Assembly (NCBI GenBank): GCA_016196625.1 | Contig: JACPXH010000013.1 | Location: forward strand, 4,516 to 68,515 | Source: Candidatus Parcubacteria bacterium | GTDB taxonomy: Bacteria; Patescibacteriota; Minisyncoccia; JACPXH01 | Direction: 5' to 3' | Length of the DNA: 64,000 nucleotides | Shown here: one piece after another, positions 1-64,000 of the stretch | Layout: the number at the start of each line of letters is the position of its first letter | How positions within the stretch are numbered: the first letter of the stretch is position 1 | Notes under the pieces: model-generated | Databases searched by the model: none | Told to the model about the DNA's origin: nothing | What the model saw: the letters and a program-made list of their open reading frames with translations, nothing else | Made by a program: the position numbers and the translations under genes

Positions 1-1239
1 GAAGAAGATTCGAGCGCCTACAAGTCTTGGGAACAGAGCCCGCGCTACGATACGCGGGAAGTCGCGGAAAAGTTAGCCGAGCTTTCCAAGTCGCAACTGG
101 TGTTTGGTGCTTTGTCTCCCACTAGCACAGCGATGCTGCGAGCAAAGCGCGGGCGGGTTACCCTTACCGGACCGGATGCCGTCGCCGGGCGGTTGCTTAA
201 CCCCACGGTGGTTGACCTAAAGCTTGAACGGCGCGCGGGAAACGAGTCGCCCTTGAGTCGTAGTCTACAAGAGAGGGTCTCTCAAGCGCTGGCGGAGAAA
301 CGTCCGGTACTCCTGTTTATCAACCGGCGCGGCACCGCGCCCGTGGTGCTTTGTCGCGATTGCGGGGCGGTGATTGAATGTCCACGCTGCAGTGTTGCAA
401 TGGTGCAGCACCGTGGTGCGGTGCGTGCCACAAAGGCGGCGGTGAACGTGTTGGTCTGCCATCATTGCAATACCCGTTTAGCTGTCCCCGATGTGTGTCC
501 ACGGTGTCATGGTCATGAATTGCACGCTTTTGGCGCGGGGACAGAGCGGATTGAAGCCGAGGTAAAAAAGCTATGGCCGGCCGCGCGCGCTACTCGGCTT
601 GACACCGACGCTTCGCCCACGAGCCGCGAGGTGGGCGCGGTGATACAGAGCTGGCGCGCTGGCGACGTTGACATTCTGGTGGCGACGCAACTTGCCTTGG
701 CGCTGCGTTACCACATCTTCTCGCGGCCGCCGCTCCTTGGTATTGTAGCCTTGGATCCGCTGATGGCTTTTCCCGACTATCGGGTTGGCGAACGGCTGTG
801 GCAGCTGATTCGGGCGTTGGGGCTTGCCGCGTGCGAGGTGGTTGTCCAAACCTATGCGCCTGAGCAGCCCCTCCTTGAGGCTCTGAAAAGTTCTCCTGAA
901 GCCTTCTACGCGGCCGAGCTCGCCGAGAGACGAACCTTAGGCCTGCCGCCCTTTTCTGAACTCATCAAGCTTACGTTTCGGCACCGCGACAGCGCCAAGG
1001 CCGCGGCAGAAGCGGCGAATGGAGCACAGCAGTTAAGTGCGGTTATCGCCAAGGCCAAAGTTGAGGATCGGGTTCAGATCCTTGGTCCGGTGCCCGCTTT
1101 CATAGCCAAGGAGAAAGGGCAGTATGTCTGGAGTGTGTTGGTTCAGTCTCGGCTCACTTCGCTTAAGGCGCGCAATACCCTCTTGCGTTTCGTGCCGAGC
1201 AACTGGAACGTGGATGTGCATCCGGATTCTATTTTGTGA
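1..1239 (+). CDS. priA: Primosomal protein N' (PriA), C-terminal part; 5' end lies outside the window
   Basis: Frame is open from base 1 into the listed ORF (100..1239). Double CxxC zinc-binding motifs (CRDCGAVIECPRC ... CHHCNTRLAVPDVCPRCHG) and a helicase C-terminal region typical of PriA. Confidence 0.8.
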   Translation, partial: EEDSSAYKSWEQSPRYDTREVAEKLAELSKSQLVFGALSPTSTAMLRAKRGRVTLTGPDAVAGRLLNPTVVDLKLERRAGNESPLSRSLQERVSQALAEKRPVLLFINRRGTAPVVLCRDCGAVIECPRCSVAMVQHRGAVRATKAAVNVLVCHHCNTRLAVPDVCPRCHGHELHAFGAGTERIEAEVKKLWPAARATRLDTDASPTSREVGAVIQSWRAGDVDILVATQLALALRYHIFSRPPLLGIVALDPLMAFPDYRVGERLWQLIRALGLAACEVVVQTYAPEQPLLEALKSSPEAFYAAELAERRTLGLPPFSELIKLTFRHRDSAKAAAEAANGAQQLSAVIAKAKVEDRVQILGPVPAFIAKEKGQYVWSVLVQSRLTSLKARNTLLRFVPSNWNVDVHPDSIL

Positions 1240-1435
1240 ACGAAACCCGGATACCAAAAAACGTTCAAGCCCCCAGCATCAAGAAACGTTCGATCTCGAA
1301 GGCTGAGGCACGGGGACTCTGTAAAGAAGCGCAGGAACTTAACCTCAATTTTCCAGCAATCGTGAGAAAGAAGAAATAATTGGGTTTTGACTGTTGTGAT
1401 TTTTTCGGAATTCTGGTTGCGACCTTGGTCATTTT

Positions 1436-1951
1436 ATGAAATCTCTCCCGCTCATCCCAAGAGATGACCCTACTCTCCACCAGCTCTCGCGTGAGGTGCC
1501 GGATCCGCGCGCGCCAGAAATCCATCAACTCATCCGCGACATGCAGCTTACCATGCGGGTCAAAGAGGGGGTGGGGCTGGCGGCCCCACAGGTGGGGCAA
1601 CCACTCAATATTTTCGTTATCGATCGTGAGTTCGTGGACGCCGACCGCAAGCGGCAATCGCGTTGGGCGCGGTGGTTCCCGAAGCAAGTTCCGGCCGTGT
1701 ACATCAACCCGGAACTAGTCCGGCGAAGCGGCGATGTCGTACTGCTCGAGGAGGGGTGTCTTTCAGTGCCTGGCGTGTTCGGCTTGGTGCCGCGCTGGGA
1801 GAAGGTTACGCTCAAAGCGCAAGATCAAAACGGCAGGCGGTTTCGCGTGCGTGCGAGCGGCCTTCTTGCCCACGTGCTCCAGCACGAGATGGATCATCTC
1901 GCGGGGCAACTGTTTACCGAAAAGGTGAAGAAGTATACTACCCGCAAGTAG
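1436..1951 (+). CDS. def: Peptide deformylase
   Basis: The three PDF motifs GVGLAAPQVG, EGCLSVPG and QHEMDHLAG. Adjacent to fmt in the classic def-fmt arrangement. Confidence 0.9.
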   Translation: MKSLPLIPRDDPTLHQLSREVPDPRAPEIHQLIRDMQLTMRVKEGVGLAAPQVGQPLNIFVIDREFVDADRKRQSRWARWFPKQVPAVYINPELVRRSGDVVLLEEGCLSVPGVFGLVPRWEKVTLKAQDQNGRRFRVRASGLLAHVLQHEMDHLAGQLFTEKVKKYTTRK

Positions 1952-1985
1952 CCCCGTATCTTGTGGAAGTTTCGGAAATAGATTA

Positions 1986-2017
1986 AACTTTCTAATGTAT
2001 TAATACATTAGAAAGTT
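1986..2017. promoter_or_regulatory. 32-bp perfect AT-rich palindrome (AACTTTCTAATGTATTAATACATTAGAAAGTT) directly upstream of the TrpR/YerC-like regulator gene; putative operator
   Basis: Perfect dyad read directly from the sequence. It ends 4 nt before the ATG at 2022. The 24-bp core TTCTAATGTATTAATACATTAGAA recurs at 2504 and 40764. Confidence 0.5.
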
Positions 2018-2021
2018 GCTT

Positions 2022-2480
2022 ATGCCACAGATTTCTCGTGCCCGTCTCAGTAGACAGGTTGAGGAGGAGCTCGTTGAGACGTTTCTCGAGGGCATCGTCA
2101 TCGTTCAGGATAAAAGGTTAGCGAGGCAGGTGGCGGCAGATCTGTTTACCCCCACCGAGAAAATCATGCTGGCCAAGCGTCTTCTTATCGCCGTGCTCCT
2201 CGAAGAAGGATACGACTACCGTGCCATCGAGAAGTCGCTGAAGGTTACTCCCACCACGATTAATAGCATTCGGGCCATACTGGTTCGATCGGGTGCGGGG
2301 TTTCGGGCGCTGGCCGAATTGCTCAAAGGCGGTCGTGCCACACTGAAACGTAAGCAAGAACAAGAACGCCGGAGTGAGGAGGCCACAAATCGAATCGCGC
2401 ACTTTCTTGATATGCTTCGATTACCAGTGAAAGGATCCAAGCGCGACATGATTCGTTGGCGCAAGGCGATGACCAGATGA
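2022..2480 (+). CDS. TrpR/YerC-family small DNA-binding protein (Trp-repressor-like HTH)
   Basis: LFTPTEKIMLAKRLLIAVLLEEGYDYRAIEKSLKVTPTTINS matches the Trp_repressor/YerC family pattern. The ATG at 2022 is preferred over the listed TTG at 2016. Confidence 0.6.
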   Translation: MPQISRARLSRQVEEELVETFLEGIVIVQDKRLARQVAADLFTPTEKIMLAKRLLIAVLLEEGYDYRAIEKSLKVTPTTINSIRAILVRSGAGFRALAELLKGGRATLKRKQEQERRSEEATNRIAHFLDMLRLPVKGSKRDMIRWRKAMTR

Positions 2481-2503
2481 TGAGGTGATTCTTAGTACAT
2501 ACC

Positions 2504-2529
2504 ATTCTAATGTATTAATACATTAGAAT
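2504..2529. promoter_or_regulatory. 26-bp perfect palindrome ATTCTAATGTATTAATACATTAGAAT, second copy, 24 nt downstream of the regulator stop
   Basis: Perfect dyad. The core is identical to the copies at 1986 and 40764. Confidence 0.5.
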
Positions 2530-2650
2530 AGTGGCGTGCAGCGGTCGATGGTCGCAGGAACTTGTTTTGGACCTTTCAGTTCTTCGAAATGGATTCGCGC
2601 CCGCCCAATGAGACGAAGTCTCGTCTTGGGCGGGCGCGGGGGGAACTCTC

Positions 2651-3034
2651 CTAACCTTGCACGGCCTCGGCATACTCGCGTTTGATTTGTTTGGCGGTGG
2701 GCCAAAGGAGCACCGCGAGTGAGACCACGGCAGCAACGGCGATGAACCTAATCCAGCCCCTCGGTCCCTCAACCAGCGCTGTGCCCACCAATGCGCCAGC
2801 GAGGACGGTATACATGCTGCCTACGAAGCACCCCACGAGTGTAGTATTCGCATCCGGACCTAGCTTACCGCAGGAGCCAATCGGTGCTGCTATAAGAGCC
2901 CAGACGGCCGATACTACCATCCCCGCGAGGAATGGGAAAATTTGACTACGCAACTCCCCGAGGAATATCCAGAAGAACACCAGGAGGTAGAGCCACAGAA
3001 GCATCCCAACAATAACACTCACCCTTCTCCCCAT
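2651..3034 (-). CDS. Small integral membrane protein (hypothetical)
   Basis: 127-aa ORF with about four hydrophobic helices. No recognisable motif. Confidence 0.45.
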   Translation of the reverse strand: MGRRVSVIVGMLLWLYLLVFFWIFLGELRSQIFPFLAGMVVSAVWALIAAPIGSCGKLGPDANTTLVGCFVGSMYTVLAGALVGTALVEGPRGWIRFIAVAAVVSLAVLLWPTAKQIKREYAEAVQG

Positions 3035-3149
3035 TCGATGTCCTCCTCTGTTTGCTTCGGTTTCTAGCCGAACAGTTTCAGCCCGTGGCTTGTCCGTTCT
3101 TTCTGCGGTTTCTCAGGGCACAGATTCCATGTAGCATGTCTATGTAACT

Positions 3150-4154
3150 ATGTCAATAGCTAAATTTCTCTATTTCGGCACCCCGGAATTCAGTCGGATT
3201 GTGCTCGAAGAACTCTTGGAAAGCGGCTTTGCGCCGGTTGCGGTTGTTACCGCGCCGGATAAACCGGTTGGCAGAAAACAAGTTTTGACCGAATCGCCAG
3301 TGGCGGCGTTTGCGAAGCAGAACGGTGTTGAAGTTTTGAAGCCGGAGAAGATTAAGCCGCTGGAGTTCGTTGAAAAACTGAAATCGTATCAACCCGATCT
3401 CATGGTGGTGGCGGCCTACGGGAAAATTATCCCGCAGGCAATTTTGGACGTTCCCAAACACGGCGCGATAAATGTGCATCCATCTTTGCTACCCAAGTGG
3501 CGGGGTGCTTCCCCCATCCCCTATGCGATTTTGAACGGCGATCAGAAAACCGGCGTTACGATTATGCTAATGGATGCTGAAATGGATCACGGGGCGATTT
3601 TGGCGCAGGAAGAAGTTGTGCTGAAGGGCGATGAGATAACCGTGGCGCTTACTTCTCGTCTCGCGCGTATCGGCGGCCGGATGCTGACCGAGGTTATCCC
3701 GCGTTGGCTCGCGGGCAAAGTTACGCCGGTTGAACAAGATCATGCCGCGGCGACCTATACGAAAATACTTACTAAAGAAGACGGCCGGATTGATTGGTCA
3801 AAGTCAGCAGCTCAAATCGAGCGGCAAGTGCGCGCGTTTGACCCGTGGCCCGGGGCGTGGGCGGTGTGGGCCAGAGATGGTGAAGCGTCGGTTATCAAGC
3901 TTTTGGCAGCAAGCGCAGTTCCTCATTCTGAGCCGAGGGGGAAGAATCTCGAAGCGCGCCGAGATTCTTCGGCCGCTGCGCGGCCTCAGAATGACGGGGT
4001 GGTAGCGGTGCCCGGCACGGTTACGGCTGCGGGGGTCATCACTGGCGACGGATTACTAGAGCCGGTTACGGTTCAGCTCGCTGGTAAACGCCCGATGGAT
4101 TGGGCGGAGTTTCTTCGCGGGCATGGGGATTTCGTCGGAAGCATTTTGAAATAA
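3150..4154 (+). CDS. fmt: Methionyl-tRNA formyltransferase
   Basis: N-terminal formyltransferase motifs (YFGTPEFS, HPSLLPKWRGASPI) plus a C-terminal domain. Lies downstream of def. Confidence 0.9.
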   Translation: MSIAKFLYFGTPEFSRIVLEELLESGFAPVAVVTAPDKPVGRKQVLTESPVAAFAKQNGVEVLKPEKIKPLEFVEKLKSYQPDLMVVAAYGKIIPQAILDVPKHGAINVHPSLLPKWRGASPIPYAILNGDQKTGVTIMLMDAEMDHGAILAQEEVVLKGDEITVALTSRLARIGGRMLTEVIPRWLAGKVTPVEQDHAAATYTKILTKEDGRIDWSKSAAQIERQVRAFDPWPGAWAVWARDGEASVIKLLAASAVPHSEPRGKNLEARRDSSAAARPQNDGVVAVPGTVTAAGVITGDGLLEPVTVQLAGKRPMDWAEFLRGHGDFVGSILK

Positions 4155-4205
4155 AAAGATGCCCCCGGCCAATCGGCTTGGAGAAGCTCGGTGAACTTTT
4201 CGGCT

Positions 4206-4523
4206 CTATTGAGGCAAATTGAGTGCTTTCCTTATTCGTTCCATTTCTCGCGCCACAACTTCCGAATCATACTCCCCGCTATGCGCAGCCGACCCCTCGT
4301 ACGAGGGCTTTTTTTGGTCTAGATGGAGACGCAACCGGATCCCGCGGCCTTGACTCGAGCTTGTCGAGGGGCCTTCCGGCACCGCATAGATATGAAACCG
4401 CGGATATGGGTTCGGACCGGCCCGGCGAATGAAGCTTTGGCCGTCAGCCGGATGCGGTGCATAGCCACACTGGCGCATGAGGCTCAGGGTGTTTTCGGTT
4501 GGGTTGGTGATGACAATGTCCAT
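4206..4523 (-). CDS. Hypothetical protein
   Basis: 105-aa ORF on the strand opposite fmt. No confident motif. Confidence 0.3.
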   Translation of the reverse strand: MDIVITNPTENTLSLMRQCGYAPHPADGQSFIRRAGPNPYPRFHIYAVPEGPSTSSSQGRGIRLRLHLDQKKPSYEGSAAHSGEYDSEVVAREMERIRKALNLPQ

Positions 4524-4535
4524 GCCGGCAATTCG

Positions 4536-5201
4536 TCAACTCATCGCCTGACTGGTCGGTAAGCTCGATGTTGGCGGGAGCCGCCATCGGCCGAACAGGC
4601 GTTGCGAGATTTTGTAAATCGTATAGGTTATGAAAAAGGCGGCAAACACGTCAATTGAATAGTGGAGATGCATAAGCAGCACCGTAGCCCCCATGACAAA
4701 AGACGAAGCAAGAAAGAAGTACCGCACCCAGCGTTGGCGCATGACGAGAAATACCAGGAACGGAAAGCCGGTGTGGCCGGAGAAAAAAAGATCATTTTGT
4801 GCCGCCAAGGTTCGGAGTATTCGAAAGTAGTAGTCGGGCGGGCTTGCATCGGCTGGAGGTGCGAGGTGCGTGAGCGTTACAAAGAGCGCCCGCACGAATA
4901 CAAAGAGCGCAAAACTCATGAGGGCGAAGGGCAGGTTTTCCGGCTCCAAGAACGCAATCGCGACGATCGCCGCGAGCACCAGAAACAAGTATCCCCACAC
5001 GGCAAGCCACTCGAGGTTGACGAGCGGCAGGCGATCGAGCAGGAGATCCGGTACGGGAAAAGCGGCGGTGCGGTCGGCGTAGCGGCCGGTAACCGCCTGC
5101 AGCTTGAGGCTGCTTGCCACCGCCAACACGCTGGCTCCCGCAAACAGCATGAGCCAGCGGATTTTAAGAAGTTCTTTCCAGCGGTTGATGGTTTGGCGCA
5201 T
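4536..5201 (-). CDS. PAP2-superfamily membrane protein (lipid phosphatase/synthase-like)
   Basis: Multi-TM protein with a PSGH-like motif (FFSGHTGFPF) and a distal H...D motif (HLHYSIDVF) typical of PAP2 enzymes. Confidence 0.55.
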   Translation of the reverse strand: MRQTINRWKELLKIRWLMLFAGASVLAVASSLKLQAVTGRYADRTAAFPVPDLLLDRLPLVNLEWLAVWGYLFLVLAAIVAIAFLEPENLPFALMSFALFVFVRALFVTLTHLAPPADASPPDYYFRILRTLAAQNDLFFSGHTGFPFLVFLVMRQRWVRYFFLASSFVMGATVLLMHLHYSIDVFAAFFITYTIYKISQRLFGRWRLPPTSSLPTSQAMS

Positions 5202-5263
5202 GGGCGGCGAATTATGAATAACTAATCATGAATACCAGGAGGCGTAGGGTCCCGATTCGCGAT

Positions 5264-6298
5264 TCATAATTCCTGATTCAGTAGCGATCCGTACATTTCC
5301 TTGAGTCGTGCCGCCACAGCTTCGAGACTATGATGCTGGACCATCTGTTTGGCGTTGGCCGCGAGCCGTGCGCGGAGTGTTGCATCTTCTACGAGGCGTT
5401 TTAGATGTATGGCAAAATCCGCTTCGTCTTTGGCTTTGAGACAATTCTCTTCATGTGTGAGCCAGTCTTTATAGACCGGAATGTCGCGCACGAGAATGGG
5501 TCGGCCCACCGCCGCAGCCTCCAAAATCACCATGCCCTGGTTTTCTTCGAGCGACGGGAATACAAAAATGTCGCCGGCCGCATAGAGGCGCTCGGCGCCT
5601 TCGACGTTTCCGGGAAACTGAATGTTCTGGGGCAGGTCTTGGGGCAGGTTCTGCGCGGCAATGCTCGATGAGTATACTTTGCCGAACCAGATGAATTGGT
5701 TTTTCGGAAATGCACGCGCGAGGTTGACGAAAGTGTTGATGCCCTTGCGGGGGATGACGAGACCGACGTTAAATACGACCAGGTCCTTAAGCCCAAACCG
5801 CTCGCGGATATTTCGGCGGTTTTCTTCGGAGTCTTTGAAGCGTTCCGTGTCAACGCCGTTCGTGATGACTTCAAGGCGCGCTCGGACCGGATATTTCTGC
5901 AAGAGTCCTTTTGTGTATTCGGATGGACAGAGGACCAAGTCCGCTTGGCTGTACGCCCAGCGCAGGTATCGCCGGATCAGCGGATAGAGGGGTTTATTTA
6001 TCCAAAACACGCCTTGCGCGTCTTCAGCCGTGGTGTGGGCGTAGACGATCACTTTTTTGCCTTGGCGCTTCATCTTGCGCATGAGCCACGCCGAGCGCAG
6101 CCACGGCGTATTGAACTGTACGATGTTGCAATCCGCCGGCAACCCTTCGTGCCATTCCGTTACCGAGATTCCCGCCCGCGCGAGCGCGGTCTTTTGATTT
6201 TTGTAGCTTGAAAGGAGTCCGGTGCCGACATTTTGATACAGCCGCCCTTTAGCCAGATGGTAGTACTCAAGGTAGATGCAGACGCTGGCAGGGGTCAT
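5264..6298 (-). CDS. Glycosyltransferase family 4 (GT-B)
   Basis: C-terminal EX7E-type region (FPSLEENQGMVILEAAAVGRPILVRDIP). Confidence 0.8.
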   Translation of the reverse strand: MTPASVCIYLEYYHLAKGRLYQNVGTGLLSSYKNQKTALARAGISVTEWHEGLPADCNIVQFNTPWLRSAWLMRKMKRQGKKVIVYAHTTAEDAQGVFWINKPLYPLIRRYLRWAYSQADLVLCPSEYTKGLLQKYPVRARLEVITNGVDTERFKDSEENRRNIRERFGLKDLVVFNVGLVIPRKGINTFVNLARAFPKNQFIWFGKVYSSSIAAQNLPQDLPQNIQFPGNVEGAERLYAAGDIFVFPSLEENQGMVILEAAAVGRPILVRDIPVYKDWLTHEENCLKAKDEADFAIHLKRLVEDATLRARLAANAKQMVQHHSLEAVAARLKEMYGSLLNQEL

Positions 6299-7467
6299 AT
6301 TAGAGCAGCATAAACTTTTTCGAGCGCTTCGGCTACGTGGTGCCGGTCGAAGCGTTGGGCGAGCTCTCTTGACCGTTCTCCGAAACGCCGGCAGCGATCT
6401 GGTTCGTTCAGCAATTCGCGTACCCCAGCCGCGAGCCCCTCGCGGTCCCCGGGTTCGGCAAGGTAGGCGTTTTCGCCTTCGACGACCTGCTCGGGCGTTC
6501 CCCCGCCCCGGGTGGCCACGATCGCAAGCCCCGCGGCCATGGCTTCCAAAAGCGCCATGGATTGGTTTTCCGAGTCGCTGGGACTTACGAATATATCCGA
6601 GGCCACAATGAGTTGAGTGAGTTCTTGGCCGTGGAGCATGCCGGGAAATTTAACTGCATTTTGAAGGCCGAGCCGTGCTGCGTGCTGTTTTAGGTGCTGG
6701 AGATTCGGGCCGTCTCCGGCAATGGTCAAGGTGATCTGGGGCGCGGCGCGGTAGATGCCGGCCATGGCGTCAAGCAGCACCTCAACGCGGTTTTCTGCCG
6801 CAATCCGGCCGTGATATAGAAGCGCTGGGCTGGAGAGGCCGAAGCGTTGCTTAAGGGCTTCTTTCGGAGCGCTGCCGATGAAACGGTCGGTGTCGAGCGG
6901 GTTTGAGATCCATTGTACTAGTTGGGTCAAGCCCCCGGCCTTGAGTTCGTCTGCGACTGCTTTGGAGGAAGCCAGCACCAACTGGCAGTGGCGGTAGTAG
7001 CGAGCGGTATAACGCAGCACCAGGCTTCTGGCGATAGGCACGGGCAGGAGCGGTAGGTACACGCGGAATTTTTCTGCGAGCGTGTGGTGCGTGCCCACGA
7101 GCGGTCGGCCAAGGTGCTTGGCCGCGGCCACCGCTTCCCAACCGACGCCAAAAGGTGTGTGCGTGTGGATGATGTCGGGCCGGCCTGAAAGAGATCGCCA
7201 GCGCCCAAAGGTTGGGATGACCAACCGATATTGCCTATAGTTGGGGAGTGTGAAAGAGGCGTACCTTAGGACGCGTATCCCGCGAAGGTCAGGTGACTCT
7301 CCCCCCGGAGCGCTCGGGGCATGGACTTCGATTTCGTGGCCGCGCTCGCGGAGAGTTTCCGCGAGCGTTACCAGCGACCGCACGACACCATTCACTTGCG
7401 GCCAGAACGTGTCGGAGTAGAAAGCGATTTTCATGATGGAGTAATCGGAGTAATCTCGAATATACAA
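6295..7467 (-). CDS. Glycosyltransferase family 4 (GT-B)
   Basis: FVSPSDSENQSMALLEAMAAGLAIVATRGGG. Overlaps the downstream GT4 gene by 4 nt, as expected in an operon. Confidence 0.8.
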   Translation of the reverse strand: MYIRDYSDYSIMKIAFYSDTFWPQVNGVVRSLVTLAETLRERGHEIEVHAPSAPGGESPDLRGIRVLRYASFTLPNYRQYRLVIPTFGRWRSLSGRPDIIHTHTPFGVGWEAVAAAKHLGRPLVGTHHTLAEKFRVYLPLLPVPIARSLVLRYTARYYRHCQLVLASSKAVADELKAGGLTQLVQWISNPLDTDRFIGSAPKEALKQRFGLSSPALLYHGRIAAENRVEVLLDAMAGIYRAAPQITLTIAGDGPNLQHLKQHAARLGLQNAVKFPGMLHGQELTQLIVASDIFVSPSDSENQSMALLEAMAAGLAIVATRGGGTPEQVVEGENAYLAEPGDREGLAAGVRELLNEPDRCRRFGERSRELAQRFDRHHVAEALEKVYAALI

Positions 7468-7530
7468 ATAATTACGAGATTGCGTTCACGATTCGATTCG
7501 TATATTTATGTCGTATTCGTATATTCGCGA

Positions 7531-8481
7531 TTACTCCCCTTCAATTCCTTTACTCTCAAAGGCAATTTTCTCGGGTTTCCCCACCGGCCTGGGCTCGTCT
7601 CTATTTGCCGGTAGAAATTCTGGCGGTTCCTCCAAGAACTCTTTGATAATGGCATAGAGCCTTCCGGCGTGGCGCGTTAAAAGCCAGTGCCCGCCCACGT
7701 CCAGACTCAGCAGTTTGGCCTTGGGCATGCGGTGGACCATTTCCTCGGCTTCGCGCTCGGTTACCAGTGGATCATGGAGCGATCGGATTATGAGCGTGGG
7801 TTGCGCAATGGCCGAGAGGCTCTCGCCCAAATCGAGCTCTCCCATGGTGGCCAGACACCGCAAATTAACCGCCAAAGGCATGCTGGTAAGCCCTTGATAG
7901 ACCGACGGCCAGTAGCCGCCTACCGTTCGTAGGTCAGCAAAGTTGTACGTGCGCCGTTTATACCAACCAACAAGCCACGACAGAAAATGGACGCCCGCTT
8001 TTGCCGGCCGCGAGAGAAAACCGATGCGCCAGTAGAAAAACGGATTTTTGTGGTTGGCCGAGATGAGGATGAGTTTTTTAAGCCGTGTCGGTGCCCTGAG
8101 CGCGGTTTGCAGCGCGATTGCTCCCCCGGCCGAATAGCCAAGCACAGCGGCCCCTGAAACGTTGAGGCGCTCGAGAATTTCCAGGAAGTCGGCCGTGAAT
8201 AGCGCGAAGCTGTATTTGCGCCAGGCCAGGGGTTTGGCTGAAAGGCCGTGGCCGCGCAGGTCAAAAACAAGGGTCCCCCAGCCATGCTCTTCCAGAGATT
8301 CAAGCACCGGCAGCCACGAGGTGTGGTTGCCCGTATAGCCGTGGATCGCGACCACCATGGGGCGAAGGGGCTCGGCTACTTCGGGGTTGCTTCTTTGGGC
8401 CGGCCGGCAGAGACGATAGAAAATTTTGGTCCCGTCGGCGAGCGTCAGGAAGTCGAGCCGTGGTTTTTCTGCGACAGCCAT
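7531..8481 (-). CDS. Alpha/beta-hydrolase fold protein
   Basis: VVAIHGYTGNHTSW and a nucleophile elbow GYSAGG. Confidence 0.75.
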   Translation of the reverse strand: MAVAEKPRLDFLTLADGTKIFYRLCRPAQRSNPEVAEPLRPMVVAIHGYTGNHTSWLPVLESLEEHGWGTLVFDLRGHGLSAKPLAWRKYSFALFTADFLEILERLNVSGAAVLGYSAGGAIALQTALRAPTRLKKLILISANHKNPFFYWRIGFLSRPAKAGVHFLSWLVGWYKRRTYNFADLRTVGGYWPSVYQGLTSMPLAVNLRCLATMGELDLGESLSAIAQPTLIIRSLHDPLVTEREAEEMVHRMPKAKLLSLDVGGHWLLTRHAGRLYAIIKEFLEEPPEFLPANRDEPRPVGKPEKIAFESKGIEGE

Positions 8482-9482
8482 GAGGTAAAGAAATTTCTAA
8501 GCAGCGGGCTGTTTCCCTTGAGCAACCAGAGTAAACTCGCAATGCCGATGCCTGCAATGAGGAGATCTTTGGCGCGCACGACGAACGCAAACGCCACGCC
8601 GCGGACCGCGCCCAGGCCGAGGGCTCCAAATATTGCCGCGCCGCTCAGATCCCCAACGCCCACGTTGGCCACACCCGGGACGGCGTAGACCGCAATGAGT
8701 ATGGTTTGAATGATGACGACTTCGGTGAGGTTTGGCTGGTAGCCGAGGAAGCTCACCACGAGCCACACCTCTACAAATGTGATCGCTGAGATGAGCGAAC
8801 TCAAAAGCACCGCCCGGCCGAGCACCGACCGTTTTTCCAGGAGGTAGTCCGCGAGGATATCTTCGAAGCGGTCAATGCTGCGAGCAGTATTCTTGAGCGC
8901 TTTGAGGTTCGAGATGCGCAGCATCCGGAAAAACGGTCCAAGTACTCTCCGGCCCGCGGCCAGATGTGCTCCCACCAGGAGTATGAGGACAATCACCGCC
9001 ACGAGAGCAATAAGCAGGGTTGGGCTCTGGAAGGGTAGCGCTCCGCTGGCCGCTGCACTAGTAAGCACGATGAGCGTAAGCGTGATGTGCACTGTCCATT
9101 CGATGAGTCGATCGCTCGCGGCCGCGGCGAGGGCGAGCGGTGCACGGACGTTCTCGCGGCTCAATAGGTATGCCCGCACTCCCTCGCCCAGAAGATCGGC
9201 CAGCGGGGTCAGATACGTCATGGCGAATGCAGCCAGCCGTATTTGAAGCAAGCGCCGGAACCGCAACCGTACGTTCTGTGCTCTTAGCAGCATGCGCCAG
9301 CGCGTTACCTGCAAGGTGAGGTTAAGGAGCGAAAGCAGCACTAAAACCCCGAACTGCCAGAGGGCGACAGAACGGAGCGCGGCCCAAATCTTGTTCAGGG
9401 GAATGCGCGAGAGGGTCCCCGCGAGCAGTGTTGCTCCGACTACCAGCGCGAGAAATATGCTGAGAGTTCGCCAGCGACGCAT
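8445..9482 (-). CDS. Lysylphosphatidylglycerol-synthase TM-region-like (flippase-like) membrane protein
   Basis: Polytopic protein. Its N-terminal pattern (LNKIWAALRSV...WRMLLRAQNV) is typical of the UPF0104/LPG-synthase TM family. Confidence 0.6.
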   Translation of the reverse strand: MRRWRTLSIFLALVVGATLLAGTLSRIPLNKIWAALRSVALWQFGVLVLLSLLNLTLQVTRWRMLLRAQNVRLRFRRLLQIRLAAFAMTYLTPLADLLGEGVRAYLLSRENVRAPLALAAAASDRLIEWTVHITLTLIVLTSAAASGALPFQSPTLLIALVAVIVLILLVGAHLAAGRRVLGPFFRMLRISNLKALKNTARSIDRFEDILADYLLEKRSVLGRAVLLSSLISAITFVEVWLVVSFLGYQPNLTEVVIIQTILIAVYAVPGVANVGVGDLSGAAIFGALGLGAVRGVAFAFVVRAKDLLIAGIGIASLLWLLKGNSPLLRNFFTSWLSQKNHGSTS

Positions 9483-9494
9483 GGGGACGACAAC

Positions 9495-9935
9495 TTAGCC
9501 CTCGACGGTAATGCGGTTGGCCTGGATGATCGAACGACCGATAAGCCTGCCTCGTACGCTCACGCGCTGGCCGGCGGACAGCCTTTCAAACGCGAGTGCG
9601 CCTCCCGCCACGGAAACGATCTGGGTGGACGGGAGAATCTTCACGCCATAGGGGAGTTTGCCCGGGCCAATCCGAAGGGCAAGCATGAATTCTCCGCTAT
9701 ACACCTCTTTCACTGTACCGCGGTACAATGTTCCCACGACTTTCGTGGCTGGTTTTTTGGGTGCTGGTTTTTTAACCACGGGCTTCGCCGAGGCTTTTGG
9801 TTGGACGTTATAAGGTTGCAAAGCCTTGGTGCGAGGAGCCGAGAATGGCGCTTTTGGAGCCGTGGCTGCGAGCGCGGCCATAGCCCCGCCTAACGCGAAT
9901 GCAAGGGTAACCACAAAAATAGCGAATGTTCGCAT
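9495..9935 (-). CDS. Secreted/lipoprotein-like hypothetical protein
   Basis: Internal ATG at 9933-9935 gives MRTFAIFVVTLAFALGGAMAALAA, a signal peptide. The listed N-terminal extension to 10118 runs through REP elements. Confidence 0.5.
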   Translation of the reverse strand: MRTFAIFVVTLAFALGGAMAALAATAPKAPFSAPRTKALQPYNVQPKASAKPVVKKPAPKKPATKVVGTLYRGTVKEVYSGEFMLALRIGPGKLPYGVKILPSTQIVSVAGGALAFERLSAGQRVSVRGRLIGRSIIQANRITVEG

Positions 9936-10040
9936 TGATTCCAGAGTAGCAGATTCTGTGGGGCGGAACAACGATTGACAGTTTAAATGGTCTTGTGTTC
10001 TCTTCGAGGGGGCGCGCAGACCGCGCCTTATCCGCCTTCG

Positions 10041-10117
10041 TGAAACTCCACGGGCAGAGCCCGTGGTCCTCTGCGACGGCGGGCAGAAAACCGCGGGCGT
10101 AAGCCCGCGGAGCTTCA
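10041..10117. repeat. Tandem pair of REP-like hairpin elements (TGAAACTCCACGGGCagaGCCCGTGG... and CCGCGGGCgtaaGCCCGCGGAGCTTCA)
   Basis: Stems CCACGGGC/GCCCGTGG and CCGCGGGC/GCCCGCGG with AGCTTCA flanks. Related copies at 36906, 36998, 37746, 53336 and 63723. Confidence 0.6.
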
Positions 10118-10822
10118 TTTGCTTTCTGGCCCCACGAGGCGCTTCAGATCGGCATAGGTTTTCGGCAGGTCAATGCGCCGGCCATTCACGAAAAACGCCG
10201 GCACGCTCTCGACGCCTGACTTCCGTCCGCTCCGGAGATCGTCCATGATTTTTTTGCGCACGCTCGGGTCGTTGAAGTCTTTGCGAAAGCGCTGGATATC
10301 AAGGCCGAGTTCACGGGCGTACCGTTCAAATTGGACTTCGACACGCGTCGCGCTCTTCCAGTCCGATTGGCGCTCATAGAGTATTTGATAGTAATCCCAG
10401 AACCTTTCCTGTTGGCCAGCCGCTTCGGCCGCAACCGCAGCCGAGCGGGCATTGGGGTGAATGCGATCCAATGGGAAGTGCCGGTAGATAAAGCGGAAGC
10501 GCCCGCCAAAATCTTTTTCAAGCTGATTGGTCGCTTGCCAAAAATTGCGGCAGGCCGGGCACTGGAAGTCGCTATACTCGACGACCGTAACGTGCGCCTC
10601 GGTCGGACCGCGGGTCCAGTCACGCTCGGTTGGCGCAAGCGCCAAGAGTGCGGCGGCGGTCTGCCCTGCGTTAGGCTCGATACGGGAGAGGGAAAATCGC
10701 CAGATGGCCCAAGAGATTGCGACCACAATCAAAACAATGCCCAGCCACAGGGCGTATTTCTTGGCGGATTGAGGCCATTTTCCGTTTGGAGGTTGACCGG
10801 GCATCAACCTTGAGGAAACCAA
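10115..10822 (-). CDS. DsbA-like thioredoxin-fold thiol-disulfide oxidoreductase
   Basis: CxxC active site (FQCPACRNFW) in a thioredoxin-like context. N-terminal TM/signal. Confidence 0.7.
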   Translation of the reverse strand: MVSSRLMPGQPPNGKWPQSAKKYALWLGIVLIVVAISWAIWRFSLSRIEPNAGQTAAALLALAPTERDWTRGPTEAHVTVVEYSDFQCPACRNFWQATNQLEKDFGGRFRFIYRHFPLDRIHPNARSAAVAAEAAGQQERFWDYYQILYERQSDWKSATRVEVQFERYARELGLDIQRFRKDFNDPSVRKKIMDDLRSGRKSGVESVPAFFVNGRRIDLPKTYADLKRLVGPESK

Positions 10823-10911
10823 AAACAGCCGCCGCGGTCAATCCATCACCGCTCGGGCTAAAGCCCGACCTAGTCCGACCGGACGGTCTGGGAGGCTCGC
10901 CCTTTAGGGTT

Positions 10912-11085
10912 TCAGCGCTTTCGCTTCTTGGCCTTTTTCTTTGCCTTGCGTCCGAATTCCCAAGGTTCGTTGGCCGCCTTAAAGAATCGGTCGAGCCAGC
11001 GCTTGGTTAGGTCATCGCCGTGTCTAAAGCGCGGTCCCCGCCGGACGCGCTTCTTTGGGGTGGCGGCTTTTCGGCGTGCAGCCAT
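10912..11085 (-). CDS. Small, highly basic hypothetical protein (57 aa from the ATG at 11083-11085)
   Basis: MAARRKAATPKKRVRRGPRFRH...KAKKKAKKRKR. Lys/Arg-rich. Confidence 0.35.
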   Translation of the reverse strand: MAARRKAATPKKRVRRGPRFRHGDDLTKRWLDRFFKAANEPWEFGRKAKKKAKKRKR

Positions 11086-11196
11086 ATGCAAAGATCGGAT
11101 GTAAAATGAGCTAAATATAGAAAGGTATATTATACCGCAGATCGCGAAACCCCGACACAAAAATCATCCACAGGGGCTCCGTCTGCAGGGCAAGAG

Positions 11197-11766
11197 CTAC
11201 CGGTACTGTTCGTATTCGTAGACAGGCTCTGGTTCGGTGTCGGATTCGATTGCCGGTTCTGGTTCAACCTCCGCCGCGCGGCGTTTGCCCGGCATCAACC
11301 AATAGCCGTAGAGAACCGCCAACGCAAGAACGTTGGGGATGAAAATGAGGGGGTGCGACCACGAGATGCCGGCAAAACGCATATCGGAAACTGGCCAGAG
11401 GAACGGCGTCGGAAAGAATTGTTCGGAATGCGTGAAGATGTCAAAGAGAACATGCAGCCCCCACGCCGACATCTCCCAGAGCGGCCTTTTACGGATGAAC
11501 CAGACGAGGAGAAATACTGCTGCGAAGATTACCAGGCTGTGGCTCAAGTTATAGAGTTCGAGAACATACGGCGGGATAAAGCTCGGGTCAGGGTGCCCAA
11601 AAGTAAATTGGGGCCAGGGTGCAAATCCGAGAATGACCCGCGCGGACAAGAGTCCGAACGCAAAAAGATCGGGAGCCATCCCGAACAGGACCGCAAGCCA
11701 GAAACGCTTTTTATCTGTTCTGCCAAAGGCGATCCCTCCCCACAGCCCATGCGAAATGATATCCAT
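11197..11766 (-). CDS. Membrane-bound metal-dependent hydrolase-like protein (YdjM/DUF457-like)
   Basis: Starts MDIISHGLWGG (ATG at 11764-11766). Multiple TM helices and an acidic C-terminal tail. The listed N-terminal extension is likely spurious. Confidence 0.5.
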   Translation of the reverse strand: MDIISHGLWGGIAFGRTDKKRFWLAVLFGMAPDLFAFGLLSARVILGFAPWPQFTFGHPDPSFIPPYVLELYNLSHSLVIFAAVFLLVWFIRKRPLWEMSAWGLHVLFDIFTHSEQFFPTPFLWPVSDMRFAGISWSHPLIFIPNVLALAVLYGYWLMPGKRRAAEVEPEPAIESDTEPEPVYEYEQYR

Positions 11767-11836
11767 AGCGTGGAGTCCGGCGTTGCAGTCTATGATACAG
11801 GACGGGGGCGGTATGCCGTCAAGGAATCCTTTGATA

Positions 11837-12448
11837 CTAGAACCCCAGTGCTTCGTTGACGAGAATGATTCGCGCTCTGCCGGCTTGCCCTTCCCGGTTG
11901 ATGATAAGTAGTTTGTTGACTGAACTGCCCGCGACGCCATAGGCCCTGCGGGCCCGTTCGCTCTCAAGTGGCAGGGCATATTCGTATATGCGCTTGAGGC
12001 CTGCCGCGGTGTCTTTGACGATTTTGTTCGTGCCGGCAATCCAAACTACGTTCGCCGCACCGTAGGCGTACGCGGGCAGCTGGCTGCCCGAGGCCGACGC
12101 AATCATAACATGGCCGTCTTCGGTGACGGCATGGACGCTGCCCACCGTCCACTGGGGAGCGGCTGCGAGTTTTCGCATCTCGGCGCCCTGCGTTTGGGGG
12201 TCCAGGGCCGCAAAGCGTTTACGGATTGAGTCGTACCTCCCCGATTCGAAAAATTCTTTGTCCGCGCCGACGGCATCCAGCGTAACCGAGGTCATGGTCA
12301 TGACTTCGGCCCCGGCGGGAATCATTTCGAAAAGTTTGGCCTTGGCTTGAGCCGCGTTCTCAACGGTGTGAGCTTCAATGCCGTTGGCGGTGAGTGCGGC
12401 GGCGGTTCGGGCGGTTATGTCCTGGGAAGCAGGTTGAGTGTAATCCAT
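11837..12448 (-). CDS. LUD-domain (LutC/YkgG-like) protein
   Basis: About 200-aa protein. Its overall pattern and C-terminus (VNKLLIINREGQAGRARIILVN) match the DUF162/LUD family. Confidence 0.5.
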   Translation of the reverse strand: MDYTQPASQDITARTAAALTANGIEAHTVENAAQAKAKLFEMIPAGAEVMTMTSVTLDAVGADKEFFESGRYDSIRKRFAALDPQTQGAEMRKLAAAPQWTVGSVHAVTEDGHVMIASASGSQLPAYAYGAANVVWIAGTNKIVKDTAAGLKRIYEYALPLESERARRAYGVAGSSVNKLLIINREGQAGRARIILVNEALGF

Positions 12449-12502
12449 AGTGTTGATGTAAGATTTTCGAACGTTGTTTACCTAAAAGTACTGCCGGTCT
12501 TA

Positions 12503-12632
12503 CCCCAAGCGCGCGAACTCCCGCTTCGCGAAAATCCCCAGCGAGCCCCATACAACAACTAGTTGTTGTATACGGGGCGAGGATTTTCGCTGGCCCTCGG
12601 CCCCAGATCCCGCGGAGAGCTCGCGCTTGGTG
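12503..12632. repeat. About 130-bp imperfect palindrome with a perfect 20-bp core (TACAACAACTAGTTGTTGTA, 12551-12570)
   Basis: Arms GCGAAAATCCCCAGCGAGCCCCA / TACGGGGCGAGGATTTTCGC and CCCCAAGCGCG / CGCGCTTGG read from the sequence. Lies between the arsR stop and the LUD-gene start. Confidence 0.5.
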
Positions 12633-12668
12633 TAAACAGCGCTGGGATTTCTTACAGATTTAATTTAG

Positions 12669-12962
12669 TTACCTCCGGCGGCGGCATTTCTTAATGTTCT
12701 CGGCAAACCTGGCCAGCATTTGAAGCAAGTATTCGGTGTTGAGCGAATAGAACACTTCAATTCCGCGTTTTTCGTCCGCCACCAAACTGCAGGCTTTGAG
12801 AGTTTTGAGGTGTTGGGAAACAGCCGGTTGAGACAGTTTGGCCACCCGTATGAGTTGGCTGACCGACCGCGGTCCCCGCATGAGGGCTTCCAGCATCCGG
12901 TAGCGGGCAGCGTTCTCAATGCCCCGGCCAAGCTTGCGTATTTCGTCGCAGAAGCTCTGCAT
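12669..12962 (-). CDS. ArsR/SmtB-family transcriptional regulator
   Basis: wHTH pattern RMLEALMRGPRSVSQLIRVAKLSQPAVSQHLKTLK. Confidence 0.8.
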   Translation of the reverse strand: MQSFCDEIRKLGRGIENAARYRMLEALMRGPRSVSQLIRVAKLSQPAVSQHLKTLKACSLVADEKRGIEVFYSLNTEYLLQMLARFAENIKKCRRRR

Positions 12963-13057
12963 TATAAATCAGTATATTCGGATAAGCTTATGTGTCAATG
13001 GGGATAACTTTAAACGCCCCGGGTGAAGGCCCGGGACTTTCTGTCTATGACAGCACG

Positions 13058-13810
13058 CTAAAGGTAATTCAGTAACCGGTCGTACTGAATGAAGTTGAAG
13101 AGGCGGTAGCCGTAGGCTATGAGGACATAGGTTTTTCCGGTCACGAGAAGTATGCCCAGTAAAACGAGAAAGATGCCGCCAACCACCGAGACCACGTGGA
13201 GGTAGCGCGATACTTGTGCGAGGTAGGCGCTTGCGCTGCCGATACCCAGAGCGATCGTGAGGAACGGTACGGCAAGCCCCAAAGAGAATATCGCCAACAG
13301 GAGTGCGCCCTGCCCGGCGGTCGCCGCGGTTGAAGCCAGGAACAGGATCGAACCTAAAATCGGCCCCACGCAAGGCGTCCAGCCAAAACCGAATGCCGCC
13401 CCCAACACGAGGGAGCTCATCGGTTTGCCTCGCTTAAAGAGCGCAGGCACCCGCAAGCGTCTTGCCCGGGCCAAAAAAGGAATGCGCAACACGCCCAGCA
13501 TAAAGAGTCCAAAGATGATCACGAATACGCCGGCGATGCGGGTAAGCCAGATGCGGTATGGTAAGAGTCCCCGTCCGGCAAGACCTGCGGCCGTGCCGAA
13601 GAAGATAAACACTAAACTGAACCCGAGGACGAAAAGGAGGCCATTGAGAAAAATCTTTAGCCGCAGCCGCGCTGCTTTCTCGGAGGTTTGCAAATCGTCT
13701 AGAGAGACTCCGCTGATAAAGCCAAGATATCCCGGCACTAATGGGAGCGTGCAGGGCGCCAGAAAGGTAAGGAGGCCGGCCATGAAGGCCGGGGCGAGGA
13801 GCTCCCCCAT
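13058..13810 (-). CDS. ccdA: Cytochrome c-type biogenesis protein CcdA / DsbD-like thiol-disulfide transporter
   Basis: Conserved Cys pair in TM helices (LAPCTLPLVPGY ... GFGWTPCVGPILGSIL). Confidence 0.75.
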   Translation of the reverse strand: MGELLAPAFMAGLLTFLAPCTLPLVPGYLGFISGVSLDDLQTSEKAARLRLKIFLNGLLFVLGFSLVFIFFGTAAGLAGRGLLPYRIWLTRIAGVFVIIFGLFMLGVLRIPFLARARRLRVPALFKRGKPMSSLVLGAAFGFGWTPCVGPILGSILFLASTAATAGQGALLLAIFSLGLAVPFLTIALGIGSASAYLAQVSRYLHVVSVVGGIFLVLLGILLVTGKTYVLIAYGYRLFNFIQYDRLLNYL

Positions 13811-13813
13811 GCC

Positions 13814-13993
13814 TTAGGACGCGGCCGAGCTATCCGTTGGCGGGAGCCCGTACTTGATTATTTCGAGGTTGCAGCTGCGGTGTTCTCGGCACCACGCCTC
13901 GCAGCGCTGCGCGAGGTCTTCGGTCGGATACCGGAAGCCGCAGGCCTCGCAGGCAAAGAGCGTGCGATTCTGATCGGTGAGCGTTTTGACCAT
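13814..13993 (-). CDS. Small Cys-rich (zinc-ribbon-like) hypothetical protein, 59 aa
   Basis: ATG at 13991-13993 lies 4 nt after the DEAD-box stop. MVKTLTDQNRTLFACEACGFRYP...CEAWCREHRSC. Only the C-terminal portion of the listed 233-aa ORF is judged real. Confidence 0.4.
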   Translation of the reverse strand: MVKTLTDQNRTLFACEACGFRYPTEDLAQRCEAWCREHRSCNLEIIKYGLPPTDSSAAS

Positions 13994-13997
13994 AGAT

Positions 13998-15452
13998 TTA
14001 AGATTTACCCAACGCACCACAAGGCCATCGTCTCCTGCTCGCCTCGCTTCGCGGGCGAAGCGGGCCGGTGGATGAATGGTTGGTGCGTAGGCCTTCGGTG
14101 CGGGGTTCCGCCCCGCCACCGAAATACGAGGTGCCGCCGACTCCCGTCGGCGGGGCTCCACGGTGATGCGGATGGCCGCCAAAGCGGGTGCGGCTGACGC
14201 GGTGGATGGGGCGTTGCAGCGGGTGATGGGTGCGGGCCGGCGGGAGCTCGGGGAGCTTTGATACGGGCAGAGACTTTCGGATGAGCCGTTCAATGCTGCG
14301 AACTTCGCGCTGTTCTTCAGGCAGCACGAACGATATGGCGTGCCCCTCGGCCCCGGCCCGGGCCGTGCGGCCGATCCGGTGAACGTAGTCTTCTGAATGC
14401 GCCGGCAAGTCGTAGTTGAGCACGAGTTCAATCCCCTGTACGTCAATGCCGCGCGCCGCAATGTCGGTAGCCACAAGCACCCGGTATTTACCCGACTTAA
14501 ACCCGTCCAGCGCATCGCGCCGCTGCCCGAGCGAGCGGTTGGAGTGAATTTCGGCCGCGCTGTGGCTCATGGCGCGTACAGCCTTGGTCACGCGTTTGGC
14601 GCCGTATTTCGTACGGGTGAATACCAGCGCCGACCCGGTGTGTTCCGTGAGGATAATCTCGAGCAGGCGGTTTTTCGCTTCGCGCTTTACGATGAAGAGC
14701 TCTTGAGTCACGCGTTCAACCGTGGTGCCGGAAGGTGCGATTTCAATGCGAACGGGGAGTTTCATGTTGGCCGTTGCGACCCTCATGATTGCCGGCGAGA
14801 GCGTGGCCGAAAACAACATGGTCTGGCGATCTTTGGGAACGGCCTGGAGGATTTTTTGGACTTGCGGCAGAAACCCCATGTCGAGCATGCGGTCGGCTTC
14901 GTCGAGGACGAGCATATGGACGTTTCCGAGCGTTACCGTTTTCTGATTCAGGTGGTCAATCAACCGGCCGGGGGTGGCAACGATAATGTGGGGGTTCTTC
15001 CCAATCGCTTGGATCTGCGGCTTCATGGAAGCGCCGCCGATTAAAACCGCTGTGCGCAGCCCGAGTGAGCGGCCGACCGCGTGAAGCATCTCATCAACTT
15101 GGAGCGCCAGTTCTCGCGTGGGCACCAGAACAAGGCCTCGCCCTTTGGTTCGGGCGAGGATTTGAATCATGGGGATACCGAAGGCGAGAGTCTTGCCGGT
15201 TCCAGTTTGCGCCACGCCCACAACGTCTTTGCCCTGCATGGCAATCGGAATCGCTTGACGCTGAATCGGGGTCGGGGTCGCATAGCGGAGCTGTGCGAGA
15301 ATCTCAAGAATTCCCGGCGCGATGCCAAGACCGTAGAAACCAGAAGCGGGTGGTTGGACTGGTTGCCTCATGGAATCATCGGGGCCGATTGGTCTGCGAT
15401 TATCGGGAGCATCACGAGAACCTCTGTGTGGCGTTTGTAAAATTCCACGCAC
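13998..15452 (-). CDS. DEAD-box ATP-dependent RNA helicase with a Gly-rich C-terminal tail
   Basis: Q motif and motif I (PTPIQRQAIP...AQTGTGKT), DEAD, SAT and HRIGRTAR motifs. The last roughly 50 codons are encoded by repeat element A (14006-14161). Confidence 0.85.
   Translation of the reverse strand: MRGILQTPHRGSRDAPDNRRPIGPDDSMRQPVQPPASGFYGLGIAPGILEILAQLRYATPTPIQRQAIPIAMQGKDVVGVAQTGTGKTLAFGIPMIQILARTKGRGLVLVPTRELALQVDEMLHAVGRSLGLRTAVLIGGASMKPQIQAIGKNPHIIVATPGRLIDHLNQKTVTLGNVHMLVLDEADRMLDMGFLPQVQKILQAVPKDRQTMLFSATLSPAIMRVATANMKLPVRIEIAPSGTTVERVTQELFIVKREAKNRLLEIILTEHTGSALVFTRTKYGAKRVTKAVRAMSHSAAEIHSNRSLGQRRDALDGFKSGKYRVLVATDIAARGIDVQGIELVLNYDLPAHSEDYVHRIGRTARAGAEGHAISFVLPEEQREVRSIERLIRKSLPVSKLPELPPARTHHPLQRPIHRVSRTRFGGHPHHRGAPPTGVGGTSYFGGGAEPRTEGLRTNHSSTGPLRPRSEASRRRWPCGALGKS
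14006..14161. repeat. Hairpin-rich repeat element, copy A (156 nt), in-frame inside the 3' end of the DEAD-box helicase CDS
   Basis: About 95% identical to 40600-40728 apart from a 27-nt insertion. Contains a 13-bp stem (CTTCGGTGCGGGG ttcc GCCCCGCCACCGAAG) and an 8-bp stem (CCGCCGAC tccc GTCGGCGG). Confidence 0.6.
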
Positions 15453-15796
15453 GGCCTCGCGGGATCTCGCTTACAACTTCGGGCAAGCTCGTCGAACGCG
15501 GGGCCAACCTGACGAACGATATCCCGATAGTCCCCCACAATCGTGGTATACGCATACGCTCCGCCCTGGATGACTCCGCGATCCATGCTTTGAGTTGAAT
15601 CTTGGTTCGTTTCGCTTAGCGCCACACAGGCGCGGTATTCATTCTTACTTTCGTCAAAAACTCCGTAAAATTTGTTTCCCTTGAGCGGCACTCTTTGCTC
15701 AAGCTCCCAGAAGGCCTGTCCTGCAACGACTGCAGGATGGCCCCTTTTTTGTACATACGCTATCGGGATATCTTCGATCGTTTTGACTTGAAACAT
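15368..15796 (-). CDS. GyrI-like small-molecule-binding domain protein
   Basis: About 140 aa with a GyrI/AraC effector-binding-like pattern (fold inference). SD AGGAGGGA 7 nt upstream of the ATG. Confidence 0.5.
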   Translation of the reverse strand: MFQVKTIEDIPIAYVQKRGHPAVVAGQAFWELEQRVPLKGNKFYGVFDESKNEYRACVALSETNQDSTQSMDRGVIQGGAYAYTTIVGDYRDIVRQVGPAFDELARSCKRDPARPCVEFYKRHTEVLVMLPIIADQSAPMIP

Positions 15797-15982
15797 GGCT
15801 GTCCCTCCTGAACAAAATCCGACCTGCCCTCCGAAACTTTAGTGAAGGAGGGACTTTTTATCAAAAGAATCCTGACGACTGACCTCCTCGTTGCGCTCGG
15901 CGGAAAGCCCGGGCTGGAACCTGCCAAGGTAAGAGCGTCCCTCGACTTTGCTTCGGGTTAAGCCTAGAACCTCGTCTGATGT

Positions 15983-16213
15983 CTATTTTTCGTGATGTGT
16001 AGTATGCCAGTCCATAAATCTCTTGCGGTGTTTATCGATGGACCAGCCATCCCCGCTTTTAAAAAGCGGCCGGTAAGCCATCTGGAATTCTCGCAAAGCT
16101 TTTCCTGAAGCGCGAGGGAATCCGACGGGCAGGGTTTTGTTATAGACTTCAGCAAAGCTCGCAAGCGAGGTCAATGCTTTGTTTGCTTCTTGTTTTAAGT
16201 CTCGTCGTATCAT
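15983..16213 (-). CDS. Hypothetical protein
   Basis: 76-aa ORF. No motif recognised. Confidence 0.3.
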   Translation of the reverse strand: MIRRDLKQEANKALTSLASFAEVYNKTLPVGFPRASGKALREFQMAYRPLFKSGDGWSIDKHRKRFMDWHTTHHEK

Positions 16214-16242
16214 AGGATTTTAGTGTAGCATATTTGATATGG

Positions 16243-16276
16243 AAAAACCACTCCGGCGTACGCCGGAGTGGTTTTT
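16243..16276. terminator. Bidirectional rho-independent terminator (AAAAACCACTCCGGCG ta CGCCGGAGTGGTTTTT)
   Basis: Perfect 11-bp GC-rich stem flanked by an A5 run on one side and a T5 run on the other. Immediately downstream of cspA. Confidence 0.7.
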
Positions 16277-16291
16277 GATTGAATCGGCGCC

Positions 16292-16486
16292 CTAGACGCG
16301 CTTCACATGTTTTGCGGCTGGGCCTTTTTCACCTTCAACAACTTCAAAGCTGACGGCATCGCCAACCTTGAGTTCGTCGTAAGTGACGCCTTCCAAATCC
16401 GTGGAGTGGAAGAAAAGATCCTTGGCCTCGCCTTCGCGAGCGATGAATCCGAATCCGTTCTTTAGCGTTTTAATGGTTCCTTGCAT
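16292..16486 (-). CDS. cspA: Cold-shock protein (CspA family)
   Basis: RNP motifs KNGFGFI and DLFFHSTD. 64 aa. Confidence 0.9.
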   Translation of the reverse strand: MQGTIKTLKNGFGFIAREGEAKDLFFHSTDLEGVTYDELKVGDAVSFEVVEGEKGPAAKHVKRV

Positions 16487-16580
16487 AACTTCTTAATATT
16501 CCCAAGATTAAAGAGATCCGACCATATCTCTTATTACTAAGTATATCTTACATTCAATCTCAAGTGAAGTCTAGGCCCCC

Positions 16581-16769
16581 TTACCGGCGCCTCGCTTTCG
16601 TGCGCCCCGATTCGTTCAAATGTTGCCTACGCAACTGAAGGCTCTTCGGAGTAATTCCCAAATACTCATCCTCGGCCATGACTTCAAGTCCGCCTTCAAT
16701 ACTAAGTTCAAAGGGCGGCACAAGATCAATCGCTTCATCCGATTTTAAAACCTTCCGCGTGCCAGATCC
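16581..16769 (-). pseudogene. typA: Remnant of the 3' end of typA/bipA (GTPase)
   Basis: Start-less ORF fragment GSGTRKVLKSDEAIDLVPPFELSIEGGLEVMAEDEYLGITPKSLQLRRQHLNESGRTKARRR resembles the TypA C-terminus (..PP..SLE.A.E....DE.VEVTP.SIRLRK..L.E..R.RA). An upstream in-frame stop and a frameshift are present, and no N-terminal 500+ aa remain. Confidence 0.45.
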
Positions 16770-16924
16770 TCACCGAGGCGACCTTTCCGATTCATATTTT
16801 GTGCACTTCCTCATCCTTAAAGGATTCGTCAGCGCCTCCTTCTTTTTTATTTTAGTGGGCCGAAGGCCTCATCGAGCCTGAAGATCTCAGGGCCGAATGG
16901 CCTGATGAGCGAAGCGAAGAAGGG

Positions 16925-16996
16925 CTGCGGGGGAAGGAGTCGAACCTTCATACCGGGATTCAAAGTCCCGTGTCCTACCGTTAGACGACCCCGCAA
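16925..16996 (-). tRNA. tRNA-Gln (anticodon UUG)
   Basis: Cloverleaf folded by hand: acceptor TGCGGGG/CCCCGCA, D-arm GTCT-AACGGTA-GGAC, anticodon arm CGGGA-CTTTGAA-TCCCG, T-arm GAAGG-TTCGACT-CCTTC. No CCA is encoded. Confidence 0.8.
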
Positions 16997-17017
16997 TGTG
17001 AGTACAGTACGTCCAGT

Positions 17018-18220
17018 TTACGCTTGGTGTCGAGGTTGATCGCCAGGCAGCAGTAGTTGTACCACCGCAAGCTCAAGGGGCAGCAACGGCAGCGGCGAGC
17101 GGCGCAGCTCGTTTTCTGCCCGGATAAACCGATCAATGACTCTGGTAAGCTGGTTAATCGGGAACGCGTTTGCGTGGGCGTGTACCGCGGCGAACTCCTC
17201 ATCGGTTAGAGATGTAGAGAGTGCAGCTTTGAGTTGGGGGCTTGCGGCGAGCACCATGGCTCGGCGCAGGTGCTGGATAAGGCCCTTGGTAAATTCGTGC
17301 AGGTTGATTCCGGCATCCGAAAGCTCGTGCAGGTTGTGCACGGCGCCGGCAAGGTTATGCGCAGAGAGTAAATCAACGAAGCCTGTGATTTTTTCAATGT
17401 TCACTCGGCCGAGGATGCTCTCTACGTGGGCGAGCGTGATCGGGCTTTCGCTGAACGCAATTACCTGTTCCAGCGTGCGTTCGGCATCGCGGAGCGATCC
17501 CTCGCCCGCGGCGGCAACTGTGCGCAAGGCCGCGGCCTCAATCTTCACTCCCTCGGCTTTGGTGAGCGTAGACAAGCGCGTTTCAATTTGTGGGACCGTA
17601 AATTTTTTAAAGTCGAACCGCTGAACACGCGAGAGAATCGTGGCCGGCATGCGTTCCACCTCAGTGGTGGCTAAGACAAAGATGGCGTGCGCCGGCGGCT
17701 CTTCCAGAGTTTTTAAGAGCGCGTTGAACGCTTCCTTGGTGAGCTGATGTGCTTCGTCAATGATGTAGGCTTTGTATTTTGCTTTGGCCGGCGCGAAGCG
17801 TATGCCTTCACGCAGCTCACGGATTTCGTCAATGCCGCGGTTGGAAGCCGCGTCAATTTCCACGAGGTCGAGGGCGACCCCTTTTGAGAATTCTTGGCAG
17901 GAGAGGCATTTGTTGCAGGGTTCAACGGATTTGTGGGGCCCGCCTTCGCCAAGGCTTCGGCGGATGCTCAATGTGTCCGCGGATTTTCCTGCGGAAATTC
18001 CGGACACATTGGCACAGTTGACGGTCTTGGCGAGGATGCGGGCGAGGGTGGTTTTGCCGGTGCCGCGTGAGCCTGCAAAGAGGTACGCGTGCCCCACGCG
18101 CCCCAATGCGATGGCGTTCGTGAGCGTGCTCACCACGTGCTCTTGCCCGACTACTTCGGCAAAGGTCTGCGGTCGGTATTTGCGGTAGATAACTTGGCGC
18201 ATCATTGCGCAGGATATCAC
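17018..18220 (-). CDS. dnaX: DNA polymerase III subunit gamma/tau
   Basis: AAA+ Walker A GSRGTGKTT, a zinc module CNKCLSCQEF and an SRC/sensor region. Confidence 0.85.
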   Translation of the reverse strand: MISCAMMRQVIYRKYRPQTFAEVVGQEHVVSTLTNAIALGRVGHAYLFAGSRGTGKTTLARILAKTVNCANVSGISAGKSADTLSIRRSLGEGGPHKSVEPCNKCLSCQEFSKGVALDLVEIDAASNRGIDEIRELREGIRFAPAKAKYKAYIIDEAHQLTKEAFNALLKTLEEPPAHAIFVLATTEVERMPATILSRVQRFDFKKFTVPQIETRLSTLTKAEGVKIEAAALRTVAAAGEGSLRDAERTLEQVIAFSESPITLAHVESILGRVNIEKITGFVDLLSAHNLAGAVHNLHELSDAGINLHEFTKGLIQHLRRAMVLAASPQLKAALSTSLTDEEFAAVHAHANAFPINQLTRVIDRFIRAENELRRSPLPLLPLELAVVQLLLPGDQPRHQA

Positions 18221-18282
18221 AGCGGCTCGCTACTCGGCTAGGCTCTGTCCAGTGGAGGCGTGTGCTCGTTTCTCGTGCGTCA

Positions 18283-18314
18283 ACATATTATAATACGATC
18301 GTATTATAATATGT
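18283..18314. promoter_or_regulatory. 32-bp perfect palindrome ACATATTATAATACGATCGTATTATAATATGT overlapping the start codon of the PaaX-like regulator; putative auto-operator
   Basis: Perfect dyad read directly. Half-site ATTATAATACGA. Related sites at 18967, 21361, 37578 and 49594. Confidence 0.5.
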
Positions 18315-18921
18315 GAACGGGAGGGAATCAGAGCGTATGAAGATAAACGGAGCGAAACCGGTGCGCCGGCGGCCGAAGCTACGCGGGCCTTCCCGGGAGT
18401 TCCTGCGGTATCTCGCCGTTGCCGGAGTCGTTGTGGCGATCTCATTGATTGCGCCGCAGCTTCCGGTACAGCTCCTCAAGAACTTCCTGCGCAGACGCCA
18501 CACGTTCGACCCGTCGTCCTTCAGGCAATTTGGTGCGCGTCTGCACAAGCAAGGGCTTGTCAAAATGCAGCAACGAGAAAGCATCCTTACGTTCCGTTTG
18601 ACTGCGGGGGGAGAACGTCTGGCGCAGCAGATCGCGCTCACTAACATCTCGATTGTTCGGCCGCCACGGTGGGATGGTCTTTGGCGGGTCGTCCTCTTTG
18701 ATATCCCGGAGCATGATCGCTTTACGCGGGATTCATTCCGCGCCCTCTTAGAGCGCATCGGATTTGTGAAGATTCAGCGGAGTGTGTTTGCTCATCCCTT
18801 TCCATGCGACAAAGAGATTGAGCTTGCCGTTCGAGTATTCCATCTCGATCGCTCGGTTATTCTGTTTACCGCGACGACTCTGAGCGACGATCGCAGACTC
18901 CGAAGTTTATTTAATCTGTAA
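18313..18921 (+). CDS. PaaX-family-like transcriptional regulator (wHTH + WDGxW domain)
   Basis: PRWDGLWRVVLFDIPEHD is comparable to E. coli PaaX PAWDGKWLLLLSEGLDKS. It is preceded by a wHTH-like segment and followed by GFVKIQRSVF. The start may be the ATG at 18337. Confidence 0.5.
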   Translation: MNGRESERMKINGAKPVRRRPKLRGPSREFLRYLAVAGVVVAISLIAPQLPVQLLKNFLRRRHTFDPSSFRQFGARLHKQGLVKMQQRESILTFRLTAGGERLAQQIALTNISIVRPPRWDGLWRVVLFDIPEHDRFTRDSFRALLERIGFVKIQRSVFAHPFPCDKEIELAVRVFHLDRSVILFTATTLSDDRRLRSLFNL

Positions 18922-19003
18922 GCCGAGCAGATTCTCGATCTGGTTTCTGATTTTCTGTTTGCCAAATTATACTACGATCGTATTATAATGCGTAAACGTT
19001 TGG
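18907..19003. repeat. About 95-bp segment (3' tail of the PaaX-like gene plus downstream near-palindrome 18967-18990), duplicated at 37517-37616
   Basis: About 97% identity to 37517-37616 (copies differ at 2 positions; TTTATTTAATCTGTAAGCCGAGCAGATTCTCGATCTGGTTTCTGATTTTCTGTTTGCCAAATTATACTACGATCGTA[T/G]TATAATGCGTAA[A/G]CGTTT). The site ATTATACTACGATCGTATTATAAT is a 24-bp dyad with one mismatch. Confidence 0.6.
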
Positions 19004-19092
19004 AGTATATAATATATGGGATACATAATGGGTATATGAAAACTACGGTCGGTAATCGGCGAAAACTTAGCACCGTGGCCGGAAAATCGAAA

Positions 19093-19135
19093 CGCAAAAA
19101 AGATTGGGGCGGGCAACCAGCTGGTTGCCCGCCCC
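19093..19135 (-). terminator. Rho-independent terminator
   Basis: GGGGCGGGCAACCAG/CTGGTTGCCCGCCCC perfect stem followed on the minus strand by AATCTTTTTTG. Downstream of the 19156-19452 gene. Confidence 0.6.
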
Positions 19136-19155
19136 ATCGTTGAAGGATCGTTGGG

Positions 19156-19452
19156 CTACTCGGTTCTGCCCGGCAGACGTTCGGTCGCCACACTATACAG
19201 CAGTCTTGCTCGGGAGCTTGGCAGCGGCCCCAGCGCACGATTGGCCTCGCGCAGGGCCTCGGCGTCATCCTCCGGCGACTCTACGGGCTCGAGGAAATCC
19301 GAGAGTTCGGCGAGCGTAAGCTGGAACGAATCCTCGTAGAGCTCGCCGATCGTAATGGTAAAAGTTACCGCATCCGGGTCCAGCGTCTCGTCGCGCGCCA
19401 CGCGAAGCGCGGCTTTGTCCGCCAAGAGACTCGCAAGCGAGTGAGCTATCAC
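19156..19452 (-). CDS. Acidic hypothetical protein (98 aa)
   Basis: Asp/Glu-rich ORF with a terminator immediately downstream. No motif. Confidence 0.4.
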   Translation of the reverse strand: MIAHSLASLLADKAALRVARDETLDPDAVTFTITIGELYEDSFQLTLAELSDFLEPVESPEDDAEALREANRALGPLPSSRARLLYSVATERLPGRTE

Positions 19453-19583
19453 CCGTTCGGGATCGTCGCGCGGGTCGAGAAGTTCCGAGAGATCGAGCCA
19501 AGCCTCTCCTCGCGCGGGGAACAGTTCTACCTGGAGGAGATTCTCGAACTCAATCGTAAGTTCCGGCTCCTCCGCTCCCAGAT

Positions 19584-19763
19584 CTACCAGTGGGCGCGAG
19601 AGGGTAAGTTGAACCGCGCGCGTCCGGCTTTCGGCAGCAGACGTGCCGAGAACGAACCGAGTACCCCTCCTCTCGCGGACCCCCTCGAAGTGGGGGTGAT
19701 GATTTGTCCGCTTCCGGCATCCGCTCCGCTGATGAGGCGGACGCCTTTCTTCTCCTTGGGCAT
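19584..19763 (-). CDS. Small basic hypothetical peptide (59 aa)
   Basis: ATG preceded by GGAGGGA. MPKEKKGVRLISGADAGSGQIITPTSRGSARGG... Low confidence. Confidence 0.25.
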   Translation of the reverse strand: MPKEKKGVRLISGADAGSGQIITPTSRGSARGGVLGSFSARLLPKAGRARFNLPSRAHW

Positions 19764-19813
19764 AATATTCCCTCCTTTCCCACGGCGCGCTCGAGCGCGC
19801 CGTGCGTACGAGG

Positions 19814-20335
19814 TTAAACTTGAGTTACCCTTCTGTTTCCTCGGAGCCACTTGGTCTGCTGGAGCCGGCCGGTTCGCCAATCGTAGGCGAAGGTCGCGGC
19901 GAACACAAGTCCGAAGAACAGGAATGCTGCCCGCTCATAGAAGGCTCCACTCACGAATACCACGGGCAACGCGGTCAGGGGCACCAGGTATACGAGTAGT
20001 GAGACGACGACGAGATTGTGGTACGTATCGGTGAGTGTATTCCTCCAGATACCGCTGGCTATCACTGTTGCGTCGAGAACCCCTACGGCGACGCTCGCCC
20101 AACCGATGGCGAGCTGATTCCGACGGAGCCACTCCGGCGCGCCCTCGCGTTGGAGCACTGTGACTCCGATCATCACACAGACGATCAACGCCACGTCTCC
20201 GTACGCGTTTGAGAGCGCGATGTTATATGGGAACCCCTCGAAGTATCGACGGCCTAGCGGCAGGATGCCGATACACAGGAAGAAGAGAACCGCGAACGTG
20301 AGCCAGATCGGCATTGCGGCTAGCAGGTTGAGCAC
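19814..20335 (-). CDS. Integral membrane protein (about 5 TM), hypothetical
   Basis: Hydrophobic helices throughout. No motif. Confidence 0.45.
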   Translation of the reverse strand: MLNLLAAMPIWLTFAVLFFLCIGILPLGRRYFEGFPYNIALSNAYGDVALIVCVMIGVTVLQREGAPEWLRRNQLAIGWASVAVGVLDATVIASGIWRNTLTDTYHNLVVVSLLVYLVPLTALPVVFVSGAFYERAAFLFFGLVFAATFAYDWRTGRLQQTKWLRGNRRVTQV

Positions 20336-20504
20336 GGCGTACCCCCTCTTCTGTTTTTCGGCTCGGTCATTCGAGCCGAGGTTTGAGTAAAAAGAACGCC
20401 CGATTCCTCCTTCTCTAAAAGCACTACTCGGTAATGCTCTCGGAAAAGGTTGGGAGAACGAGCGGCTGTCCCGCAGGATAGACCAACTCGTTCTCCCGAT
20501 AACG

Positions 20505-21050
20505 CTAGGCGGTCTCGGCGCGCTTGATCACCGTGAGCATCTCGTCCAGCAGCTCGCGGCGTTTACGGATTGCGATGAGACTCGTTTCGCGGCGCTTTTC
20601 GGCCCTCGCGAGCGCATTACGGAACGCCGAGACGACCTCATCGAAGAAGAAGAACTCCCAGGTTGGTTGACCACTATCCTCGGTACAGTGGAGATGGAAT
20701 CTGCGTGCAGGGCAGATCCGCAGAACCAAAAAGGTCCCTTTCTCTCCCAAGCACAGCTCCTCGTCCAGGTCGGTCCCGTTGATGGCGTCGTGGACCTGCT
20801 GTCGCAACAGCCGTACCGACCTCTCCTTGGTAAAATGGTTGGGGGGGAGCTGGGGACAACGCTCGCCGTGCGCGGCGTAGATCCACTCGATCGGTACCGC
20901 GATGTGTCCAAGGATCGGTTTCAGACGTTGCACGAGCTCGGAGACGATTTCTCTCGCCTTCGCTGCGCACTCGAGATCCCGGACGGTCGAGTCTTCACCG
21001 TACATGAGATCATGAACGCGGAAACTTGTCGGACTGTTGGGCGTACCCAT
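20505..21050 (-). CDS. Hypothetical protein (181 aa)
   Basis: ATG at 21048-21050. No recognisable domain. Confidence 0.4.
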   Translation of the reverse strand: MGTPNSPTSFRVHDLMYGEDSTVRDLECAAKAREIVSELVQRLKPILGHIAVPIEWIYAAHGERCPQLPPNHFTKERSVRLLRQQVHDAINGTDLDEELCLGEKGTFLVLRICPARRFHLHCTEDSGQPTWEFFFFDEVVSAFRNALARAEKRRETSLIAIRKRRELLDEMLTVIKRAETA

Positions 21051-21360
21051 TGTCAGTCCTCCGTTCGTCTGCGCGCGCCGTATGTGGCGCTACGGCTGCC
21101 GAGATTCCTCTGCGGCAACGAAGAACAGACTGGCTAGAAATCCCCTCTTCGCTGCCGCAGAAATGGCTTTGGTTCTGAAAACTTGTTTAGCGTACTATAC
21201 TCTTTACTGCATTTACTGTCAATAGGAAAGAGACGGGTTTTCAACCGGCTGTATGTATCGGACGATGAGGTCCTTCGCTTCTTGATAAGCTCGAGGCTCA
21301 GGATGACGCCTTGCGTCACTTCGTCATCCCTCGACGAGCTCGGGACTCCTCACATTTACG

Positions 21361-21386
21361 CATTATAATACGATCGTAGTATAATG
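21361..21386. promoter_or_regulatory. 26-bp near-perfect palindrome CATTATAATACGATCGTAGTATAATG (PaaX-like site family), solo copy
   Basis: One mismatch in the dyad. Lies about 95 bp beyond the 3' end of the giant gene. Confidence 0.45.
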
Positions 21387-21481
21387 TGGCAGACAAAAAA
21401 TTAGAACTAGAGACAGAATTTAAACTCTGTCTGCTTAGCAATGACGCTCCGTGCGGGAGGTGCTGTGAGGCAACTGCGCAA

Positions 21482-24400
21482 CTAAACAGCCGTCGGCGGC
21501 TCGATCGCTTTACCTCCGACGATGAATTTTTTGAGGAAGGTCTCGACGGTCATCTGCAGCGGTCGCTCGCGGCTGGGCGTGATTTTGAGATAGTCTTGAA
21601 CACGTCGGGCAAGCCCGCCGAAATCACGCATAGCCGGAGAGTCTTTTTCAGCGAGTAGTCTTTCCACGGTTAAGGTTTTGAGTTCGGCTAATTTACTCGA
21701 AGGCAGCTCAACGGATTTGAGCAGTTCGGAGAAAGCTCGCTGCTGGCTTCCAAAATCCGGCGAGAGGGTCAGGCGCTGGCGGGTCGCATCGAGCCGCTGC
21801 ATCTCCTCGAAGATGGCGCTCTCGCGCGCTTGGTTGTCGGCGGCGTTGTGCCACTCGTACTCAAGGCGTTGGCGGACGTCGTGGATGCGCTGGAGCACCT
21901 CTTCCTGTTTGATCAAATCCGCCTGTCTAAAGTCGCGGTGCAGCTCGTCCAGCGCGGAGGAAAATTCATCGGGTGGAGCAACGGCAATCTGCTCCACTTG
22001 TTTGGTTATTTCAGCCGAAGGAGCAATTTTCTCTTGTAGCCACTCGGGCACTTCCTTGCCCAAGCGGCGGTAGATGTCGGCCAAGTCCTTCGCCGTGCCC
22101 GTGGCAAGGCCGCTTTCCGGGATTACTTCAAAGTGCGCCGGCGCGCCTTCCGCAGCTGACACAAACTTGACCACGTCCCCGGGATGAACCAAATCAGGCA
22201 GGTGCTGGACCGATTGTTCCCACGCCGCGGCAAACTCTTTGGCCGAAATTTTGCCCTCCCCTGCACCGACCAGAGATTTCGCCGCATCCCAGACGTTGCC
22301 GCCCTGCTCGATGGTTGCGGCCGGCGCCTGAGCGATTGCTTCGGTCAACGCGCTAGGTTCCGTTGCACCGTGCCATTCGCGCATTCCGACGGCCCTGGCC
22401 GCTTCGCGGAGAGCTTCGTTTTGCTGGTCTGATAGCTTAACTGCCTGTTCGATTTCTGCTTCGCTTAAGCCGGCCGGAACAGTTGGCGGAGTTTCCTGAA
22501 ATTGTTTGATCGCTTCTTCGCCCATCCCCTCCGGCTTTCCGTATGCGGCTTCATCATGGCTCGGCGGAGACGTGGCTTCGATGTGTCGAACCTCATCGCT
22601 CAACGAGCCAGAGGCGTGGGGGCCGCGCGTCAAATCTGCTCGGTCAAAACGCATCGCCGTGAACCGTTCGCTCGTATCGTTGAAGTTTTTCCACCAGTTT
22701 TGCGCCGCAGCCTCGGCGGCGCCCGACACGCTTTTCTCGGACAATTCGTCTGTTATAGCGCCAATCCCTTTTCCCTCAAACTCTGTCAGCAGTTCCTCTA
22801 CAACCTCCACGGGCGGCCTCTCGAGCAGGGCGTTGACCGCCGCACCGCCAATGCCGTAGGCAATGGCGAGTTTGCTTGCGGCTTGGAAGAATTCGCCCGT
22901 TCGCTCCAGGCCCGTTCGGCGCCCCCGCGCTTCTTTGGATCGCAGCATCCCGCCGGTCAGACCGTGGAGCGTTTCGGCCGTGCTCGTCAAAAACAGGTCC
23001 TTTGCTTGTGCGATTCTCTTGCCCCGGAATGACGCGGAATGTTCGCCGTCCCACGCGGCTTTTTCGTACGCGCGGCCCGCCTTTGCCCATCGCTCCGCAG
23101 CCGCGGTGGCCGCGTACGCAGCGCCGCGCAGCACCGGCATCCCGCCGAGCACAAGGGCGGTATTCAGCGCTTCGCGAGCCACCTGATAGCCGGAGATTTT
23201 GGTGTTGAGGTAGAGACGCGAAAGCTTGTCGGCGCGGCTCATATCTTCTTGGCGTAACTCTTCGTCGGTCCGTTTGCGTTCGGCCATGATGCTGGCAAGG
23301 CGTTTTCGAAACTCCTTTTTTTCGTGCGCCGGGAGGTACTGCGCCTGCTCAAGCGCCTCTTTGAAACGTTTGACCGTTGGCGCCACCGCCTCGGTGTAGG
23401 CAAGGTTGTCAGGTCGGTAGAGCGCCGTTCGCTCTTCGGCTGCCCGGCGCTCGGCGCGGAGCGTATGAGCCATTTCAGCAAGTGCTGCCTGCACTTCTCG
23501 TCGCTCTCGGCGGACTTTTCCGCGTTGGCGCCCCCACGCAAAAACGTCATAGAAGAATTTCACGCCCAGGAGGGAGCCTGCGGTTTTGGCCGCGGCAGCG
23601 CCAACGTGCTTGAGCACGCCGGCCGCCACCCGACCGGCTTTGGGCCGCTCGCGGCGTCTTTCGGCAGTAGCGTCAGACGGAGGAGCAGACTCGCGCATGC
23701 TGCGGGCAAGGGCATGCACGCGGGCGAGCGCATCCGCGATCTCGGGATCTCCGGGTTGGCGCGCTTCGGCCTTGTCTGCGCCCTGTGCAGTTTCAGCCAA
23801 AACCCGTGCGCGCTCTTCTCCCTCGCTGGCCGCCTCGGTTACGGCCGCTGCGTAGTCGTAGGCTGTCTCGCCATCAGCGGCGCGACTCGGCGAGGGGGCT
23901 TGTCGTTCGACTGGTTCGGTTTGGGTGGGTTCCGGTCGTTCAGGCGTAGCTGGTGGTATCGTTTGTTGCAGCAGCGCCCAGTGACTCTCTTCCGTAGTTT
24001 GTTGTCGTTGCGTTCGGGTCGGGCCGCCGTCGTTTGGAAATTCGTCTGGATGCTGTTCCAGCAGCCGTGAGGCTTGCGTGCGCGCCTCCGCTTCAGTGAA
24101 TACCGAGAGGTCGGCATTGGCCGCAATGACCCGGCGGATTTCATCTGCTTGAGCCGACTGTTCTTCGCGCTGGAGCCGTTCGGTTCGGGTCGGGCCGCTG
24201 GTCGGGTACAGATCCGGTCGGGTGAGGAGACGCTGGATCGCTTCTGCCCGGCTCATATCAACTCCGGCCGCGCGCGCTTCTTCCACCATGCGGTGGATTT
24301 CATCCTCATCAGGCGAAAGCGCCGGCTTTTCCGGCTCTGGCCGCGCTGCGGCGTCGGCCATCGCCGCTTCGTCGGCTGCGACCGTTGTCGTCATCTCACT

Positions 24401-25903
24401 CGCAGCGCGTCTGGCAGCCTTATCCGCAGCTTCTTCTGCGTCCGGCTTTGCCGGTCTGGTTGGCGCGGTTGTCAGCTCTTCGGCCGGGGGTTGGGCGGTA
24501 CCGGCACGGTGTCGCGCCCGCGCGCGGCGAAGCGAGTCTTCGTCCCAAGCCAGATCGCCTTCATCATAAACACGTCCACCCCTTGCCTTTCTTTGATTGC
24601 GCTGTTTTTGTGGTCTGGTTTCGTCTGCGGCCGGTGCTGGCGTTTCCGCTTCGATCGTCGTGAGAACATCCGGCTCTTTTTCTGCTAAGTCGTACGCTTC
24701 CCATTGACTGATGCCGTGCTGTTGAGCTAGACGGTTTACCAGTTCCCAGTGGTGGCGGGTCTGCTCATAGTTGCGGACGTTTGACGGGGCAGGCGGCGCT
24801 TCGCCTGGCTCAGGAGTCGGAGGTGGCGCCGGTTCGGGTTTTGGCTCTGGCGCGGGGGGCGTTTCCGGACCGGCGATTTGCTTGACGGCGTTCAATGAGT
24901 AGTAATGGATAATGTGCTCGCGCGCGGCACGCTCATCTCCGTTTGCGGTGCGCCCGGCCAAGGACCGTATTTCATTTTGGAGCTGCGCCGATTGCTCCGG
25001 CGTGAGCCCTTGGAGGAATGTTTCAATTTCGGTCTGCAGTTCGGGCGGATTTTCCGGATACTCGCGTTTTCCCCGGCGTTGTTCGGCAGGCGCAGGAGCG
25101 GGCGGGCTGACTACGCGCTCGCGCGACCAGTCCGGATAGCGGCGCAAAATCAAAAGACTCGCCTCACGGATCATTTGGGCGCGGTTTTCCGGCGTTACCG
25201 GTATTTCGTGGTTACTCAAAAAGATCTCTGCTTCTTTTTCAAGGAGTGCCTGTGTGTCTGTCGGCAGATTCGCAAGATCGCTCAAGGCATTCTCGAGCGC
25301 AGCTTTTTCCTCCGGAGTTTTGGGCGGGGCCGTCAGTTCAGCAAAAGTTTTCTCCCAGCGCTTTGGTCGTCGCGGCGCGGGAGTGGGCACTGGCTTTTCA
25401 CCGGAAGTCTCCGTGGCGGCAGGGGTTGGTTCGGCAGGCGGAGCTTCTCGGCCAGCCGCGTCGCTTGTCTCTTCGATTTCGGCAGCGTCAGCAGCCGGGG
25501 TACCTTCAGTTGTCTCAATCACGGCCGGGGATGGTAATGGCTCCACGGGTAGTCCGCGGGGCACGCTCCCCGCCCGCCGCGCGCGCCGGGTGTCTGGCTC
25601 TTCGTCAGGCTGACCCCCTATCTCTGGTGAGTCCTTTGCTCTTGGCGGGGGCGGAACGGTTTCGGCACGCTGGAGGAATTTAAGCCGTCTGTCGAGCGCC
25701 ATGAGCTTTATTTTCGCCTCGGGCCTTTCAAGAACGCCGAGCGCCTCGACTCTCCGCATTGCCTCCTCGTACGCTTCCTGCTCTTCGGGCAGGAAAGTTT
25801 CCCCGTTGTTGTTGCGCTTGGCTTCTTCGTAGGCAAACTTAATGAAATCGGCCAACGCCTGTTCATGACTTTCAGTCCACGGGTTTGGGATTTCTCTCGA
25901 CAT
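21482..25903 (-). CDS. Giant Ala/Glu/Pro/Arg-rich low-complexity protein (1473 aa from the ATG at 25901-25903), function unknown
   Basis: Single long ORF. Pro-rich linkers (PAPEPKPEPAPPPTPEPGEAPPAP) and predicted coiled-coil/helical acidic stretches. No signal peptide at MSREIPNPW. The listed start at 26044 would overlap the upstream gene. Confidence 0.65.
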   Translation of the reverse strand: MSREIPNPWTESHEQALADFIKFAYEEAKRNNNGETFLPEEQEAYEEAMRRVEALGVLERPEAKIKLMALDRRLKFLQRAETVPPPPRAKDSPEIGGQPDEEPDTRRARRAGSVPRGLPVEPLPSPAVIETTEGTPAADAAEIEETSDAAGREAPPAEPTPAATETSGEKPVPTPAPRRPKRWEKTFAELTAPPKTPEEKAALENALSDLANLPTDTQALLEKEAEIFLSNHEIPVTPENRAQMIREASLLILRRYPDWSRERVVSPPAPAPAEQRRGKREYPENPPELQTEIETFLQGLTPEQSAQLQNEIRSLAGRTANGDERAAREHIIHYYSLNAVKQIAGPETPPAPEPKPEPAPPPTPEPGEAPPAPSNVRNYEQTRHHWELVNRLAQQHGISQWEAYDLAEKEPDVLTTIEAETPAPAADETRPQKQRNQRKARGGRVYDEGDLAWDEDSLRRARARHRAGTAQPPAEELTTAPTRPAKPDAEEAADKAARRAASEMTTTVAADEAAMADAAARPEPEKPALSPDEDEIHRMVEEARAAGVDMSRAEAIQRLLTRPDLYPTSGPTRTERLQREEQSAQADEIRRVIAANADLSVFTEAEARTQASRLLEQHPDEFPNDGGPTRTQRQQTTEESHWALLQQTIPPATPERPEPTQTEPVERQAPSPSRAADGETAYDYAAAVTEAASEGEERARVLAETAQGADKAEARQPGDPEIADALARVHALARSMRESAPPSDATAERRRERPKAGRVAAGVLKHVGAAAAKTAGSLLGVKFFYDVFAWGRQRGKVRRERREVQAALAEMAHTLRAERRAAEERTALYRPDNLAYTEAVAPTVKRFKEALEQAQYLPAHEKKEFRKRLASIMAERKRTDEELRQEDMSRADKLSRLYLNTKISGYQVAREALNTALVLGGMPVLRGAAYAATAAAERWAKAGRAYEKAAWDGEHSASFRGKRIAQAKDLFLTSTAETLHGLTGGMLRSKEARGRRTGLERTGEFFQAASKLAIAYGIGGAAVNALLERPPVEVVEELLTEFEGKGIGAITDELSEKSVSGAAEAAAQNWWKNFNDTSERFTAMRFDRADLTRGPHASGSLSDEVRHIEATSPPSHDEAAYGKPEGMGEEAIKQFQETPPTVPAGLSEAEIEQAVKLSDQQNEALREAARAVGMREWHGATEPSALTEAIAQAPAATIEQGGNVWDAAKSLVGAGEGKISAKEFAAAWEQSVQHLPDLVHPGDVVKFVSAAEGAPAHFEVIPESGLATGTAKDLADIYRRLGKEVPEWLQEKIAPSAEITKQVEQIAVAPPDEFSSALDELHRDFRQADLIKQEEVLQRIHDVRQRLEYEWHNAADNQARESAIFEEMQRLDATRQRLTLSPDFGSQQRAFSELLKSVELPSSKLAELKTLTVERLLAEKDSPAMRDFGGLARRVQDYLKITPSRERPLQMTVETFLKKFIVGGKAIEPPTAV

Positions 25904-25920
25904 GATCGTGCTGATTGCGG

Positions 25921-26250
25921 TTACCTGTCTCTCCGTTCCTTCAACGCTCGCTCCAGTTCGGAAACTGCGGAGGTTGCTTGCTCGTTTATCTGTTTCTCGC
26001 GAGCACTGCGCTCCGCGGCGAATTGCCTCAACCGTTCCAACCACTGCGCATCAATAGCGGCTGTGGCTGCGTCCAACACTCGTTTCTCGAGTAAGTCAGA
26101 GAAACGCATAAGCTGTTCCGGGGTCATCTCGGGCAGCATGGCGAGCCACGCCTGCTTTTCGTCTTCCGGCAAGGGGGCCGTAGCCAACAGGAGGCCGAGC
26201 TTCCTGCCGAGCAAGCCAGCAAGGGTTTGGACTTTTTCAACGCTTGGCAT
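25921..26250 (-). CDS. Coiled-coil hypothetical protein (109 aa)
   Basis: ATG at 26248-26250 (MPSVEKVQTLAG...). Stop lies 17 nt before the giant-gene start. Confidence 0.4.
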   Translation of the reverse strand: MPSVEKVQTLAGLLGRKLGLLLATAPLPEDEKQAWLAMLPEMTPEQLMRFSDLLEKRVLDAATAAIDAQWLERLRQFAAERSAREKQINEQATSAVSELERALKERRDR

Positions 26251-26866
26251 TGAATACGAAAATTTTAAAGCCAAGAAAATTCCCGGCGAGAGCCAGTATT
26301 GTTCCGGCGAGGTTTGCGACGTTGAGCCACTGTGTCGCCGTGAGTCCCGTAGGCGGGCTCGCAAAATGGGTGATGGCAGAAACTAATAGTGCTGCCAAGA
26401 GCGAGCTCGTGAGCGTAACGGCAGAAAACTGTAGATATTGCACTGGTGCCGCGCGCGCTGCAGTTGCATTGAAGGTCCAGTTTTTGTTCCACAAGAAGCT
26501 ATGGGTGTTCGCGATGACAAAGGCCATAACAACGAACACCCCTGCGCCGAGCCCTTGCGTGACGCCAGTGAGGTGTGCGAGGAAATTGAGGATGGCAAAA
26601 CTCAAGAGCGTATTGACCACTCCAATCAGGCCATACTTAGCGAACTGGTAGAGTGTCGGTAGCTGTCGGGTGAGCACTGCCGCAAACCATAGGCCAACTG
26701 GTGCGGCGATCCCCACCACCAGCCACAGCCACGGCAGGAAAGAGCGCACGAGCGAATTACCCACGCTAGCACTCGTGAGCACGTACCACGCGAGGAGTCC
26801 CGCGGCGACTCCGATCACTGTGGCATTCAACGCATCGTGTGCGGCAAGCTTTGGGGTCATTGACAA
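26237..26866 (-). CDS. GtrA-family membrane protein
   Basis: YGLIGVVNTLLSFAILNFL ... SFLWNKNWTFN, the GtrA signature. Confidence 0.7.
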   Translation of the reverse strand: MSMTPKLAAHDALNATVIGVAAGLLAWYVLTSASVGNSLVRSFLPWLWLVVGIAAPVGLWFAAVLTRQLPTLYQFAKYGLIGVVNTLLSFAILNFLAHLTGVTQGLGAGVFVVMAFVIANTHSFLWNKNWTFNATAARAAPVQYLQFSAVTLTSSLLAALLVSAITHFASPPTGLTATQWLNVANLAGTILALAGNFLGFKIFVFNAKR

Positions 26867-26955
26867 GTAAAATTTAGCGAAGTACTGTCTGTTCGGGAGT
26901 TAGACACGCTTCAGGCCGTTTGATTCGGTTTGATTGCACTATGAGGAGGTGAAGA

Positions 26956-27207
26956 ATGTCTGGTGATGAAGTCGGGAGGGCTCGCGACCTTGATCCTTTC
27001 GAACAATACCTGTGCGCATTTCGGGATTCTGTGGCGTCACGTCCGCGGCTGTCCGGGCGCATCCTATCCGTCTCTCTTCGGGAAAATGTCGTCGTGGTGC
27101 GGCTGTCCGACGGACGCGACGCACTCATCCCGCTGGTGATGCGCCCCGACGGGGTCGTGGCGCACGAGGGAGTGCAGGTGTTCCCGCCGCGGGCGGCTGG
27201 GGCGTAA
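26956..27207 (+). CDS. Hypothetical small protein (83 aa)
   Basis: Strong SD AGGAGGTGAAGA before the ATG. Confidence 0.5.
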   Translation: MSGDEVGRARDLDPFEQYLCAFRDSVASRPRLSGRILSVSLRENVVVVRLSDGRDALIPLVMRPDGVVAHEGVQVFPPRAAGA

Positions 27208-28036
27208 GCCCAAGGCCGCCCGTTTTCTTACGCGCAAACTCTTCGACAAAGGCGTCGATGCTGGCGATGGCGTCAGTGCACGCGTGCTGGATCGGGATTT
27301 CGTGAACGTGGGGGTGACTCTGGATTTGTTTCTGGAGCGAGCGTCGGATTTCGGCGATGAACTGTGCGGCTAGCCTGGCGCGTTCGCTCTGGCCGAGGTA
27401 GTCGGCCGGCGACTGTTCGCGGCTGTGACCCTCCCATTCGGTTATGACTCGATCGAGAATGGCGGCATCCGGTTCGAAGAGCGCGAGCGGCGTCACGCTG
27501 CCGTCGGCATTCCTCACGAACGCTTGCTCCTCAACGCGCCCTTCTTTTTCAGCGCGGAAATGCGCAGGGCTGATAGGTTCTGGGCGCAGCGGGTCACGTC
27601 TGCGCGTGAACATCTGTACGGCAACGCCACGTTCCCCCGGAACGGGGAGGAAGAAAAAATCCGCCTGAGCTTTCCCGACGGGGTTTTCATCGGCGTGAGG
27701 TTTGCGGCGGTCAATGCTCAACGGCGCATCGACAATGTGATCCCGGCCCAAGGTTTTCGCGAGCGCGGCCTCGACAAGCTCTTCGGCAACGTCGCCAAAC
27801 TCTTTTTTATATTCAATGGTCAGCAGGTCTTTTTTCGCCCGAGCGCGCTCCGTGGCGGCTTGAACCGATTTTTCCACGCCGGTCTCTAAAAGGAGTTTGA
27901 CCTCGCGGTCAATCCTCGCCGTGAGTCTCGGGTCGTCCGGCGAACGGGGTTGCGGCAATTCGAATGGATTGGTTGTGGACATCGGGTCTGGCGCGGCTCT
28001 CAAGGATGGATATACGATACCAGTACAGTATAGCAC
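27125..28036 (-). CDS. Hypothetical protein (303 aa)
   Basis: Long ORF with no motif. Its 3' end overlaps the convergent 26956-27207 gene by 83 nt, so one end may be mis-called. Confidence 0.45.
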   Translation of the reverse strand: MLYCTGIVYPSLRAAPDPMSTTNPFELPQPRSPDDPRLTARIDREVKLLLETGVEKSVQAATERARAKKDLLTIEYKKEFGDVAEELVEAALAKTLGRDHIVDAPLSIDRRKPHADENPVGKAQADFFFLPVPGERGVAVQMFTRRRDPLRPEPISPAHFRAEKEGRVEEQAFVRNADGSVTPLALFEPDAAILDRVITEWEGHSREQSPADYLGQSERARLAAQFIAEIRRSLQKQIQSHPHVHEIPIQHACTDAIASIDAFVEEFARKKTGGLGLTPQPPAAGTPALPRAPRPRRGASPAG

Positions 28037-28075
28037 GGCTCAGGCACTGAACTTTCCACAAGGGAGGGGAAGGCC

Positions 28076-28288
28076 ATGGAGCTCTTAGTCCGGCCGGAGA
28101 CGACCCAAGAGGCGGAGTTGCGCAATGCGGTTGGGTTTGAGGCGGCCCGCGAGATTTGTCCGTACTTGTGGCGGATCTTGCCCGTGACGACGGAGGATGG
28201 CGCGTGGCTCGTTGAAACGGTCTGTGCGCTTGACCCGCAAGCGCCAGGCGCCGCAAACGGATGGGCACAGCAGCAGGAAGCTGCCTGA
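28076..28288 (+). CDS. Hypothetical small protein (70 aa)
   Basis: SD AAGGGAGGGGAAGG before the ATG. Confidence 0.45.
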   Translation: MELLVRPETTQEAELRNAVGFEAAREICPYLWRILPVTTEDGAWLVETVCALDPQAPGAANGWAQQQEAA

Positions 28289-28299
28289 AGGGAGGTGCG

Positions 28300-28533
28300 A
28301 TGGCGGATGGCGACGTTCGTGTTCGGGAAAGCCCTTTTCGTAGTCCTTACCGCGATCGCGGTGGGGATAGTCGCGAGGGCTATCGGACGTGCCTTGGGGC
28401 CTGCGGCCAGTCATTTTGGTCACAGGGGCCGGAGAACCGTTTCTGCCCCTCGTGCGACCCGAAACGTAGGCGCGCGTCTGCATCTGTTATTCCCGACTGT
28501 CCGGTGGCGTTGAAGCGTCTGCGTCGGCAGTGA
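28300..28533 (+). CDS. Small Cys-rich zinc-ribbon-like protein (77 aa)
   Basis: SD GGGAGGTG before the ATG at 28300. CLGACGQSF...CPSCD. Confidence 0.4.
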   Translation: MADGDVRVRESPFRSPYRDRGGDSREGYRTCLGACGQSFWSQGPENRFCPSCDPKRRRASASVIPDCPVALKRLRRQ

Positions 28534-28593
28534 GCTCGGCCCGGTCTCTCCAGACCGGGCCGATTCTTGTTTCGAAAATTTTCACTTTTCCCC

Positions 28594-31020
28594 TTACCGC
28601 CCGGTCCCCTGCTCTGTGGGTGGAGCTGTGGTGAGCGCGGGCATTTGGGAAAGTCGGGTCCGAACTTCTTGTTCGACCGCCGCGCGGTCCCGGCCGTATA
28701 TTGAGCTCGACCACTGCCGAACTGCGTGTGCCGCCGCCGGATCCCCTTTGCGCGGCAGGTTGATCACAAAGTTAAAGGGCGAAGTGGTTTTGCCTTGAGA
28801 CATGAGCCGCGCGTAGGCGTTGAAGTTATCAAGGTTGATGAGATCAGATGCGGCAAAGGCCGGCGCAAACTGGGGTTCGATGGATTCGGCGTCTTCCACT
28901 CCCACCCGAAACGAAACCAAGGATCCCACGTTGCCGAAGACCGCGTTTTTGATTTCGTCCGTGAGTTGTTTGATGAATTGATGCGCGAGCGTGAGATTGA
29001 GCCGGTACTTGCGTGCTTCGGACAGGATTGTCGCAATGGACGGGGTCGCGAAGCTCTGGAATTCGTCCAAGTAGAGGTAAAAATCGGACCGCGCCTCCTC
29101 GGCTGCGTCGGTTCGGCTCAAAGCCGCCAAAAGCAGTTTGCCCACGAGAATCAGGCCAAGGAGGGAGCTGTTGAGTTCGCCCAGACGCCCTTTGGTGAGG
29201 TTAACGAGGAGAATCTTGCGTTCGTCCATCACTTGGCGAAAATTAAATGAGCTTTGCTCTTGGGCGATGATGGGGCGCATGATGTCGTTGGCAATGAACA
29301 GGTTCATCTTTGAAGTGATGTAGGGCACCATGTTCGCGAGCGCCGCTTCCCCGCCGGCTTTCTCCGCCTCCAGCTCCCAGAAATTCTTGATTACCATGTT
29401 CGTCGTGCGTGAGAGTTTCAACTTGCGAAACTCTTTATCCGCGAGCACCCGCGGGATTTCCAGGAGCGTATTGCCGGAGGCAGGATCTTCCATGACCAGC
29501 AGCACGGCGTTGCGCATGTATTGTTCAAACATGGGCCCGCCGGTAACTTTCAGATCGTAGAGCTTGTCAAAAATGGCGATGAGTTCATTCGCGATGAAGG
29601 TTTTCTGCTCGGGGTGCGCCGGGTCATATTCAAGCATGTTAAGCCCGAGGGGCCGTTCGATGTCGCCCGGGTTGAAATAGATTACTTCTTCCCGGCGGCT
29701 CGCGGGCACGAGTCCGAGGAGGTCGTCGGCCAAATCTCCGTGCGGGTCTATAAGCGCAAGGCCCTCTCCGGCCTCAATGTCTTGACGCGCGAGTTCTTTG
29801 ATGAGCGACGATTTGCCGGTTCCAGTTTGGCCTATAATATAGAGGTGTCTCCGGCGGTCTTCGCGCGCGATACGGATTACGGTTTCTCTGCCCCGAAAGA
29901 CGTTGCGCCCCAACATCAGACCTTCAAGGGGAAGGTTGAGCGGCGGCTCGGCCTGACGGGCTTTGAGCGCGTGCAGTTTGGGTGCTTCGAGCGAGGGGGT
30001 CGCAAAGTGATACATGCTACTCAACTCATCGGCACTCAAGATAAGCGCATCGCGTGAACGAAAGAGACGCCATGAAAACGCAAAGAGAAGCGACTCCAAC
30101 CGGCCGCCCTTGCGCCGCTTAAATGAGAGCGAGTTGGTCGGGGGAGCGCTCAAGGGGGCAAAGGCGGTTTCCATCTGTTCGAGCAGCGCTTTCGCCCGAG
30201 TCTCTTCTGCCGCCGAGGCCACCACCCGAACATTGGCTGCAAAGACGGGCGTGCGGGCCTTGCGCTCGATGGCCTCCACCGCTTCGGGGTCAACGGGTTC
30301 GTTCTTGCTTTCGCCGGGGCCTCGGGTCGAGTTTGCTTTGAGCTTTTGGGCTTGGGCCACGCTTTCGGCGCCCCAGCGTTTGGGAGCGGGTTGGAGCAGA
30401 ATTTGGATGGCCGCACCCTCCCCTTCTTTGGCAATTTTGCTTAAGGCCGTGGCAATCGCGCTTAAGGGATCCACTTCAAGCTCACGGAAGGTGCGCAGCG
30501 ACAGGCGGCTGTTTTTGACCTCAAGGATTGAGGCTTCGTGTCTGCCGTGGGGATTGAACAGGTTATAGTCCGGTACCGCCTCGATTACGGCTTCCGGGAA
30601 AAAGCCGTGGATGTGTTTTTCGAACGCTTCAGCCAGCCGCCTCGGGAAGGCCGCGAAAAACTGAATTTCCTCGCCCACATGGGGGACGGCCAGTTCAAAG
30701 GCAACCGTGGGCATCCCCCGGAGGATCGCCCGCCACCACTTCTCTTTTAGAAACGTCAGGCTCGCGTAGAACTGACTCATGACGGCGAGCCCCTCGCGCA
30801 TTCGTTCCACTGCCGATCGATCCGACTCCAGGGGACGGTTCGGAAGCGCAATCGCGAAGAGGGCGAGGTTCAGGGCGCGCGCGGTCTCCCCTCGGCGTCG
30901 GAGCGTAACTAAACCCCAAGCCGCCGCAGTGCCGCCCACCGTAAGGACGGCGAGGGTTATGAGGATGAGCCAGAGGAGGAAAGAGAGATCGAGGGGCACG
31001 GTCAAAAGTTCAAATGCCAA
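28594..31020 (-). CDS. Membrane-anchored VirB4/TraG/HerA-like P-loop NTPase (AAA_10/DUF87-type)
   Basis: Two N-terminal TM helices. Walker A GQTGTGKSS followed by LIDPHGDL, Walker B FYLYLDEFQ, then LTLAHQ. TTG start at 31018-31020 lies inside an AT-rich heptad leader. Confidence 0.55.
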   Translation of the reverse strand: MAFELLTVPLDLSFLLWLILITLAVLTVGGTAAAWGLVTLRRRGETARALNLALFAIALPNRPLESDRSAVERMREGLAVMSQFYASLTFLKEKWWRAILRGMPTVAFELAVPHVGEEIQFFAAFPRRLAEAFEKHIHGFFPEAVIEAVPDYNLFNPHGRHEASILEVKNSRLSLRTFRELEVDPLSAIATALSKIAKEGEGAAIQILLQPAPKRWGAESVAQAQKLKANSTRGPGESKNEPVDPEAVEAIERKARTPVFAANVRVVASAAEETRAKALLEQMETAFAPLSAPPTNSLSFKRRKGGRLESLLFAFSWRLFRSRDALILSADELSSMYHFATPSLEAPKLHALKARQAEPPLNLPLEGLMLGRNVFRGRETVIRIAREDRRRHLYIIGQTGTGKSSLIKELARQDIEAGEGLALIDPHGDLADDLLGLVPASRREEVIYFNPGDIERPLGLNMLEYDPAHPEQKTFIANELIAIFDKLYDLKVTGGPMFEQYMRNAVLLVMEDPASGNTLLEIPRVLADKEFRKLKLSRTTNMVIKNFWELEAEKAGGEAALANMVPYITSKMNLFIANDIMRPIIAQEQSSFNFRQVMDERKILLVNLTKGRLGELNSSLLGLILVGKLLLAALSRTDAAEEARSDFYLYLDEFQSFATPSIATILSEARKYRLNLTLAHQFIKQLTDEIKNAVFGNVGSLVSFRVGVEDAESIEPQFAPAFAASDLINLDNFNAYARLMSQGKTTSPFNFVINLPRKGDPAAAHAVRQWSSSIYGRDRAAVEQEVRTRLSQMPALTTAPPTEQGTGR

Positions 31021-31088
31021 AATCCAAATGCCAAATCAAACTTAAAGTTCAAAATCCAAAATCGCTTCGGCATTTGGGCTTTGGATTT
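31021..31088. promoter_or_regulatory. AT-rich heptad-repeat leader (units TTTGRMW) abutting the ATPase start
   Basis: Shares an about 55-nt block (AAATGCCGAAGCGATTTTGGATTTTGAACTTTAAGTTTGATTTG) with 33745-33821. Related repeats at 31488-31551, 49621-49675 and 60941-61124. Confidence 0.5.
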
Positions 31089-31487
31089 CTAAATTGGTTT
31101 CAGTTTTCCCCTGCTCACTAAATCGTTGTACAGGTGGTCCACGAGAGCATCGTGGAAAGCGTCAATGAGGCGCGCGTTGTGCGAGGCCTTGACCGCGCCA
31201 ATGGCTTGCCCCAAGCCTTTGAGGAACGCGACGTCAACGAGCTCTTGCACCTTCAGTGCTTCTTCTTGGGCGGTCGGAGCGCCCCCGGACGCTTGGCCAG
31301 TGGTTGGAGGTACGGTGATGTTTGGCGGCGGGACCGCGCCCGCGATTTTTTCGCCGACGTATTCGCGAATCGTTGCTCGCTCCGATTCCGGTTCGCGCTG
31401 TTCAGAGAGCGTCTGCTTGCGCTCCGCGAGGCGCTCCTCAAGCTCCCGGATTTCTGATTCAAGCTGATGAGGGGTTTCGTAGGGCAT
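31089..31487 (-). CDS. Coiled-coil hypothetical protein (132 aa)
   Basis: ATG at 31485-31487 (MPYETPHQLESEIRELEERL...) directly follows a heptad-repeat leader. Confidence 0.45.
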   Translation of the reverse strand: MPYETPHQLESEIRELEERLAERKQTLSEQREPESERATIREYVGEKIAGAVPPPNITVPPTTGQASGGAPTAQEEALKVQELVDVAFLKGLGQAIGAVKASHNARLIDAFHDALVDHLYNDLVSRGKLKPI

Positions 31488-31551
31488 ATCTCGAAATGAC
31501 AAATGCCAAAATCCAAATGTCAAATGCAAAATCAAACAGCGCTACAGTATA

Positions 31552-31806
31552 TCACCCTTCGATTTTCAGAGATTTGTATTTTCGTACAATGCGCATGATG
31601 GCTAGTGGGATGTAAAAGACGGGAAAGACGTATGACACCACTCCAACCGCAAGGTACGGGAGGTTAATTCGAAACAAGCCGATGTCGTACGGCGCCACAG
31701 TATCGGGATATATGGAAGCAACTACCAATAGTAAAACCGCAGGTCCCTCAATCGCCATGAAGGTCCCCGCAAGTTTCCCGATGTAGCGCCTCAGGCGCGG
31801 GTCCAT
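31552..31806 (-). CDS. Small membrane protein (84 aa)
   Basis: Two hydrophobic helices. Confidence 0.35.
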   Translation of the reverse strand: MDPRLRRYIGKLAGTFMAIEGPAVLLLVVASIYPDTVAPYDIGLFRINLPYLAVGVVSYVFPVFYIPLAIMRIVRKYKSLKIEG

Positions 31807-31999
31807 GATTGCTTAGTCTAGCACAGTCCGGGGCCTCGACTTACTTTAATTTATCCACACGGCGGCATGCAGGAGCGTGCTAGACTGGAAGCGGAAAAAC
31901 TCCTTTTTGGATCGTACGGGATTGCTTCGCCCGCCTCCGCCAGTTGGCGGATGGCGGGCTCGCAATGACGGCCGACAGCGGCTCTCGCTGAACTCTATT

Positions 32000-33694
32000 A
32001 TGGATAAGCGCCAACGAACTTGGATTTTCCTTGGCATCATTCTTGTAGTTGCCATCTTTTTTCGCTTCTGGCAGTTTACCGAATTTCCTCCCGGGTTGTA
32101 TCCGGACGAGGCGGTCAATGGCGTAAATGGTCTCCAAGCGGTTGAGACCGGCAACTATCAAGTTTTCTACCCGGACAACAACGGCCGCGAGGGGCTGTGG
32201 ATGAACGTGCAGGGATTAGTCTCAAAGGCGCTCGGCCCTTCGCCCTGGGCTCTGCGGGTGCCCAGCATGGTGATAGGCGTGCTCACGGTTCTCGGCCTTT
32301 TCTTATTAGTGCGCGAGCTAGTCGGCGACGAGGTGGCTTTGGTTTCGGCAGCGCTGCTGGCGACTTCCTTTTGGCACACGGTGTTTTCCCGCATGGCCTT
32401 CCGGGCCATTCTATTGCCGTTCGTGCTTACCTATCTTTTCTACTTTTTGGTTCGGGGATTGAAACGCGGGCGCGGATCAGATTTTGTCGGAGCCGGTTTT
32501 TTCTTCGGGCTGGGTTTTCACACCTATATTTCTTACCGGATCGTGCCGCTGCTGCTGGTTGCGCTGTTCGGCGTACTCATTTGGTTAAAGCGGCGCAAGG
32601 TTTGGCAGCCAATATTCTGCGCGCCGTGTGCGGTTAGTCTTATGCTGATTGTGGGGCTTGTGGTGGCAACTCCCATGCTTCTTTATTTGATTCAGCACCC
32701 GGAAGATTGGAGCGGTCGGACCGGCGGCATTTCTGTCTGGAGCGCGCAAAGTCCTCTCAAGGCCGTTCTCATCTCCACGGCCGCAACATTAGGGCAGTTT
32801 AACGTGCTCGGGGATCGCAACTGGCGGCATAACTTCCCCGGCCGGCCGGAGCTGTTTTGGCCCGCCGGGATTATGATGCTGGTAGGGCTTGCGATAACGT
32901 TTCGGACAGCGTTCCGAATATTCCGCGCAAAGCCAGCCGCGCCACCCTCGGAGGAAACCGTTCGGCCATGCCACTCTAATATACTAGTATATGATAGTGG
33001 AAACGGCTGGCTCGTCATTTTCGGGGCGTGGCTCATGCTCGGATGGTTCTTTGCCTTGATGGTGCCGGCGATTCTCACGCGCGAAGGCCTGCCCCATGCG
33101 CTGCGCACCATCGGCACTATCCCGCCCGCGTACGCGTTTGCCGGGGTTGGCACGTGGCTCACGTGGAAGGCGTTGCGGCGCAAGGTTCTCGGTGGGCTCG
33201 AAGGATTTTTGGAACGCGATCCGAATCTGGAGTTTCTGCGATCCAGATTGAACCGTATTCGGCGGTGGTTCGGGGTGCTGCTCGCGACTTTTCTTCTGTG
33301 GGTGGCGGGCAGCGAAGGGGTTACGTACTTTGTGCGTTGGGCGCCCCACCCGCGCGTGGCCGACGCTTTTGCGGCTCACCAGACCGAGCTCGCCAACTAC
33401 ATCAACGCCGCGGAGCCCGACATTTCGATCTACGTGGTGGTTAACGCCCCCAGTCTCAACGTCAACGGCATCTCGCTCAACGCCCAACCCCTCGTGTATC
33501 TGAATCACGGCCGGCCCAACTTGTTTTTCGTAACTCCAGAGACCATCGGTTCGATCCCCCGCGATCTGCATCGGGCCGAGATTATCCTGCTCGATTCGGA
33601 TCGGCAGTTTCTGGCCCAACTCCAGCGTGAGCGTTATCCCCAAGGAAAGACCAAGGCAGTCTCGGGGACGATCGTGCCGTTGGTGATTCCGTAA
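32000..33694 (+). CDS. Glycosyltransferase family 39 (ArnT/PMT-like) polytopic membrane protein
   Basis: N-terminal loop motif GLYPDEAVNGVNG (DE motif) after the first TM, with many TM helices. ATG at 32000. Confidence 0.7.
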   Translation: MDKRQRTWIFLGIILVVAIFFRFWQFTEFPPGLYPDEAVNGVNGLQAVETGNYQVFYPDNNGREGLWMNVQGLVSKALGPSPWALRVPSMVIGVLTVLGLFLLVRELVGDEVALVSAALLATSFWHTVFSRMAFRAILLPFVLTYLFYFLVRGLKRGRGSDFVGAGFFFGLGFHTYISYRIVPLLLVALFGVLIWLKRRKVWQPIFCAPCAVSLMLIVGLVVATPMLLYLIQHPEDWSGRTGGISVWSAQSPLKAVLISTAATLGQFNVLGDRNWRHNFPGRPELFWPAGIMMLVGLAITFRTAFRIFRAKPAAPPSEETVRPCHSNILVYDSGNGWLVIFGAWLMLGWFFALMVPAILTREGLPHALRTIGTIPPAYAFAGVGTWLTWKALRRKVLGGLEGFLERDPNLEFLRSRLNRIRRWFGVLLATFLLWVAGSEGVTYFVRWAPHPRVADAFAAHQTELANYINAAEPDISIYVVVNAPSLNVNGISLNAQPLVYLNHGRPNLFFVTPETIGSIPRDLHRAEIILLDSDRQFLAQLQRERYPQGKTKAVSGTIVPLVIP

Positions 33695-33821
33695 GTTCAA
33701 AGTTCAAAGTTCAAATTTCAAAGCTCAAATGTCAAATCCAAAGCCCAAATGCCGAAGCGATTTTGGATTTTGAACTTTAAGTTTGATTTGAAATTTGGAT
33801 TTTGTCATTTGGATTTCAGGT
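33695..33821. repeat. AT-rich heptad repeats in palindromic arrangement ((GTTCAAA)3 TTTCAAA GCTCAAA TGTCAAA ... then the inverse TTTTGGATTTTGAACTTTAAGTTTGATTTG...)
   Basis: Tandem 7-mers read directly. The right half is a leader for the downstream GT39 gene. Confidence 0.6.
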
Positions 33822-35729
33822 ATGACCGCTTCATCAGTACGCCACAATATATCCATTACGGGTTGGGCGTTCGTCATCCTCGCCCTCATGTTCGTCCTGA
33901 TGTTTGCGTCAGCGTGGGACGACACGCTTACCTTCGACGAAATCGCCCATATCCCCGCCGGATACAGCTACCTCACGAGAGCCGATATGCGGCTAAATCC
34001 CGAACACCCGCCACTCCTTAAAGACTGGGCCGCACTCCCGCTTCTTGCCGCCGGCCTCAAGTTCCCGGCAGACAATCCGGGCTGGAAAGATGACGTGAAT
34101 GGGCAATGGACGTTCGGGTACGGATTTATCTATTTTGCGGGGAACAACCCCGATGTAATCCGGCACTTGGCGCGAATTCCGATGATGGTTCTCACCGTAG
34201 GGCTGGGAGCACTCTTGTTTTGGTGGACGAGACGCCGCTATGGGCAGGTTGCCGCGTTCACGGCGCTGGTATTGTTTGCGCTTTCGCCCAACTTCATTGC
34301 TCACGGTCGCTACGTTACCACTGACGTGGGCGCTTCGTTTGGATTTTTAGTCGCCATCATCGCCTTCATTCGCTTTCTGGAAGAGCCGACTTCAAAGCGA
34401 CGTTTGGTGCTGGCGGGTTTTGCGTATGGGTTTGCCCAACTGCTTAAGTTTTCCGCCTTTTTGCTTGGGCCGCTGTTTGTGGCGCTCACGGTTCTTTACA
34501 TCGTTCTGGAGAGCGACGCGGGCTTCTGGTCTATGGTGCGCCGGTACTTGGGCGCGCTCATTGCCATTTTTGCCATCGGCTACGCGTTCGTCTGGGCGGT
34601 GTATGTATTTCATACTGCGGGCTACCCTCCCGCCCGTCAAGCTCACGACATGGCCGCAGAACTATATAACTACGCCGGCGGTCCGTCCTCACCCGCCTTT
34701 GCCGTGTGCAATCCGGCTCTCGTGGGACTTAAACGCTTTGCGCGCTGTCCGGCTGAAATCGGAATCTGGATGGCAGACAAGCCCGTTTTGCGCGCCTTGG
34801 CGCACTATCTCAAAGGAGTGCTGATGGTCTTCCAGCGTTCAGCCGGCGGTAACACTACGTACTTCTGGGGGCAAGTTTCCGCGGCCGGGTGGCGGTCCTA
34901 CTTTCCCGCGATCTATGTGCTCAAAGAGACTCTGCCGGCGTTGATTCTGGCTTTCTTGGCCTTAGCGTATGCGCTCGCCCGGAGCATTCGGAGCATGACG
35001 CGCGAAGCCCATTGTTTTAAACGGTCTCTGCGCTGGTTGCGCGAGCACCCAGCCGAGACTGCCATGAGCGCTTTTGTTGCGTTTTATTGGTTGACCAGCA
35101 TCCGTTCAAACCTGAACATCGGCTTCAGGCACATCCTGCCAACGCTGCCTTTTATCTACATTTTGACCGCGCGCCAAATTGCCCTTTGGCTTAAGCCGGT
35201 TATTCAATCGGGCGGCCAGATGCCTTGGCGCACGCTCGCAAATTTTGCCAAAGGGTATGGAACGGTGCTGCGTAAATCAGTACTACTCGGGGTGTTCATG
35301 CTGTGGCAGGCGGTCAATACCTTTGCAATTTTTCCGTCGTACCTTGCCCATTTCAACGAGTTGGCCGGCGGACCTGCCAGCGGCTACAAGTGGGCGGTGG
35401 ACTCAAACTTGGACTGGGGTCAGGACCTGAAACGCTTGGGCGACTGGCTTGAAGTCAATAACATCCCCAAGATAAAACTGGATTATTTTGGTGGCGGCGT
35501 GCCCGAGTACTATCTGGGCGATCGATACGAAAAGCTTCGCTGCGACGACAAAGCGTGTGCGGCCCCAACGTCCGGCTGGGTGGCGGTTTCGGCTACGCTT
35601 TTACAGGGTGGGCGCGGCATGGCCGCGGCCGGTTATGACAAGCGAACCGACTACTACCGCTGGCTTGAGCGCTACGAGCCGCCGGTGGCCAAGATCGGGT
35701 ATTCGATTTTCGTGTATCGGATTCAATAG
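33822..35729 (+). CDS. Glycosyltransferase family 39 (ArnT/PMT-like), second copy
   Basis: DDTLTFDEIAHIPAGYSYL with many TM helices. ATG at 33822. Confidence 0.7.
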   Translation: MTASSVRHNISITGWAFVILALMFVLMFASAWDDTLTFDEIAHIPAGYSYLTRADMRLNPEHPPLLKDWAALPLLAAGLKFPADNPGWKDDVNGQWTFGYGFIYFAGNNPDVIRHLARIPMMVLTVGLGALLFWWTRRRYGQVAAFTALVLFALSPNFIAHGRYVTTDVGASFGFLVAIIAFIRFLEEPTSKRRLVLAGFAYGFAQLLKFSAFLLGPLFVALTVLYIVLESDAGFWSMVRRYLGALIAIFAIGYAFVWAVYVFHTAGYPPARQAHDMAAELYNYAGGPSSPAFAVCNPALVGLKRFARCPAEIGIWMADKPVLRALAHYLKGVLMVFQRSAGGNTTYFWGQVSAAGWRSYFPAIYVLKETLPALILAFLALAYALARSIRSMTREAHCFKRSLRWLREHPAETAMSAFVAFYWLTSIRSNLNIGFRHILPTLPFIYILTARQIALWLKPVIQSGGQMPWRTLANFAKGYGTVLRKSVLLGVFMLWQAVNTFAIFPSYLAHFNELAGGPASGYKWAVDSNLDWGQDLKRLGDWLEVNNIPKIKLDYFGGGVPEYYLGDRYEKLRCDDKACAAPTSGWVAVSATLLQGGRGMAAAGYDKRTDYYRWLERYEPPVAKIGYSIFVYRIQ

Positions 35730-35828
35730 GATTTATAAGACCTATAAGATTTATAGGTCTTAATGGGTCTCCGCTACGGCGGAAAAGTTTTGCGCCCCGC
35801 GCACAAAGTGCGCGGGGCGCCCCGTCTC

Positions 35829-36122
35829 TTAGTCGTCCGTCCATGGACACAGCCGAGAACGGAGTTTGATCTCGGCTAGAATCAAGCATCCCGTTAGCCA
35901 GTCGCCGATCCGCTGGCCGATCGCGCGTCCCATGCTTGCTCGCTCTACTTCCCTCCGGTGGGCTGTGGCGTCTCCGCGGCGCTGTCGTTGCCGCTCGTAG
36001 CTGGACGCGGTGATGATAACGCACACGACAAGCCCGAACGCGAGCGCGAGCCAGCGGATGAGTTCAGTCATCCAGTCCATCGGTTCTCCCCCCTTCTTTC
36101 CCCTTGCGTACTTCTTTATCAT
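35829..36122 (-). CDS. Small membrane-anchored hypothetical protein
   Basis: 97-aa ORF with one TM. Confidence 0.3.
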   Translation of the reverse strand: MIKKYARGKKGGEPMDWMTELIRWLALAFGLVVCVIITASSYERQRQRRGDATAHRREVERASMGRAIGQRIGDWLTGCLILAEIKLRSRLCPWTDD

Positions 36123-36184
36123 CCGGCAAGAGGAGTGCGAGAATGATGAGGAAGATCGCGAGGATCGCCGTTGCGACCTCCATG

Positions 36185-36736
36185 CTAGTTTCCCAGATTG
36201 CCGCGGCTTAAGCCGTAGTCAAGTGCGACGCGGGCCGGTCGTCGAAACGACGGTGTCCTAAAGTCCGGCTGAACTGCATGCTGCCTCGTGAGCCGCCGTA
36301 CCACTCTCCGACACGCGGCGAGCTTGCTCGCGAGGGAAGACTTCCCGTGCTTCGCGAGCGCCGCCGAGACTTCCCGTTGGCCATCTGAGAGGATTTGGAC
36401 GTTTGCCTCCAGCTCGTTAAGCCGGCGACTTCCTTCCTCCGCCGGAGTAACGACGTCCGCATCAGTTCTGGGATCCAGGCCGAGCGCGTAGTACAGCTGC
36501 GGTTCTTGTTGGAGTATGGCCACGAGCATCAGCACGATCCCGCCGAGGGCGAGCGTCGACCCCCCGATTCGGAAGAGCCTGCCGGTGTACTGCATCCGGA
36601 GCCGGTCGTTGAACGCCGCCATGGTTTCGGCGTACCGAGGGGAGCGAGTCCAGAGCACAAACGCGATAATACCCGAGATGGCGACGAGTAGCACTCCCAG
36701 CAGCAACACGGTCTTACCGAACTCCATCCCGTCCAT
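36185..36736 (-). CDS. Membrane protein, hypothetical (183 aa)
   Basis: SD GGAGGAGG before the ATG at 36734-36736. Two TM helices followed by a coiled-coil. Confidence 0.45.
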   Translation of the reverse strand: MDGMEFGKTVLLLGVLLVAISGIIAFVLWTRSPRYAETMAAFNDRLRMQYTGRLFRIGGSTLALGGIVLMLVAILQQEPQLYYALGLDPRTDADVVTPAEEGSRRLNELEANVQILSDGQREVSAALAKHGKSSLASKLAACRRVVRRLTRQHAVQPDFRTPSFRRPARVALDYGLSRGNLGN

Positions 36737-36905
36737 TGCCCTCCTCCTTTCGCGCATCTCGCGCAGCATCACCACGCAAGTGCAGCGCTGGATATTGCGA
36801 ACCCGGTGTGGTTTTCGAGGAACACTCTTACTACTATGATACACCGCCTCAGCATTATGTCAATCTCAAATTGAAAAATGTCTTGGCTGGCGGCAAATTC
36901 TTTTA

Positions 36906-37022
36906 CCCGCCGTCGCAGAAAGCCACGGCCGTGAGGCCGTGGATGAATGCGTAAGCAGAGTCCTTCCGAAGCTCGAAGGACAAAGGAGGATGCTTTGGCG
37001 GGCGTAAGCCCGCGGAGCTTTA
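36906..37022. repeat. Cluster of REP-like hairpins (CCACGGCCgtgaGGCCGTGG; GCGGGCgtaaGCCCGCGGAGCTT)
   Basis: Same family as the elements at 10041-10117, here with the first unit inverted. Confidence 0.55.
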
Positions 37023-37099
37023 TAAAAAGTTAAGAGCCGCCGCGAAGCGATGACTCTGAAGGACGACTCTCTTGGGCGGTCGTCCGATTGCCCGAAGTC

Positions 37100-37522
37100 T
37101 CACGGGAGAGCCGCGAGGACCTTTTCCACCACCTTGCGATGGTTCGGAAAAAAATCCTGCTTGGCGAGGATGTCCCGGGGCTTGAACACCCCGATTTCCT
37201 CGCTCTCGTCTCCCTCGGACTTCATCTGCGGGAGGGCCGTGAGGTTTGCCCGAAAGATGGTGAGGATGTGGCTGCCCTTGTCCTCGGAGTGGACGACTGC
37301 GAGGTCATTCTCCGACAAGGACACACCAATCTCCTCTTCCAACTCCCGAATGGCGCAACCCCGGGCCGTTTCCGTTGCTTCGCCCCTACCGCCGGGCAAC
37401 TTCCAGAAAACTGGTGCCGGCTTTTTGGGGTCCCGAATGAGCGGGATGCCCTGGGGCGTGACGAGGAGAACTGCAACTGCGTGTCCTTTTTTTGGTGCTG
37501 TTTTCGAGAACGTAGATTTTAT
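37100..37522 (-). CDS. NUDIX hydrolase with no canonical start codon (possibly 5'-disrupted)
   Basis: Nudix box GGRGEATETARGCAIRELEEEIGV. The open frame extends upstream (..KGHAVAVLLVTPQGIPLIRDPKK..) to an in-frame stop at 37523-37525 with no ATG or GTG. The only listed start is the TTG at 37399, which falls inside the fold. Confidence 0.45.
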   Translation of the reverse strand: MKSTFSKTAPKKGHAVAVLLVTPQGIPLIRDPKKPAPVFWKLPGGRGEATETARGCAIRELEEEIGVSLSENDLAVVHSEDKGSHILTIFRANLTALPQMKSEGDESEEIGVFKPRDILAKQDFFPNHRKVVEKVLAALP

Positions 37523-37616
37523 TTAATCTGTAAGCCGAGCAGATTCTCGATCTGGTTTCTGATTTTCTGTTTGCCAAATTATACTACGATCGTAGTATAA
37601 TGCGTAAGCGTTTTGG
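37517..37616. repeat. Second copy of the 95-bp PaaX-gene-tail + palindrome segment (perfect 24-bp palindrome ATTATACTACGATCGTAGTATAAT at 37578-37601)
   Basis: Near-identical to 18907-19003. Abuts the 5' end of the NUDIX reading frame. Confidence 0.6.
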
Positions 37617-37745
37617 GGCCGTAAGATTTTATCCGTTTCTCAGAAAACCGTGGGCGTGAACCCACAGTTGAATGCGGAGCGGATATCATGAGTAAATATC
37701 AAAGGGCATGCCTTCGGAATGCTGCGGCGGATTCCGCCGAGGATA

Positions 37746-37772
37746 CCACGGGCGTAAGCCCGTGGAGCTTCA
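37746..37772. repeat. REP-like hairpin CCACGGGCgtaaGCCCGTGGAGCTTCA
   Basis: Family member. Confidence 0.5.
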
Positions 37773-37800
37773 CTTTATCGCCGGCCGAGGTTACTTTCTT

Positions 37801-38697
37801 TCATTTGTAGTACACGCGGTTTTCTATTCTCGCGTCTACGTATTCTTGAATTTTGCTAAAGTCGCCCCTGATCTCTTGTTTGAAAAACCGGCCGAGGTTG
37901 GCTAGTTGCCGGCCGAAGAGTTCTCCGCGCGGAACGATAATGCGGATTCCACTGGGTCCGTAACCAACGAAACTGTCTGCAAGCTCGGGCACCACCGCAA
38001 AGGCGGCGACGGGAAACCCAAACTCTTGCGGCGCGGCAGCGTTGATCGAGAGTAGTTCGTGGATCAGCTGTTGGTCTGCGACCGGTTTGCCCAACTGCCA
38101 CGTTTGCCCCCGGTAATCTTTGGCGACCACTACGAGCGCTCCTTGGGAGGCGAGCGCCGGCCGGAACGCGATGCCCTCTTGGTCAACCGAAGCGCACGCG
38201 GCAATGTCCTCTGTGCCCGTTGCCGGAAGCGCGAGTGCGGCCGTGGTGGTGGCTGTTGGTTCGGCTGGCGGGATGGGCGGGCGCTGTGCCCGGCACCATA
38301 GCAGCGCCTGCGTACGTTCCGTAAGTGTGAGGATGCGCGTGTGGGGGAAGAGTGTGGTGAAGGCGGCAGAGGCAATTTCGGGAAATTGATTTTTTAGGGC
38401 CGCCTCGGCGTTTCGAGGCCTCGGCCATAAAAGCGATAAGAAGAAGTTTCGGTTTGAAAAACCGAACTTCCGCTGGGAGTACAGCTCTCCAAAAGCGTGC
38501 TGGACAAGCGTGCGGTCGAGGTTTCGGGTGCCGGCCACGGTAAATTCTTGAAGCTCAAAAGTCTTTGCGCGCAGAAGCCACACGCTAACGCCGGCGAGCG
38601 CGATCAGGGCGGCGAGCGCCCCGGCCAGCCACCGCCCAAAACGGGATTTTTTTGTGGCACCGCGCACCATTCCCGCTACTCTTGACTTATTGACCAC
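37801..38697 (-). CDS. ftsQ: Cell-division protein FtsQ/DivIB-like
   Basis: N-terminal TM, a POTRA-like segment (FELQEFTVAGTRNLDRTLVQ) and a C-terminal FtsQ-type domain. Confidence 0.6.
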   Translation of the reverse strand: MVNKSRVAGMVRGATKKSRFGRWLAGALAALIALAGVSVWLLRAKTFELQEFTVAGTRNLDRTLVQHAFGELYSQRKFGFSNRNFFLSLLWPRPRNAEAALKNQFPEIASAAFTTLFPHTRILTLTERTQALLWCRAQRPPIPPAEPTATTTAALALPATGTEDIAACASVDQEGIAFRPALASQGALVVVAKDYRGQTWQLGKPVADQQLIHELLSINAAAPQEFGFPVAAFAVVPELADSFVGYGPSGIRIIVPRGELFGRQLANLGRFFKQEIRGDFSKIQEYVDARIENRVYYK

Positions 38698-38776
38698 AAG
38701 GAGTTATACTTTGATGGTGTAATGGGAGCGACATGAGCGACGGCAGACACGCTTTTCGCAAAGGAAGGAGGAGGAT

Positions 38777-39229
38777 ATGCCGACGCGGAGAGGACGAAGG
38801 GTACTCTGTTCCATTCAGCCGAGACAGGGAGCTGTTTCTACGGAGGCGTTCGAGCTTGTTCGCGAGGGGGCGGGCGAACTCTTGAACGCCCTCGGCATTG
38901 CTCCGCTGCGCAACGGTCGAGAGCGCGTGCACGCGGTTCTGTGTGACCCTGGCCGCACCATGGTGTTTGTCCACGTTTGGAACGTGGACGTGGGGGCGCT
39001 TCGACCGGCGGTGGTTGCCCAGAAACTGGAGGGCACGCCGTTCCAAGAGATATCCTCTTTGGACGGGGGATATTCTCGCCGCTTCAGCTGGCAGGCGGGG
39101 CCATGGACTTTGAAGTTCATCTTGTGGCCCTCGCTTGCACCCGACGACCTCAACTTCTCGCCGAAATACGATGCGCGTTGGGGCATCTTCTGGATCGGTC
39201 AGGAAGTGCCGGCCCCGGCCGCTCGCTAG
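38777..39229 (+). CDS. Hypothetical protein (150 aa)
   Basis: Strong SD AAGGAGGAGGA before the ATG. Confidence 0.45.
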   Translation: MPTRRGRRVLCSIQPRQGAVSTEAFELVREGAGELLNALGIAPLRNGRERVHAVLCDPGRTMVFVHVWNVDVGALRPAVVAQKLEGTPFQEISSLDGGYSRRFSWQAGPWTLKFILWPSLAPDDLNFSPKYDARWGIFWIGQEVPAPAAR

Positions 39230-40545
39230 GCTTCGGAGTTATGGGCCCTGCGCAGACCACGCGCCGGGCTCTTCTTTTTCGCAGTGCGCTTGCGCGGGAT
39301 TACACTGAAACCAAGGTAAGGCTGGAGCGCTTTTGGCATTGCCACTGACCCGTCTTTTTTCTGAAAGTTTTCTAAAATCGCAATGATGGCCCGCGAGGTG
39401 GCGATGGCGGTACCGTTCAAAGTGTGTACATAGCCTGTTTCACCGCTGGCTTTCCGATATTTGATGCCGAGACGCCGGGCCTGATAGTCGGTCGTATTCG
39501 AGGTTGAGGTAACCTCGCCCCAATCGTTTCGTCCGGGCATCCAGGCTTCAAGATCAAACTTTCGAGCCGCCTGGGCCCCCAAGTCCCCGGTACACATTTC
39601 CACCACGCGGTATGGGATGCCCAGTCCCTGCCAGAGCGCTTCTTCAAGCGCAAGCAACTCCGCGTGCAATTTGGGCGAATCTTCCGGTTTGATGTACACA
39701 AACATTTCCACCTTTGTGAATTGGTGCAGGCGATAGAGGCCCTTTGAGTACCGGCCGTAGCCGCCGGCCTCTTGCCGGAAACAGTGCGAGTAGCCGGCAT
39801 AACGTTTGGGCAGGGAGTCTTCGGGCAAGATTTCATCAGCATGGATGCCGGCCAGCGTAACTTCGGCGGTGGCAATCAAGCCAAGATTGGAATTTTCAAT
39901 AACGTACGTCTGCGCTTCCGGCCCCCGCGGCAGATAGCCGGTCCCAAGGTAGAACCGGTCGCGAGCAAGATCGGGGGTAAGCCAAAGCGCAAAGCCCTTT
40001 TTGGCAAGAAAATCGAGGGCATAGCGCACGAGCGCCAGTTCAAGTAGGATGCCTTCATTCTTGAGATAGCAGAAATCAGCGCCCGCAACTTTACTACCGG
40101 CCTCGAAGTCAAGAATACCGAGCGCGGTTCCGAGCTCAAGATGATCTTTCGGCTGGAAGAGGAACGTCGGTTTCTTCCCCACCTCGCGCAGCGCTTGGTT
40201 TTGCGATTCGTCTTTCCCGACCGGCACGGTTTCTTGGGGCAGGTTCGGTAAAGTAAGCAGTATCTCCTCCACCGCTTTGGCCGCGGCCGCAAGCCCTTTT
40301 TCTTTTTCTGCCAAGAGACCGCTCAAGCGTTTCGCTTCGGTAAGTAGCGTCTCGTCTTTCCCCAGCCGGCTGATTTCTGTGGAAACTTTGTTTTTGCCGT
40401 GTCGCAACTCTTCAACTTCCTTGATGAGCTGACGATGCCCGGCATCAGTTTTGAGAAATTTGTCGGTATCGAACGCAAAGCCTTTCTTTTTCAGGCCAGC
40501 TTTCACGTAATCTGGCTGTTTGCGGATAAGGTGGATGTCGAGCAT
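39226..40545 (-). CDS. serS: Seryl-tRNA synthetase
   Basis: N-terminal coiled-coil arm and class II core motifs (e.g. RYAGYSHCFRQEAG, GLYRLHQFTKVEMF). Confidence 0.9.
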   Translation of the reverse strand: MLDIHLIRKQPDYVKAGLKKKGFAFDTDKFLKTDAGHRQLIKEVEELRHGKNKVSTEISRLGKDETLLTEAKRLSGLLAEKEKGLAAAAKAVEEILLTLPNLPQETVPVGKDESQNQALREVGKKPTFLFQPKDHLELGTALGILDFEAGSKVAGADFCYLKNEGILLELALVRYALDFLAKKGFALWLTPDLARDRFYLGTGYLPRGPEAQTYVIENSNLGLIATAEVTLAGIHADEILPEDSLPKRYAGYSHCFRQEAGGYGRYSKGLYRLHQFTKVEMFVYIKPEDSPKLHAELLALEEALWQGLGIPYRVVEMCTGDLGAQAARKFDLEAWMPGRNDWGEVTSTSNTTDYQARRLGIKYRKASGETGYVHTLNGTAIATSRAIIAILENFQKKDGSVAMPKALQPYLGFSVIPRKRTAKKKSPARGLRRAHNSEA

Positions 40546-40599
40546 ACGTGAGGAATATAGAATCTCGAATTATGAATCACGAATAACGGCTTAAATTCT

Positions 40600-40728
40600 T
40601 ACCCAACGCACCAGAAGGCCATCGGCTCCTGCCGGTAGATGAATGGTTGGTGCGTAGGCCTTCGGTGCGGGGTTCCGCCCCGCCACCGAAGTACGAGGTG
40701 CCGCCGACTCCAGTCGGCGGGGCTCCAC
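40600..40728. repeat. Hairpin-rich repeat element, copy B (129 nt), in the serS upstream region
   Basis: Near-identical to 14006-14161, including the stop-codon-proximal end. Remains open in the DEAD-helicase frame. Confidence 0.6.
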
Positions 40729-40763
40729 TCCGCGATTTCATGGTTAGTCTTCGTGGTAATTCG

Positions 40764-40793
40764 CCATTCTAATGTATTAATACATTAGAATGG
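40764..40793. promoter_or_regulatory. 30-bp perfect palindrome CCATTCTAATGTATTAATACATTAGAATGG, third copy of the TrpR-like site
   Basis: Perfect dyad. Lies 14 nt after the NUDIX-HD gene stop and about 220 nt upstream of the serS start. Confidence 0.5.
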
Positions 40794-40806
40794 AAGGATG
40801 GCGTGT

Positions 40807-41808
40807 CTACAGACCGAGTTCGGGAGAGATGCTCCGCATCGCTTCAAGACTCAAGCGCGTTACCGCTTCAAGCGACAGGCCGATCATGTCAGGAGCTTTG
40901 GCAATGATATCGCGGTTGACCCCTTTCGCAAAAGACTTTTCTTTGAACTTTTTGAGCACCGACTCGACCGAAACGTCGGCCAGCTTCTTGGAGGGCTGCA
41001 CTAGCGCGGCGGCGGTAATGAGGCCCGTGAGTTCTTCTACACAAAAGAGTGTTTTTTCAAGCAGCGTCTCTGGCGCAATGCCGTGGTGCCAATTGTGAAC
41101 CTTGATCGCTTTTACAATGTGAGGCGCAAGCCCGGCTTCGGTGAGGATCCGTTCGGCCATGAGCGTGTGCTCGGGAAAATTATCCTTGGTTTTCTCCCAA
41201 TCTACATCATGCAAGAGTCCCGTGAGCGCCCATTCGTCGGCGTTTTCGCCAAAATGTTCGGCCAAACGCCTCATTACCGCCTCGGCCGCGAGGAGGTGTT
41301 TTTTGAGGTTGGGGTTTTGGATGTGTTGGTTAATGATGCTAATTGCTTGCGCTCGGTCCATATCAGCCGGTTTTCTGGTAAGCCGGAGGTACTCTTCGAC
41401 GCCCTTTAACCAGCCCCCGGTGAAGTACTGCTGCGGTCTGAGCGAAGAAAGTGGTACCCATAGAAACTCGGAATGCGTTGACGAGAGTCGCACCTCACCC
41501 TTCGTCCAGTGCGCGGCAAAGCCGATGGCAAAAATTCGGACAGGTTTATGGAGCGAGCGCTCCCGTCGTTCATGGCGCATGAATACAATTGCTTGACCGA
41601 GCGTGTATCGGATTGTGAGACCCAATTCCTCTCGAGCTTTTCGTTCGATGATTTTATTAAGCGGCGTCGCAAATTCATTCGTGCGGATTCTGCCACCCGG
41701 CAGGTCCCAATCTCCGAATACGTCCTTGATGATGAGGAGCGTGTTCTTCCGCCTGAGAAACATTTTCACCGCCACAAAATACAGGTCTTTAGCGGCAAGG
41801 TTCCTCAT
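40807..41808 (-). CDS. NUDIX hydrolase fused to an HD-domain phosphohydrolase
   Basis: N-terminal Nudix region (LPGGRIRTNEFATPLNKIIERKAREELGL). C-terminal HD signature (HDVDW ... HNWHH). Confidence 0.65.
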   Translation of the reverse strand: MRNLAAKDLYFVAVKMFLRRKNTLLIIKDVFGDWDLPGGRIRTNEFATPLNKIIERKAREELGLTIRYTLGQAIVFMRHERRERSLHKPVRIFAIGFAAHWTKGEVRLSSTHSEFLWVPLSSLRPQQYFTGGWLKGVEEYLRLTRKPADMDRAQAISIINQHIQNPNLKKHLLAAEAVMRRLAEHFGENADEWALTGLLHDVDWEKTKDNFPEHTLMAERILTEAGLAPHIVKAIKVHNWHHGIAPETLLEKTLFCVEELTGLITAAALVQPSKKLADVSVESVLKKFKEKSFAKGVNRDIIAKAPDMIGLSLEAVTRLSLEAMRSISPELGL

Positions 41809-43289
41809 TCCCTTGGTTTCATTAGCGGGAAAAGTACGGCCTCGCGCACCGATTTATCCATGAGTACAGCAAAGAGGCGCTCAGAGAACCCAAACCCAGC
41901 TGTCGGCGGCATGCCGTACTCTAAAGCCTCCAAGAAATCCTCATCCAGCATTTGCGCTTCCTTATCACCTGCCTCTCTTAATGCCATTTGGTCCTGAAAA
42001 CGTTTCCGCTGATCATCAGGGTCATTCAATTCGGAAAATCCCTTGCCCAATTCGGTTCCCGCTGCCACAACTTGTAATCTCAGTACTCTCCTCGAATCAT
42101 TCGGGTCACGTTTTGCTAATGGTTCCATTTCTACGGGTGGTCTAACGAGAAATCGTGGCTGAATCAACTTCGGGCGTATAACCTTCTTATAGAGCAAATC
42201 CCACCCCTTTGGAGAATCCGGATCAAGCCCGTATTTTATCAGAGCTTCCTGAACTACTTTTCGGGGCTCCCCCGGCCGAAAACCAAAATTTTCATTAAAC
42301 AAATCGTAAAATTCCACTTCCGACCAGTTTCCGGACCAATCAATTTCTTGATTTTGATAGGTGGCTTTCAGTGTGCCGAGAGTTTCTTTAATTACATATT
42401 GGTACATCTCCTGCACAAATTTCCTTAAATCTTCGTAATCAGCATAAGCCCAGTAAAATTCCATTTGCGTGTAATCCTGCAGGTGTTCCCGATCCATTCC
42501 CTCGTTGCGGAAAATCCGGCCAATCTCAAATACTTTTTCATAGCCGCCAACAATGAGCCGCTTCAAATGGAGCTCCGGCGAAATTCTCAAATATAAATCA
42601 ATATCGAGCGCGTTCAAGTGAGTTACGAAAGGCTCCGCGTCGGCACCGCCAGGAACCTGCTCCAAAACGGGGGTCTCCACTTCCAAAAATCCTTTTTGCA
42701 ATAAAAACTCGCGCGTCGCCTGCCAGAATTTTGCTTTTTTGCGGAAAAGTTCCCGCTCATTGGCGTTCACCACTAAATCAAGGTAGCGCCTGCGTAGGCG
42801 TTCCTCGATGTCGGTAAGTCCGTGCCATTTTTCGGGGAGCGGCCGGAGGGATTTGGTAAGCAGGCGAACTTCGCTTGTCGCCAGGGTCAGCTCACCGGTT
42901 TTGGTGGTGATGGCGGTACCAGTGGCCTCGGCGAAATCGCCGATGTCGAAAAGATCAACAAAATCTTTGACCGTCGGCTGCCGGAGGGTCTCGGGGTTAA
43001 GCAGCAGCTGCAGTTTGCCCGTGCCGTCTTCGAGATCGGCAAAGCAGATCTCACCGTGTTCGCGGACACTCCGGATTCGGCCCGCAATGGTGAGCTTGAC
43101 TTTCCCCGATTCAAATTCCGCAAATCCGGCGCGCACCGCCGCAATGGTATGACTGCGGTCCGTGTGCGCAGGATACGGATCAACGCCGGCTTGGCGCAGG
43201 CGCTGCAGTTTTTCCAGCCTGACTTTTCGCAGTTCTTCAAGGCTTGGCATGCCCTTATTGTAACGGAAACAGCCCCCGTGCGACAACAC
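41805..43289 (-). CDS. lysS: Lysyl-tRNA synthetase (class II)
   Basis: OB anticodon-binding N-terminus and class II motifs (FRNEGMDREHLQDYTQMEFY ... GFGFSERLFAVLM). Confidence 0.9.
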   Translation of the reverse strand: MLSHGGCFRYNKGMPSLEELRKVRLEKLQRLRQAGVDPYPAHTDRSHTIAAVRAGFAEFESGKVKLTIAGRIRSVREHGEICFADLEDGTGKLQLLLNPETLRQPTVKDFVDLFDIGDFAEATGTAITTKTGELTLATSEVRLLTKSLRPLPEKWHGLTDIEERLRRRYLDLVVNANERELFRKKAKFWQATREFLLQKGFLEVETPVLEQVPGGADAEPFVTHLNALDIDLYLRISPELHLKRLIVGGYEKVFEIGRIFRNEGMDREHLQDYTQMEFYWAYADYEDLRKFVQEMYQYVIKETLGTLKATYQNQEIDWSGNWSEVEFYDLFNENFGFRPGEPRKVVQEALIKYGLDPDSPKGWDLLYKKVIRPKLIQPRFLVRPPVEMEPLAKRDPNDSRRVLRLQVVAAGTELGKGFSELNDPDDQRKRFQDQMALREAGDKEAQMLDEDFLEALEYGMPPTAGFGFSERLFAVLMDKSVREAVLFPLMKPRE

Positions 43290-43531
43290 GGGGGCTGTTT
43301 GGCCTACTTGCGCAGACCGTACTGGGTTCTAATCCTCCACGCCGTCTCCTTCAGGGAGACGGCGTGGATCGAACCTACGACGGCAACGCATTCGGCCCCT
43401 CGGAGAATATAGTACGGTACCCTAATTCGCAGCAGGCGCGCACAGAATTCTCGTACGCCGTTGTTCGGGCCAGGAAATGTAACGAGCTGGTAGACCTCCG
43501 CGAGTGGTCGCGTGCCCCCCTCCTGTCTTGA

Positions 43532-43999
43532 TTACGGGATGCTGACGATCTTGTACGTTCGCTCTCCCGCGGGCGCTTGCACGGTGATTTTATCGCCCAC
43601 CTTGTGTCCGAGGAACGCCTTGCCCAGGGGTGATTCGTTGGAGATGCGACCTTCCAAGGGGCGCGCCTCTTCCGAGCCCACGATGGTGTACGTTTCCCTG
43701 ACGCCAGCGGCTTCAATTTCCACGGTTGAGCCGATGACAACCACGCCGCTTTTTTCGCCGTTTTTCTGAATGAGCACGACGTTTTTGGTGAGCAGCTCCA
43801 ATTCCGCGATGCGCTTTTCCAGTTGCTCCTGCGCTTCTTTCGCCTCCATGTATTCGGAGTTTTCGGTGAGATCCCCCAGCGACTTTGCTTCGGCCAGCCG
43901 CGTGGAGATTTCTTGGCGCTTTACGGTTTTAAGCTCCTCGAGTTCGGTTTTGAGTTTGGCGAGTCCTTCAGGACTTAAGTAGGTTGGTTCGTCGCCCAT
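43532..43999 (-). CDS. greA: Transcription elongation factor GreA
   Basis: Coiled-coil N-terminus (GDLTENSEYMEAKEAQ) and FKBP-like C-terminus. 155 aa. Confidence 0.85.
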   Translation of the reverse strand: MGDEPTYLSPEGLAKLKTELEELKTVKRQEISTRLAEAKSLGDLTENSEYMEAKEAQEQLEKRIAELELLTKNVVLIQKNGEKSGVVVIGSTVEIEAAGVRETYTIVGSEEARPLEGRISNESPLGKAFLGHKVGDKITVQAPAGERTYKIVSIP

Positions 44000-44152
44000 A
44001 ACGATTCTCGGTTATTGGTTTTAGAGTTTCAGTTTCGAGTTGCCGGTTTAGGTTAGGCGGCGCATTAGCTGAAAACTATCGGAGGTATTGGTGATAAAGA
44101 ATAAGGTTGGGATAATACGCTGTCAAGGGATAACTACTGTTTGTTAAAACTT

Positions 44153-44188
44153 GAGCGGCGGGAGTTCAATGGAACTCCCGCCGCGCTC
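44153..44188 (-). terminator. Possible terminator hairpin (GAGCGGCGGGAGTTC aatg GAACTCCCGCCGCGCTC)
   Basis: 15-bp stem overlapping the stop of the 44187-44477 gene. Only a short T-run follows on the minus strand. Confidence 0.35.
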
Positions 44189-44477
44189 ACACGGTTAGCT
44201 TTGGTTGACCCCTGAGAACTTGATCGAGGCAGCTTTGCAGGCCTGGATCTTGGGTGAGTGAGAATAACTCCCGCCCACTCTGGATCAGACGGACGACGAT
44301 TCCGAGCTGCGTGAGTCGGTCGAGGGCTTCCCGGGTGAGCCGTCGGTCCTCCTGGACCCACCAGTCGGCGATCCCCTCCCAAGTATCCACTGCGTTAGTA
44401 TGACCAAGAAAGAATCTGGCAATCCGTACGTCGAGCAGGCGGCCCTGGAGTGCCTGTGCCAGCGTTGCCGTGTCCAT
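44187..44477 (-). CDS. Hypothetical protein (96 aa)
   Basis: ORF with no motif. Confidence 0.35.
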   Translation of the reverse strand: MDTATLAQALQGRLLDVRIARFFLGHTNAVDTWEGIADWWVQEDRRLTREALDRLTQLGIVVRLIQSGRELFSLTQDPGLQSCLDQVLRGQPKLTV

Positions 44478-44566
44478 CGTTCCTCCTTCAGGATTTGAGC
44501 GTCCGAGATCCCCAATACAATACCCCGATCACGATCATCGCATCCTCCTTTAGCTGAGGGTTGACA

Positions 44567-44830
44567 TCAATTTACATCCGCCTGTTGCCACCATACCTGA
44601 CAGCCGTAGACCACTTGCCCGTTGTCGAGGACGATCTTCTGGTTGTCTTCGACCACCGCGAGCTCTCCTTCGCACTCGGCTATAAAAGCGGGTGGCGGCA
44701 TTTCCTCGGCGTTGGCCAAACTGGTTAAGCTGCCGTCGGGCCGTATTACGAAGTAAACCGTAACCTGTCCGACGAGCGTGCCAAAACCGAGAAAATTCTT
44801 GCCAGTGCCGTCGAAAACCTGAACTTTCAT
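44567..44830 (-). CDS. Hypothetical protein (88 aa)
   Basis: SD AAGGAGG before the ATG at 44828-44830. The listed upstream extension is GC-rich and likely spurious. Confidence 0.45.
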   Translation of the reverse strand: MKVQVFDGTGKNFLGFGTLVGQVTVYFVIRPDGSLTSLANAEEMPPPAFIAECEGELAVVEDNQKIVLDNGQVVYGCQVWWQQADVN

Positions 44831-44881
44831 CCAGTTTTCCTCCTTGTTCTCGGTTATTGAGGCGTTTCCGGGTTGAATCGT

Positions 44882-45143
44882 GCCTTGAAGCGCAACACGC
44901 CGAGGGGTGCTGGCGAGAAAAGCGTCGCGCAGGCCGAGCGGGCACGGTGCCCGCCTAGCTGATAGCTCCCTTCGCGAAGCATCGCCCTCGCTTTGCTCGG
45001 GCGCTCCCACCCACCCTCCATTTCGCTCATGGAGACTACCAGCTAGGCGGGCGAGCGAGGCCGAGCGAGAGTGCGGCCCGCACGCTGGGCGGGACGACAC
45101 GTCTTTTCGAGATAGCCCCCGAAGGTAAGTGTTGCGCTTGAGG
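44882..45143. repeat. About 260-bp nested-palindrome intergenic element
   Basis: Outer inverted repeats CCTTGAAGCGCAACAC / GTGTTGCGCTTGAGG. Inner pairs CGCCTAGCTG / CAGCTAGGCG, GGGCACgGTGCCC, CTTCGCGAAG and GTGCGGcCCGCAC. Confidence 0.5.
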
Positions 45144-45198
45144 GGTTAATTTGCCTGAAAAGAACAGAAGTAAGATTAGCACGTAATATGGTTACTCG

Positions 45199-47178
45199 TT
45201 AAGTGCCACGGAAGTACCGTTCAAAAAACTTTTTTGCGACCGGCACCGCTGCTTGCGAGCCTTCTCCGCCTTCCTCGATGAGGACAGTAAGCACAATCTT
45301 GGGGTGATCAAAGGGGGTAAAGCCGGTGAACCACGCATGCGTCTTGCCGTTGCCGATTTGCGCGGTGCCGGTTTTGCCCGCGACTGCCACGGGCAAATCT
45401 GAAAGTCCTATGCTCGAGCCGGAAAGCACAGCTTCGCGCAGGCCGCGACGGACAATGTCGAGATCGGAGACCGGAATGTTTAAGTCAACGCTTTTCGAGC
45501 TTGCGGCGTCAGCGATCTGTCCGGACGCGTCAAAAACCCCGCGCACCAACGTGGGTTGCACCAGCCTACCGCCGTTGGCAATCGCGGCGGTCGCGCGAGT
45601 CAACTGCAGAGGGGTAAGACGAAAGTCTCCCTGCCCGATGGAGACGTTATAGGTATCCCCTATGTACCACGGCGCGCCGCGCGCTTCAACTTTCCAGTCG
45701 GGCGTTGGTACGAGGCCCGTTGACTCCGGAAGCTCCAAGCCTGCCTTTTGTCCCAGACCAAAGCGCGCCAGGTGCTTGGCGATGCGTTCAATGCCCAGAC
45801 CTTCGATGTCGCCGTAGCCGCCGCCAACGGTGTAGAAGTAGACATTGGAAGAGACGGCTATGGCGCGCACCATATTCACCCAGCCGTGCGGCTTCCAGTC
45901 GTGGAATGTGTAGACAATGGCGGGGTCAGACGGATGGGGTACGGAAATGGAGCCGGTTACGAAGACCTGCCGGCTGGGGCTCAAGATCTTTTCGGCCAAT
46001 GCCCCAATGGCAATGAACGGCTTGATGGTTGACCCCGACGGGTACTGGCCGGAAAGGGCGCGGTTGAAGATCGGCTCGTCCGGATCGTTGAGCACGTCGT
46101 CAATCTCTTCGGCGGTGCCTGTGCCGGGCACAAAGAGATTGCTGTCAAAGGTGGGCAGGCTCACGAGGGCCAGTATTTCGCCCGTGTTGGGATCCATGGC
46201 CACTGCAGCGCCCTTTTTCTTTCCGAGCGCTGCGCTGACGGCCGTAAGAGATTCGGTCAGCTCGGTTTGTAGATCACGCGAGATGCTAAGTTCAACGTTC
46301 TGTCCGGGGCGAGGCTCGCGGATGACCGCATCGGACTGCTCGGTGCGTCTACGGCGCAAACCCGGTTCACCCCGCAGCACTGCATCGTAGGCTTTTTCGA
46401 TTCCCGTTTTGCCTATGAGATCCGCGAGCGCGTAGTCGGGCTGTTCCTGGCGTTCTTCCGCACCCACCCGACCGACGTAGCCAATAATGTGACTCAATAA
46501 TGTGCGATCTGGGTACACCCGCGACAACTCTTGGCCCACCCCAAATCCCGGGAACTCGTCTGTCCGCGTCTCAAAAACTACCGCGGCTTCTTGCGTGAGC
46601 CCGGGCCAGACCACGACCGGCTCGGGCGTCTCATTGGTTTGAGCCTTGAGCACGCGCCGGCGCAACTCGGCCCGGTCAAGCGCAAAAAGTTCGCTTAGGC
46701 GCTCCAGGGTTTTGTCGAGCGCTTGGCCGCGAGGCAATTCGTCAGGTACGACTTCCAGAGTAAAACCGGGGACATTTTGAACCACGGGGTGGCCGTCCCG
46801 GTCGGTGATGATGCCGCGTGGAGCTGGCACCGGCAGGGTCTGGACGGTATGGCGCAAGGCGAGAGCCCGATAGCGACTGCCCTCCAGCACCTCGTACCGA
46901 AACGCAAACAACCAAAACAGCACGAGCATACCCGCGCCCGCGATGAACGACGCGCGCGCGGTTCTGAGTCTCACCACTCCCTCAAGGCGGTCATGGCCCC
47001 CGGTTTTCTGGGCCTCAAGGTCAGCGATGACATCTTCAACGGTGATGCCGGTTTGCGCTTGGCCGAGTCGCAGCTCGGTGTGCGGTTCAAACGGCAGGAA
47101 ATCCATAACGTAACGGGGTTTTAAGGCGTCCGATAATCCAAAGCCACAGTCCGGCCAGGATCGTGATCGCGACCGCAA
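45199..47178 (-). CDS. mrdA: Penicillin-binding protein 2 (elongasome transpeptidase)
   Basis: N-terminal TM and dimerisation domain plus transpeptidase motifs (SGSTIKP, SSN, KTGTA). Last gene of the mreBCD-mrdA operon. Confidence 0.85.
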   Translation of the reverse strand: MRSRSRSWPDCGFGLSDALKPRYVMDFLPFEPHTELRLGQAQTGITVEDVIADLEAQKTGGHDRLEGVVRLRTARASFIAGAGMLVLFWLFAFRYEVLEGSRYRALALRHTVQTLPVPAPRGIITDRDGHPVVQNVPGFTLEVVPDELPRGQALDKTLERLSELFALDRAELRRRVLKAQTNETPEPVVVWPGLTQEAAVVFETRTDEFPGFGVGQELSRVYPDRTLLSHIIGYVGRVGAEERQEQPDYALADLIGKTGIEKAYDAVLRGEPGLRRRRTEQSDAVIREPRPGQNVELSISRDLQTELTESLTAVSAALGKKKGAAVAMDPNTGEILALVSLPTFDSNLFVPGTGTAEEIDDVLNDPDEPIFNRALSGQYPSGSTIKPFIAIGALAEKILSPSRQVFVTGSISVPHPSDPAIVYTFHDWKPHGWVNMVRAIAVSSNVYFYTVGGGYGDIEGLGIERIAKHLARFGLGQKAGLELPESTGLVPTPDWKVEARGAPWYIGDTYNVSIGQGDFRLTPLQLTRATAAIANGGRLVQPTLVRGVFDASGQIADAASSKSVDLNIPVSDLDIVRRGLREAVLSGSSIGLSDLPVAVAGKTGTAQIGNGKTHAWFTGFTPFDHPKIVLTVLIEEGGEGSQAAVPVAKKFFERYFRGT

Positions 47179-47566
47179 GGCGCAGCAGTTCCCATATTGA
47201 CCACAGCAACGTTTCTGATGCGAGCAGTTGGGCCACGCCGTACGCGAGGCCGGCTGCGAGCACGCACGCTACAGCGAGAAGCGCGGTTCGGCTCCCGACC
47301 CCCCTTCGTTGGAAAAGACGTTGACTCAAGAGAAATGTGACCGGAGCGATGAGCAGCAAAGGCAGGGACAGCGTTCCGAGAGGCGAAATGCTGATGGTCT
47401 CAAGTAGAACGCTGCCGGCCACAGCGCTCACCATCGCGACTCCCGGTCCGGCCGAAAACCCGGCCGCCACCACGAGCGCGAGCACAAAAGGGAAGGTGCC
47501 GATCCCCGCTTGCAGGATCACTGCGCCCACCGCCAAAAGTAACATAATCCAAGGACGCATATCCAA
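47087..47566 (-). CDS. mreD: Rod shape-determining protein MreD
   Basis: Small polytopic membrane protein located between mreC and mrdA. Confidence 0.6.
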   Translation of the reverse strand: MDMRPWIMLLLAVGAVILQAGIGTFPFVLALVVAAGFSAGPGVAMVSAVAGSVLLETISISPLGTLSLPLLLIAPVTFLLSQRLFQRRGVGSRTALLAVACVLAAGLAYGVAQLLASETLLWSIWELLRLAVAITILAGLWLWIIGRLKTPLRYGFPAV

Positions 47567-47569
47567 GTT

Positions 47570-48376
47570 TTATCTGTTTTCTCCCACAACGACGAGTACA
47601 GTCTCGAGGCTGCGGAAGATCTCGACGGGAGCGACTGCGGCAGTGGTCAGCATCCCGGTTGTAGACTGGTCCACCGCGCTTATTGTACCGATGGTGAACC
47701 CACGCGGAAAGAGTCCATCTTGGCCAGACGAGAGCACCAGTTCGCTGTGATCGAGCTTTCGTCCAGGCTCCACAAGTTCAAGGCGCAGCCCCAAGCCCTT
47801 CCGGCCACGGATAAGGCCGGTCGCGCGACTATTCGCCGTAACAGAGCTGACCGAACTTGCGGGATCGGTCAGCACGCGGACCGCGGCCGAGCGGTTGTCC
47901 GTCCGGACCACCCGACCCACGAGGATGTCGCCGGGAGCAATCACCACGGCACCCGTGGTGATGCCGTCGCGCCGGCCACGATTGATCGTGATGTTGTCGC
48001 TGGTGAGGTCAGGGTCGCGGCCGATGACTCGGGCGGCAAGAAGCCGGAAACGCACTTCACCCGCGAGACCAAACTCGCGCCGTACGGTCTCGGTTTCTTT
48101 GAGCAGTTCTTGCAGCCTTACGTTTTCCGATCGCAGGGTGCGTGTCTCCGCGCGCAGGGTTATGTTTTCGGTGTACAGATCACGTACGGTGGACACGAAA
48201 CGGACTGCGCTTTGGACGGCGGCGGTGGTTTGGTGCGTGAGTTTGACTGCGGGTAGCAGTATTGAGCGGATCGCGCCGAGTGCCGTTTGCATAATCGGCC
48301 AGCGAAGCAGCAGCCCGGCCACCACCACCGCCAGCACCAGAATTCCAGTAAGCCGCAACCAGGCGGATATGGTCAT
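47570..48376 (-). CDS. mreC: Rod shape-determining protein MreC
   Basis: N-terminal TM, coiled-coil (LRSENVRLQELLKE) and beta-domains. Confidence 0.8.
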   Translation of the reverse strand: MTISAWLRLTGILVLAVVVAGLLLRWPIMQTALGAIRSILLPAVKLTHQTTAAVQSAVRFVSTVRDLYTENITLRAETRTLRSENVRLQELLKETETVRREFGLAGEVRFRLLAARVIGRDPDLTSDNITINRGRRDGITTGAVVIAPGDILVGRVVRTDNRSAAVRVLTDPASSVSSVTANSRATGLIRGRKGLGLRLELVEPGRKLDHSELVLSSGQDGLFPRGFTIGTISAVDQSTTGMLTTAAVAPVEIFRSLETVLVVVGENR

Positions 48377-48378
48377 GA

Positions 48379-49437
48379 CTAAGAAATTTTGAGCCCCATT
48401 TCGTAGGGAGTCGGCACCAGAAGAGGTTTCAGAGAGTCTATGTCTTCAAGGATGAGCCCGGTGCCGCGCACTACCGTGGTCAGCGGATCTTCGGCCACGC
48501 GCGTGGGGATCTGTGTTTCAAGCTGGACCAGTTCCGCCAGTTTGCGCAAGAGACTCCCGCCGCCCGCCAGCACGATGCCCCGGTCCATGATGTCGGCCAC
48601 AAGCTCCGGCGGGGTTTCTTCCACAGTCGTTTTGATGGCGTTGACTACCGCGGCGACCGAATGCTGAATTGCCCGGCGGATGTGAGCATCGGTTACCGTT
48701 ACCTCCTTGGGAAGTCCGGTGATGAGGTCGCGGCCGCGCATGGGAGCCTCTTCCGGCTTTTCGAGCTCCATGGCTGAACCGACGGCGATTTTCACCTCCT
48801 CGGCAGTACGTTCGCCCAAAAGCAGCTTGCATTCATCCCGGGCAAAACTAATGATGTCCTCTGACATTTTGTCGCCGGCAATCCGGAGGCTGCGACTGGT
48901 TACGATGCCGCCCAGTGAAATAACCGCGACTTCAGTCGTGCCTCCGCCTATATCCACGATCATGTTGCCGGCGGCGTCCTGGACCGGAAGGCGCGCGCCG
49001 ATAGCGGCGGCCATGGGCTCTTCCACCAGATACACTTCGCGCGCGCCCGCATTTCGCGAGGCATCCTCCACGGCCCGCCTTTCAACCTCGGTTACGCCCG
49101 AGGGAATTCCGATCACCACCCGCGGCCGGGGCAACAGGGAAAAGCCGCCTTCGTGCACTCGGGAGATAAAATAGCGCAGCATAGTCTCGGTGATTTCAAA
49201 ATCAGAGACCACGCCGGCAACCAAGGGCCGCGTGGCCACGATGTGGCCGGGGGTGCGGCCCACCATACGTTTGGCCGCAGTGCCGATTGCAAGAATCTGG
49301 CCAGTCTTTTGGTTGATGGCGACAACCGACGGCTCGTTAATAACAATGCCGCGGCCGCGCACGTAGACCAACGTATTGGCCGTGCCAAGGTCAATACCTA
49401 TATCTTTCGAAAACAGGCCAAAGAATCTGTTGAGCAC
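48379..49437 (-). CDS. mreB: Rod shape-determining protein MreB (actin homolog)
   Basis: GIDLGTANTLVYV..., DIGGGTTEVAVISLGGIV and other actin-fold motifs. Confidence 0.9.
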   Translation of the reverse strand: MLNRFFGLFSKDIGIDLGTANTLVYVRGRGIVINEPSVVAINQKTGQILAIGTAAKRMVGRTPGHIVATRPLVAGVVSDFEITETMLRYFISRVHEGGFSLLPRPRVVIGIPSGVTEVERRAVEDASRNAGAREVYLVEEPMAAAIGARLPVQDAAGNMIVDIGGGTTEVAVISLGGIVTSRSLRIAGDKMSEDIISFARDECKLLLGERTAEEVKIAVGSAMELEKPEEAPMRGRDLITGLPKEVTVTDAHIRRAIQHSVAAVVNAIKTTVEETPPELVADIMDRGIVLAGGGSLLRKLAELVQLETQIPTRVAEDPLTTVVRGTGLILEDIDSLKPLLVPTPYEMGLKIS

Positions 49438-49593
49438 GTTTTTGGTATTAAAGCCGATATCCGGCCCGCGCCACGGGGTTTTCGGAAAAGAGGCTAGAGA
49501 AACGGTTGATCATAACAGCGCGAGCCCAGTATATACACGACCAGACGAAGAAAGCAAAAACGTTTCGCCGGCCGCAAGCTATCCAGTGCCACG

Positions 49594-49615
49594 TTATACT
49601 ACGATCGTAGTATAA
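49594..49615. promoter_or_regulatory. 22-bp perfect palindrome TTATACTACGATCGTAGTATAA (PaaX-like site family), about 160 bp upstream of mreB
   Basis: Perfect dyad. The downstream flank TATGTAAGCGTT resembles the flanks of the copies at 18990 and 37601. Confidence 0.45.
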
Positions 49616-49690
49616 TATGTAAGCGTTATGTAAACGTTTTGGATATTTTGGATTCTGAGCTTGATTTAAAATGAAGTTGTATATGCCGAA

Positions 49691-49728
49691 CGCAAAAAGG
49701 AACCGGGAGCCGACTCGTCGGCTCCCGG
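49691..49728 (-). terminator. Rho-independent terminator (CCGGGAGCCGAC tcg TCGGCTCCCGG followed by a T-run on the minus strand)
   Basis: Perfect 12-bp stem. The minus strand continues TTCCTTTTTGCG. Lies right after the 49733-50263 gene stop. Confidence 0.6.
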
Positions 49729-49732
49729 TGGG

Positions 49733-50263
49733 CTAGATGGTTCGCGGATAAAGGCCGCGTACCTCCTGCGGGAGAGAATCCGCCGAGAGAGGCAGCGCGT
49801 ATCCCTCCTCCAAAACCATTTTGTACAATTCCTCGTGCGCGTGCTGGATGAGCTGGAGCTTCTGGAGGATGGGAGGAAGTCTCCGGTCGGAAAGCAGCTC
49901 CTTGAGTTTCCTCACGGCGCGTTGGCGTCGCGACTCAACGAACAAAGGGACCCCTATGAGTCGGCCGGCGATCCCGCCGACGATCACGAACAGGATCGAA
50001 ACCCCCAGACCCACCACAACGCGGATACTGCCTGATGTGGACGGGGGAGGGAGCGGGACGGCGAACGCCACGGCAAGCTGATCGGCGAAGATCGCGACGA
50101 CGACACTTGCAAGGAAACCGAACACTCCACCCGCAAAGGGACACAATCCGCGTCCAAACTTCAAAAAGCGGAGCCCTGCGAGCGCATGACTTACTTCCTT
50201 GGCGAACTTTGCCTCATCGGGAGTGAGGCGCTCCACCAGAAAGGTGCGAACCGATCCACCCAT
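49733..50263 (-). CDS. Membrane hypothetical protein (176 aa)
   Basis: Two to three TM helices. No motif. Confidence 0.4.
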   Translation of the reverse strand: MGGSVRTFLVERLTPDEAKFAKEVSHALAGLRFLKFGRGLCPFAGGVFGFLASVVVAIFADQLAVAFAVPLPPPSTSGSIRVVVGLGVSILFVIVGGIAGRLIGVPLFVESRRQRAVRKLKELLSDRRLPPILQKLQLIQHAHEELYKMVLEEGYALPLSADSLPQEVRGLYPRTI

Positions 50264-50292
50264 GACCCCTCCTCCTCAATGTGGGTTTCTGC

Positions 50293-50754
50293 TCACGCTA
50301 CTGCCTCGATTTTCTCCAAACAACCGAGCATGATCATCTCAAATTGCGTACGGCCGAAGCTGGGGAGCTCTGGGCCAATCGTGACGAAGAACGTCCGCTT
50401 TCCTCTGTCCCACACGCCTTCCCGTGCGGCACACAAAACGGCGACTGGAGCGGTCCAATCTTCGAAGCGGATAACGTCGGCGCTGTTCAGCGCGACTACG
50501 CTTCGAAGGCTGAGCGCGGCATTCTCCGCTCTCGCATCATAAAACGTGAGGCGAAGCCGCTTGCCGACTTCCGCGTTGCCGAGGGCTTCACTCAAATCCC
50601 GCTCGGTGATCATTTGTCGCCTCCTTTCGACACTCGGCCTTTGCGCCGCAGGGAGTTTTGGGGAACAAAACAACTTTACTATATTTATTGTTGCTCCGTC
50701 AAGGGCCAGAAAAGCAAAATTGCCGCCGAGGTTGGGGTAGCCGAATCGGGTCAA
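50293..50754 (-). CDS. Hypothetical protein (start uncertain)
   Basis: ORF upstream of the TA pair. No motif. Confidence 0.3.
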   Translation of the reverse strand: MTRFGYPNLGGNFAFLALDGATINIVKLFCSPKLPAAQRPSVERRRQMITERDLSEALGNAEVGKRLRLTFYDARAENAALSLRSVVALNSADVIRFEDWTAPVAVLCAAREGVWDRGKRTFFVTIGPELPSFGRTQFEMIMLGCLEKIEAVA

Positions 50755-50767
50755 GCGCGCTCGTCAG

Positions 50768-51013
50768 CTATTTCGGGTGTGATCGAATTTCAATCAGGAG
50801 GTAGCGATCCTTAAGAATCTGAAAATAAAACCGCCACCCTCCGTTCACCCGAGCCTGCCAAATGTCACGGGCCTCTTCGTACTTCTTGGCATGCAGGGAG
50901 TGGTGGCGGAAATCGCGCAACAGGTGGCCGAGCTGTTTGCCGAAGGCCTTTTGGATCTGCTCCGGGGCTTTCTGAAACTGTCGGGCGAAATGGGGACTAA
51001 ACTCAACCGTCAT
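50768..51013 (-). CDS. Type II toxin, RelE/ParE superfamily
   Basis: 81-aa protein with the C-terminal pattern WRFYFQI..DRYLLIEIRSHPK. Overlaps the antitoxin gene by 4 nt. Confidence 0.65.
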   Translation of the reverse strand: MTVEFSPHFARQFQKAPEQIQKAFGKQLGHLLRDFRHHSLHAKKYEEARDIWQARVNGGWRFYFQILKDRYLLIEIRSHPK

Positions 51014-51270
51014 ACCCTGGCCCGCTTCAGGGCCCGGATCGCAGCCTTAGCGTTCCTGAATGGACCAAGGACACCCTTCCGTTCGGCCTCGGCGAGCGAG
51101 GCGAGGAGCGAAGCGTGGAGGTCCTTGTCCACGAGCGCCTTCGGGGTCAACGTGATCTTTTTGCCTTCGACCGCAGCCTCGAGGAGGTCACCCACGGCCA
51201 CGCCGGCGCGCTGGCGTACCGGCACGGGGAGCGTTACTCGATACTTCTCTTTGACTTTGACGACAGGCAT
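51010..51270 (-). CDS. AbrB/MazE/SpoVT-type antitoxin
   Basis: N-terminal swapped-hairpin pattern KYRVTLPVPVRQRAGVAVGDLL. 86 aa. Confidence 0.65.
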   Translation of the reverse strand: MPVVKVKEKYRVTLPVPVRQRAGVAVGDLLEAAVEGKKITLTPKALVDKDLHASLLASLAEAERKGVLGPFRNAKAAIRALKRARV

Positions 51271-51371
51271 GGAGACTATTGGTTAGAGTTAGAAAGTTGG
51301 AAAGTAAGAATAGCGTTAGTATAGAGGGTGTTGCGGGGACGGTCAAGTGCATCTATCTCCCGCATCGTCTC

Positions 51372-52616
51372 CTATTTGAACCGTTTTCCTATCTGTTCAA
51401 TGGCAACCAATTCTGTCGTTTGGGTTGATCGAGCTTTGAGCTCAACCGAACCGCGCGCGAGGGTTTTCTCGCTTATCACCACCCGCCACGGCAAACCAAT
51501 CAGATCGGCGTCGGCAAACTTGACACCGGCGGATTCGTCACGGTCGTCGTAGAGAACCGCAATCCCGACATCCTGCAGTTCACGGTAGAGTTTTTCCGCC
51601 GCCTCCATGATTCTTGATTCTTGATTCTTGATTCCAACGAGGTGTACGTCGTACGGCGCCACCTCTTTCGGCCACACGATGCCTTTCTCGTCGTGGTGCA
51701 CTTCTACGACCGTGGCCATCACGCGCCCCGGCCCGATGCCGTAAGAGCCCATGACCACGGGCTTCATCGAGCCGTCTTCGTCCGTGAATATGAGATCCAA
51801 ATCTTTCGAGTACTTGGTGCCGAGTTTATATATGTGTCCCACCTCGACGCTCGTGCCCTCTTTGAGTGTGCCGGAACAATTCGGGCATGTCTCCCCTGCT
51901 TTTGCGGTCGCAATTTCTGTATTCTGTGCGAACGCGCACGATTCGCAGTAGACGGTCGTATCTTCTCCCGCCTCGGTGAGCACCTGAAACTCGTGCGTGA
52001 AATCTTTGGTAAATGCTCCGCCTGACGCTTCCACGATTTTGGCGTCCAAACCGCAGCGCCGAAAGATGTTGGCGTAGGCAGTCTTGCTTTTTTCGTAATA
52101 CGCGTCGAGTCCAGCCTGATTTCGATCGAAGCTGTAAAGATCTTTCATGAAAAACTCACGCAGCCGGATGAGTCCTGATTTCGCGCGCGGCTCGTTCCGG
52201 AACTTAAGTTGAATCTGATAGAGGTAGAGCGGCAGATCTTTGTAGGAACGAATTGAGTTTTTCGCGACTTCAGCCAGCGGCTCCTCGTGGGTTATGCCCA
52301 AGCCCAGCTCGCGGTCAGACGAATCTTTGAATTGGTACATCACGTCCCGCAAGGTTTCCCATCGACCGGTCTTGACCCAGAGGTCCTTGGATTGGAGAGC
52401 CGAAAGGAGTAATTCCTGCCCACCGATCGCGTTCATCTCTTCTCGGATGATCGTGTTAATCCGCTCGAGAACCCGAAGGCCCAATGGCAGAAAGGCGTAC
52501 ACGCCGGCCATGACTTTGGCCACAAAGCCGCCACGCACAAGCAGCTGCGCGTTGACCGACACTTCATCTTTTGGGTTTTGACGGGTTGTTTTTCCGAAGA
52601 GAATACTTTGGCGCAT
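51372..52616 (-). CDS. proS: Prolyl-tRNA synthetase (short, editing-domain-less form)
   Basis: Class II motifs and an archaeal/eukaryote-type ProRS pattern (GVYAFLPLGLRVLERI ... GRWETL). ATG at 52614-52616 preferred. Confidence 0.8.
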   Translation of the reverse strand: MRQSILFGKTTRQNPKDEVSVNAQLLVRGGFVAKVMAGVYAFLPLGLRVLERINTIIREEMNAIGGQELLLSALQSKDLWVKTGRWETLRDVMYQFKDSSDRELGLGITHEEPLAEVAKNSIRSYKDLPLYLYQIQLKFRNEPRAKSGLIRLREFFMKDLYSFDRNQAGLDAYYEKSKTAYANIFRRCGLDAKIVEASGGAFTKDFTHEFQVLTEAGEDTTVYCESCAFAQNTEIATAKAGETCPNCSGTLKEGTSVEVGHIYKLGTKYSKDLDLIFTDEDGSMKPVVMGSYGIGPGRVMATVVEVHHDEKGIVWPKEVAPYDVHLVGIKNQESRIMEAAEKLYRELQDVGIAVLYDDRDESAGVKFADADLIGLPWRVVISEKTLARGSVELKARSTQTTELVAIEQIGKRFK

Positions 52617-52633
52617 ATGTGTGCCAGTGTCTA

Positions 52634-53176
52634 TCACCAATCGCACGCCGGCGGGCCGCTGCAGAGCATCAACGACCAGTTGGGACGCAGAGGATCGTAG
52701 AACGGATCGGTGTCGGACCACGTGCCTTCCGGCGAGCAGTTGGCCAGCAGTTTGTAATTCGTCTCGTCCGATTTATAGAGGTAGGCGGACTTGGTGCCTA
52801 CCAGACACCGCAGCGGCACGTACGGTGATTCGCCGCCTCGGGGATCGCGAGGCAGGGCCGAGACGTAGGTGGGGGTAAGTCCCGGGATCCAGTTGCCGCT
52901 GTTGTTGGAATAGAGATCTCCCGGCTCGGAAGAATACCAGTTGCTGCTGGTCGAGGGGTAGCGGTTGTTACGGTCGTAGTAGAGTTCAAGCGCGGTCTGG
53001 AGCTGGCGCATCGTGCTGCGCCGCGCGCTGTCGCGGGCGTTGATGCGCACGGTGCTCAAGGCAACGAGGATGATGCTGGCCACAAGCCCGGCGATCGCCA
53101 CGACCACTAAGAGTTCAATCATGGTAAACCCCGTTTGAGCGGCTGCTCCGCGACCGGCTCGCGTAAATAACGCCAT
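52634..53176 (-). CDS. Type IV pilin/pseudopilin with a prepilin-type N-terminal methylation motif
   Basis: Leader ...AQTG then FTMIELLVVVAIAGLVASIILVA (G/F cleavage site, Glu+5). The long listed N-terminal extension was discarded. Confidence 0.65.
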   Translation of the reverse strand: MALFTRAGRGAAAQTGFTMIELLVVVAIAGLVASIILVALSTVRINARDSARRSTMRQLQTALELYYDRNNRYPSTSSNWYSSEPGDLYSNNSGNWIPGLTPTYVSALPRDPRGGESPYVPLRCLVGTKSAYLYKSDETNYKLLANCSPEGTWSDTDPFYDPLRPNWSLMLCSGPPACDW

Positions 53177-53335
53177 CTTATTGGCTACCCGCCGTCGCAG
53201 AGGGCCATGGGCTCTGTCCGTGGGTGAATGCGCGGTTGGTATTCCGGGTGGGGTTGAGGGGGGTATATTCCTTGAGGCTGTGGCGGATGACGCTGCAGCC
53301 CGCTTGGATTCGCCCGAAAGGCGAATAGCGGGCTG

Positions 53336-53361
53336 CCACGGGCTCCGCCCGTGGAGCTTCA
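53336..53361. repeat. REP-like hairpin CCACGGGctccgCCCGTGGAGCTTCA
   Basis: Family member. Confidence 0.5.
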
Positions 53362-53433
53362 CTTCGGTGGGCATCGTCGTGAGGAGCTGGGTAAATCCGC
53401 GTTCGCCTCGGCTGGGGGAAATGCGGGTCATGG

Positions 53434-53808
53434 TCAGCGGGGACGCAGCGGCTTTTCAAGCCGCGGCGGCTCCCCTGGCGGCAGGATAATTTTGGCGTCA
53501 GGCGGCAGGGAGATGTTTGGCCGGCGATCCCGCAAGCTATAGGCCACAAGTAAGACCGACCCCGCGATCGCCAACGCCGTGAAGATGAGGAGAACGTACG
53601 TGGCCTGCGTGGCAGTGTGAACGATTCCGCCAGAGTGTTGAATGACCCAACGGACCATCTTGGGGGCGGAGGTTTCGTGGTAGTACTTCACGGCACCCCA
53701 ACCATGAGGTTCGGGCGCGGCCGGAGCTTTACCTCTCAAATAGCCGCTCAAATCAATGTCGTCGCGGGAAGTTCCAGTTTCTTGTTGTTCTTGGTCAGAC
53801 ATACGCAT
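53434..53808 (-). CDS. Membrane hypothetical protein (124 aa)
   Basis: One TM. Upstream of rseP. Confidence 0.4.
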   Translation of the reverse strand: MRMSDQEQQETGTSRDDIDLSGYLRGKAPAAPEPHGWGAVKYYHETSAPKMVRWVIQHSGGIVHTATQATYVLLIFTALAIAGSVLLVAYSLRDRRPNISLPPDAKIILPPGEPPRLEKPLRPR

Positions 53809-54950
53809 TACAGACGCCAGCGTTGGACGTCGAGGATGCTTACCGCCACAATAGCAAAAAGCAGTAGAGCGAGGCCAATGGAGTGCGCGAGCTGCTCGGC
53901 GCGGCGCGGTACTGGCGAGCCCTTCAGTTTTTCGATCAAGAGAAAGAGTAGCCGTCCGCCGTCAAGCGCCGGAATGGGCAGACTGTTGATGACGGCCAGG
54001 TTGACCGAAATGATTGCGGCCAGCCGCAGCAGGTACCCAAAGCCAAGCTGGCTTGCGTCTCGCACCACCGCGGCGATGCCGATGGGCCCGGCGAGTTCCG
54101 TGGGCACGCGACCCCGCGTAAAGAGTCGAGCCAGTATATCGAAGAGTGCGACTGCAAAATCACGGACGAGCGCAAAGGCGGTGGTCGCTCCTTGCCAGAG
54201 TGCGGCGGGCAAAGGCAGGCGCTCAACACCGGTTTTTTCCATGGCAATGCCAATAGCTCCCTCGCCGGCCGGGGGATTCACGCGGGGCGTGATGGCAAGG
54301 CTGGAGACGGCTTTACCGCGCACCAAGGTGAAGGTGACGGGTTCGCCCGCAAAACGCCCGATGAATGCTTGGACCTCACCGATTTCTTTTGGTTCGAGGA
54401 CTGCGTTGGCGTGCCGAAGTTCGACGATCGCGTCTCCCGCTTTGAACCCGGCCATGGCTGCAGGCGAGTTCGGAGCGACGAACGCAATTTGGATTTTGAT
54501 ATCGGTGAGCGCTTGGGGGTTGGTGGCTTTGCTGGCAGCAATCGGAGTTCCGGCTGCGAAACCGATCGTAAGCAGGATGATGGCGAGAGCCGTGTTCATA
54601 ACGACACCGGCGAGAATGGTGCGTACCCTCACCCACCACGTTTGGCTCGCAAAGCTGCGCGGATCGCGTTCGGCCACCCCGTCTTCGCCGAAGATTTTTA
54701 CGAACCCGCCAATGGGCAGCAGGTTGAACGAATAGATGGTGGTGGCCGCGGGGCGCCGTTTTGACCAAAACCCCGCTACGAGCTGCAGGCGGCCGGTGCC
54801 CGGGTGACGCTGCAGGCCGATGAGGCGCGGCGGCAAACCCAAGCCAAACTCTTCAATGCGAATTCCAGCCTGCCGGGCAGAAACAAAGTGGCCCAGTTCG
54901 TGGACAAAGACGAGAACGGTCAGGAGTACGATGAAGATAATGATTGTCAT
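53808..54950 (-). CDS. rseP: RIP metalloprotease RseP (site-2 protease, M50)
   Basis: HELGHFVSARQ (HExxH) in TM1, a PDZ segment and a C-terminal LDGG motif. Confidence 0.85.
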   Translation of the reverse strand: MTIIIFIVLLTVLVFVHELGHFVSARQAGIRIEEFGLGLPPRLIGLQRHPGTGRLQLVAGFWSKRRPAATTIYSFNLLPIGGFVKIFGEDGVAERDPRSFASQTWWVRVRTILAGVVMNTALAIILLTIGFAAGTPIAASKATNPQALTDIKIQIAFVAPNSPAAMAGFKAGDAIVELRHANAVLEPKEIGEVQAFIGRFAGEPVTFTLVRGKAVSSLAITPRVNPPAGEGAIGIAMEKTGVERLPLPAALWQGATTAFALVRDFAVALFDILARLFTRGRVPTELAGPIGIAAVVRDASQLGFGYLLRLAAIISVNLAVINSLPIPALDGGRLLFLLIEKLKGSPVPRRAEQLAHSIGLALLLFAIVAVSILDVQRWRL

Positions 54951-55510
54951 GTCCTCGTAATCTCTGCCTCTTTCTCCGCGCCCAGCTGCTCCAGGCGCTC
55001 TTGGCAGTGATCAATGATTTTTTGCAGCTCGGTTTTGCCACGGAACTTATCATCTTCGGAAATCTGTTTTTCTTTTTCGAGCGCCTGGATTTTCTTCCAG
55101 GTCTCCTCGCGGATGGTCCGAATTTTTACGCGTGTCTCCTCAAGGCGCTGATGGAGAGCCTTCAAGAGTTCTTTGCGCCGTTCCTCGGTGAGCGCCGGAA
55201 CTGTGAGCTTGATGGATGTTTTGTCGAGGACGGGCGCAAGGCCGCTCGCCTGCGTTGCCAGCGCGTGTTCAATCGCCGGAATGACCGTTGGATCCCACGG
55301 CGTGATCAAAAGCACTCGGGGCTCGGGCACACTGATCGAGGCCACGGCCTTGAGCGGCAATTTGCTGCCGTAGGTTTCAATCATAACGTTTTCCACGATG
55401 GCGGGCGTGGCCCGAGAGGTGCGCAGTGCCGCCAGCTGCTCTTTAAGATACGCCAAGGCCGCTTCGAGCGGCTGGGACAAGCTGTGGAGGGTTTCTTTCA
55501 GCATGGACAT
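54947..55510 (-). CDS. frr: Ribosome recycling factor
   Basis: 187-aa protein with the typical RRF pattern (IRVPLPPLTEERR-like PALTEERRKELLK, DKFRGKTELQK). Confidence 0.85.
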   Translation of the reverse strand: MSMLKETLHSLSQPLEAALAYLKEQLAALRTSRATPAIVENVMIETYGSKLPLKAVASISVPEPRVLLITPWDPTVIPAIEHALATQASGLAPVLDKTSIKLTVPALTEERRKELLKALHQRLEETRVKIRTIREETWKKIQALEKEKQISEDDKFRGKTELQKIIDHCQERLEQLGAEKEAEITRT

Positions 55511-55515
55511 GAACG

Positions 55516-56598
55516 TTATGAACCGAACAGGAGGCGTCCTTCGCCTCGGGCCAACCCCAAGAATATCGTTCCGCTGTGTATAGGATCAGCGATTAAGGCC
55601 ACGATCCTGCGGCTGGTGGGCAGACGCACACTCTGCCAAGTCAGGCCCCCGTCATTGGATTTGAAGACGAAATTGCCTCCCCCGGCGTAGATGGTTTGAG
55701 GATCCGACATGGGCAGGGCGACTGCCGTTATGGGGAGCGCTTGAGGCGGGACAATAAGATTGAAGTAAGACCACGTGTTGCCACTATCGGTCGAACGCTT
55801 GAGCCCCTGGTTTGTGCCGGCGTAGATCGTGCCCGGCCGATTCGGATCGAACTCAAACGATCGTATCGCGCCCCCCAGTTTTGCCGACATATCCTCCCAG
55901 GTGTTGCCCCTATCCTTGCTGCGCAAAAGCCCCGACGATTTCAGCGCGATCCAGATTGTCCCGTCAGGAGCAAGCCGTAACAGCCCGACTTGAGCGCCAA
56001 ACCACCGGAGCGCTCGCCAGGTTGTGCCCCGGTTTTCAGAGACGAGTGTGCCGCCGTCGCTTGTGCCGATGTATATTCTCTCTGGTCTTGACGGGTCGAC
56101 GACGACCCCAACGATGGTGGCGTTCGTCCGGGCCGGTATAAAGACGGTTTCAAACGTTGCGCCGCCGTCAGTGGTGCGCTCAAGTTCGCCCCCGCGCTCA
56201 AGTCGCGCGCCCACATAAAAAAGCGCGGGGTTCACCGGATCTAGAGCCAGAGCCGTAATTTCGGTTCGGTTGGTGAGCGCTTGACCGGAGACTACTGGAG
56301 TCCACTCTTCGGCGCTCGAGGTGCTGCGCCAGAGGCCATGGCCGAGGGTACCAAGGTAGATCGTCTGGGGCAATTTCGGAAAAATTGCCAAGTGTGTTGC
56401 CTCAACCCCGGCGAGACTCCCTCCGCCGGCAACTTTTACCTTCTGAACCCAGGTCGCGCCGCGGTCTACGGTTTGAAACACTCCCCCGTCTCGGCCGCTC
56501 CCCGTGCCCAACCCGGCGCCGAAAAAGATCGCGCTCCCCACGCCGAGTGCGAGGATGATGAGCACGACGAAAGCAAGGATGACCAGCGCTTGTTTCAT
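55516..56598 (-). CDS. BNR/Asp-box repeat (Ycf48/sialidase-like beta-propeller) protein with an N-terminal TM
   Basis: Repeated S/TxDxGxTW motifs (TDGGATF, STDSGNTWS, SNDGGLTWQ, VDRGATW). Confidence 0.55.
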   Translation of the reverse strand: MKQALVILAFVVLIILALGVGSAIFFGAGLGTGSGRDGGVFQTVDRGATWVQKVKVAGGGSLAGVEATHLAIFPKLPQTIYLGTLGHGLWRSTSSAEEWTPVVSGQALTNRTEITALALDPVNPALFYVGARLERGGELERTTDGGATFETVFIPARTNATIVGVVVDPSRPERIYIGTSDGGTLVSENRGTTWRALRWFGAQVGLLRLAPDGTIWIALKSSGLLRSKDRGNTWEDMSAKLGGAIRSFEFDPNRPGTIYAGTNQGLKRSTDSGNTWSYFNLIVPPQALPITAVALPMSDPQTIYAGGGNFVFKSNDGGLTWQSVRLPTSRRIVALIADPIHSGTIFLGLARGEGRLLFGS

Positions 56599-57524
56599 GA
56601 GAGGACGAGGGCTAGCGTATCGGCCGCCAATTTCGTGTTGAGGGCGCTATCCCGAAGGCGCTCGCGTAACGTATCAACGGCGCCCATCTGGCTCGCTAGG
56701 CGGAGCGAGAGGTTGGCGGGGGCGCCCTCGATGCTTTCCAACAGGGTAGTCCGGAGCGCGATCACAAGCGTATCCATGAACGCGCGAATTTCTTCGGGGC
56801 GGCCTTCGAAGATAGCGGCAAGCCGGCGGTGGCGTTTAACAAAGGTTGGGGCGTTGAGCGTCTCAAATGCGGCGCGAAGCGGATCTAAATTCCGGCTGCG
56901 CCACCACTTGAGCGCCAGCCCGACCCGGCCCGCAGCAAGACCCGAGAGTTCCCGGGCCTCGCGGACGCCCGCACCCTCTTGGACGAGCGCCGCTTCAATC
57001 AGTTTTGACGGCACCGGGTTTACCGGAATAGTAGTGAGCCGGGATTGCACGGTCTCTGGAAGCTTTGCGGGTTCATGGCAGACCATTAGAATTAGCGCCC
57101 CGCGGGGAGGCTCTTCCAGTGTTTTAAGCAACATGTTGGCTGCCTCGTTCGTCAGGCGTTCGCCATCGTCCACGATTACCACCCGCTGGCTACCGGAGAG
57201 TGAACTTAAAGCCAGGAAGCGGCGGACGCTGCGCGCTAAGGCAATCCCGATTTCCGGAAGTTTTTTTGTACTCGTATCCGCGTGCGCATCTAAGCCGGCT
57301 GAAATTTCAAGCAGGTCATCGGTCGCCCCAAGACAGCTCGGGCACTGTTTACAGGAATCTCTGCCAAGATCACCTTTTTGGCAGAGCACCCTGCGGGCAA
57401 GCTCGCGCGCCACAGTGGCTTTGCCGATATGCTGCGGGCCAACAAAAAGGTAGCCGTGTCCCAGACGATTGTGCCGGTGGCTATGGCTGAACCACTTGAA
57501 TACTGTTTCGTGCCCGACAATCAT
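56595..57524 (-). CDS. holB: DNA polymerase III delta' subunit
   Basis: AAA+-like N-terminus (HGYLFVGPQHIGKATVAREL), a zinc module (CKQCPSC) and a VVIVDD box. Confidence 0.7.
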   Translation of the reverse strand: MIVGHETVFKWFSHSHRHNRLGHGYLFVGPQHIGKATVARELARRVLCQKGDLGRDSCKQCPSCLGATDDLLEISAGLDAHADTSTKKLPEIGIALARSVRRFLALSSLSGSQRVVIVDDGERLTNEAANMLLKTLEEPPRGALILMVCHEPAKLPETVQSRLTTIPVNPVPSKLIEAALVQEGAGVREARELSGLAAGRVGLALKWWRSRNLDPLRAAFETLNAPTFVKRHRRLAAIFEGRPEEIRAFMDTLVIALRTTLLESIEGAPANLSLRLASQMGAVDTLRERLRDSALNTKLAADTLALVLS

Positions 57525-57719
57525 TCTCCTAATATAGTGAGTTTATCTGTAAGAAAGGCGAGCGTTGTTTATGTATCAAGCAGGGCGGGCTCGGAGCGGC
57601 ATCTGAGGCCAAGCGGGGTGCGGAGCGAACTGCTTCGCTCCGCACGGGCGTTGCCGGTTGAGCGTGTCCCGAGTTGCAGCGAGGGACGCGAGACCGAGAA
57701 CGCAACGCCCCGGGCATTC

Positions 57720-58733
57720 CTAAGGGCGAGCGAGGCGGGATCGGTTGTGCTCAAGTCGGCGCAAACCGGCCAGCAGCACCTCCGGACTTGGATCGTCGAA
57801 GAATTCGCCCGTTACGCCCTCGCGGACGGTTTCGGTTGCGCCACCGGCACGCAACGCCAGCACGGGAGAGCCTGTCAGCATCGCTTCCACCGCGGCCATA
57901 CCAAAATCCTCGGCCGCAGGCAGGACAAAGGTGCGAGCGTGTTGGAGCAGATACGCCACAACGTGATCCGGCTGCCAGCCGAGAAAGCGGATGGTCGGGC
58001 CGGCCAGTTTTTTTAGATGAGCGAGTGCCGGCCCCTCGCCTACAACCGTAAGGCGTCTACGAATCCTGGTGTAGGCCGAGACTGCGATGTCAATCCGCTT
58101 GAAATGCCTGAGTGGGGAGACGATGAGGTCGTAATGAGACGGAATGACGAATGACGATGGCCGAGGATCGTGTGCCGCTCCGAGCTGGCGGACGGGTGGG
58201 TAGATGATCGGCGCGTGGCGGCGGTAGTACTTGGCGATGCGCGCTTGTGTGGTCTTGGAGTTCGCAATGAGCAGCTCCGGACGTTGAGCAGCCTGGAAGT
58301 CCCAAAGACGGAGGTAATGAAAGATGACCCGTGCTGCCTTGGCGCGAACGCCGGTAACGCCCCGCTCAAGCAAATACTCATGGGTCCAATCCCATAAATA
58401 CCGCACCGGAGAATGGACGTAGCTTACGTGCCGGACTCCGGGTTTGGTGATGAGTCCTTTCATGAAGCCGGCCGAAGAGACAACCAGTTCTGCTTCCGGA
58501 AGCACGATGCTTTCTACGGCCGTGGGGATGAGCGGCGCTTGGAGTATGGCGGGTACGTTCTGCAGCCAAGAGGTATAAACCCGCGCCCGCGGGAAGTGCT
58601 CAACTAAGATGCGTGGGTCTGCGGCCAGCGTGTAAATTGGCGCTTCTGGCAAGCGCTCGTGGAGGACTTGGAGCACCCGCTCGGCACCGCCAAAGCGGTT
58701 GAGAAAGTCGTGAGCGAGGACGATGCGAAGCAC
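57720..58733 (-). CDS. Glycosyltransferase family 4
   Basis: GT-B pattern with C-terminal SAGFMKG / EDFGMAAVEAMLTGSPVLA. Confidence 0.7.
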   Translation of the reverse strand: MLRIVLAHDFLNRFGGAERVLQVLHERLPEAPIYTLAADPRILVEHFPRARVYTSWLQNVPAILQAPLIPTAVESIVLPEAELVVSSAGFMKGLITKPGVRHVSYVHSPVRYLWDWTHEYLLERGVTGVRAKAARVIFHYLRLWDFQAAQRPELLIANSKTTQARIAKYYRRHAPIIYPPVRQLGAAHDPRPSSFVIPSHYDLIVSPLRHFKRIDIAVSAYTRIRRRLTVVGEGPALAHLKKLAGPTIRFLGWQPDHVVAYLLQHARTFVLPAAEDFGMAAVEAMLTGSPVLALRAGGATETVREGVTGEFFDDPSPEVLLAGLRRLEHNRSRLARP

Positions 58734-58745
58734 GGAGGCGAGTAG

Positions 58746-59840
58746 TTAGTAGTTAGTAGTTAGGGGCTGGTGCGCCGTAATGGCGGCGAGGGTTTCTGTG
58801 GCGGTCTTCTCCCACGAGAAGCGTTGGGCGCTGCGCCGGCTTCCTTCAACCAATATGGCGCGGAGCTGCGGGTTACGCGTGACTTCAACCAGCGCACCGG
58901 CGAGGTCCGCATCGTCCCCCGCACGCGCCCATCGAATGCCGCTGTCCGCGATCTCTCGAAACACGGGGATGTCTGCCGCGATGACGGGTGTTCCGACTGC
59001 CTGCGCCTCAATCAAGGGAATCCCAAAACCTTCGGCGTGCGACGGAAAGACCAATGCCCGGGCCCCTCTGAGCAGCGCCCACTTTGTGTCTTCAGGCACG
59101 TAGCCGGTGAAAACGATTGAGTCGGTTGCTGGAAGCTTGCGGGCAAGCGCGATGAGGCGAGCAGTATCATGACCCCAGGGACCCGCAATGACAAGCTGGT
59201 GCCTAGTGCGGTGCTCCACGGCAGCTTGGTTGAACGCCCGGATGAGACCGTCCACGTTTTTCTTAAAACCCACGCGGCCCAGAAACAGGAAAAAAGGCTT
59301 TTGGACTCCTGCGGGGAGTTCGCTTCCGATCGGTGAAGGCACCGAGACACCGTGATGGATCACGATCGCTCGACCAGCCGGAAACCCGTAGTGGCGTTCG
59401 AGCGCTCCCGCAGTCGCTTGGGAAACCGCAAGCACGACGCGGGCCTTTTTGAGCGAGAGCGCAGTTAGACGATCAAGATAGATGCGCTGCCAGAAGGGAT
59501 AGTGCTCTGGGTACTCTTTGAACTCGCAGCCGTGAATCGTAACCGCAACCGGACCGGCATAGGCAAGCGGCGGGAATTGGCTCGGGAAGAACATAATGTC
59601 CGGCCGGTCGCGCCAGAGCGAGAAAGGCAGGCGCCCCTGCGTCCAGAGAAACGGCGCCCGGAGTTGGCGGAACGTAAACGAAGGCGGCAGGTTGAAATCT
59701 AGAGGTGTGTGGCTATAGACGAGAAACGTATGCTCTGGCGGCTGATTGGTCGCCCAAGCCCGCAAGAGCTGATATGTGTACTCGCCCACCCCGGTTCGTT
59801 CTGGATTTACCGCCGCGACGGCGTGGATGCCAATGCGCAT
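58746..59840 (-). CDS. Glycosyltransferase family 4
   Basis: FPSHAEGFGIPLIEAQAVGTPVIAADIPVFREI. Confidence 0.8.
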   Translation of the reverse strand: MRIGIHAVAAVNPERTGVGEYTYQLLRAWATNQPPEHTFLVYSHTPLDFNLPPSFTFRQLRAPFLWTQGRLPFSLWRDRPDIMFFPSQFPPLAYAGPVAVTIHGCEFKEYPEHYPFWQRIYLDRLTALSLKKARVVLAVSQATAGALERHYGFPAGRAIVIHHGVSVPSPIGSELPAGVQKPFFLFLGRVGFKKNVDGLIRAFNQAAVEHRTRHQLVIAGPWGHDTARLIALARKLPATDSIVFTGYVPEDTKWALLRGARALVFPSHAEGFGIPLIEAQAVGTPVIAADIPVFREIADSGIRWARAGDDADLAGALVEVTRNPQLRAILVEGSRRSAQRFSWEKTATETLAAITAHQPLTTNY

Positions 59841-59932
59841 AAGTTTGAAACTTATCGTACCGGCTGCACACGTCGCTGCCGAGTACGATGCAAAAGTTTG
59901 CGTTCTTGAGGCACGCTGCTTCCGGATAGCGG

Positions 59933-60964
59933 CTATGAGCGCCTCAGCATGATGCTGCGTTTATAGATGTCGAGGTGCTCGAGCGCCACTCCGGTGCCGC
60001 GCGCCACGCACAAAAGCGGATCTTTGGCGATCGTCGCCGGCACGCTGGTCGCTTCGGAAATGAACGTATCAATGTTGCGAAGCAATGCGCCTCCGCCTGA
60101 AAGCACCATGCCTCTATCCATAATGTCGGCCGCAAGTTCCGGCGGAGTTTCTTGAAGCACTTTCTTGACCGTCTGGATGATCTCTCGAAGTTGATCCGTC
60201 ATCGCCGCGGTAACCTCGTTCGTCGAGATTTCAACGATTTTGGGCAGGCCTTGGGCCAAATCCCGGCCCCGGACTTCAAGCCACTCTTGCTCTTTGACCG
60301 GGGTGGCCGAGCCGATCGCCATTTTAATCTCTTCAGCCGTGCGCTCGCCGATAACAAGTCCTTTCTTTTTCTTTACCTCTTCCATGATGGCTTGGTCTAT
60401 CTTGTCTCCGCCCACCCGCGCCGAAGCCGAAGCCACAATGCCGCCGAGCGAAATAACCGCGACTTCAGTGGTGCCTCCGCCGATATCCACGATCATGTGT
60501 CCGGCCGGAGTGTTGACCGGTATGCCGGCGCCGATTGCGGCCACGATAGGTTCTTTCACGATGTAGGTAGCTCGCGCTCCGGCTTGCGTTGCCGCATCAA
60601 CCACTGCGCGCCGCTCGGTTGAAGTAATCCCGGCCGGTACCGCCACCATGACTTCCGGCCTAAACAGCCGCAAACGCCCGCCAGCTTTGTTGATGAGATA
60701 ACGGAGCATTGCTTCGGTTACGCGGTAGTCGGCAATTACGCCGTCTCGGAGGGGCTTCGCTGCGATAATGCCAGCCGGAGTGCGACCCAGCATGTTTTTG
60801 GCCTCGAGCCCCACGGCCAGCACTCGGTTGTCGTCAACCGAGATCGCGACAATTGAGGGTTCATTGATGACCACGCCGCGACCCGGCACGTAGACAAGCG
60901 TGTTGGCTGTTCCGAGGTCAATGCCGAGGCGGCGGGAAAACATGGACTGAAATCCAAATTTCAA
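59933..60964 (-). CDS. Second MreB/Mbl-like actin homolog
   Basis: GIDLGTANTLVYVPGRGVV... Paralog of the 48379-49437 gene at about 60% identity by eye. TTG start lies inside a heptad repeat. Confidence 0.8.
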   Translation of the reverse strand: MKFGFQSMFSRRLGIDLGTANTLVYVPGRGVVINEPSIVAISVDDNRVLAVGLEAKNMLGRTPAGIIAAKPLRDGVIADYRVTEAMLRYLINKAGGRLRLFRPEVMVAVPAGITSTERRAVVDAATQAGARATYIVKEPIVAAIGAGIPVNTPAGHMIVDIGGGTTEVAVISLGGIVASASARVGGDKIDQAIMEEVKKKKGLVIGERTAEEIKMAIGSATPVKEQEWLEVRGRDLAQGLPKIVEISTNEVTAAMTDQLREIIQTVKKVLQETPPELAADIMDRGMVLSGGGALLRNIDTFISEATSVPATIAKDPLLCVARGTGVALEHLDIYKRSIMLRRS

Positions 60965-61124
60965 AGCTCAAATTTCAAATCAAGTTCAAAATGACGCCGC
61001 GCGTCATCCTGAGCGCAGCGAAGGATCTCGAGATCCCTCGGTCGCTCCGCTCCCTCGGGATGACAACCGAGTTGTCACTTTGAGCTTTGGATTTAATTTG
61101 TCATTTGGATTTTGACATTAGACA
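60965..61124. repeat. AT-rich heptad leader interrupted by an about 75-bp GC-rich inverted-repeat-bounded insert (60996-61070: GTCATCC...GGATCTCGAGATCC...GGATGAC)
   Basis: Heptads TTTCAAA/CTCAAAT on both flanks. Internal palindrome GGATCTCGAGATCC and terminal inverted repeats GTCATCC/GGATGAC. Confidence 0.5.
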
Positions 61125-62399
61125 TTACACTTCTAACCGCTGGATATCTGCGCCAACAGCCTGTAAACGTTCTTCCAGTCGCTCGTAGCCCCGATCCAAG
61201 TGCTCAATGTCTTTGATGATTGACTGTCCTTGCGCCACCAAAGCCGCAATCACAAGTACCATGCCCGAACGGATATCAAAACTGGTAATTTCGCGGCCAG
61301 TCAGCGCCGTGGGGCCAACCACCATGGCGCGATGCGGGTCAAGAACCGTGGCGTTCGCGCCCAGACGCTGAAGCTCTTCAATGTAGCGCAGGCGCCCTTC
61401 ATACATCCACTCATGCAGGAGTGTGGCGCCGTCAGCTTGAGTCGCCAGAACCGCAAACGGCGGCAGATGATCCGAGCCGAGTTTCGGATAGAGCCCCACC
61501 TGAAGTTTTACCGCACGGTAGGGGCCCCGGTGGGTTAATATCCGAAGCACGCTCTCCTTTTTCCCGCTTTCTACTCGATACCGAACATCCATCGCTCGCA
61601 GAGCCGCCAACACGCTATCGAGACGTTCATCCAAAATTGGCCCCACCGTTACGGAGCTGCGGGTCGCGGCCGCCAACACCGCGAATGCGCTTACTTCGAG
61701 TTCATCGGGTTCAAGGCGGCAGCGAAAGCCGCGCAAAGAGCGCGCCGGTCTGAGGCGAATAAACGGCGTGCCGACTCCCTCCAGCTTGACCCCCATCTGC
61801 CCGAGAACTCCGCAGAGCGCCTGGACGTGAGGTTCCATGGCCGCCAAACGTATTTCACTGCTGCCATCGGCCAAGGCCGCCGCAAGCAGTGCGTTCTCTG
61901 TGCCAGTTACACTGGTTTCCGTCAACACCACGCGACCGCCGGAGAGCCGCGACTTACTCGAAATCTTCATCTCGCTGCCCTCCGAAACTCGCGCCCCGAG
62001 TGCCTGAAATGCGTCCAGATGCACGTGGACGGGTCGCGGCCCGATCAAATCGCCACCCGGGTACGGCATCCGAACATTTCCACACCGAGCGAGCAGCGCA
62101 CCGGCAATGACAATGCTGCCTCTAAGCCGGCCGACCAATTCGGCCCTCAAACCAGCCGGATCAACCGATTTGGCCTCAACCTCCACGGCATCTTCTGTCA
62201 GCCAGCGCACCTTCGCACCAACCCCCGCCATAATCTCAAGCATGCGGCGCACATCGGAGATGCGCGGCAGATTGGTAATCCGGCAGGCGGATTTCGTGAG
62301 CAGTGTTGCTGCCAGCACCGGGAAGGCGGCGTTTTTGGAACCCTGCACCCGGATTCGCCCGACCAGAGGCTTGGCGCCTTGAATGCGGTAGCTGGGCAT
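61125..62399 (-). CDS. murA: UDP-N-acetylglucosamine 1-carboxyvinyltransferase
   Basis: EPSP-synthase-fold pattern (e.g. GGDLIGPRPVHVHLDAF). 424 aa. Confidence 0.85.
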   Translation of the reverse strand: MPSYRIQGAKPLVGRIRVQGSKNAAFPVLAATLLTKSACRITNLPRISDVRRMLEIMAGVGAKVRWLTEDAVEVEAKSVDPAGLRAELVGRLRGSIVIAGALLARCGNVRMPYPGGDLIGPRPVHVHLDAFQALGARVSEGSEMKISSKSRLSGGRVVLTETSVTGTENALLAAALADGSSEIRLAAMEPHVQALCGVLGQMGVKLEGVGTPFIRLRPARSLRGFRCRLEPDELEVSAFAVLAAATRSSVTVGPILDERLDSVLAALRAMDVRYRVESGKKESVLRILTHRGPYRAVKLQVGLYPKLGSDHLPPFAVLATQADGATLLHEWMYEGRLRYIEELQRLGANATVLDPHRAMVVGPTALTGREITSFDIRSGMVLVIAALVAQGQSIIKDIEHLDRGYERLEERLQAVGADIQRLEV

Positions 62400-62468
62400 T
62401 GTTGCCTAATCGTACGGTGGGCATGCACCGTTGGCAAGTTCATGAGAACGTGCCTACAATAACCTAGT

Positions 62469-63725
62469 ATGAAGCTTGCCACACGCCGGTTTCTCTTTTG
62501 GCTCTCAATTGGCTTTTTTGTCGTGTTGGCACCCCTAGTTATCGGCTACGCTATCGGCTATCGGTTTGATTTTTCCGAGGGCGGCTTGGTGCGCACCGGC
62601 GCGCTTTTCGTGGAGGCGGAGCCGAAGAGGGTAGAAATCATCATTGATGGCAAACCGACCAAGCGCACGGGGACTATAATCACCAATTCAACTTTCGTGC
62701 GTGATCTTGCTCCCGGGCGCCACCGCGTGCGGCTTGAAAAAGAAAGCTACCAGCCATGGGAGAAAGAACTCGAAATCCGCCCCGCGGTCGTGACCGAAGT
62801 GCGAGGCGCGCGTCTCTGGCCGGCCGGGCGCGCGCCGGAAAATGTCGCGGTCCTCGGCCAGATTGACCCCGGGACGCTAAGACCATCGCCTGACGGTCGC
62901 GCGCTAGTTTGGGCGAGCACTTCCGGTCGAGTGCGAACGTGGCTTAAAAAAGACCTGCCTGATGGCCAAGTCGGTATCCTTGACTTTGCCACTCTCTTCG
63001 GGCTCAACAGCCGGAGCGCGGCAACTTTTGCTAGTGCCGCGACTGTTGATTGGTCTGCGGACTCGCAGTATCTCGTGGTGCGCCGAGGTGCGGACTGGTG
63101 GCGCTTGAGCCTGGATATCCGACGCGTCGAACGGCTGCCCCGACTTAACGGTCCGGGGTTGGTGCTTACCCCAGACACAGCGCTCACGATTGACGAACTC
63201 GGAATCCTGAACGCGTTCAGCCTACCCAACCAGAACATTGAAGCCATTGCGACGGCGGCGATAAATCCGATCCCGACCCCGGCCGATCGGCTCATCGCGC
63301 TCGACCGCGACCACGTGCTACTCCTCGATCACACCGGCACGTTACGCTGGTTCAACCCGAAAAGTCAGCTCTTCGAAGGGCTGGCCACCCGCGTGCGCGA
63401 CTCGGTTTTTTCGCCGGATCGCACAAAAATTCTTTGGCGGACCGCCACAGAGCTGTGGGTGCGCTCGCTTACCCCCGAAGGGCAGAGCGAGCTGGTTACG
63501 CGCTTATCAAGCCCGCTTGCGCAAGCGCTCTGGGCGGATCGGCAAAGCGCCCACATACTTTTTAGCACGGGCGATGCGGTGAAGGCGATCGAGTTGGACG
63601 CTCGCAGCGGCCGCAACAGCGCCGACCTTATATCGGTCAATGCTCCGACTGTCTTTCTGGGTTCAGGGGGGGAAAGTCTTTTGATTATTACTGCAGGGTC
63701 GCTGAAACGACTTTCGCTCCGGTGA
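62469..63725 (+). CDS. Membrane-anchored PEGA-domain protein with a C-terminal beta-rich domain
   Basis: N-terminal TM then a PEGA pattern (IIIDGKPTKRTGTII...LAPGRHRVRLEKESYQPWEKELEI). Confidence 0.55.
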   Translation: MKLATRRFLFWLSIGFFVVLAPLVIGYAIGYRFDFSEGGLVRTGALFVEAEPKRVEIIIDGKPTKRTGTIITNSTFVRDLAPGRHRVRLEKESYQPWEKELEIRPAVVTEVRGARLWPAGRAPENVAVLGQIDPGTLRPSPDGRALVWASTSGRVRTWLKKDLPDGQVGILDFATLFGLNSRSAATFASAATVDWSADSQYLVVRRGADWWRLSLDIRRVERLPRLNGPGLVLTPDTALTIDELGILNAFSLPNQNIEAIATAAINPIPTPADRLIALDRDHVLLLDHTGTLRWFNPKSQLFEGLATRVRDSVFSPDRTKILWRTATELWVRSLTPEGQSELVTRLSSPLAQALWADRQSAHILFSTGDAVKAIELDARSGRNSADLISVNAPTVFLGSGGESLLIITAGSLKRLSLR

Positions 63726-63768
63726 AGCTCCACGGGCAGAGCCCGTGGCCCTCGGCGACGGCGGGTAG
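63723..63768. repeat. REP-like element TGAAGCTCCACGGGCagaGCCCGTGGCCCTCGGCGACGGCGGGTAG
   Basis: Near-identical to 10041-10086. Confidence 0.55.
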
Positions 63769-63807
63769 ACGCCAAGAGCGCCCGGTGCCTGAAGCGCCGG
63801 CCGCTCT

Positions 63808-64000
63808 GTTATCCTTGGCCAAAGCTCACGCCGTAACCGGCACCGGAAGAGTGGCCATCTGCCGGCGGACGTTGAGCGAACGCCTGATCAGAAAAGCGAG
63901 CGCGCCAACGTTGAGTAGAAACAGCCCCACTTCCACCATCGGGAAGAACTGCCGGAACGTGAGCCCCACTTCCCAGAACGCCTTGATGCCTATCCCCTCG
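63808..64000 (-). CDS. 3' end of a membrane protein gene (partial; start lies outside the window)
   Basis: Minus-strand frame is open from the window edge to a TAA, encoding a hydrophobic segment (..VGLFLLNVGALAFLI..). Confidence 0.3.

Follow-up and report, generated by a model that had tools for sequence, protein, structure and literature searches.

Probable duplication of DNA 3' of a PaaX_M-domain regulator gene, with its candidate operator, beside a NUDIX gene lacking a canonical start in a Candidatus Parcubacteria bacterium

In a stretch of 64,000 nucleotides from one Candidatus Parcubacteria (CPR) MAG contig, here called the window, the tail of a regulator gene and the palindrome that follows it recur at the 5' end of a NUDIX gene that has no canonical start codon. 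This raises the question, did one duplication truncate the NUDIX gene, or did it hand the gene a new promoter and operator? The original prediction had offered both outcomes. The junctions discussed below are known from this single assembly.

The near-identity that raised the question, reported between 37517-37616 and 18907-19003, is real. In a window-wide repeat comparison, copy A (the parent) and copy B (Table 1) agreed at 94 of 96 positions, with a longest exact run of 77 nt and two mismatches, 18983T/37595G and 18996A/37608G. The repeat opens with the last base of the regulator's Ser codon and includes the stop of the gene, as described, preceded by only four full codons (L-F-N-L) rather than five. 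Its origin was correctly placed in the 3' flank of the regulator gene: the C-terminal LRxxFxL motif is native, F192 is invariant in 17 to 21 homologues, and because this motif is conserved among homologues, the gene tail in copy B derives from the regulator gene. The context of copy A, a downstream GGGCAACCAGCTGGTTGCCC hairpin and a twin-palindrome layout, is syntenic at two loci with homologous regulators (L014 and L016). We consider it rather probable, jointly with the whole of the explanation developed below, that copy B arose recently by duplicative insertion of some 97-101 nt from immediately 3' of the regulator gene; the insert proper is probably 37523-37619.

Table 1. Positions in the window of the regulator gene, the NUDIX frame, the copies of the module, and the junction features
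Feature	Position	Strand	Remarks
32-bp palindrome, perfect	18283..18314		ACATATTATAATACGATCGTATTATAATATGT; 23 nt before regulator ATG, in the divergent dnaX/regulator intergenic region
Regulator gene	18337..18921	+	194 aa; probable winged helix N-terminal, then Cas2-like PaaX_M
Copy A (parent)	18906..19001	+	Last 4 codons and stop of the regulator, short hairpin with T-rich tract, TTGCCA box, 24-bp palindrome (18966-18989, one mismatch); GCGTAAACGTTT
Copy D	21361..21465	-	Older, diverged, inverted; 51-62 nt at 89-90% identity to A/B
NUDIX open frame	37100..37522	-	Codons 13-140 orthologous to 131-aa NUDIX hydrolases
A7 run (T7 on +)	37487..37493	-	Start of homology to orthologous NUDIX loci; breakpoint
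Filler	37494..37517	-	About 27 nt; no match in the window, orthologous leaders, or any fetched locus
Left direct repeat	37511..37522	+	CGTAGATTTTAT; last 5 nt overlap the start of A/B identity
Copy B	37518..37613	+	98% identical to copy A
24-bp palindrome in copy B, perfect	37578..37601		ATTATACTACGATCGTAGTATAAT; outward TATAAT on both strands
Right direct repeat	37620..37632	+	CGTAAGATTTTAT; 12/13 positions match the left repeat
Copy C	49587..49630	+	44 nt, 89% identity; ~158 nt upstream of mreB (48379-49437, minus)

The regulator has a 100% identical entry in NCBI (P0108), where it is named Cas2. Its central Cas2-like domain matches Pfam PF20803 (PaaX_M) over residues 118-190 (E 2.2e-19; 69.7 bits against a cut-off of 24). 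The best PDB fold match of its AlphaFold model (pLDDT 85, with the first 60 residues only 58-72) is E. coli PaaX (8a39; E 1.1e-5, 186 columns), and in the same search Cas2 chains match the C-terminal half of the model. Residues 17-102, modelled at a pLDDT of 58-72 early on, have a helix/strand pattern that aligns with PaaX 8a39 and with MarR-type winged helices. The Pfam PaaX N-terminal domain had no match in the protein, and a PDB sequence search with the regulator profile returned none, the fold search alone being informative. The description PaaX-like is apt for the fold and domain but not for orthology with PaaX, since the NCBIfam PaaX equivalog, TIGR02277, scores 32 bits against a cut-off of 264.55. 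The PaaX C-terminal domain is absent, the regulator stopping after the Cas2-like domain at 194 aa, and PF08223 was found only in the distant, longer homologues P0131 and P0132. No paa genes were present among the neighbours scanned in the window, L014, and L016, which are dnaX and hypothetical membrane proteins. The name Cas2 is a misnomer, considering that TIGR01573 (Cas2) matches residues 117-153 only (27 bits, cut-off 24.5), that the protein has a probable N-terminal DNA-binding domain, and that repeat analysis found no CRISPR array in the 64-kb window.

The 20-nt palindrome core TATAMTACGATCGTAKTATA is present at five sites in the window, where 100 shuffles give an expectation of 0.00, which excludes chance as the source of the repeat; two of the five copies flank the regulator gene, one on each side. 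The longer palindrome ahead of the gene is proposed, from its position, to be an autoregulatory operator overlapping a bidirectional promoter, and promoter-like matches occur there on both strands (TCAACA-16-TATTAT and TTCACA-16-TATTAT). The palindrome of the module, centred on CGATCG, is indeed a perfect 24-mer in copy B, and the consensus boxes of the module are TTGCCA-16-TAKTAT on one strand and a perfect TATAAT on both. The suggestion that the copy delivered a promoter and operator is thus borne out in part: copy B carries a candidate palindromic operator with -10 boxes, but the better -35 (TTGCCA, 16 nt, TAGTAT; 37571-37598, plus strand) points away from the NUDIX gene, and the only element facing that gene is the palindrome's other TATAAT (37583-37578, minus strand).

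Twin long palindromes of 38-44 nt, up to 41/41 nt identical in L014, also flank the regulator homologue in four other lineages (L013, L014/L015, L016, and L097), and because of this recurrence the palindrome is most likely the regulator's operator, judged from position and comparison. Three palindrome sequence types with a common CG(A/T)(A/T)CG centre were recognized; in L014/L015, L016, and L097 the sequence is peculiar to the lineage, and L013, the most distant lineage, has the core found in the window. The covariation of palindrome and regulator is not simply phylogenetic, since the L013 regulator is ~27% identical to that of the window yet shares its core, and regulators 64-65% identical have different palindromes. 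The homologues at L098 and L100 have no flanking palindrome at the threshold used. A scan of a genome collection for the palindrome returned five loci, with a regulator homologue at L013 only (L010 has a TetR-like neighbour, and L009 is without a regulator homologue); as most of these loci are without a homologue, the core by itself is not diagnostic outside CPR. Within the window, an unrelated TrpR-like regulator has the twin-palindrome layout too, plus a solo copy upstream of serS.

The single event pictured by the original prediction proved to be one of a series, with copy B the youngest of five related sites. As comparison with relatives shows, the module has propagated to at least three further intergenic sites in this lineage, copy B being the longest as well as the youngest. 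Similarity to copy A is nested, decreasing in length from B to D to C, and the left ends of these three copies are unlike one another. Copy D, situated between the stop of a 1520-aa gene and a hypothetical gene (20505-21050), is an insertion relative to L016, with junctional similarity to a single L016 target sequence. Copy C is missing upstream of mreB in L104 and L105, where MreB is 96% identical, and its flanks contain no significant direct repeat. Judged against relatives, from which they are absent, the copies upstream of the NUDIX gene, mreB, and the hypothetical gene are lineage-specific propagated modules.

The NUDIX gene adjoining copy B encodes a recognizable domain (Pfam PF00293, 5.9e-16) with orthologues up to 95% identical, and its intact Nudix box GGRGEATETARGCAIRELEEEIGV (pattern GX5EX7REUXEEXGU) aligns with theirs. 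The dN/dS is 0.10-0.12, and the changes on the window branch number 7 synonymous versus 2 nonsynonymous (binomial P = 0.0011). The intact open reading frame and the low dN/dS fit a still-expressed gene and a recently silenced one equally well. As predicted, the frame is closed within the duplicated segment by an in-frame TAA (37525-37523) with no ATG or GTG, and the sole candidate TTG (37399-37397) lies inside the fold, where it encodes the Leu of WKLPGG immediately ahead of the Nudix box. Farther upstream the frame contains no ATG, GTG, or further TTG, and inspection of the sequence between the TAA and the conserved NUDIX codons found none of the three in any frame. Each of 16 aligned orthologues has a canonical start at most ~15 codons from the conserved KGHAVAV motif; orthologues begin at TTG or ATG, 2-15 codons ahead of the conserved HAVAV. 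The corresponding GenBank protein, MBI3305299.1 (140 aa; P0133), begins at ATA 37522-37520, within copy B. That deposited start is an ATA created by the inserted copy, an observation that calls for caution in annotation. The window has no NUDIX-A, the gene that precedes NUDIX as its operon partner in L003-L008. A metagenome scan with the NUDIX protein returned no close relative (best, 58% identity) and no second copy of the junction, and no second contig carrying the same junction was found; exact-match searches with the regulator and with the 99-aa TTG product returned nothing, and one with serS led only to a contig of 1.7 kb.

Alignment to related loci, which had been suggested as a check, bore out the loss of the NUDIX start but located it at the A7 run, outside the copy. 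The orthologous loci L001, L002, and L102 have a conserved ~110-nt leader, a GGAGGTG box, and a TTG start, and homology of the window to such loci begins only at AAAAGGACAC. Because homology begins there, we take the A7 run to be the breakpoint that removed leader, box, and start; roughly 25-30 nt separate it from the copy's edge. The copy alone did not remove the start, since the native leader and start were lost at this separate junction, and the proposal that the insertion truncated the gene holds only in that the copy added the TAA in frame. The insertion may also have cut off a secondary upstream ATG or GTG. The direct repeats at copy B, a match scored as well by 38 of 5,000 shuffles, look like a target-site duplication. 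A simple 21-nt deletion of the native start was rejected, the filler having no significant similarity to orthologous leaders. A riboswitch or small RNA was dropped as a candidate, with Rfam giving no family at 37400-37820 and only sub-threshold noise at 18880-19170.

These observations are best accommodated by the following model. The DNA copied would be that just beyond the 3' end of the gene for a small regulator, autoregulated and of winged-helix/Cas2-like (PaaX_M) type, probable operator included; a regulator dimer on the palindrome would cover both -10 boxes, giving repression in both directions. By then, as comparison with the orthologous loci shows, the A7 breakpoint had already stripped the NUDIX gene of its promoter, leader, GGAGGTG box, and TTG start codon, all native to it. 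Copy B landed ~25 nt further upstream, between the 12/13-nt direct repeats, and brought the in-frame TAA; the preinsertion allele would have read ...GAACGTAGATTTTAT joined directly to CCGTTTCTCAG... The body of the NUDIX gene, intact, would have been under purifying selection for most of the lineage, with only the rare ATA start, which has no Shine-Dalgarno motif, presumably remaining now, and the new regulator-controlled promoter adjoining the gene could transcribe it. We hold with moderate confidence that the NUDIX gene was very recently decapitated and is silent or barely translated, beside a newly acquired candidate operator/promoter.

A different fate for the gene, functional rewiring, seems to us doubtful: the NUDIX gene would still be expressed from TATAAT 37583-37578 under the control of the regulator, with translation from ATA 37522 or the near-cognate ACG 37513-37511 behind an A-rich, unstructured leader. 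In its favour are 128 open orthologous codons, an intact Nudix box, the excess of synonymous changes on the window branch, a perfect TATAAT directed at the gene, and a leader without significant structure (a structured leader RNA was rejected, the fold being no better than that of shuffles, z = -0.5). Shine-Dalgarno motifs are not enriched at starts in a survey of the window, and the missing motif was withdrawn as an argument against NUDIX translation; as use of the motif appears low in the genome, initiation without one may be normal. The ATA start was accepted by the NCBI pipeline, but this annotation is an algorithmic choice that says nothing of function, and initiation at ATA and ACG has a small fraction of the efficiency of AUG in bacteria where it has been measured. 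The canonical start kept so close to KGHAVAV by every aligned orthologue also weighs against rewiring, and the duplication, with 2 differences in 96 positions, is too young for purifying selection since the event to be measured.

That the regulator gene and its two flanking palindromes are, or were, a selfish mobile cassette strikes us as improbable. In this reading the palindromes would be cut by the Cas2-like domain, serving as a nuclease, and mobilization in trans would have given rise to copies B, C, and D as solo-end or MITE-like derivatives. The near-identical twin palindromes of L014, the piece of the regulator 3' end and the direct repeat resembling a target-site duplication at copy B, and the discrete insertion of copy D, with its junctional similarity to the single L016 target, are all consistent with mobility, as are a Cas2-type "FDIPE" strand motif that, Asp included, is invariant across the regulator family and the varying neighbours of the regulator among distant lineages. 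However, the dnaX/regulator/convergent-gene synteny is kept between regulators just 64-65% identical, which argues that the regulator gene has long been immobile, and each locus examined has a single copy of it. The insert has no terminal inverted repeats, its palindrome being internal, the left ends of B, D, and C differ, and plasmid and phage collections contained no match to the element. The TrpR-like regulator, a classical repressor fold with the same twin-palindrome layout, favours a regulatory reading. A self-propagating version, in which the protein, having kept the acidic strand motif of Cas2 type, would nick or process the palindrome at the 3' end of its cassette and drive duplicative insertion of that end, with the gene tail, into new intergenic sites with a ~12-nt target duplication, is a longer shot still; were it true, the operator would spread through the genome and build a regulon, with loss of the NUDIX gene as a cost, and the TrpR-like twin-palindrome cassette would suggest that regulons grow in this way more generally in CPR bacteria.

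An artefact, whether the repeat was joined chimerically or a real start is hidden by an error in the A7/T7 homopolymer count (TTG 37577, in the +1 frame, would fuse to the NUDIX gene if the run were A6), is very improbable: the source is one MAG contig, the 77-nt exact repeat is longer than common k-mer sizes, and a 63-aa TTG open reading frame (37577-37386) stands in exactly the right frame relation to NUDIX at the A7 run, but exchanging the two repeat copies leaves the NUDIX-side junction unchanged, the right-hand context of copy A is confirmed by the L014/L016 synteny, so that the two copies are not cross-joined, no start codon in any frame lies from the TAA to the conserved codons, and TTG 37577 abuts the -10 box and is probably outside the transcript. 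The geometry would also allow the same reading frame to be fused to NUDIX by +1 frameshifting or slippage on the A7 run, but this was rejected as unlikely, given the position of that TTG and no support from homologues.

Under the favoured model of recent duplicative insertion beside an already beheaded gene, the locus is a small, fairly ordinary instance of regulatory DNA spreading within a genome, and current understanding is not overturned. CPR/Patescibacteria have very few transcription factors, and their regulons are almost unknown. The locus offers a candidate operator for a regulator that is widespread in CPR and mislabelled Cas2 in public records, makes the regulator-operator pairing directly testable, and would represent a dated case of an operator/promoter module copied to new genes (mreB, hypothetical, and NUDIX).

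The regulator and its sites resemble several known systems without coinciding with any of them. With PaaX, the repressor of phenylacetate catabolism (E. coli W, 8a39), the protein shares the central Cas2-like domain and probably the winged helix ahead of it, and it differs in its length, 194 aa versus about 305, and in being without the PaaX C-terminal domain; the palindrome of the window seems unlike the PaaX operator. With Cas2, typically a stand-alone protein of about 90-100 aa encoded beside cas1 and a CRISPR array, it shares a ferredoxin-like fold and a strand motif with Asp. Promoter-bearing MITEs and REP-type repeats, such as the Neisseria Correia elements and REPIN/RAYT, are short, palindrome-containing intergenic repeats that insert near genes and can supply promoters, and copy B, bounded by a direct repeat, is like them; here, in contrast, the palindrome does not lie at the ends, the copies form a nested series of lengths where uniform ones would be typical, copy number is low, and no dedicated transposase is evident. 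Classical autoregulated repressors with auxiliary operators share with the present case a palindromic operator, here a candidate one, over the -10 box of the regulator gene and another identical site several hundred base pairs off, but the second site here is just past the 3' end of the regulator gene, usually facing a convergent gene. We know of no description of an operator-on-both-flanks arrangement in CPR bacteria; this layout, with a second site past the 3' end, was seen in five lineages and again around a regulator of another family in the window.

Another parallel is with putative mobile promoters, stretches of intergenic DNA 50-100 nt long and 80% identical or more that are found upstream of unrelated genes in one genome and read as recycled regulatory DNA (Matus-Garcia, Nijveen & van Passel 2012, PMC3488235). 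Copies A, B, and D fall within this definition (A/B, 96 nt at 98%; A/D and B/D, 51-62 nt at 89-90%), with copy C slightly short (44 nt, 89%), and the downstream genes are NUDIX, hypothetical, and mreB. The present case differs in that the source copy is identifiable as the 3' flank of the regulator gene, gene tail included; in that the module has a probable operator, so that a whole regulatory input, beyond a promoter alone, would have been copied; and in that one copy coincides with the loss of a gene's start.

The 3' flank of the PaaX-like regulator gene (copy A, 18906-19001) recurs at the 5' end of the NUDIX gene (copy B, 37518-37613) as a 96-nt segment with two mismatches (18983T/37595G and 18996A/37608G), a longest shared exact run of 77 nt, and a G+C content of 35%, compared with 57.5% for the whole window. 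The original prediction of a near-identical repeat carrying the regulator gene tail and a palindrome was borne out, 94 of 96 positions being alike and the copy B palindrome perfect, as was its reading of a NUDIX frame lacking ATG or GTG, closed by an in-frame stop and with its sole TTG inside the fold. Only the codon count needed correction: the repeat includes the stop codon, preceded by four codons and one base rather than five codons. A TTG-initiated ORF (MANRKSETRSRICSAYRLNK...) starts directly after the palindrome in both copies and is probably meaningless; in copy B it enters the NUDIX gene in the +1 frame and joins the NUDIX frame at an A7 run (37487-37493), where deletion of a single A would fuse the two.

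The regulator (194 aa) matches Pfam PaaX_M (2e-19), and the best PDB match of its AlphaFold model (pLDDT 85) is E. coli PaaX (8a39, E 1e-5), with Cas2 chains matching the C-terminal half in the PDB fold search. Its PaaX equivalog score is 32 bits (cut-off 264), the C-terminal domain of PaaX is missing, and the Cas2 model matches it partially (27 bits, cut-off 24.5). We class it as a two-domain, PaaX-like protein that is not orthologous to PaaX and is not a CRISPR Cas2. A protein deposited at NCBI for a Candidatus Parcubacteria MAG is 100% identical to it, and the NCBI label, “CRISPR-associated endonuclease Cas2,” stems from the partial Cas2 match; this name and the ATA-start annotation of the NUDIX protein both look unreliable. 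Our literature search found no paper on the regulator family or its palindromes.

Positions of repeats, palindromes and associated features in the window
Feature	Position	Description
A/B segment, part 1		third base of a Ser codon, then L-F-N-L (four codons) and TAA of gene 18337-18921
A/B segment, part 2		short hairpin, then T-rich tract
A/B segment, part 3		TTGCCA box
A/B segment, part 4	37578-37601 (copy B)	palindrome of 24 bp; no mismatch in copy B, one in copy A
A/B segment, part 5		sequence GCGTAARCGTTT
Core site	18289	in perfect 32-bp palindrome, 23 nt 5' of regulator ATG, between divergent dnaX and regulator gene
Core site	18968	copy A, directly past regulator stop codon
Core site	21364	copy D, inverted orientation; 51-62 nt similar to A, 89-90%
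Core site	37580	copy B; 96 nt similar to A, 98%
Core site	49595	copy C, ~158 nt upstream of mreB; 44 nt similar to A, 89%
TTG-initiated ORFs	18792-18965; 37386-37577	minus strand
TTCTAATGTATTAATACATTAGAA palindrome	1986-2017; 2501-2532; 40764-40793	third copy upstream of serS
GGGGCGGGCAACCAGCTGGTTGCCCGCCCC hairpin	19105-19136	
Segmental duplication	14005-14161	3' end of DEAD-box helicase ORF
Segmental duplication	40599-40728	between serS and NUDIX-HD gene
REP-like hairpins	10040-10131; 36930-37020; 37648-37668; 37740-37786; 53176-53375; 63722-63777	
A-rich inverted repeats	31006-31088; 33734-33816	bracket PMT_2 glycosyltransferase gene

Exactly five sites in the 64 kb carry the palindrome core, TATAMTACGATCGTAKTATA (0.00 expected), and the one at 18289 has promoter-like hexamers on both strands. 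The regulator homologue of L014/L015 (65% identical) has TTTCCTAATTATATCACGTACGTGATATAATTAGGAAA on both flanks, identical at 41 of 41 nt; that of L016 (64%) pairs TTTCCTAATATTACTACGAACGTGGTAATATTAGGAAAA with a close variant on the opposite flank; that of L097 (39%) lies between palindromes of 44 and 42 nt centered on CGCGATCGCG; and in L013, a Yanofskybacteria MAG (~27%), the window's own core stands on both flanks, the downstream palindrome immediately 5' of tsaD. Flanking palindromes were not found at L098 and L100, whose homologues are more distant. TATAAT-like boxes lie in the arms of every one of the palindromes. Position and comparison indicate that the palindrome is probably the operator of the regulator; we infer an overlap with a compact bidirectional promoter and a repressor role in which the regulator would occlude the -10 boxes.

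A second AT-rich palindrome family, TTCTAATGTATTAATACATTAGAA (three exact copies, 0 expected), flanks an unrelated TrpR-like regulator gene (2022-2480; Pfam Trp_repressor, 3.9e-8) with identical copies on both sides, and this layout, with its solo copy, resembles that of the PaaX-like regulator. The G+C-rich hairpin GGGGCGGGCAACCAGCTGGTTGCCCGCCCC, which serves as terminator for the convergent gene located downstream of the regulator cassette, is kept in L014 (10799-10828) and L016 (2177-2206 and 2734-2763), constant across genomes in which the neighboring putative operator sequence changed completely.

Homologues of the NUDIX protein derive from Patescibacteria. Its closest orthologues (95%, 91%, and 84% identical, 131 aa; loci L001, L002, and L102) all open with TTG TCA AAR GGA CAC, with GGAGGTG in front, behind a conserved leader of ~110 nt with a TTGACA-type promoter (100-213, 600-713, and 540-654, respectively); the leader also holds a GCCGCGGGATTCGYGCGGC hairpin at all three loci. 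Remoter orthologues have a canonical start at most 15 codons from KGHAVAV. In the window, homology starts only at AAAAGGACAC, within the A7 run, and the sequence upstream is unrelated; alignment with the three loci showed that the native leader, GGAGGTG, and TTG start are all missing. The ~27 nt of filler separating the A7 run from copy B had no match in the window, the orthologous leaders, or the compared loci. The minus-strand frame (37100-37522) is closed by TAA 37525-37523, and its first ATG, GTG, or TTG is TTG 37399-37397, the Leu of WKLPGG. The effect of removing the insert and one repeat depends on the repeat retained: with the left one the frame extends upstream as far as GTG 37665 and ATG 37689, and with the right one it runs into TAA. 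The most economical history would comprise two steps: an older rearrangement that replaced the native 5' end, and then a recent insertion of the regulator-flank copy that brought the in-frame stop and may have severed a secondary start. Truncation of the gene by the insertion was one of two alternatives originally proposed; the insertion did add an in-frame TAA, but the native start was lost at the separate A7 junction, ~27 nt from copy B.

The gene retains intact all 128 orthologous codons and the whole Nudix box; dN/dS relative to L001 and L002 is 0.10-0.12, and window-specific changes are seven synonymous to two nonsynonymous (binomial P = 0.0011). The low dN/dS and synonymous excess therefore indicate that purifying selection acted on the gene along most of its branch. 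Post-insertion decay is undetectable at the very young age of copy B (2 differences in 96 nt). We favor, as the probable reading, a gene recently decapitated and now silent or barely translated. An Rfam scan around copies A and B and folding of the NUDIX leader gave no family and no unusual RNA structure, and start sites in the window show no enrichment of Shine-Dalgarno motifs, so the absence of one here is uninformative.

It is unlikely that the gene is still expressed under the new promoter and operator, starting at ATA or at a near-cognate codon. GenBank MBI3305299.1 (140 aa) does start at ATA 37522-37520 (minus strand), inside the inserted copy, but this is an annotation-pipeline choice and no evidence of function. 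A consensus scan found TTGCCA-16-TAGTAT on the plus strand of copy B, directed away from the NUDIX gene, and the same TTGCCA-16 arrangement in copy A. By its symmetry the palindrome also turns a perfect TATAAT (37583-37578, minus strand) towards the gene, with a poor -35 region, TTACGC. Delivery of a new promoter and operator, as first proposed, is thus plausible but not strong: the palindrome and facing TATAAT are present, but the better -35 points away. Copy C is oriented to mreB as copy B is to NUDIX, and only in copy D is the TGCCA side upstream of the gene.

Similarity to copy A is nested across B, D, and C. Since the LRxxFxL motif at the regulator C terminus is conserved, with F192 invariant (17 to 21 homologues), copy A holds the gene tail in its native place, and copy B acquired it secondarily. 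Compared with the syntenic intergenic region in L016, the window has an insertion of ~105 nt in which copy D sits; the mreB upstream regions of L104 and L105 (MreB 96% identical) lack such a palindrome and are not homologous to the window's; and L014 has, over the syntenic 20 kb, no copies beyond the two flanking ones. The solo copies B, C, and D were therefore acquired in the window lineage; judged by sequence, copy B is the most recent. Its flanks, CGTAGATTTTAT (37511-37522) and CGTAAGATTTTAT (37620-37632), were equaled in score by 38 of 5,000 shuffles, which suggests duplicative insertion of 37523-37619 with a ~12-nt target duplication, or junction microhomology. That the cassette is itself mobile is improbable, though such a target duplication would suit it. 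Searches of plasmid and phage collections gave no match to the palindrome-module family. An assembly or homopolymer artefact at the junction is very improbable.

Other repeats are present. A segmental duplication (~130-160 nt, 94-97% identical, with a 27-nt indel) contains G+C-rich hairpins, and a REP-like G+C-rich hairpin family (e.g., CCACGGGCGTAAGCCCGTGGAGCTTCAC) is intergenic in both orientations, two members lying between copy B and the upstream 298-aa gene. A-rich inverted repeats (83-86 nt, 94% complementary in the window), in an arrangement conserved in L014 (16977-17062 and 19587-19672), are candidates for either a paired regulatory or an invertible element.

Our findings describe a real but modest operator/promoter propagation in a CPR genome, beside a probably decapitated NUDIX gene, and their main value lies in a testable regulator-operator pair and in correcting public records on two points, the name “Cas2” and the NUDIX protein starting at ATA. 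Its lack of terminal inverted repeats and its unequal copy lengths set the palindrome-module family apart from canonical MITEs. Among known systems, the putative mobile promoter (PMC3488235) comes nearest; its operational definition covers copies A, B, and D. Unusual by comparison are an identifiable donor, the regulator's own putative 3' operator; a twin-operator layout around the regulator gene that recurs in CPR lineages; and the coincidence of the newest copy with a gene lacking its start.

Follow-up and report, generated by a model that had tools for sequence, protein, structure and literature searches.

A solo copy of the predicted palindromic site of a TrpR-fold regulator in the lysS-serS operon of a Parcubacteria genome

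Escherichia coli TrpR acts at a few palindromic operators per genome (trpR, trpEDCBA and aroH), which overlap promoters and include that of its own gene. Second operators located downstream of a promoter or within a transcription unit, such as lac O2, gal OI, the PurR site in purB and the CcpA cre sites in ORFs, work by looping or by blocking polymerase. Genes are also accompanied by palindromes of another kind, as REP elements with the RAYT gene and the Rickettsia palindromic elements are found in tens to hundreds of copies, and RAYT is an HUH Y1 transposase. CPR bacteria are generally reported to lack most amino-acid biosynthesis and cannot be cultured alone, and to our knowledge almost nothing is known about transcriptional regulation in them; a literature search on TrpR-like regulators or palindromic operators of CPR bacteria (Patescibacteria) returned nothing relevant. 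Within the TrpR family, HisR of the Firmicutes (YerC/YecD family) recognizes lineage-specific 20-bp palindromic motifs; it is often autoregulated, and such a site stands before about half of the hisR genes (PMC9413887).

Here we describe a perfect palindrome located between a NUDIX-HD gene and serS in a 64-kb stretch of a MAG of an uncultured Candidatus Parcubacteria bacterium, hereafter the window. A preliminary description, made from the sequence, regarded it as the third copy of a site that flanks a TrpR-like regulator gene elsewhere in the window, and proposed a small regulon connecting serS and the NUDIX-HD gene with an amino-acid-sensing regulator. The coordinates of the features are collected in Table 1.

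Table 1. Features of the window that are discussed in the text
Feature	Position	Strand	Remarks
Palindrome copy 3 (solo), perfect, 30 bp	40764-40793		CCATTCTAATGTATTAATACATTAGAATGG; 24-bp core at 40767-40790
Palindrome copy 1, perfect, 32 bp	1986-2017		core 1990-2013 ends 8 nt before the regulator ATG
Palindrome copy 2, perfect, 26 bp	2504-2529		core 2505-2528; starts 24 nt past the regulator stop codon; between convergent genes
TrpR-fold DNA-binding protein, 152 aa	2022-2480	+	PF01371; CPR-type subfamily with helical C-terminal extension of ~50 aa
lysS	41805-43289	-	first gene of the conserved lysS-(x)-serS unit
NUDIX + HD fusion gene	40807-41808	-	
serS	39226-40545	-	
Repeat element B	40599-40728		GC-rich, multi-hairpin; second copy 14005-14161
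AT-rich motif GATTCATAATTC	40567-40578	-	with -10-like CATAAT; 22-33 nt before the serS ATG
def	1436-1951		
127-aa membrane-protein gene	2651-3034		convergent with the regulator gene
fmt	3150-4154		
Regulator gene with PaaX_M/Cas2-like domain	18337-18921	+	bracketed by the second palindrome family
Second palindrome family, copies	18283-18314, 18963-18990, 21356-21399, 37578-37601, 49594-49615		
96-nt block	18906-19001 and 37518-37613		98% identical
PMT_2 glycosyltransferase ORF	31877-33694	+	
Related 7+10+7 palindrome	32971-32998		CCACTCTAATATACTAGTATATGATAGTGG; in frame inside the PMT_2 ORF
83-nt inverted repeats	31006-31088 and 33734-33816		94% complementary
Units related to the 83-nt inverted repeats	31491-31539 and 60946-61126		
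Further AT-rich perfect palindromes	12550-12571, 35736-35762		ATACAACAACTAGTTGTTGTAT; TAAGACCTATAAGATTTATAGGTCTTA; intergenic
GC-rich hairpin repeats, several families	10040-10131, 36901-37023, 37740-37786, 53176-53375, 63722-63777		intergenic

Copies of the palindrome and their symmetry

Copy 3, when its sequence was read directly, proved to consist of two arms of 15 nt each without a loop. It shares the 24-bp core TTCTAATGTATTAATACATTAGAA with copies 1 and 2, and a search of the window allowing up to three mismatches returned exactly these three cores; the core did not occur in 100 dinucleotide-preserving shuffles of the window, where approximately 0 were expected. Copy 3 is identical to copy 2 over 28 bp (2502-2529), and as a DNA hairpin it has a dG of -11.2 kcal/mol (z = -8.5). 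The direct reading and the core search bear out the earlier description of a 30-bp perfect palindrome with the same core as the two copies beside the regulator. Copy 1 has an AT-rich upstream flank, which copy 3 lacks. The regulator and both flanking copies were confirmed base for base by an independent assembly of the same organism (L043), which derives from sequencing run SRR12113417. In that 3.8-kb contig (positions 1-34) the break lies 4 nt into the 32-bp upstream palindrome and 4 nt before the 24-bp core, as expected for a repeat. Copy 3 is most likely a third binding site for a small TrpR-type DNA-binding protein, and copy 1 is presumed to be the autoregulatory operator of the regulator gene.

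The two-fold symmetry does not stop at the core. For 22 distinct AATGTAT-type sites, it runs past the shared 24 bp into bases that are site-specific and often GC-rich, as in CGCCCCCA...TGGGGGCG, CACCA...TGGTG and TACCG...CGGTA, and in the window CCA...TGG and AACT...AGTT. The mean symmetric extension was 3.4 bp, compared with 0.5 bp when left and right flanks were re-paired among sites as a null (permutation p<1e-5). Strain variants of one site show a symmetric double change (TCTA..TAGA versus TCTG..CAGA), and two copies in L010 also differ by symmetric changes. Such site-specific symmetric extensions are a new feature of these palindromes. They are not required by a dimeric protein, and copying, hairpin or template-switch processes fit them, which leaves as options selection for a hairpin or cruciform, insertion at pre-existing symmetric targets, and correction by template switching. 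Template-switch "quasipalindrome correction" is a known mutational mechanism that keeps and extends perfect palindromes. Because perfect palindromes of 24-40 bp cannot arise through point mutation, the solo copies have to be copied from existing ones.

The TrpR-fold regulator and the bracketing of its gene

The protein encoded between copies 1 and 2 scored 33.7 bits against Trp_repressor of Pfam (PF01371, cut-off 27). Its AlphaFold (AF2) model, built on 24 homologues with a pLDDT of 77, has the TrpR fold in residues 1-100, followed by a long helix (92-132) and a short helix (140-151). The best Foldseek matches of the model were E. coli TrpR (1trr) and the YerC-like 3kor, 3g1c and 3frw, with a probability of 1.0, and the target-normalised TM against TrpR/YerC structures was 0.65-0.84. 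The protein is thus TrpR-like, as had been proposed, by both the Pfam score and the modelled structure. An orthologue of YerC/HisR is ruled out by the score against the YerC/YecD (HisR) equivalog TIGR02531 of NCBIfam, which was 24.4 bits and below the cut-off of 42.2. The all-helical protein has no catalytic domain, and there is no second TrpR-like gene in the 64-kb window. The family comprises 1638 clusters (50% identity, E<=1e-10), with a length of 140-155 aa in nearly all of the best 150 matches of these 1638 clusters, and no relatives were found in viral contigs. In the window, the palindrome-bracketed gene and the convergent membrane-protein gene lie between def and fmt (1436-4154), which are usual neighbors in bacteria and are split here.

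We compared nine loci of the family (the window, L001, L003, L007, L009, L010, L018, L041 and L042), which span Parcubacteria, Sungbacteria and Microgenomates/Levybacteria-type genomes. The regulator gene was flanked by two palindrome copies in all nine. The upstream core ends 3-32 nt before the regulator ATG, and the downstream copy begins 1-50 nt past its stop codon (153 nt in L018) and is kept whatever the orientation of the neighboring gene. The palindrome is identical or nearly identical within a genome and different between genomes; besides the core of the window, we found CTACAATGTAT(CG/TA)ATACATTGTAG in L001 and L018, CTACTAATGAATCGATTCATTAGTAG in L010, TTATTATATACTAGTATACAATAA in L003, and ACTCTAATAATAC(A/G)TATCATTAGAGT in L007, L009 and L042, of which L041 has a TATATA-centred variant. 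The frame (T)CTAAT-N10-ATTAG(A) is common to all cores. At up to 40 bp overall, of which 24 bp form the core, these sites exceed the known TrpR-family motifs, which measure approximately 18-20 bp. In a low-GC organism (L026), the gene of a short YerC-like protein has a very similar palindrome just upstream.

The position of the upstream copy relative to promoter elements is informative in several of these loci. L007, L041 and L042 have a perfect TTGACA immediately left of the palindrome and TATCAT or TATATT inside its right half, with a spacing of 16-17 nt, and L009 has the same layout with a weaker -35 (TTTACT). In the four Microgenomates-type loci, the upstream copy thus covers the promoter from its spacer through the -10 to the start region, with 9-12 nt between the -10 and the ATG, a layout that indicates a putative autorepressed promoter and a leaderless or nearly leaderless mRNA. 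A scan of window copies 1 and 3 gave no sigma-70-like promoter, and the lone match of the terminator scan near the regulator was the copy 1 palindrome itself. Bracketing by genome-specific palindromes, together with the promoter overlap in relatives, leads to the reading that we consider best, in which the palindrome is very probably the cognate operator of the TrpR-fold protein and serves in its autorepression. The tie between palindrome and TrpR-like protein that the preliminary description had drawn from the window holds in 9/9 family loci. What is new here is a CPR-specific TrpR subfamily with a C-terminal extension, very long perfect palindromes and an invariant bracketing of the gene.

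L007 and L042 share a ybaB-prs-recR...cysS neighborhood and have nearly the same palindrome. The regulator cassette stands before recR in one of them and after recR in the other, and in L042 the downstream palindrome copy is followed by an operon whose last gene is cysS.

The PaaX_M/Cas2-like-domain regulator gene of the window is likewise enclosed by AT-rich palindromes, which belong to a second family (ATTATAATACGATCGTATTATAAT) and carry TATAAT at each outer edge. Three copies of this family lie beyond the bracket, one of them before a minus-strand NUDIX gene, and the half-site variants TATAATACGA and TATACTACGA assort independently among copies. The 96-nt block consists of the last codons and the 3' flank of the PaaX-like gene plus the downstream palindrome, and its duplicate lies before the NUDIX gene; palindrome-containing segments are thus copied as blocks. 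In L009 (13100-14230), a PaaX-like gene (13252-13995) is flanked by inverted motif copies, GGTATACCAAAGTTG upstream and CAACTTTGGTATACC downstream. Because these unrelated regulators are also bracketed, it may be a general feature of CPR genomes that regulator genes lie between their own sites.

A palindrome of the related 7+10+7 type is located in the PMT_2 glycosyltransferase ORF. The sole homologue found for this glycosyltransferase (32% identity) aligns up to and beyond the palindrome, whose encoded residues fall exactly in a 14-aa gap of that homologue; this suggests an in-frame insertion of a palindromic element. The same gene is bracketed by the 83-nt inverted repeats, which are composed of A-rich CAAAT-like units. 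With the additional palindromes and hairpin repeats of Table 1, the genome of the window is unusually rich in short structured repeats.

The lysS-serS spacer and solo sites in other genomes

Along the minus strand, 13 nt separate the NUDIX-HD stop codon from the palindrome, and a further 218 nt separate the palindrome from the serS ATG, in agreement with the 14 and about 220 nt given previously. The adjoining hairpin-rich repeat element B also turned out to be real. It is 94-97% identical to its second copy, which carries a 27-nt insertion, and it fills most of the NUDIX-HD/serS spacer. Both copies of element B are located just upstream of minus-strand starts, one of serS and the other of a 59-aa ORF with a weak, sub-threshold DUF7128 match. 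When the spacer was folded as RNA, the z score was -4.4 and the palindrome hairpin was present in both the MFE and the centroid structures. A one-mismatch copy of the AT-rich motif upstream of serS lies before the minus-strand gene 4536-5201. As a weak lead, this motif, located downstream of the palindrome, is a candidate for a proximal promoter element of serS, and its -10-like sequence could drive serS independently of the palindrome.

The Rfam search of the whole window at gathering thresholds gave tRNA-Gln as the single hit, with no T-box, riboswitch or leader, and the region 40400-40900 at E<=10 gave two spurious eukaryotic small-RNA hits (miRNA and snoRNA) and again no T-box. The idea of a serS leader is thus not matched by any T-box or other known aaRS leader RNA in Rfam. 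In the related loci, Rfam returned spurious hairpin matches alone, and an RNase P-like string suspected in L018 was not confirmed by it. A+T make up 73% of the palindrome stem, and GGCGAATT or AAGGATGG comes after it; an intrinsic terminator was rejected, since there is no GC-rich stem with a T-run and the scan of 40450-40900 gave 0 terminator-like sites.

The closest SerS proteins in the protein collection are only 65-69% identical, with none above 69%, and the three nearest loci that were fetched (67-69% SerS identity) were used for comparison. Their unit is greA-lysS-serS with nothing, a CTP-transferase-like gene or a NUDIX gene between lysS and serS, and the genes are separated by 0-5 nt or overlap. 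Spacer, palindrome and element B are all absent from the lysS-serS unit of these three relatives. Because there is no intergenic room in them, the 260-nt spacer of the window, containing the palindrome and element B, is lineage-specific, and copy 3 is an insertion particular to this lineage, in a lysS-(x)-serS operon that otherwise has no gaps. Beside copy 3, no regulator remnants and no homology beyond the 28-bp palindrome were found. Copy 3 looks like a recent insertion in this operon and not like an ancestral control region of serS.

These comparisons do not favor the regulon proposed in the preliminary description. The motif is missing from the orthologous serS loci of the three relatives, so that the association with serS is without conservation, and nothing suggests regulation of the NUDIX-HD gene, since the site lies downstream of that gene. 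Absence of the motif at serS in relatives is the outcome that the preliminary description had itself named as refuting it, to the extent that the available relatives can decide this. Nor do the comparisons favor amino-acid sensing by the regulator, whose YerC/YecD score lies under the cut-off and whose solo sites in other genomes adjoin unrelated genes. The link of the palindrome to serS is weak, and the Ser/NUDIX amino-acid regulon remains a putative grouping that calls for caution, the association being lineage-specific and unproven. Over the nine loci and L012, a tentative Ser/Cys theme was noted, with serS in the window, sufS in L012, a class-V aminotransferase in L003 and the cysS operon after the L042 regulator.

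Solo sites are also present in other genomes, as seen in a scan of GTDB genomes that covered genomes other than that of the window. A GC-rich MAG (including L012) that has the core of the window contains four exact-pattern sites in its draft genome. One is downstream of murG and ahead of an adenylosuccinate-lyase-like gene, another lies where sufD meets sufS and overlaps the sufD stop codon (L012), a third comes after gatA, and the fourth is in an unannotated contig. In this MAG, the start codons of sufS and of a small ORF each follow a solo copy at a distance of 10 nt. The genes beside solo sites elsewhere (adenylosuccinate-lyase-like, sufS, small membrane ORF) are unrelated. In a Sungbacteria draft genome, none of the four exact-pattern sites is more than 5.6 kb away from the regulator, and three of them lie between convergent genes; copy 2 of the window and the downstream copy of L041 also face convergent genes. 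At such positions there is no obvious target for a promoter operator.

Possible role of copy 3 and comparison with known systems

The mechanism that we favor, with a probability of roughly 0.55 for the whole, is that copy 3 is an inserted site of the TrpR-fold repressor and that its occupation reduces transcription into serS. Copy 3 would be a solo copy of the genome-specific recognition site of the repressor encoded between copies 1 and 2, and the bound repressor would limit the transcription entering serS, either as a roadblock against read-through from lysS/NUDIX-HD or by repression of a weak promoter that has the palindrome's outer edge as its -10 (TAGAAT). The conserved copy that follows the regulator gene would probably be an auxiliary operator, acting by looping or by insulation from neighboring transcription. 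Binding of the repressor to copy 3 and the direction of the effect on serS are predicted in this mechanism, and it is plausible that copy 3 is an extra operator (roadblock or weak promoter) of a large uncharacterised CPR regulator family. Against an operator role at copy 3, all copies within a genome are identical or nearly so and their symmetric flanks are site-specific. On the same side stand the negative sigma-70 scan at copies 1 and 3, the missing AT-rich flank of copy 3, the -10-like motif nearer to serS, the lack of conservation at serS, and the unrelated or convergent genes beside sites elsewhere.

Alternatively, copy 3 may belong to a short palindromic element that is dispersed around the genome, either neutrally or selfishly, much as REP or Rickettsia palindromic elements are, and that the TrpR-like protein binds with no role at serS; we regard this as possible, if doubtful. 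The NUDIX-HD/serS spacer is lineage-specific, similarity among copies ends exactly at the palindrome with no regulator remnants nearby, and a perfect palindrome of this length must be copied. Solo sites lie at tight operon junctions, even over a stop codon in L012, the related palindrome is in frame in the glycosyltransferase ORF opposite the 14-aa gap of the homologue, the symmetric extensions are site-specific, and the position of the regulator is not syntenic, even between L007 and L042. However, copies are very few (3 in 64 kb here, and two other draft genomes with 4 exact-pattern matches apiece), no transposase-like enzyme is associated, target-site duplications were not seen, and all copies are perfect although neutral copies should decay. 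An all-helical TrpR fold and three copies in 64 kb also set the locus apart from a REP/RAYT system proper. An extended form of this idea, which we think unlikely, is that the CPR-wide TrpR-fold proteins of about 150 aa (at least 1,600 clusters) constitute a self-contained "binder plus palindrome" module. The gene would always have its own palindrome on both sides. To the same low degree of confidence, the palindrome would be inserted by copying, as a single unit, at operon junctions and now and then in frame within ORFs, and it would evolve in concert in each genome while staying symmetric, as a REP/RAYT-like pair with a non-catalytic HTH. Equally conjectural is palindrome-based gene insulation, in which protein-bound palindromes shield genes in genomes with almost no intergenic space; the like bracketing of the unrelated PaaX-type regulator would then make this a design principle of the whole lineage.

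The remaining explanations assign the function to RNA or to recombination. As a transcribed RNA hairpin, the palindrome might for instance direct processing, stabilize transcripts or terminate them in a non-canonical way, both where the lysS/NUDIX-HD message ends and on either end of the regulator message. Such a role would account for the location of every site shortly 3' of the stop codon of an upstream gene, for stems lengthened by site-specific, often GC-rich pairs with one compensatory allele pair, and for the hairpin in the predicted spacer RNA. It is nevertheless quite improbable, because no U-tract follows the stem and the terminator scan is empty at copy 3, the core co-varies with a DNA-binding protein, and the upstream copy overlaps the -35/-10 in Microgenomates-type loci so that part of it is not transcribed. 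In addition, most sites are symmetric even in the part that would form the loop (TTAA, TCGA, CTAG), a symmetry needed by dimer-bound DNA and not by RNA hairpins. That the palindromes are att- or dif-like recombination sites, by which a site-regulator-site cassette excises and reinserts and of which copy 3 is an unoccupied landing site, we hold to be very improbable. The flanking sites are identical and in direct orientation wherever they are asymmetric (L007, L009, L042), solo sites exist elsewhere, the regulator is placed differently in the otherwise similar neighborhoods of L007 and L042, and the cassette splits the usually adjacent def and fmt in the window. On the other hand, the cassette has no linked recombinase, directionality is not provided by fully symmetric sites, active direct repeats would delete the regulator, and promoter overlap explains the upstream copy more simply. 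A by-eye comparison with the dif consensus (Xer/dif, 11-6-11) revealed no convincing XerC/D arms in these fully symmetric sites, which occur in multiple copies per genome. The analogies with dif/Xer and parS were set aside, as no recombinase or ParB is associated and the sites are symmetric, multiple and tightly tied to the TrpR-like gene. An amino-acid-responsive serS leader, meaning a serine- or tRNA-sensing control region that couples serS and NUDIX-HD, is scarcely credible. The site is upstream of serS beside a strongly structured element, and regulators of the TrpR family sense amino acids (PMC9413887), but neither T-box nor any other Rfam family matches, element B is dispersed and also precedes an unrelated small gene, and the NUDIX-HD gene is upstream of the site. 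The relatives have no leader at all, and the absence of the spacer from them largely refutes this explanation.

A large uncharacterised TrpR-fold family with a predicted DNA site forms a directly testable regulator-operator pair. If the solo copies are functional, essential genes such as serS and sufS would come under a regulator, in a reduced genome, through the insertion of an operator that already exists; if they lack a function, what spreads in compact genomes is a palindromic element of very small size.

Compared with E. coli TrpR and its trp operators, the CPR protein has the same fold (Foldseek probability 1.0 to 1trr, 1tro and 2oz9), and, as predicted from sequence, the CPR system resembles it in a palindromic operator, which in Microgenomates-type loci overlaps the promoter, in probable autoregulation and in the small number of sites per genome. 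The CPR protein differs from TrpR in being approximately 50 aa longer, with an extra long helix, and its gene always has a second copy of the site just past the stop codon. The site itself has 24-40 bp of perfect symmetry with outer CTAAT half-sites 16 bp apart, whereas TrpR sites are approximately 18-20 bp. With HisR, the system shares a TrpR-family protein and genome-specific palindromes, but no his genes are near the CPR regulator, the motif differs from cacTTTA-N6-TAAAgtg, and no such bracketing has been described for HisR. In common with lac O2, gal OI, PurR/purB and the CcpA cre sites, there is a putative second operator that lies past the promoter or within the transcription unit; unlike in these systems, the second CPR operator lies past the stop codon of the regulator itself, and looping or a roadblock would be its presumed mode of action. 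A gene flanked by its cognate genome-specific palindrome, with further solo copies and one related palindrome in frame, resembles REP/RAYT and the Rickettsia palindromic elements. In contrast to RAYT, however, the CPR protein is a non-catalytic HTH protein, and its elements of 24-40 bp are present in 3-4 copies.
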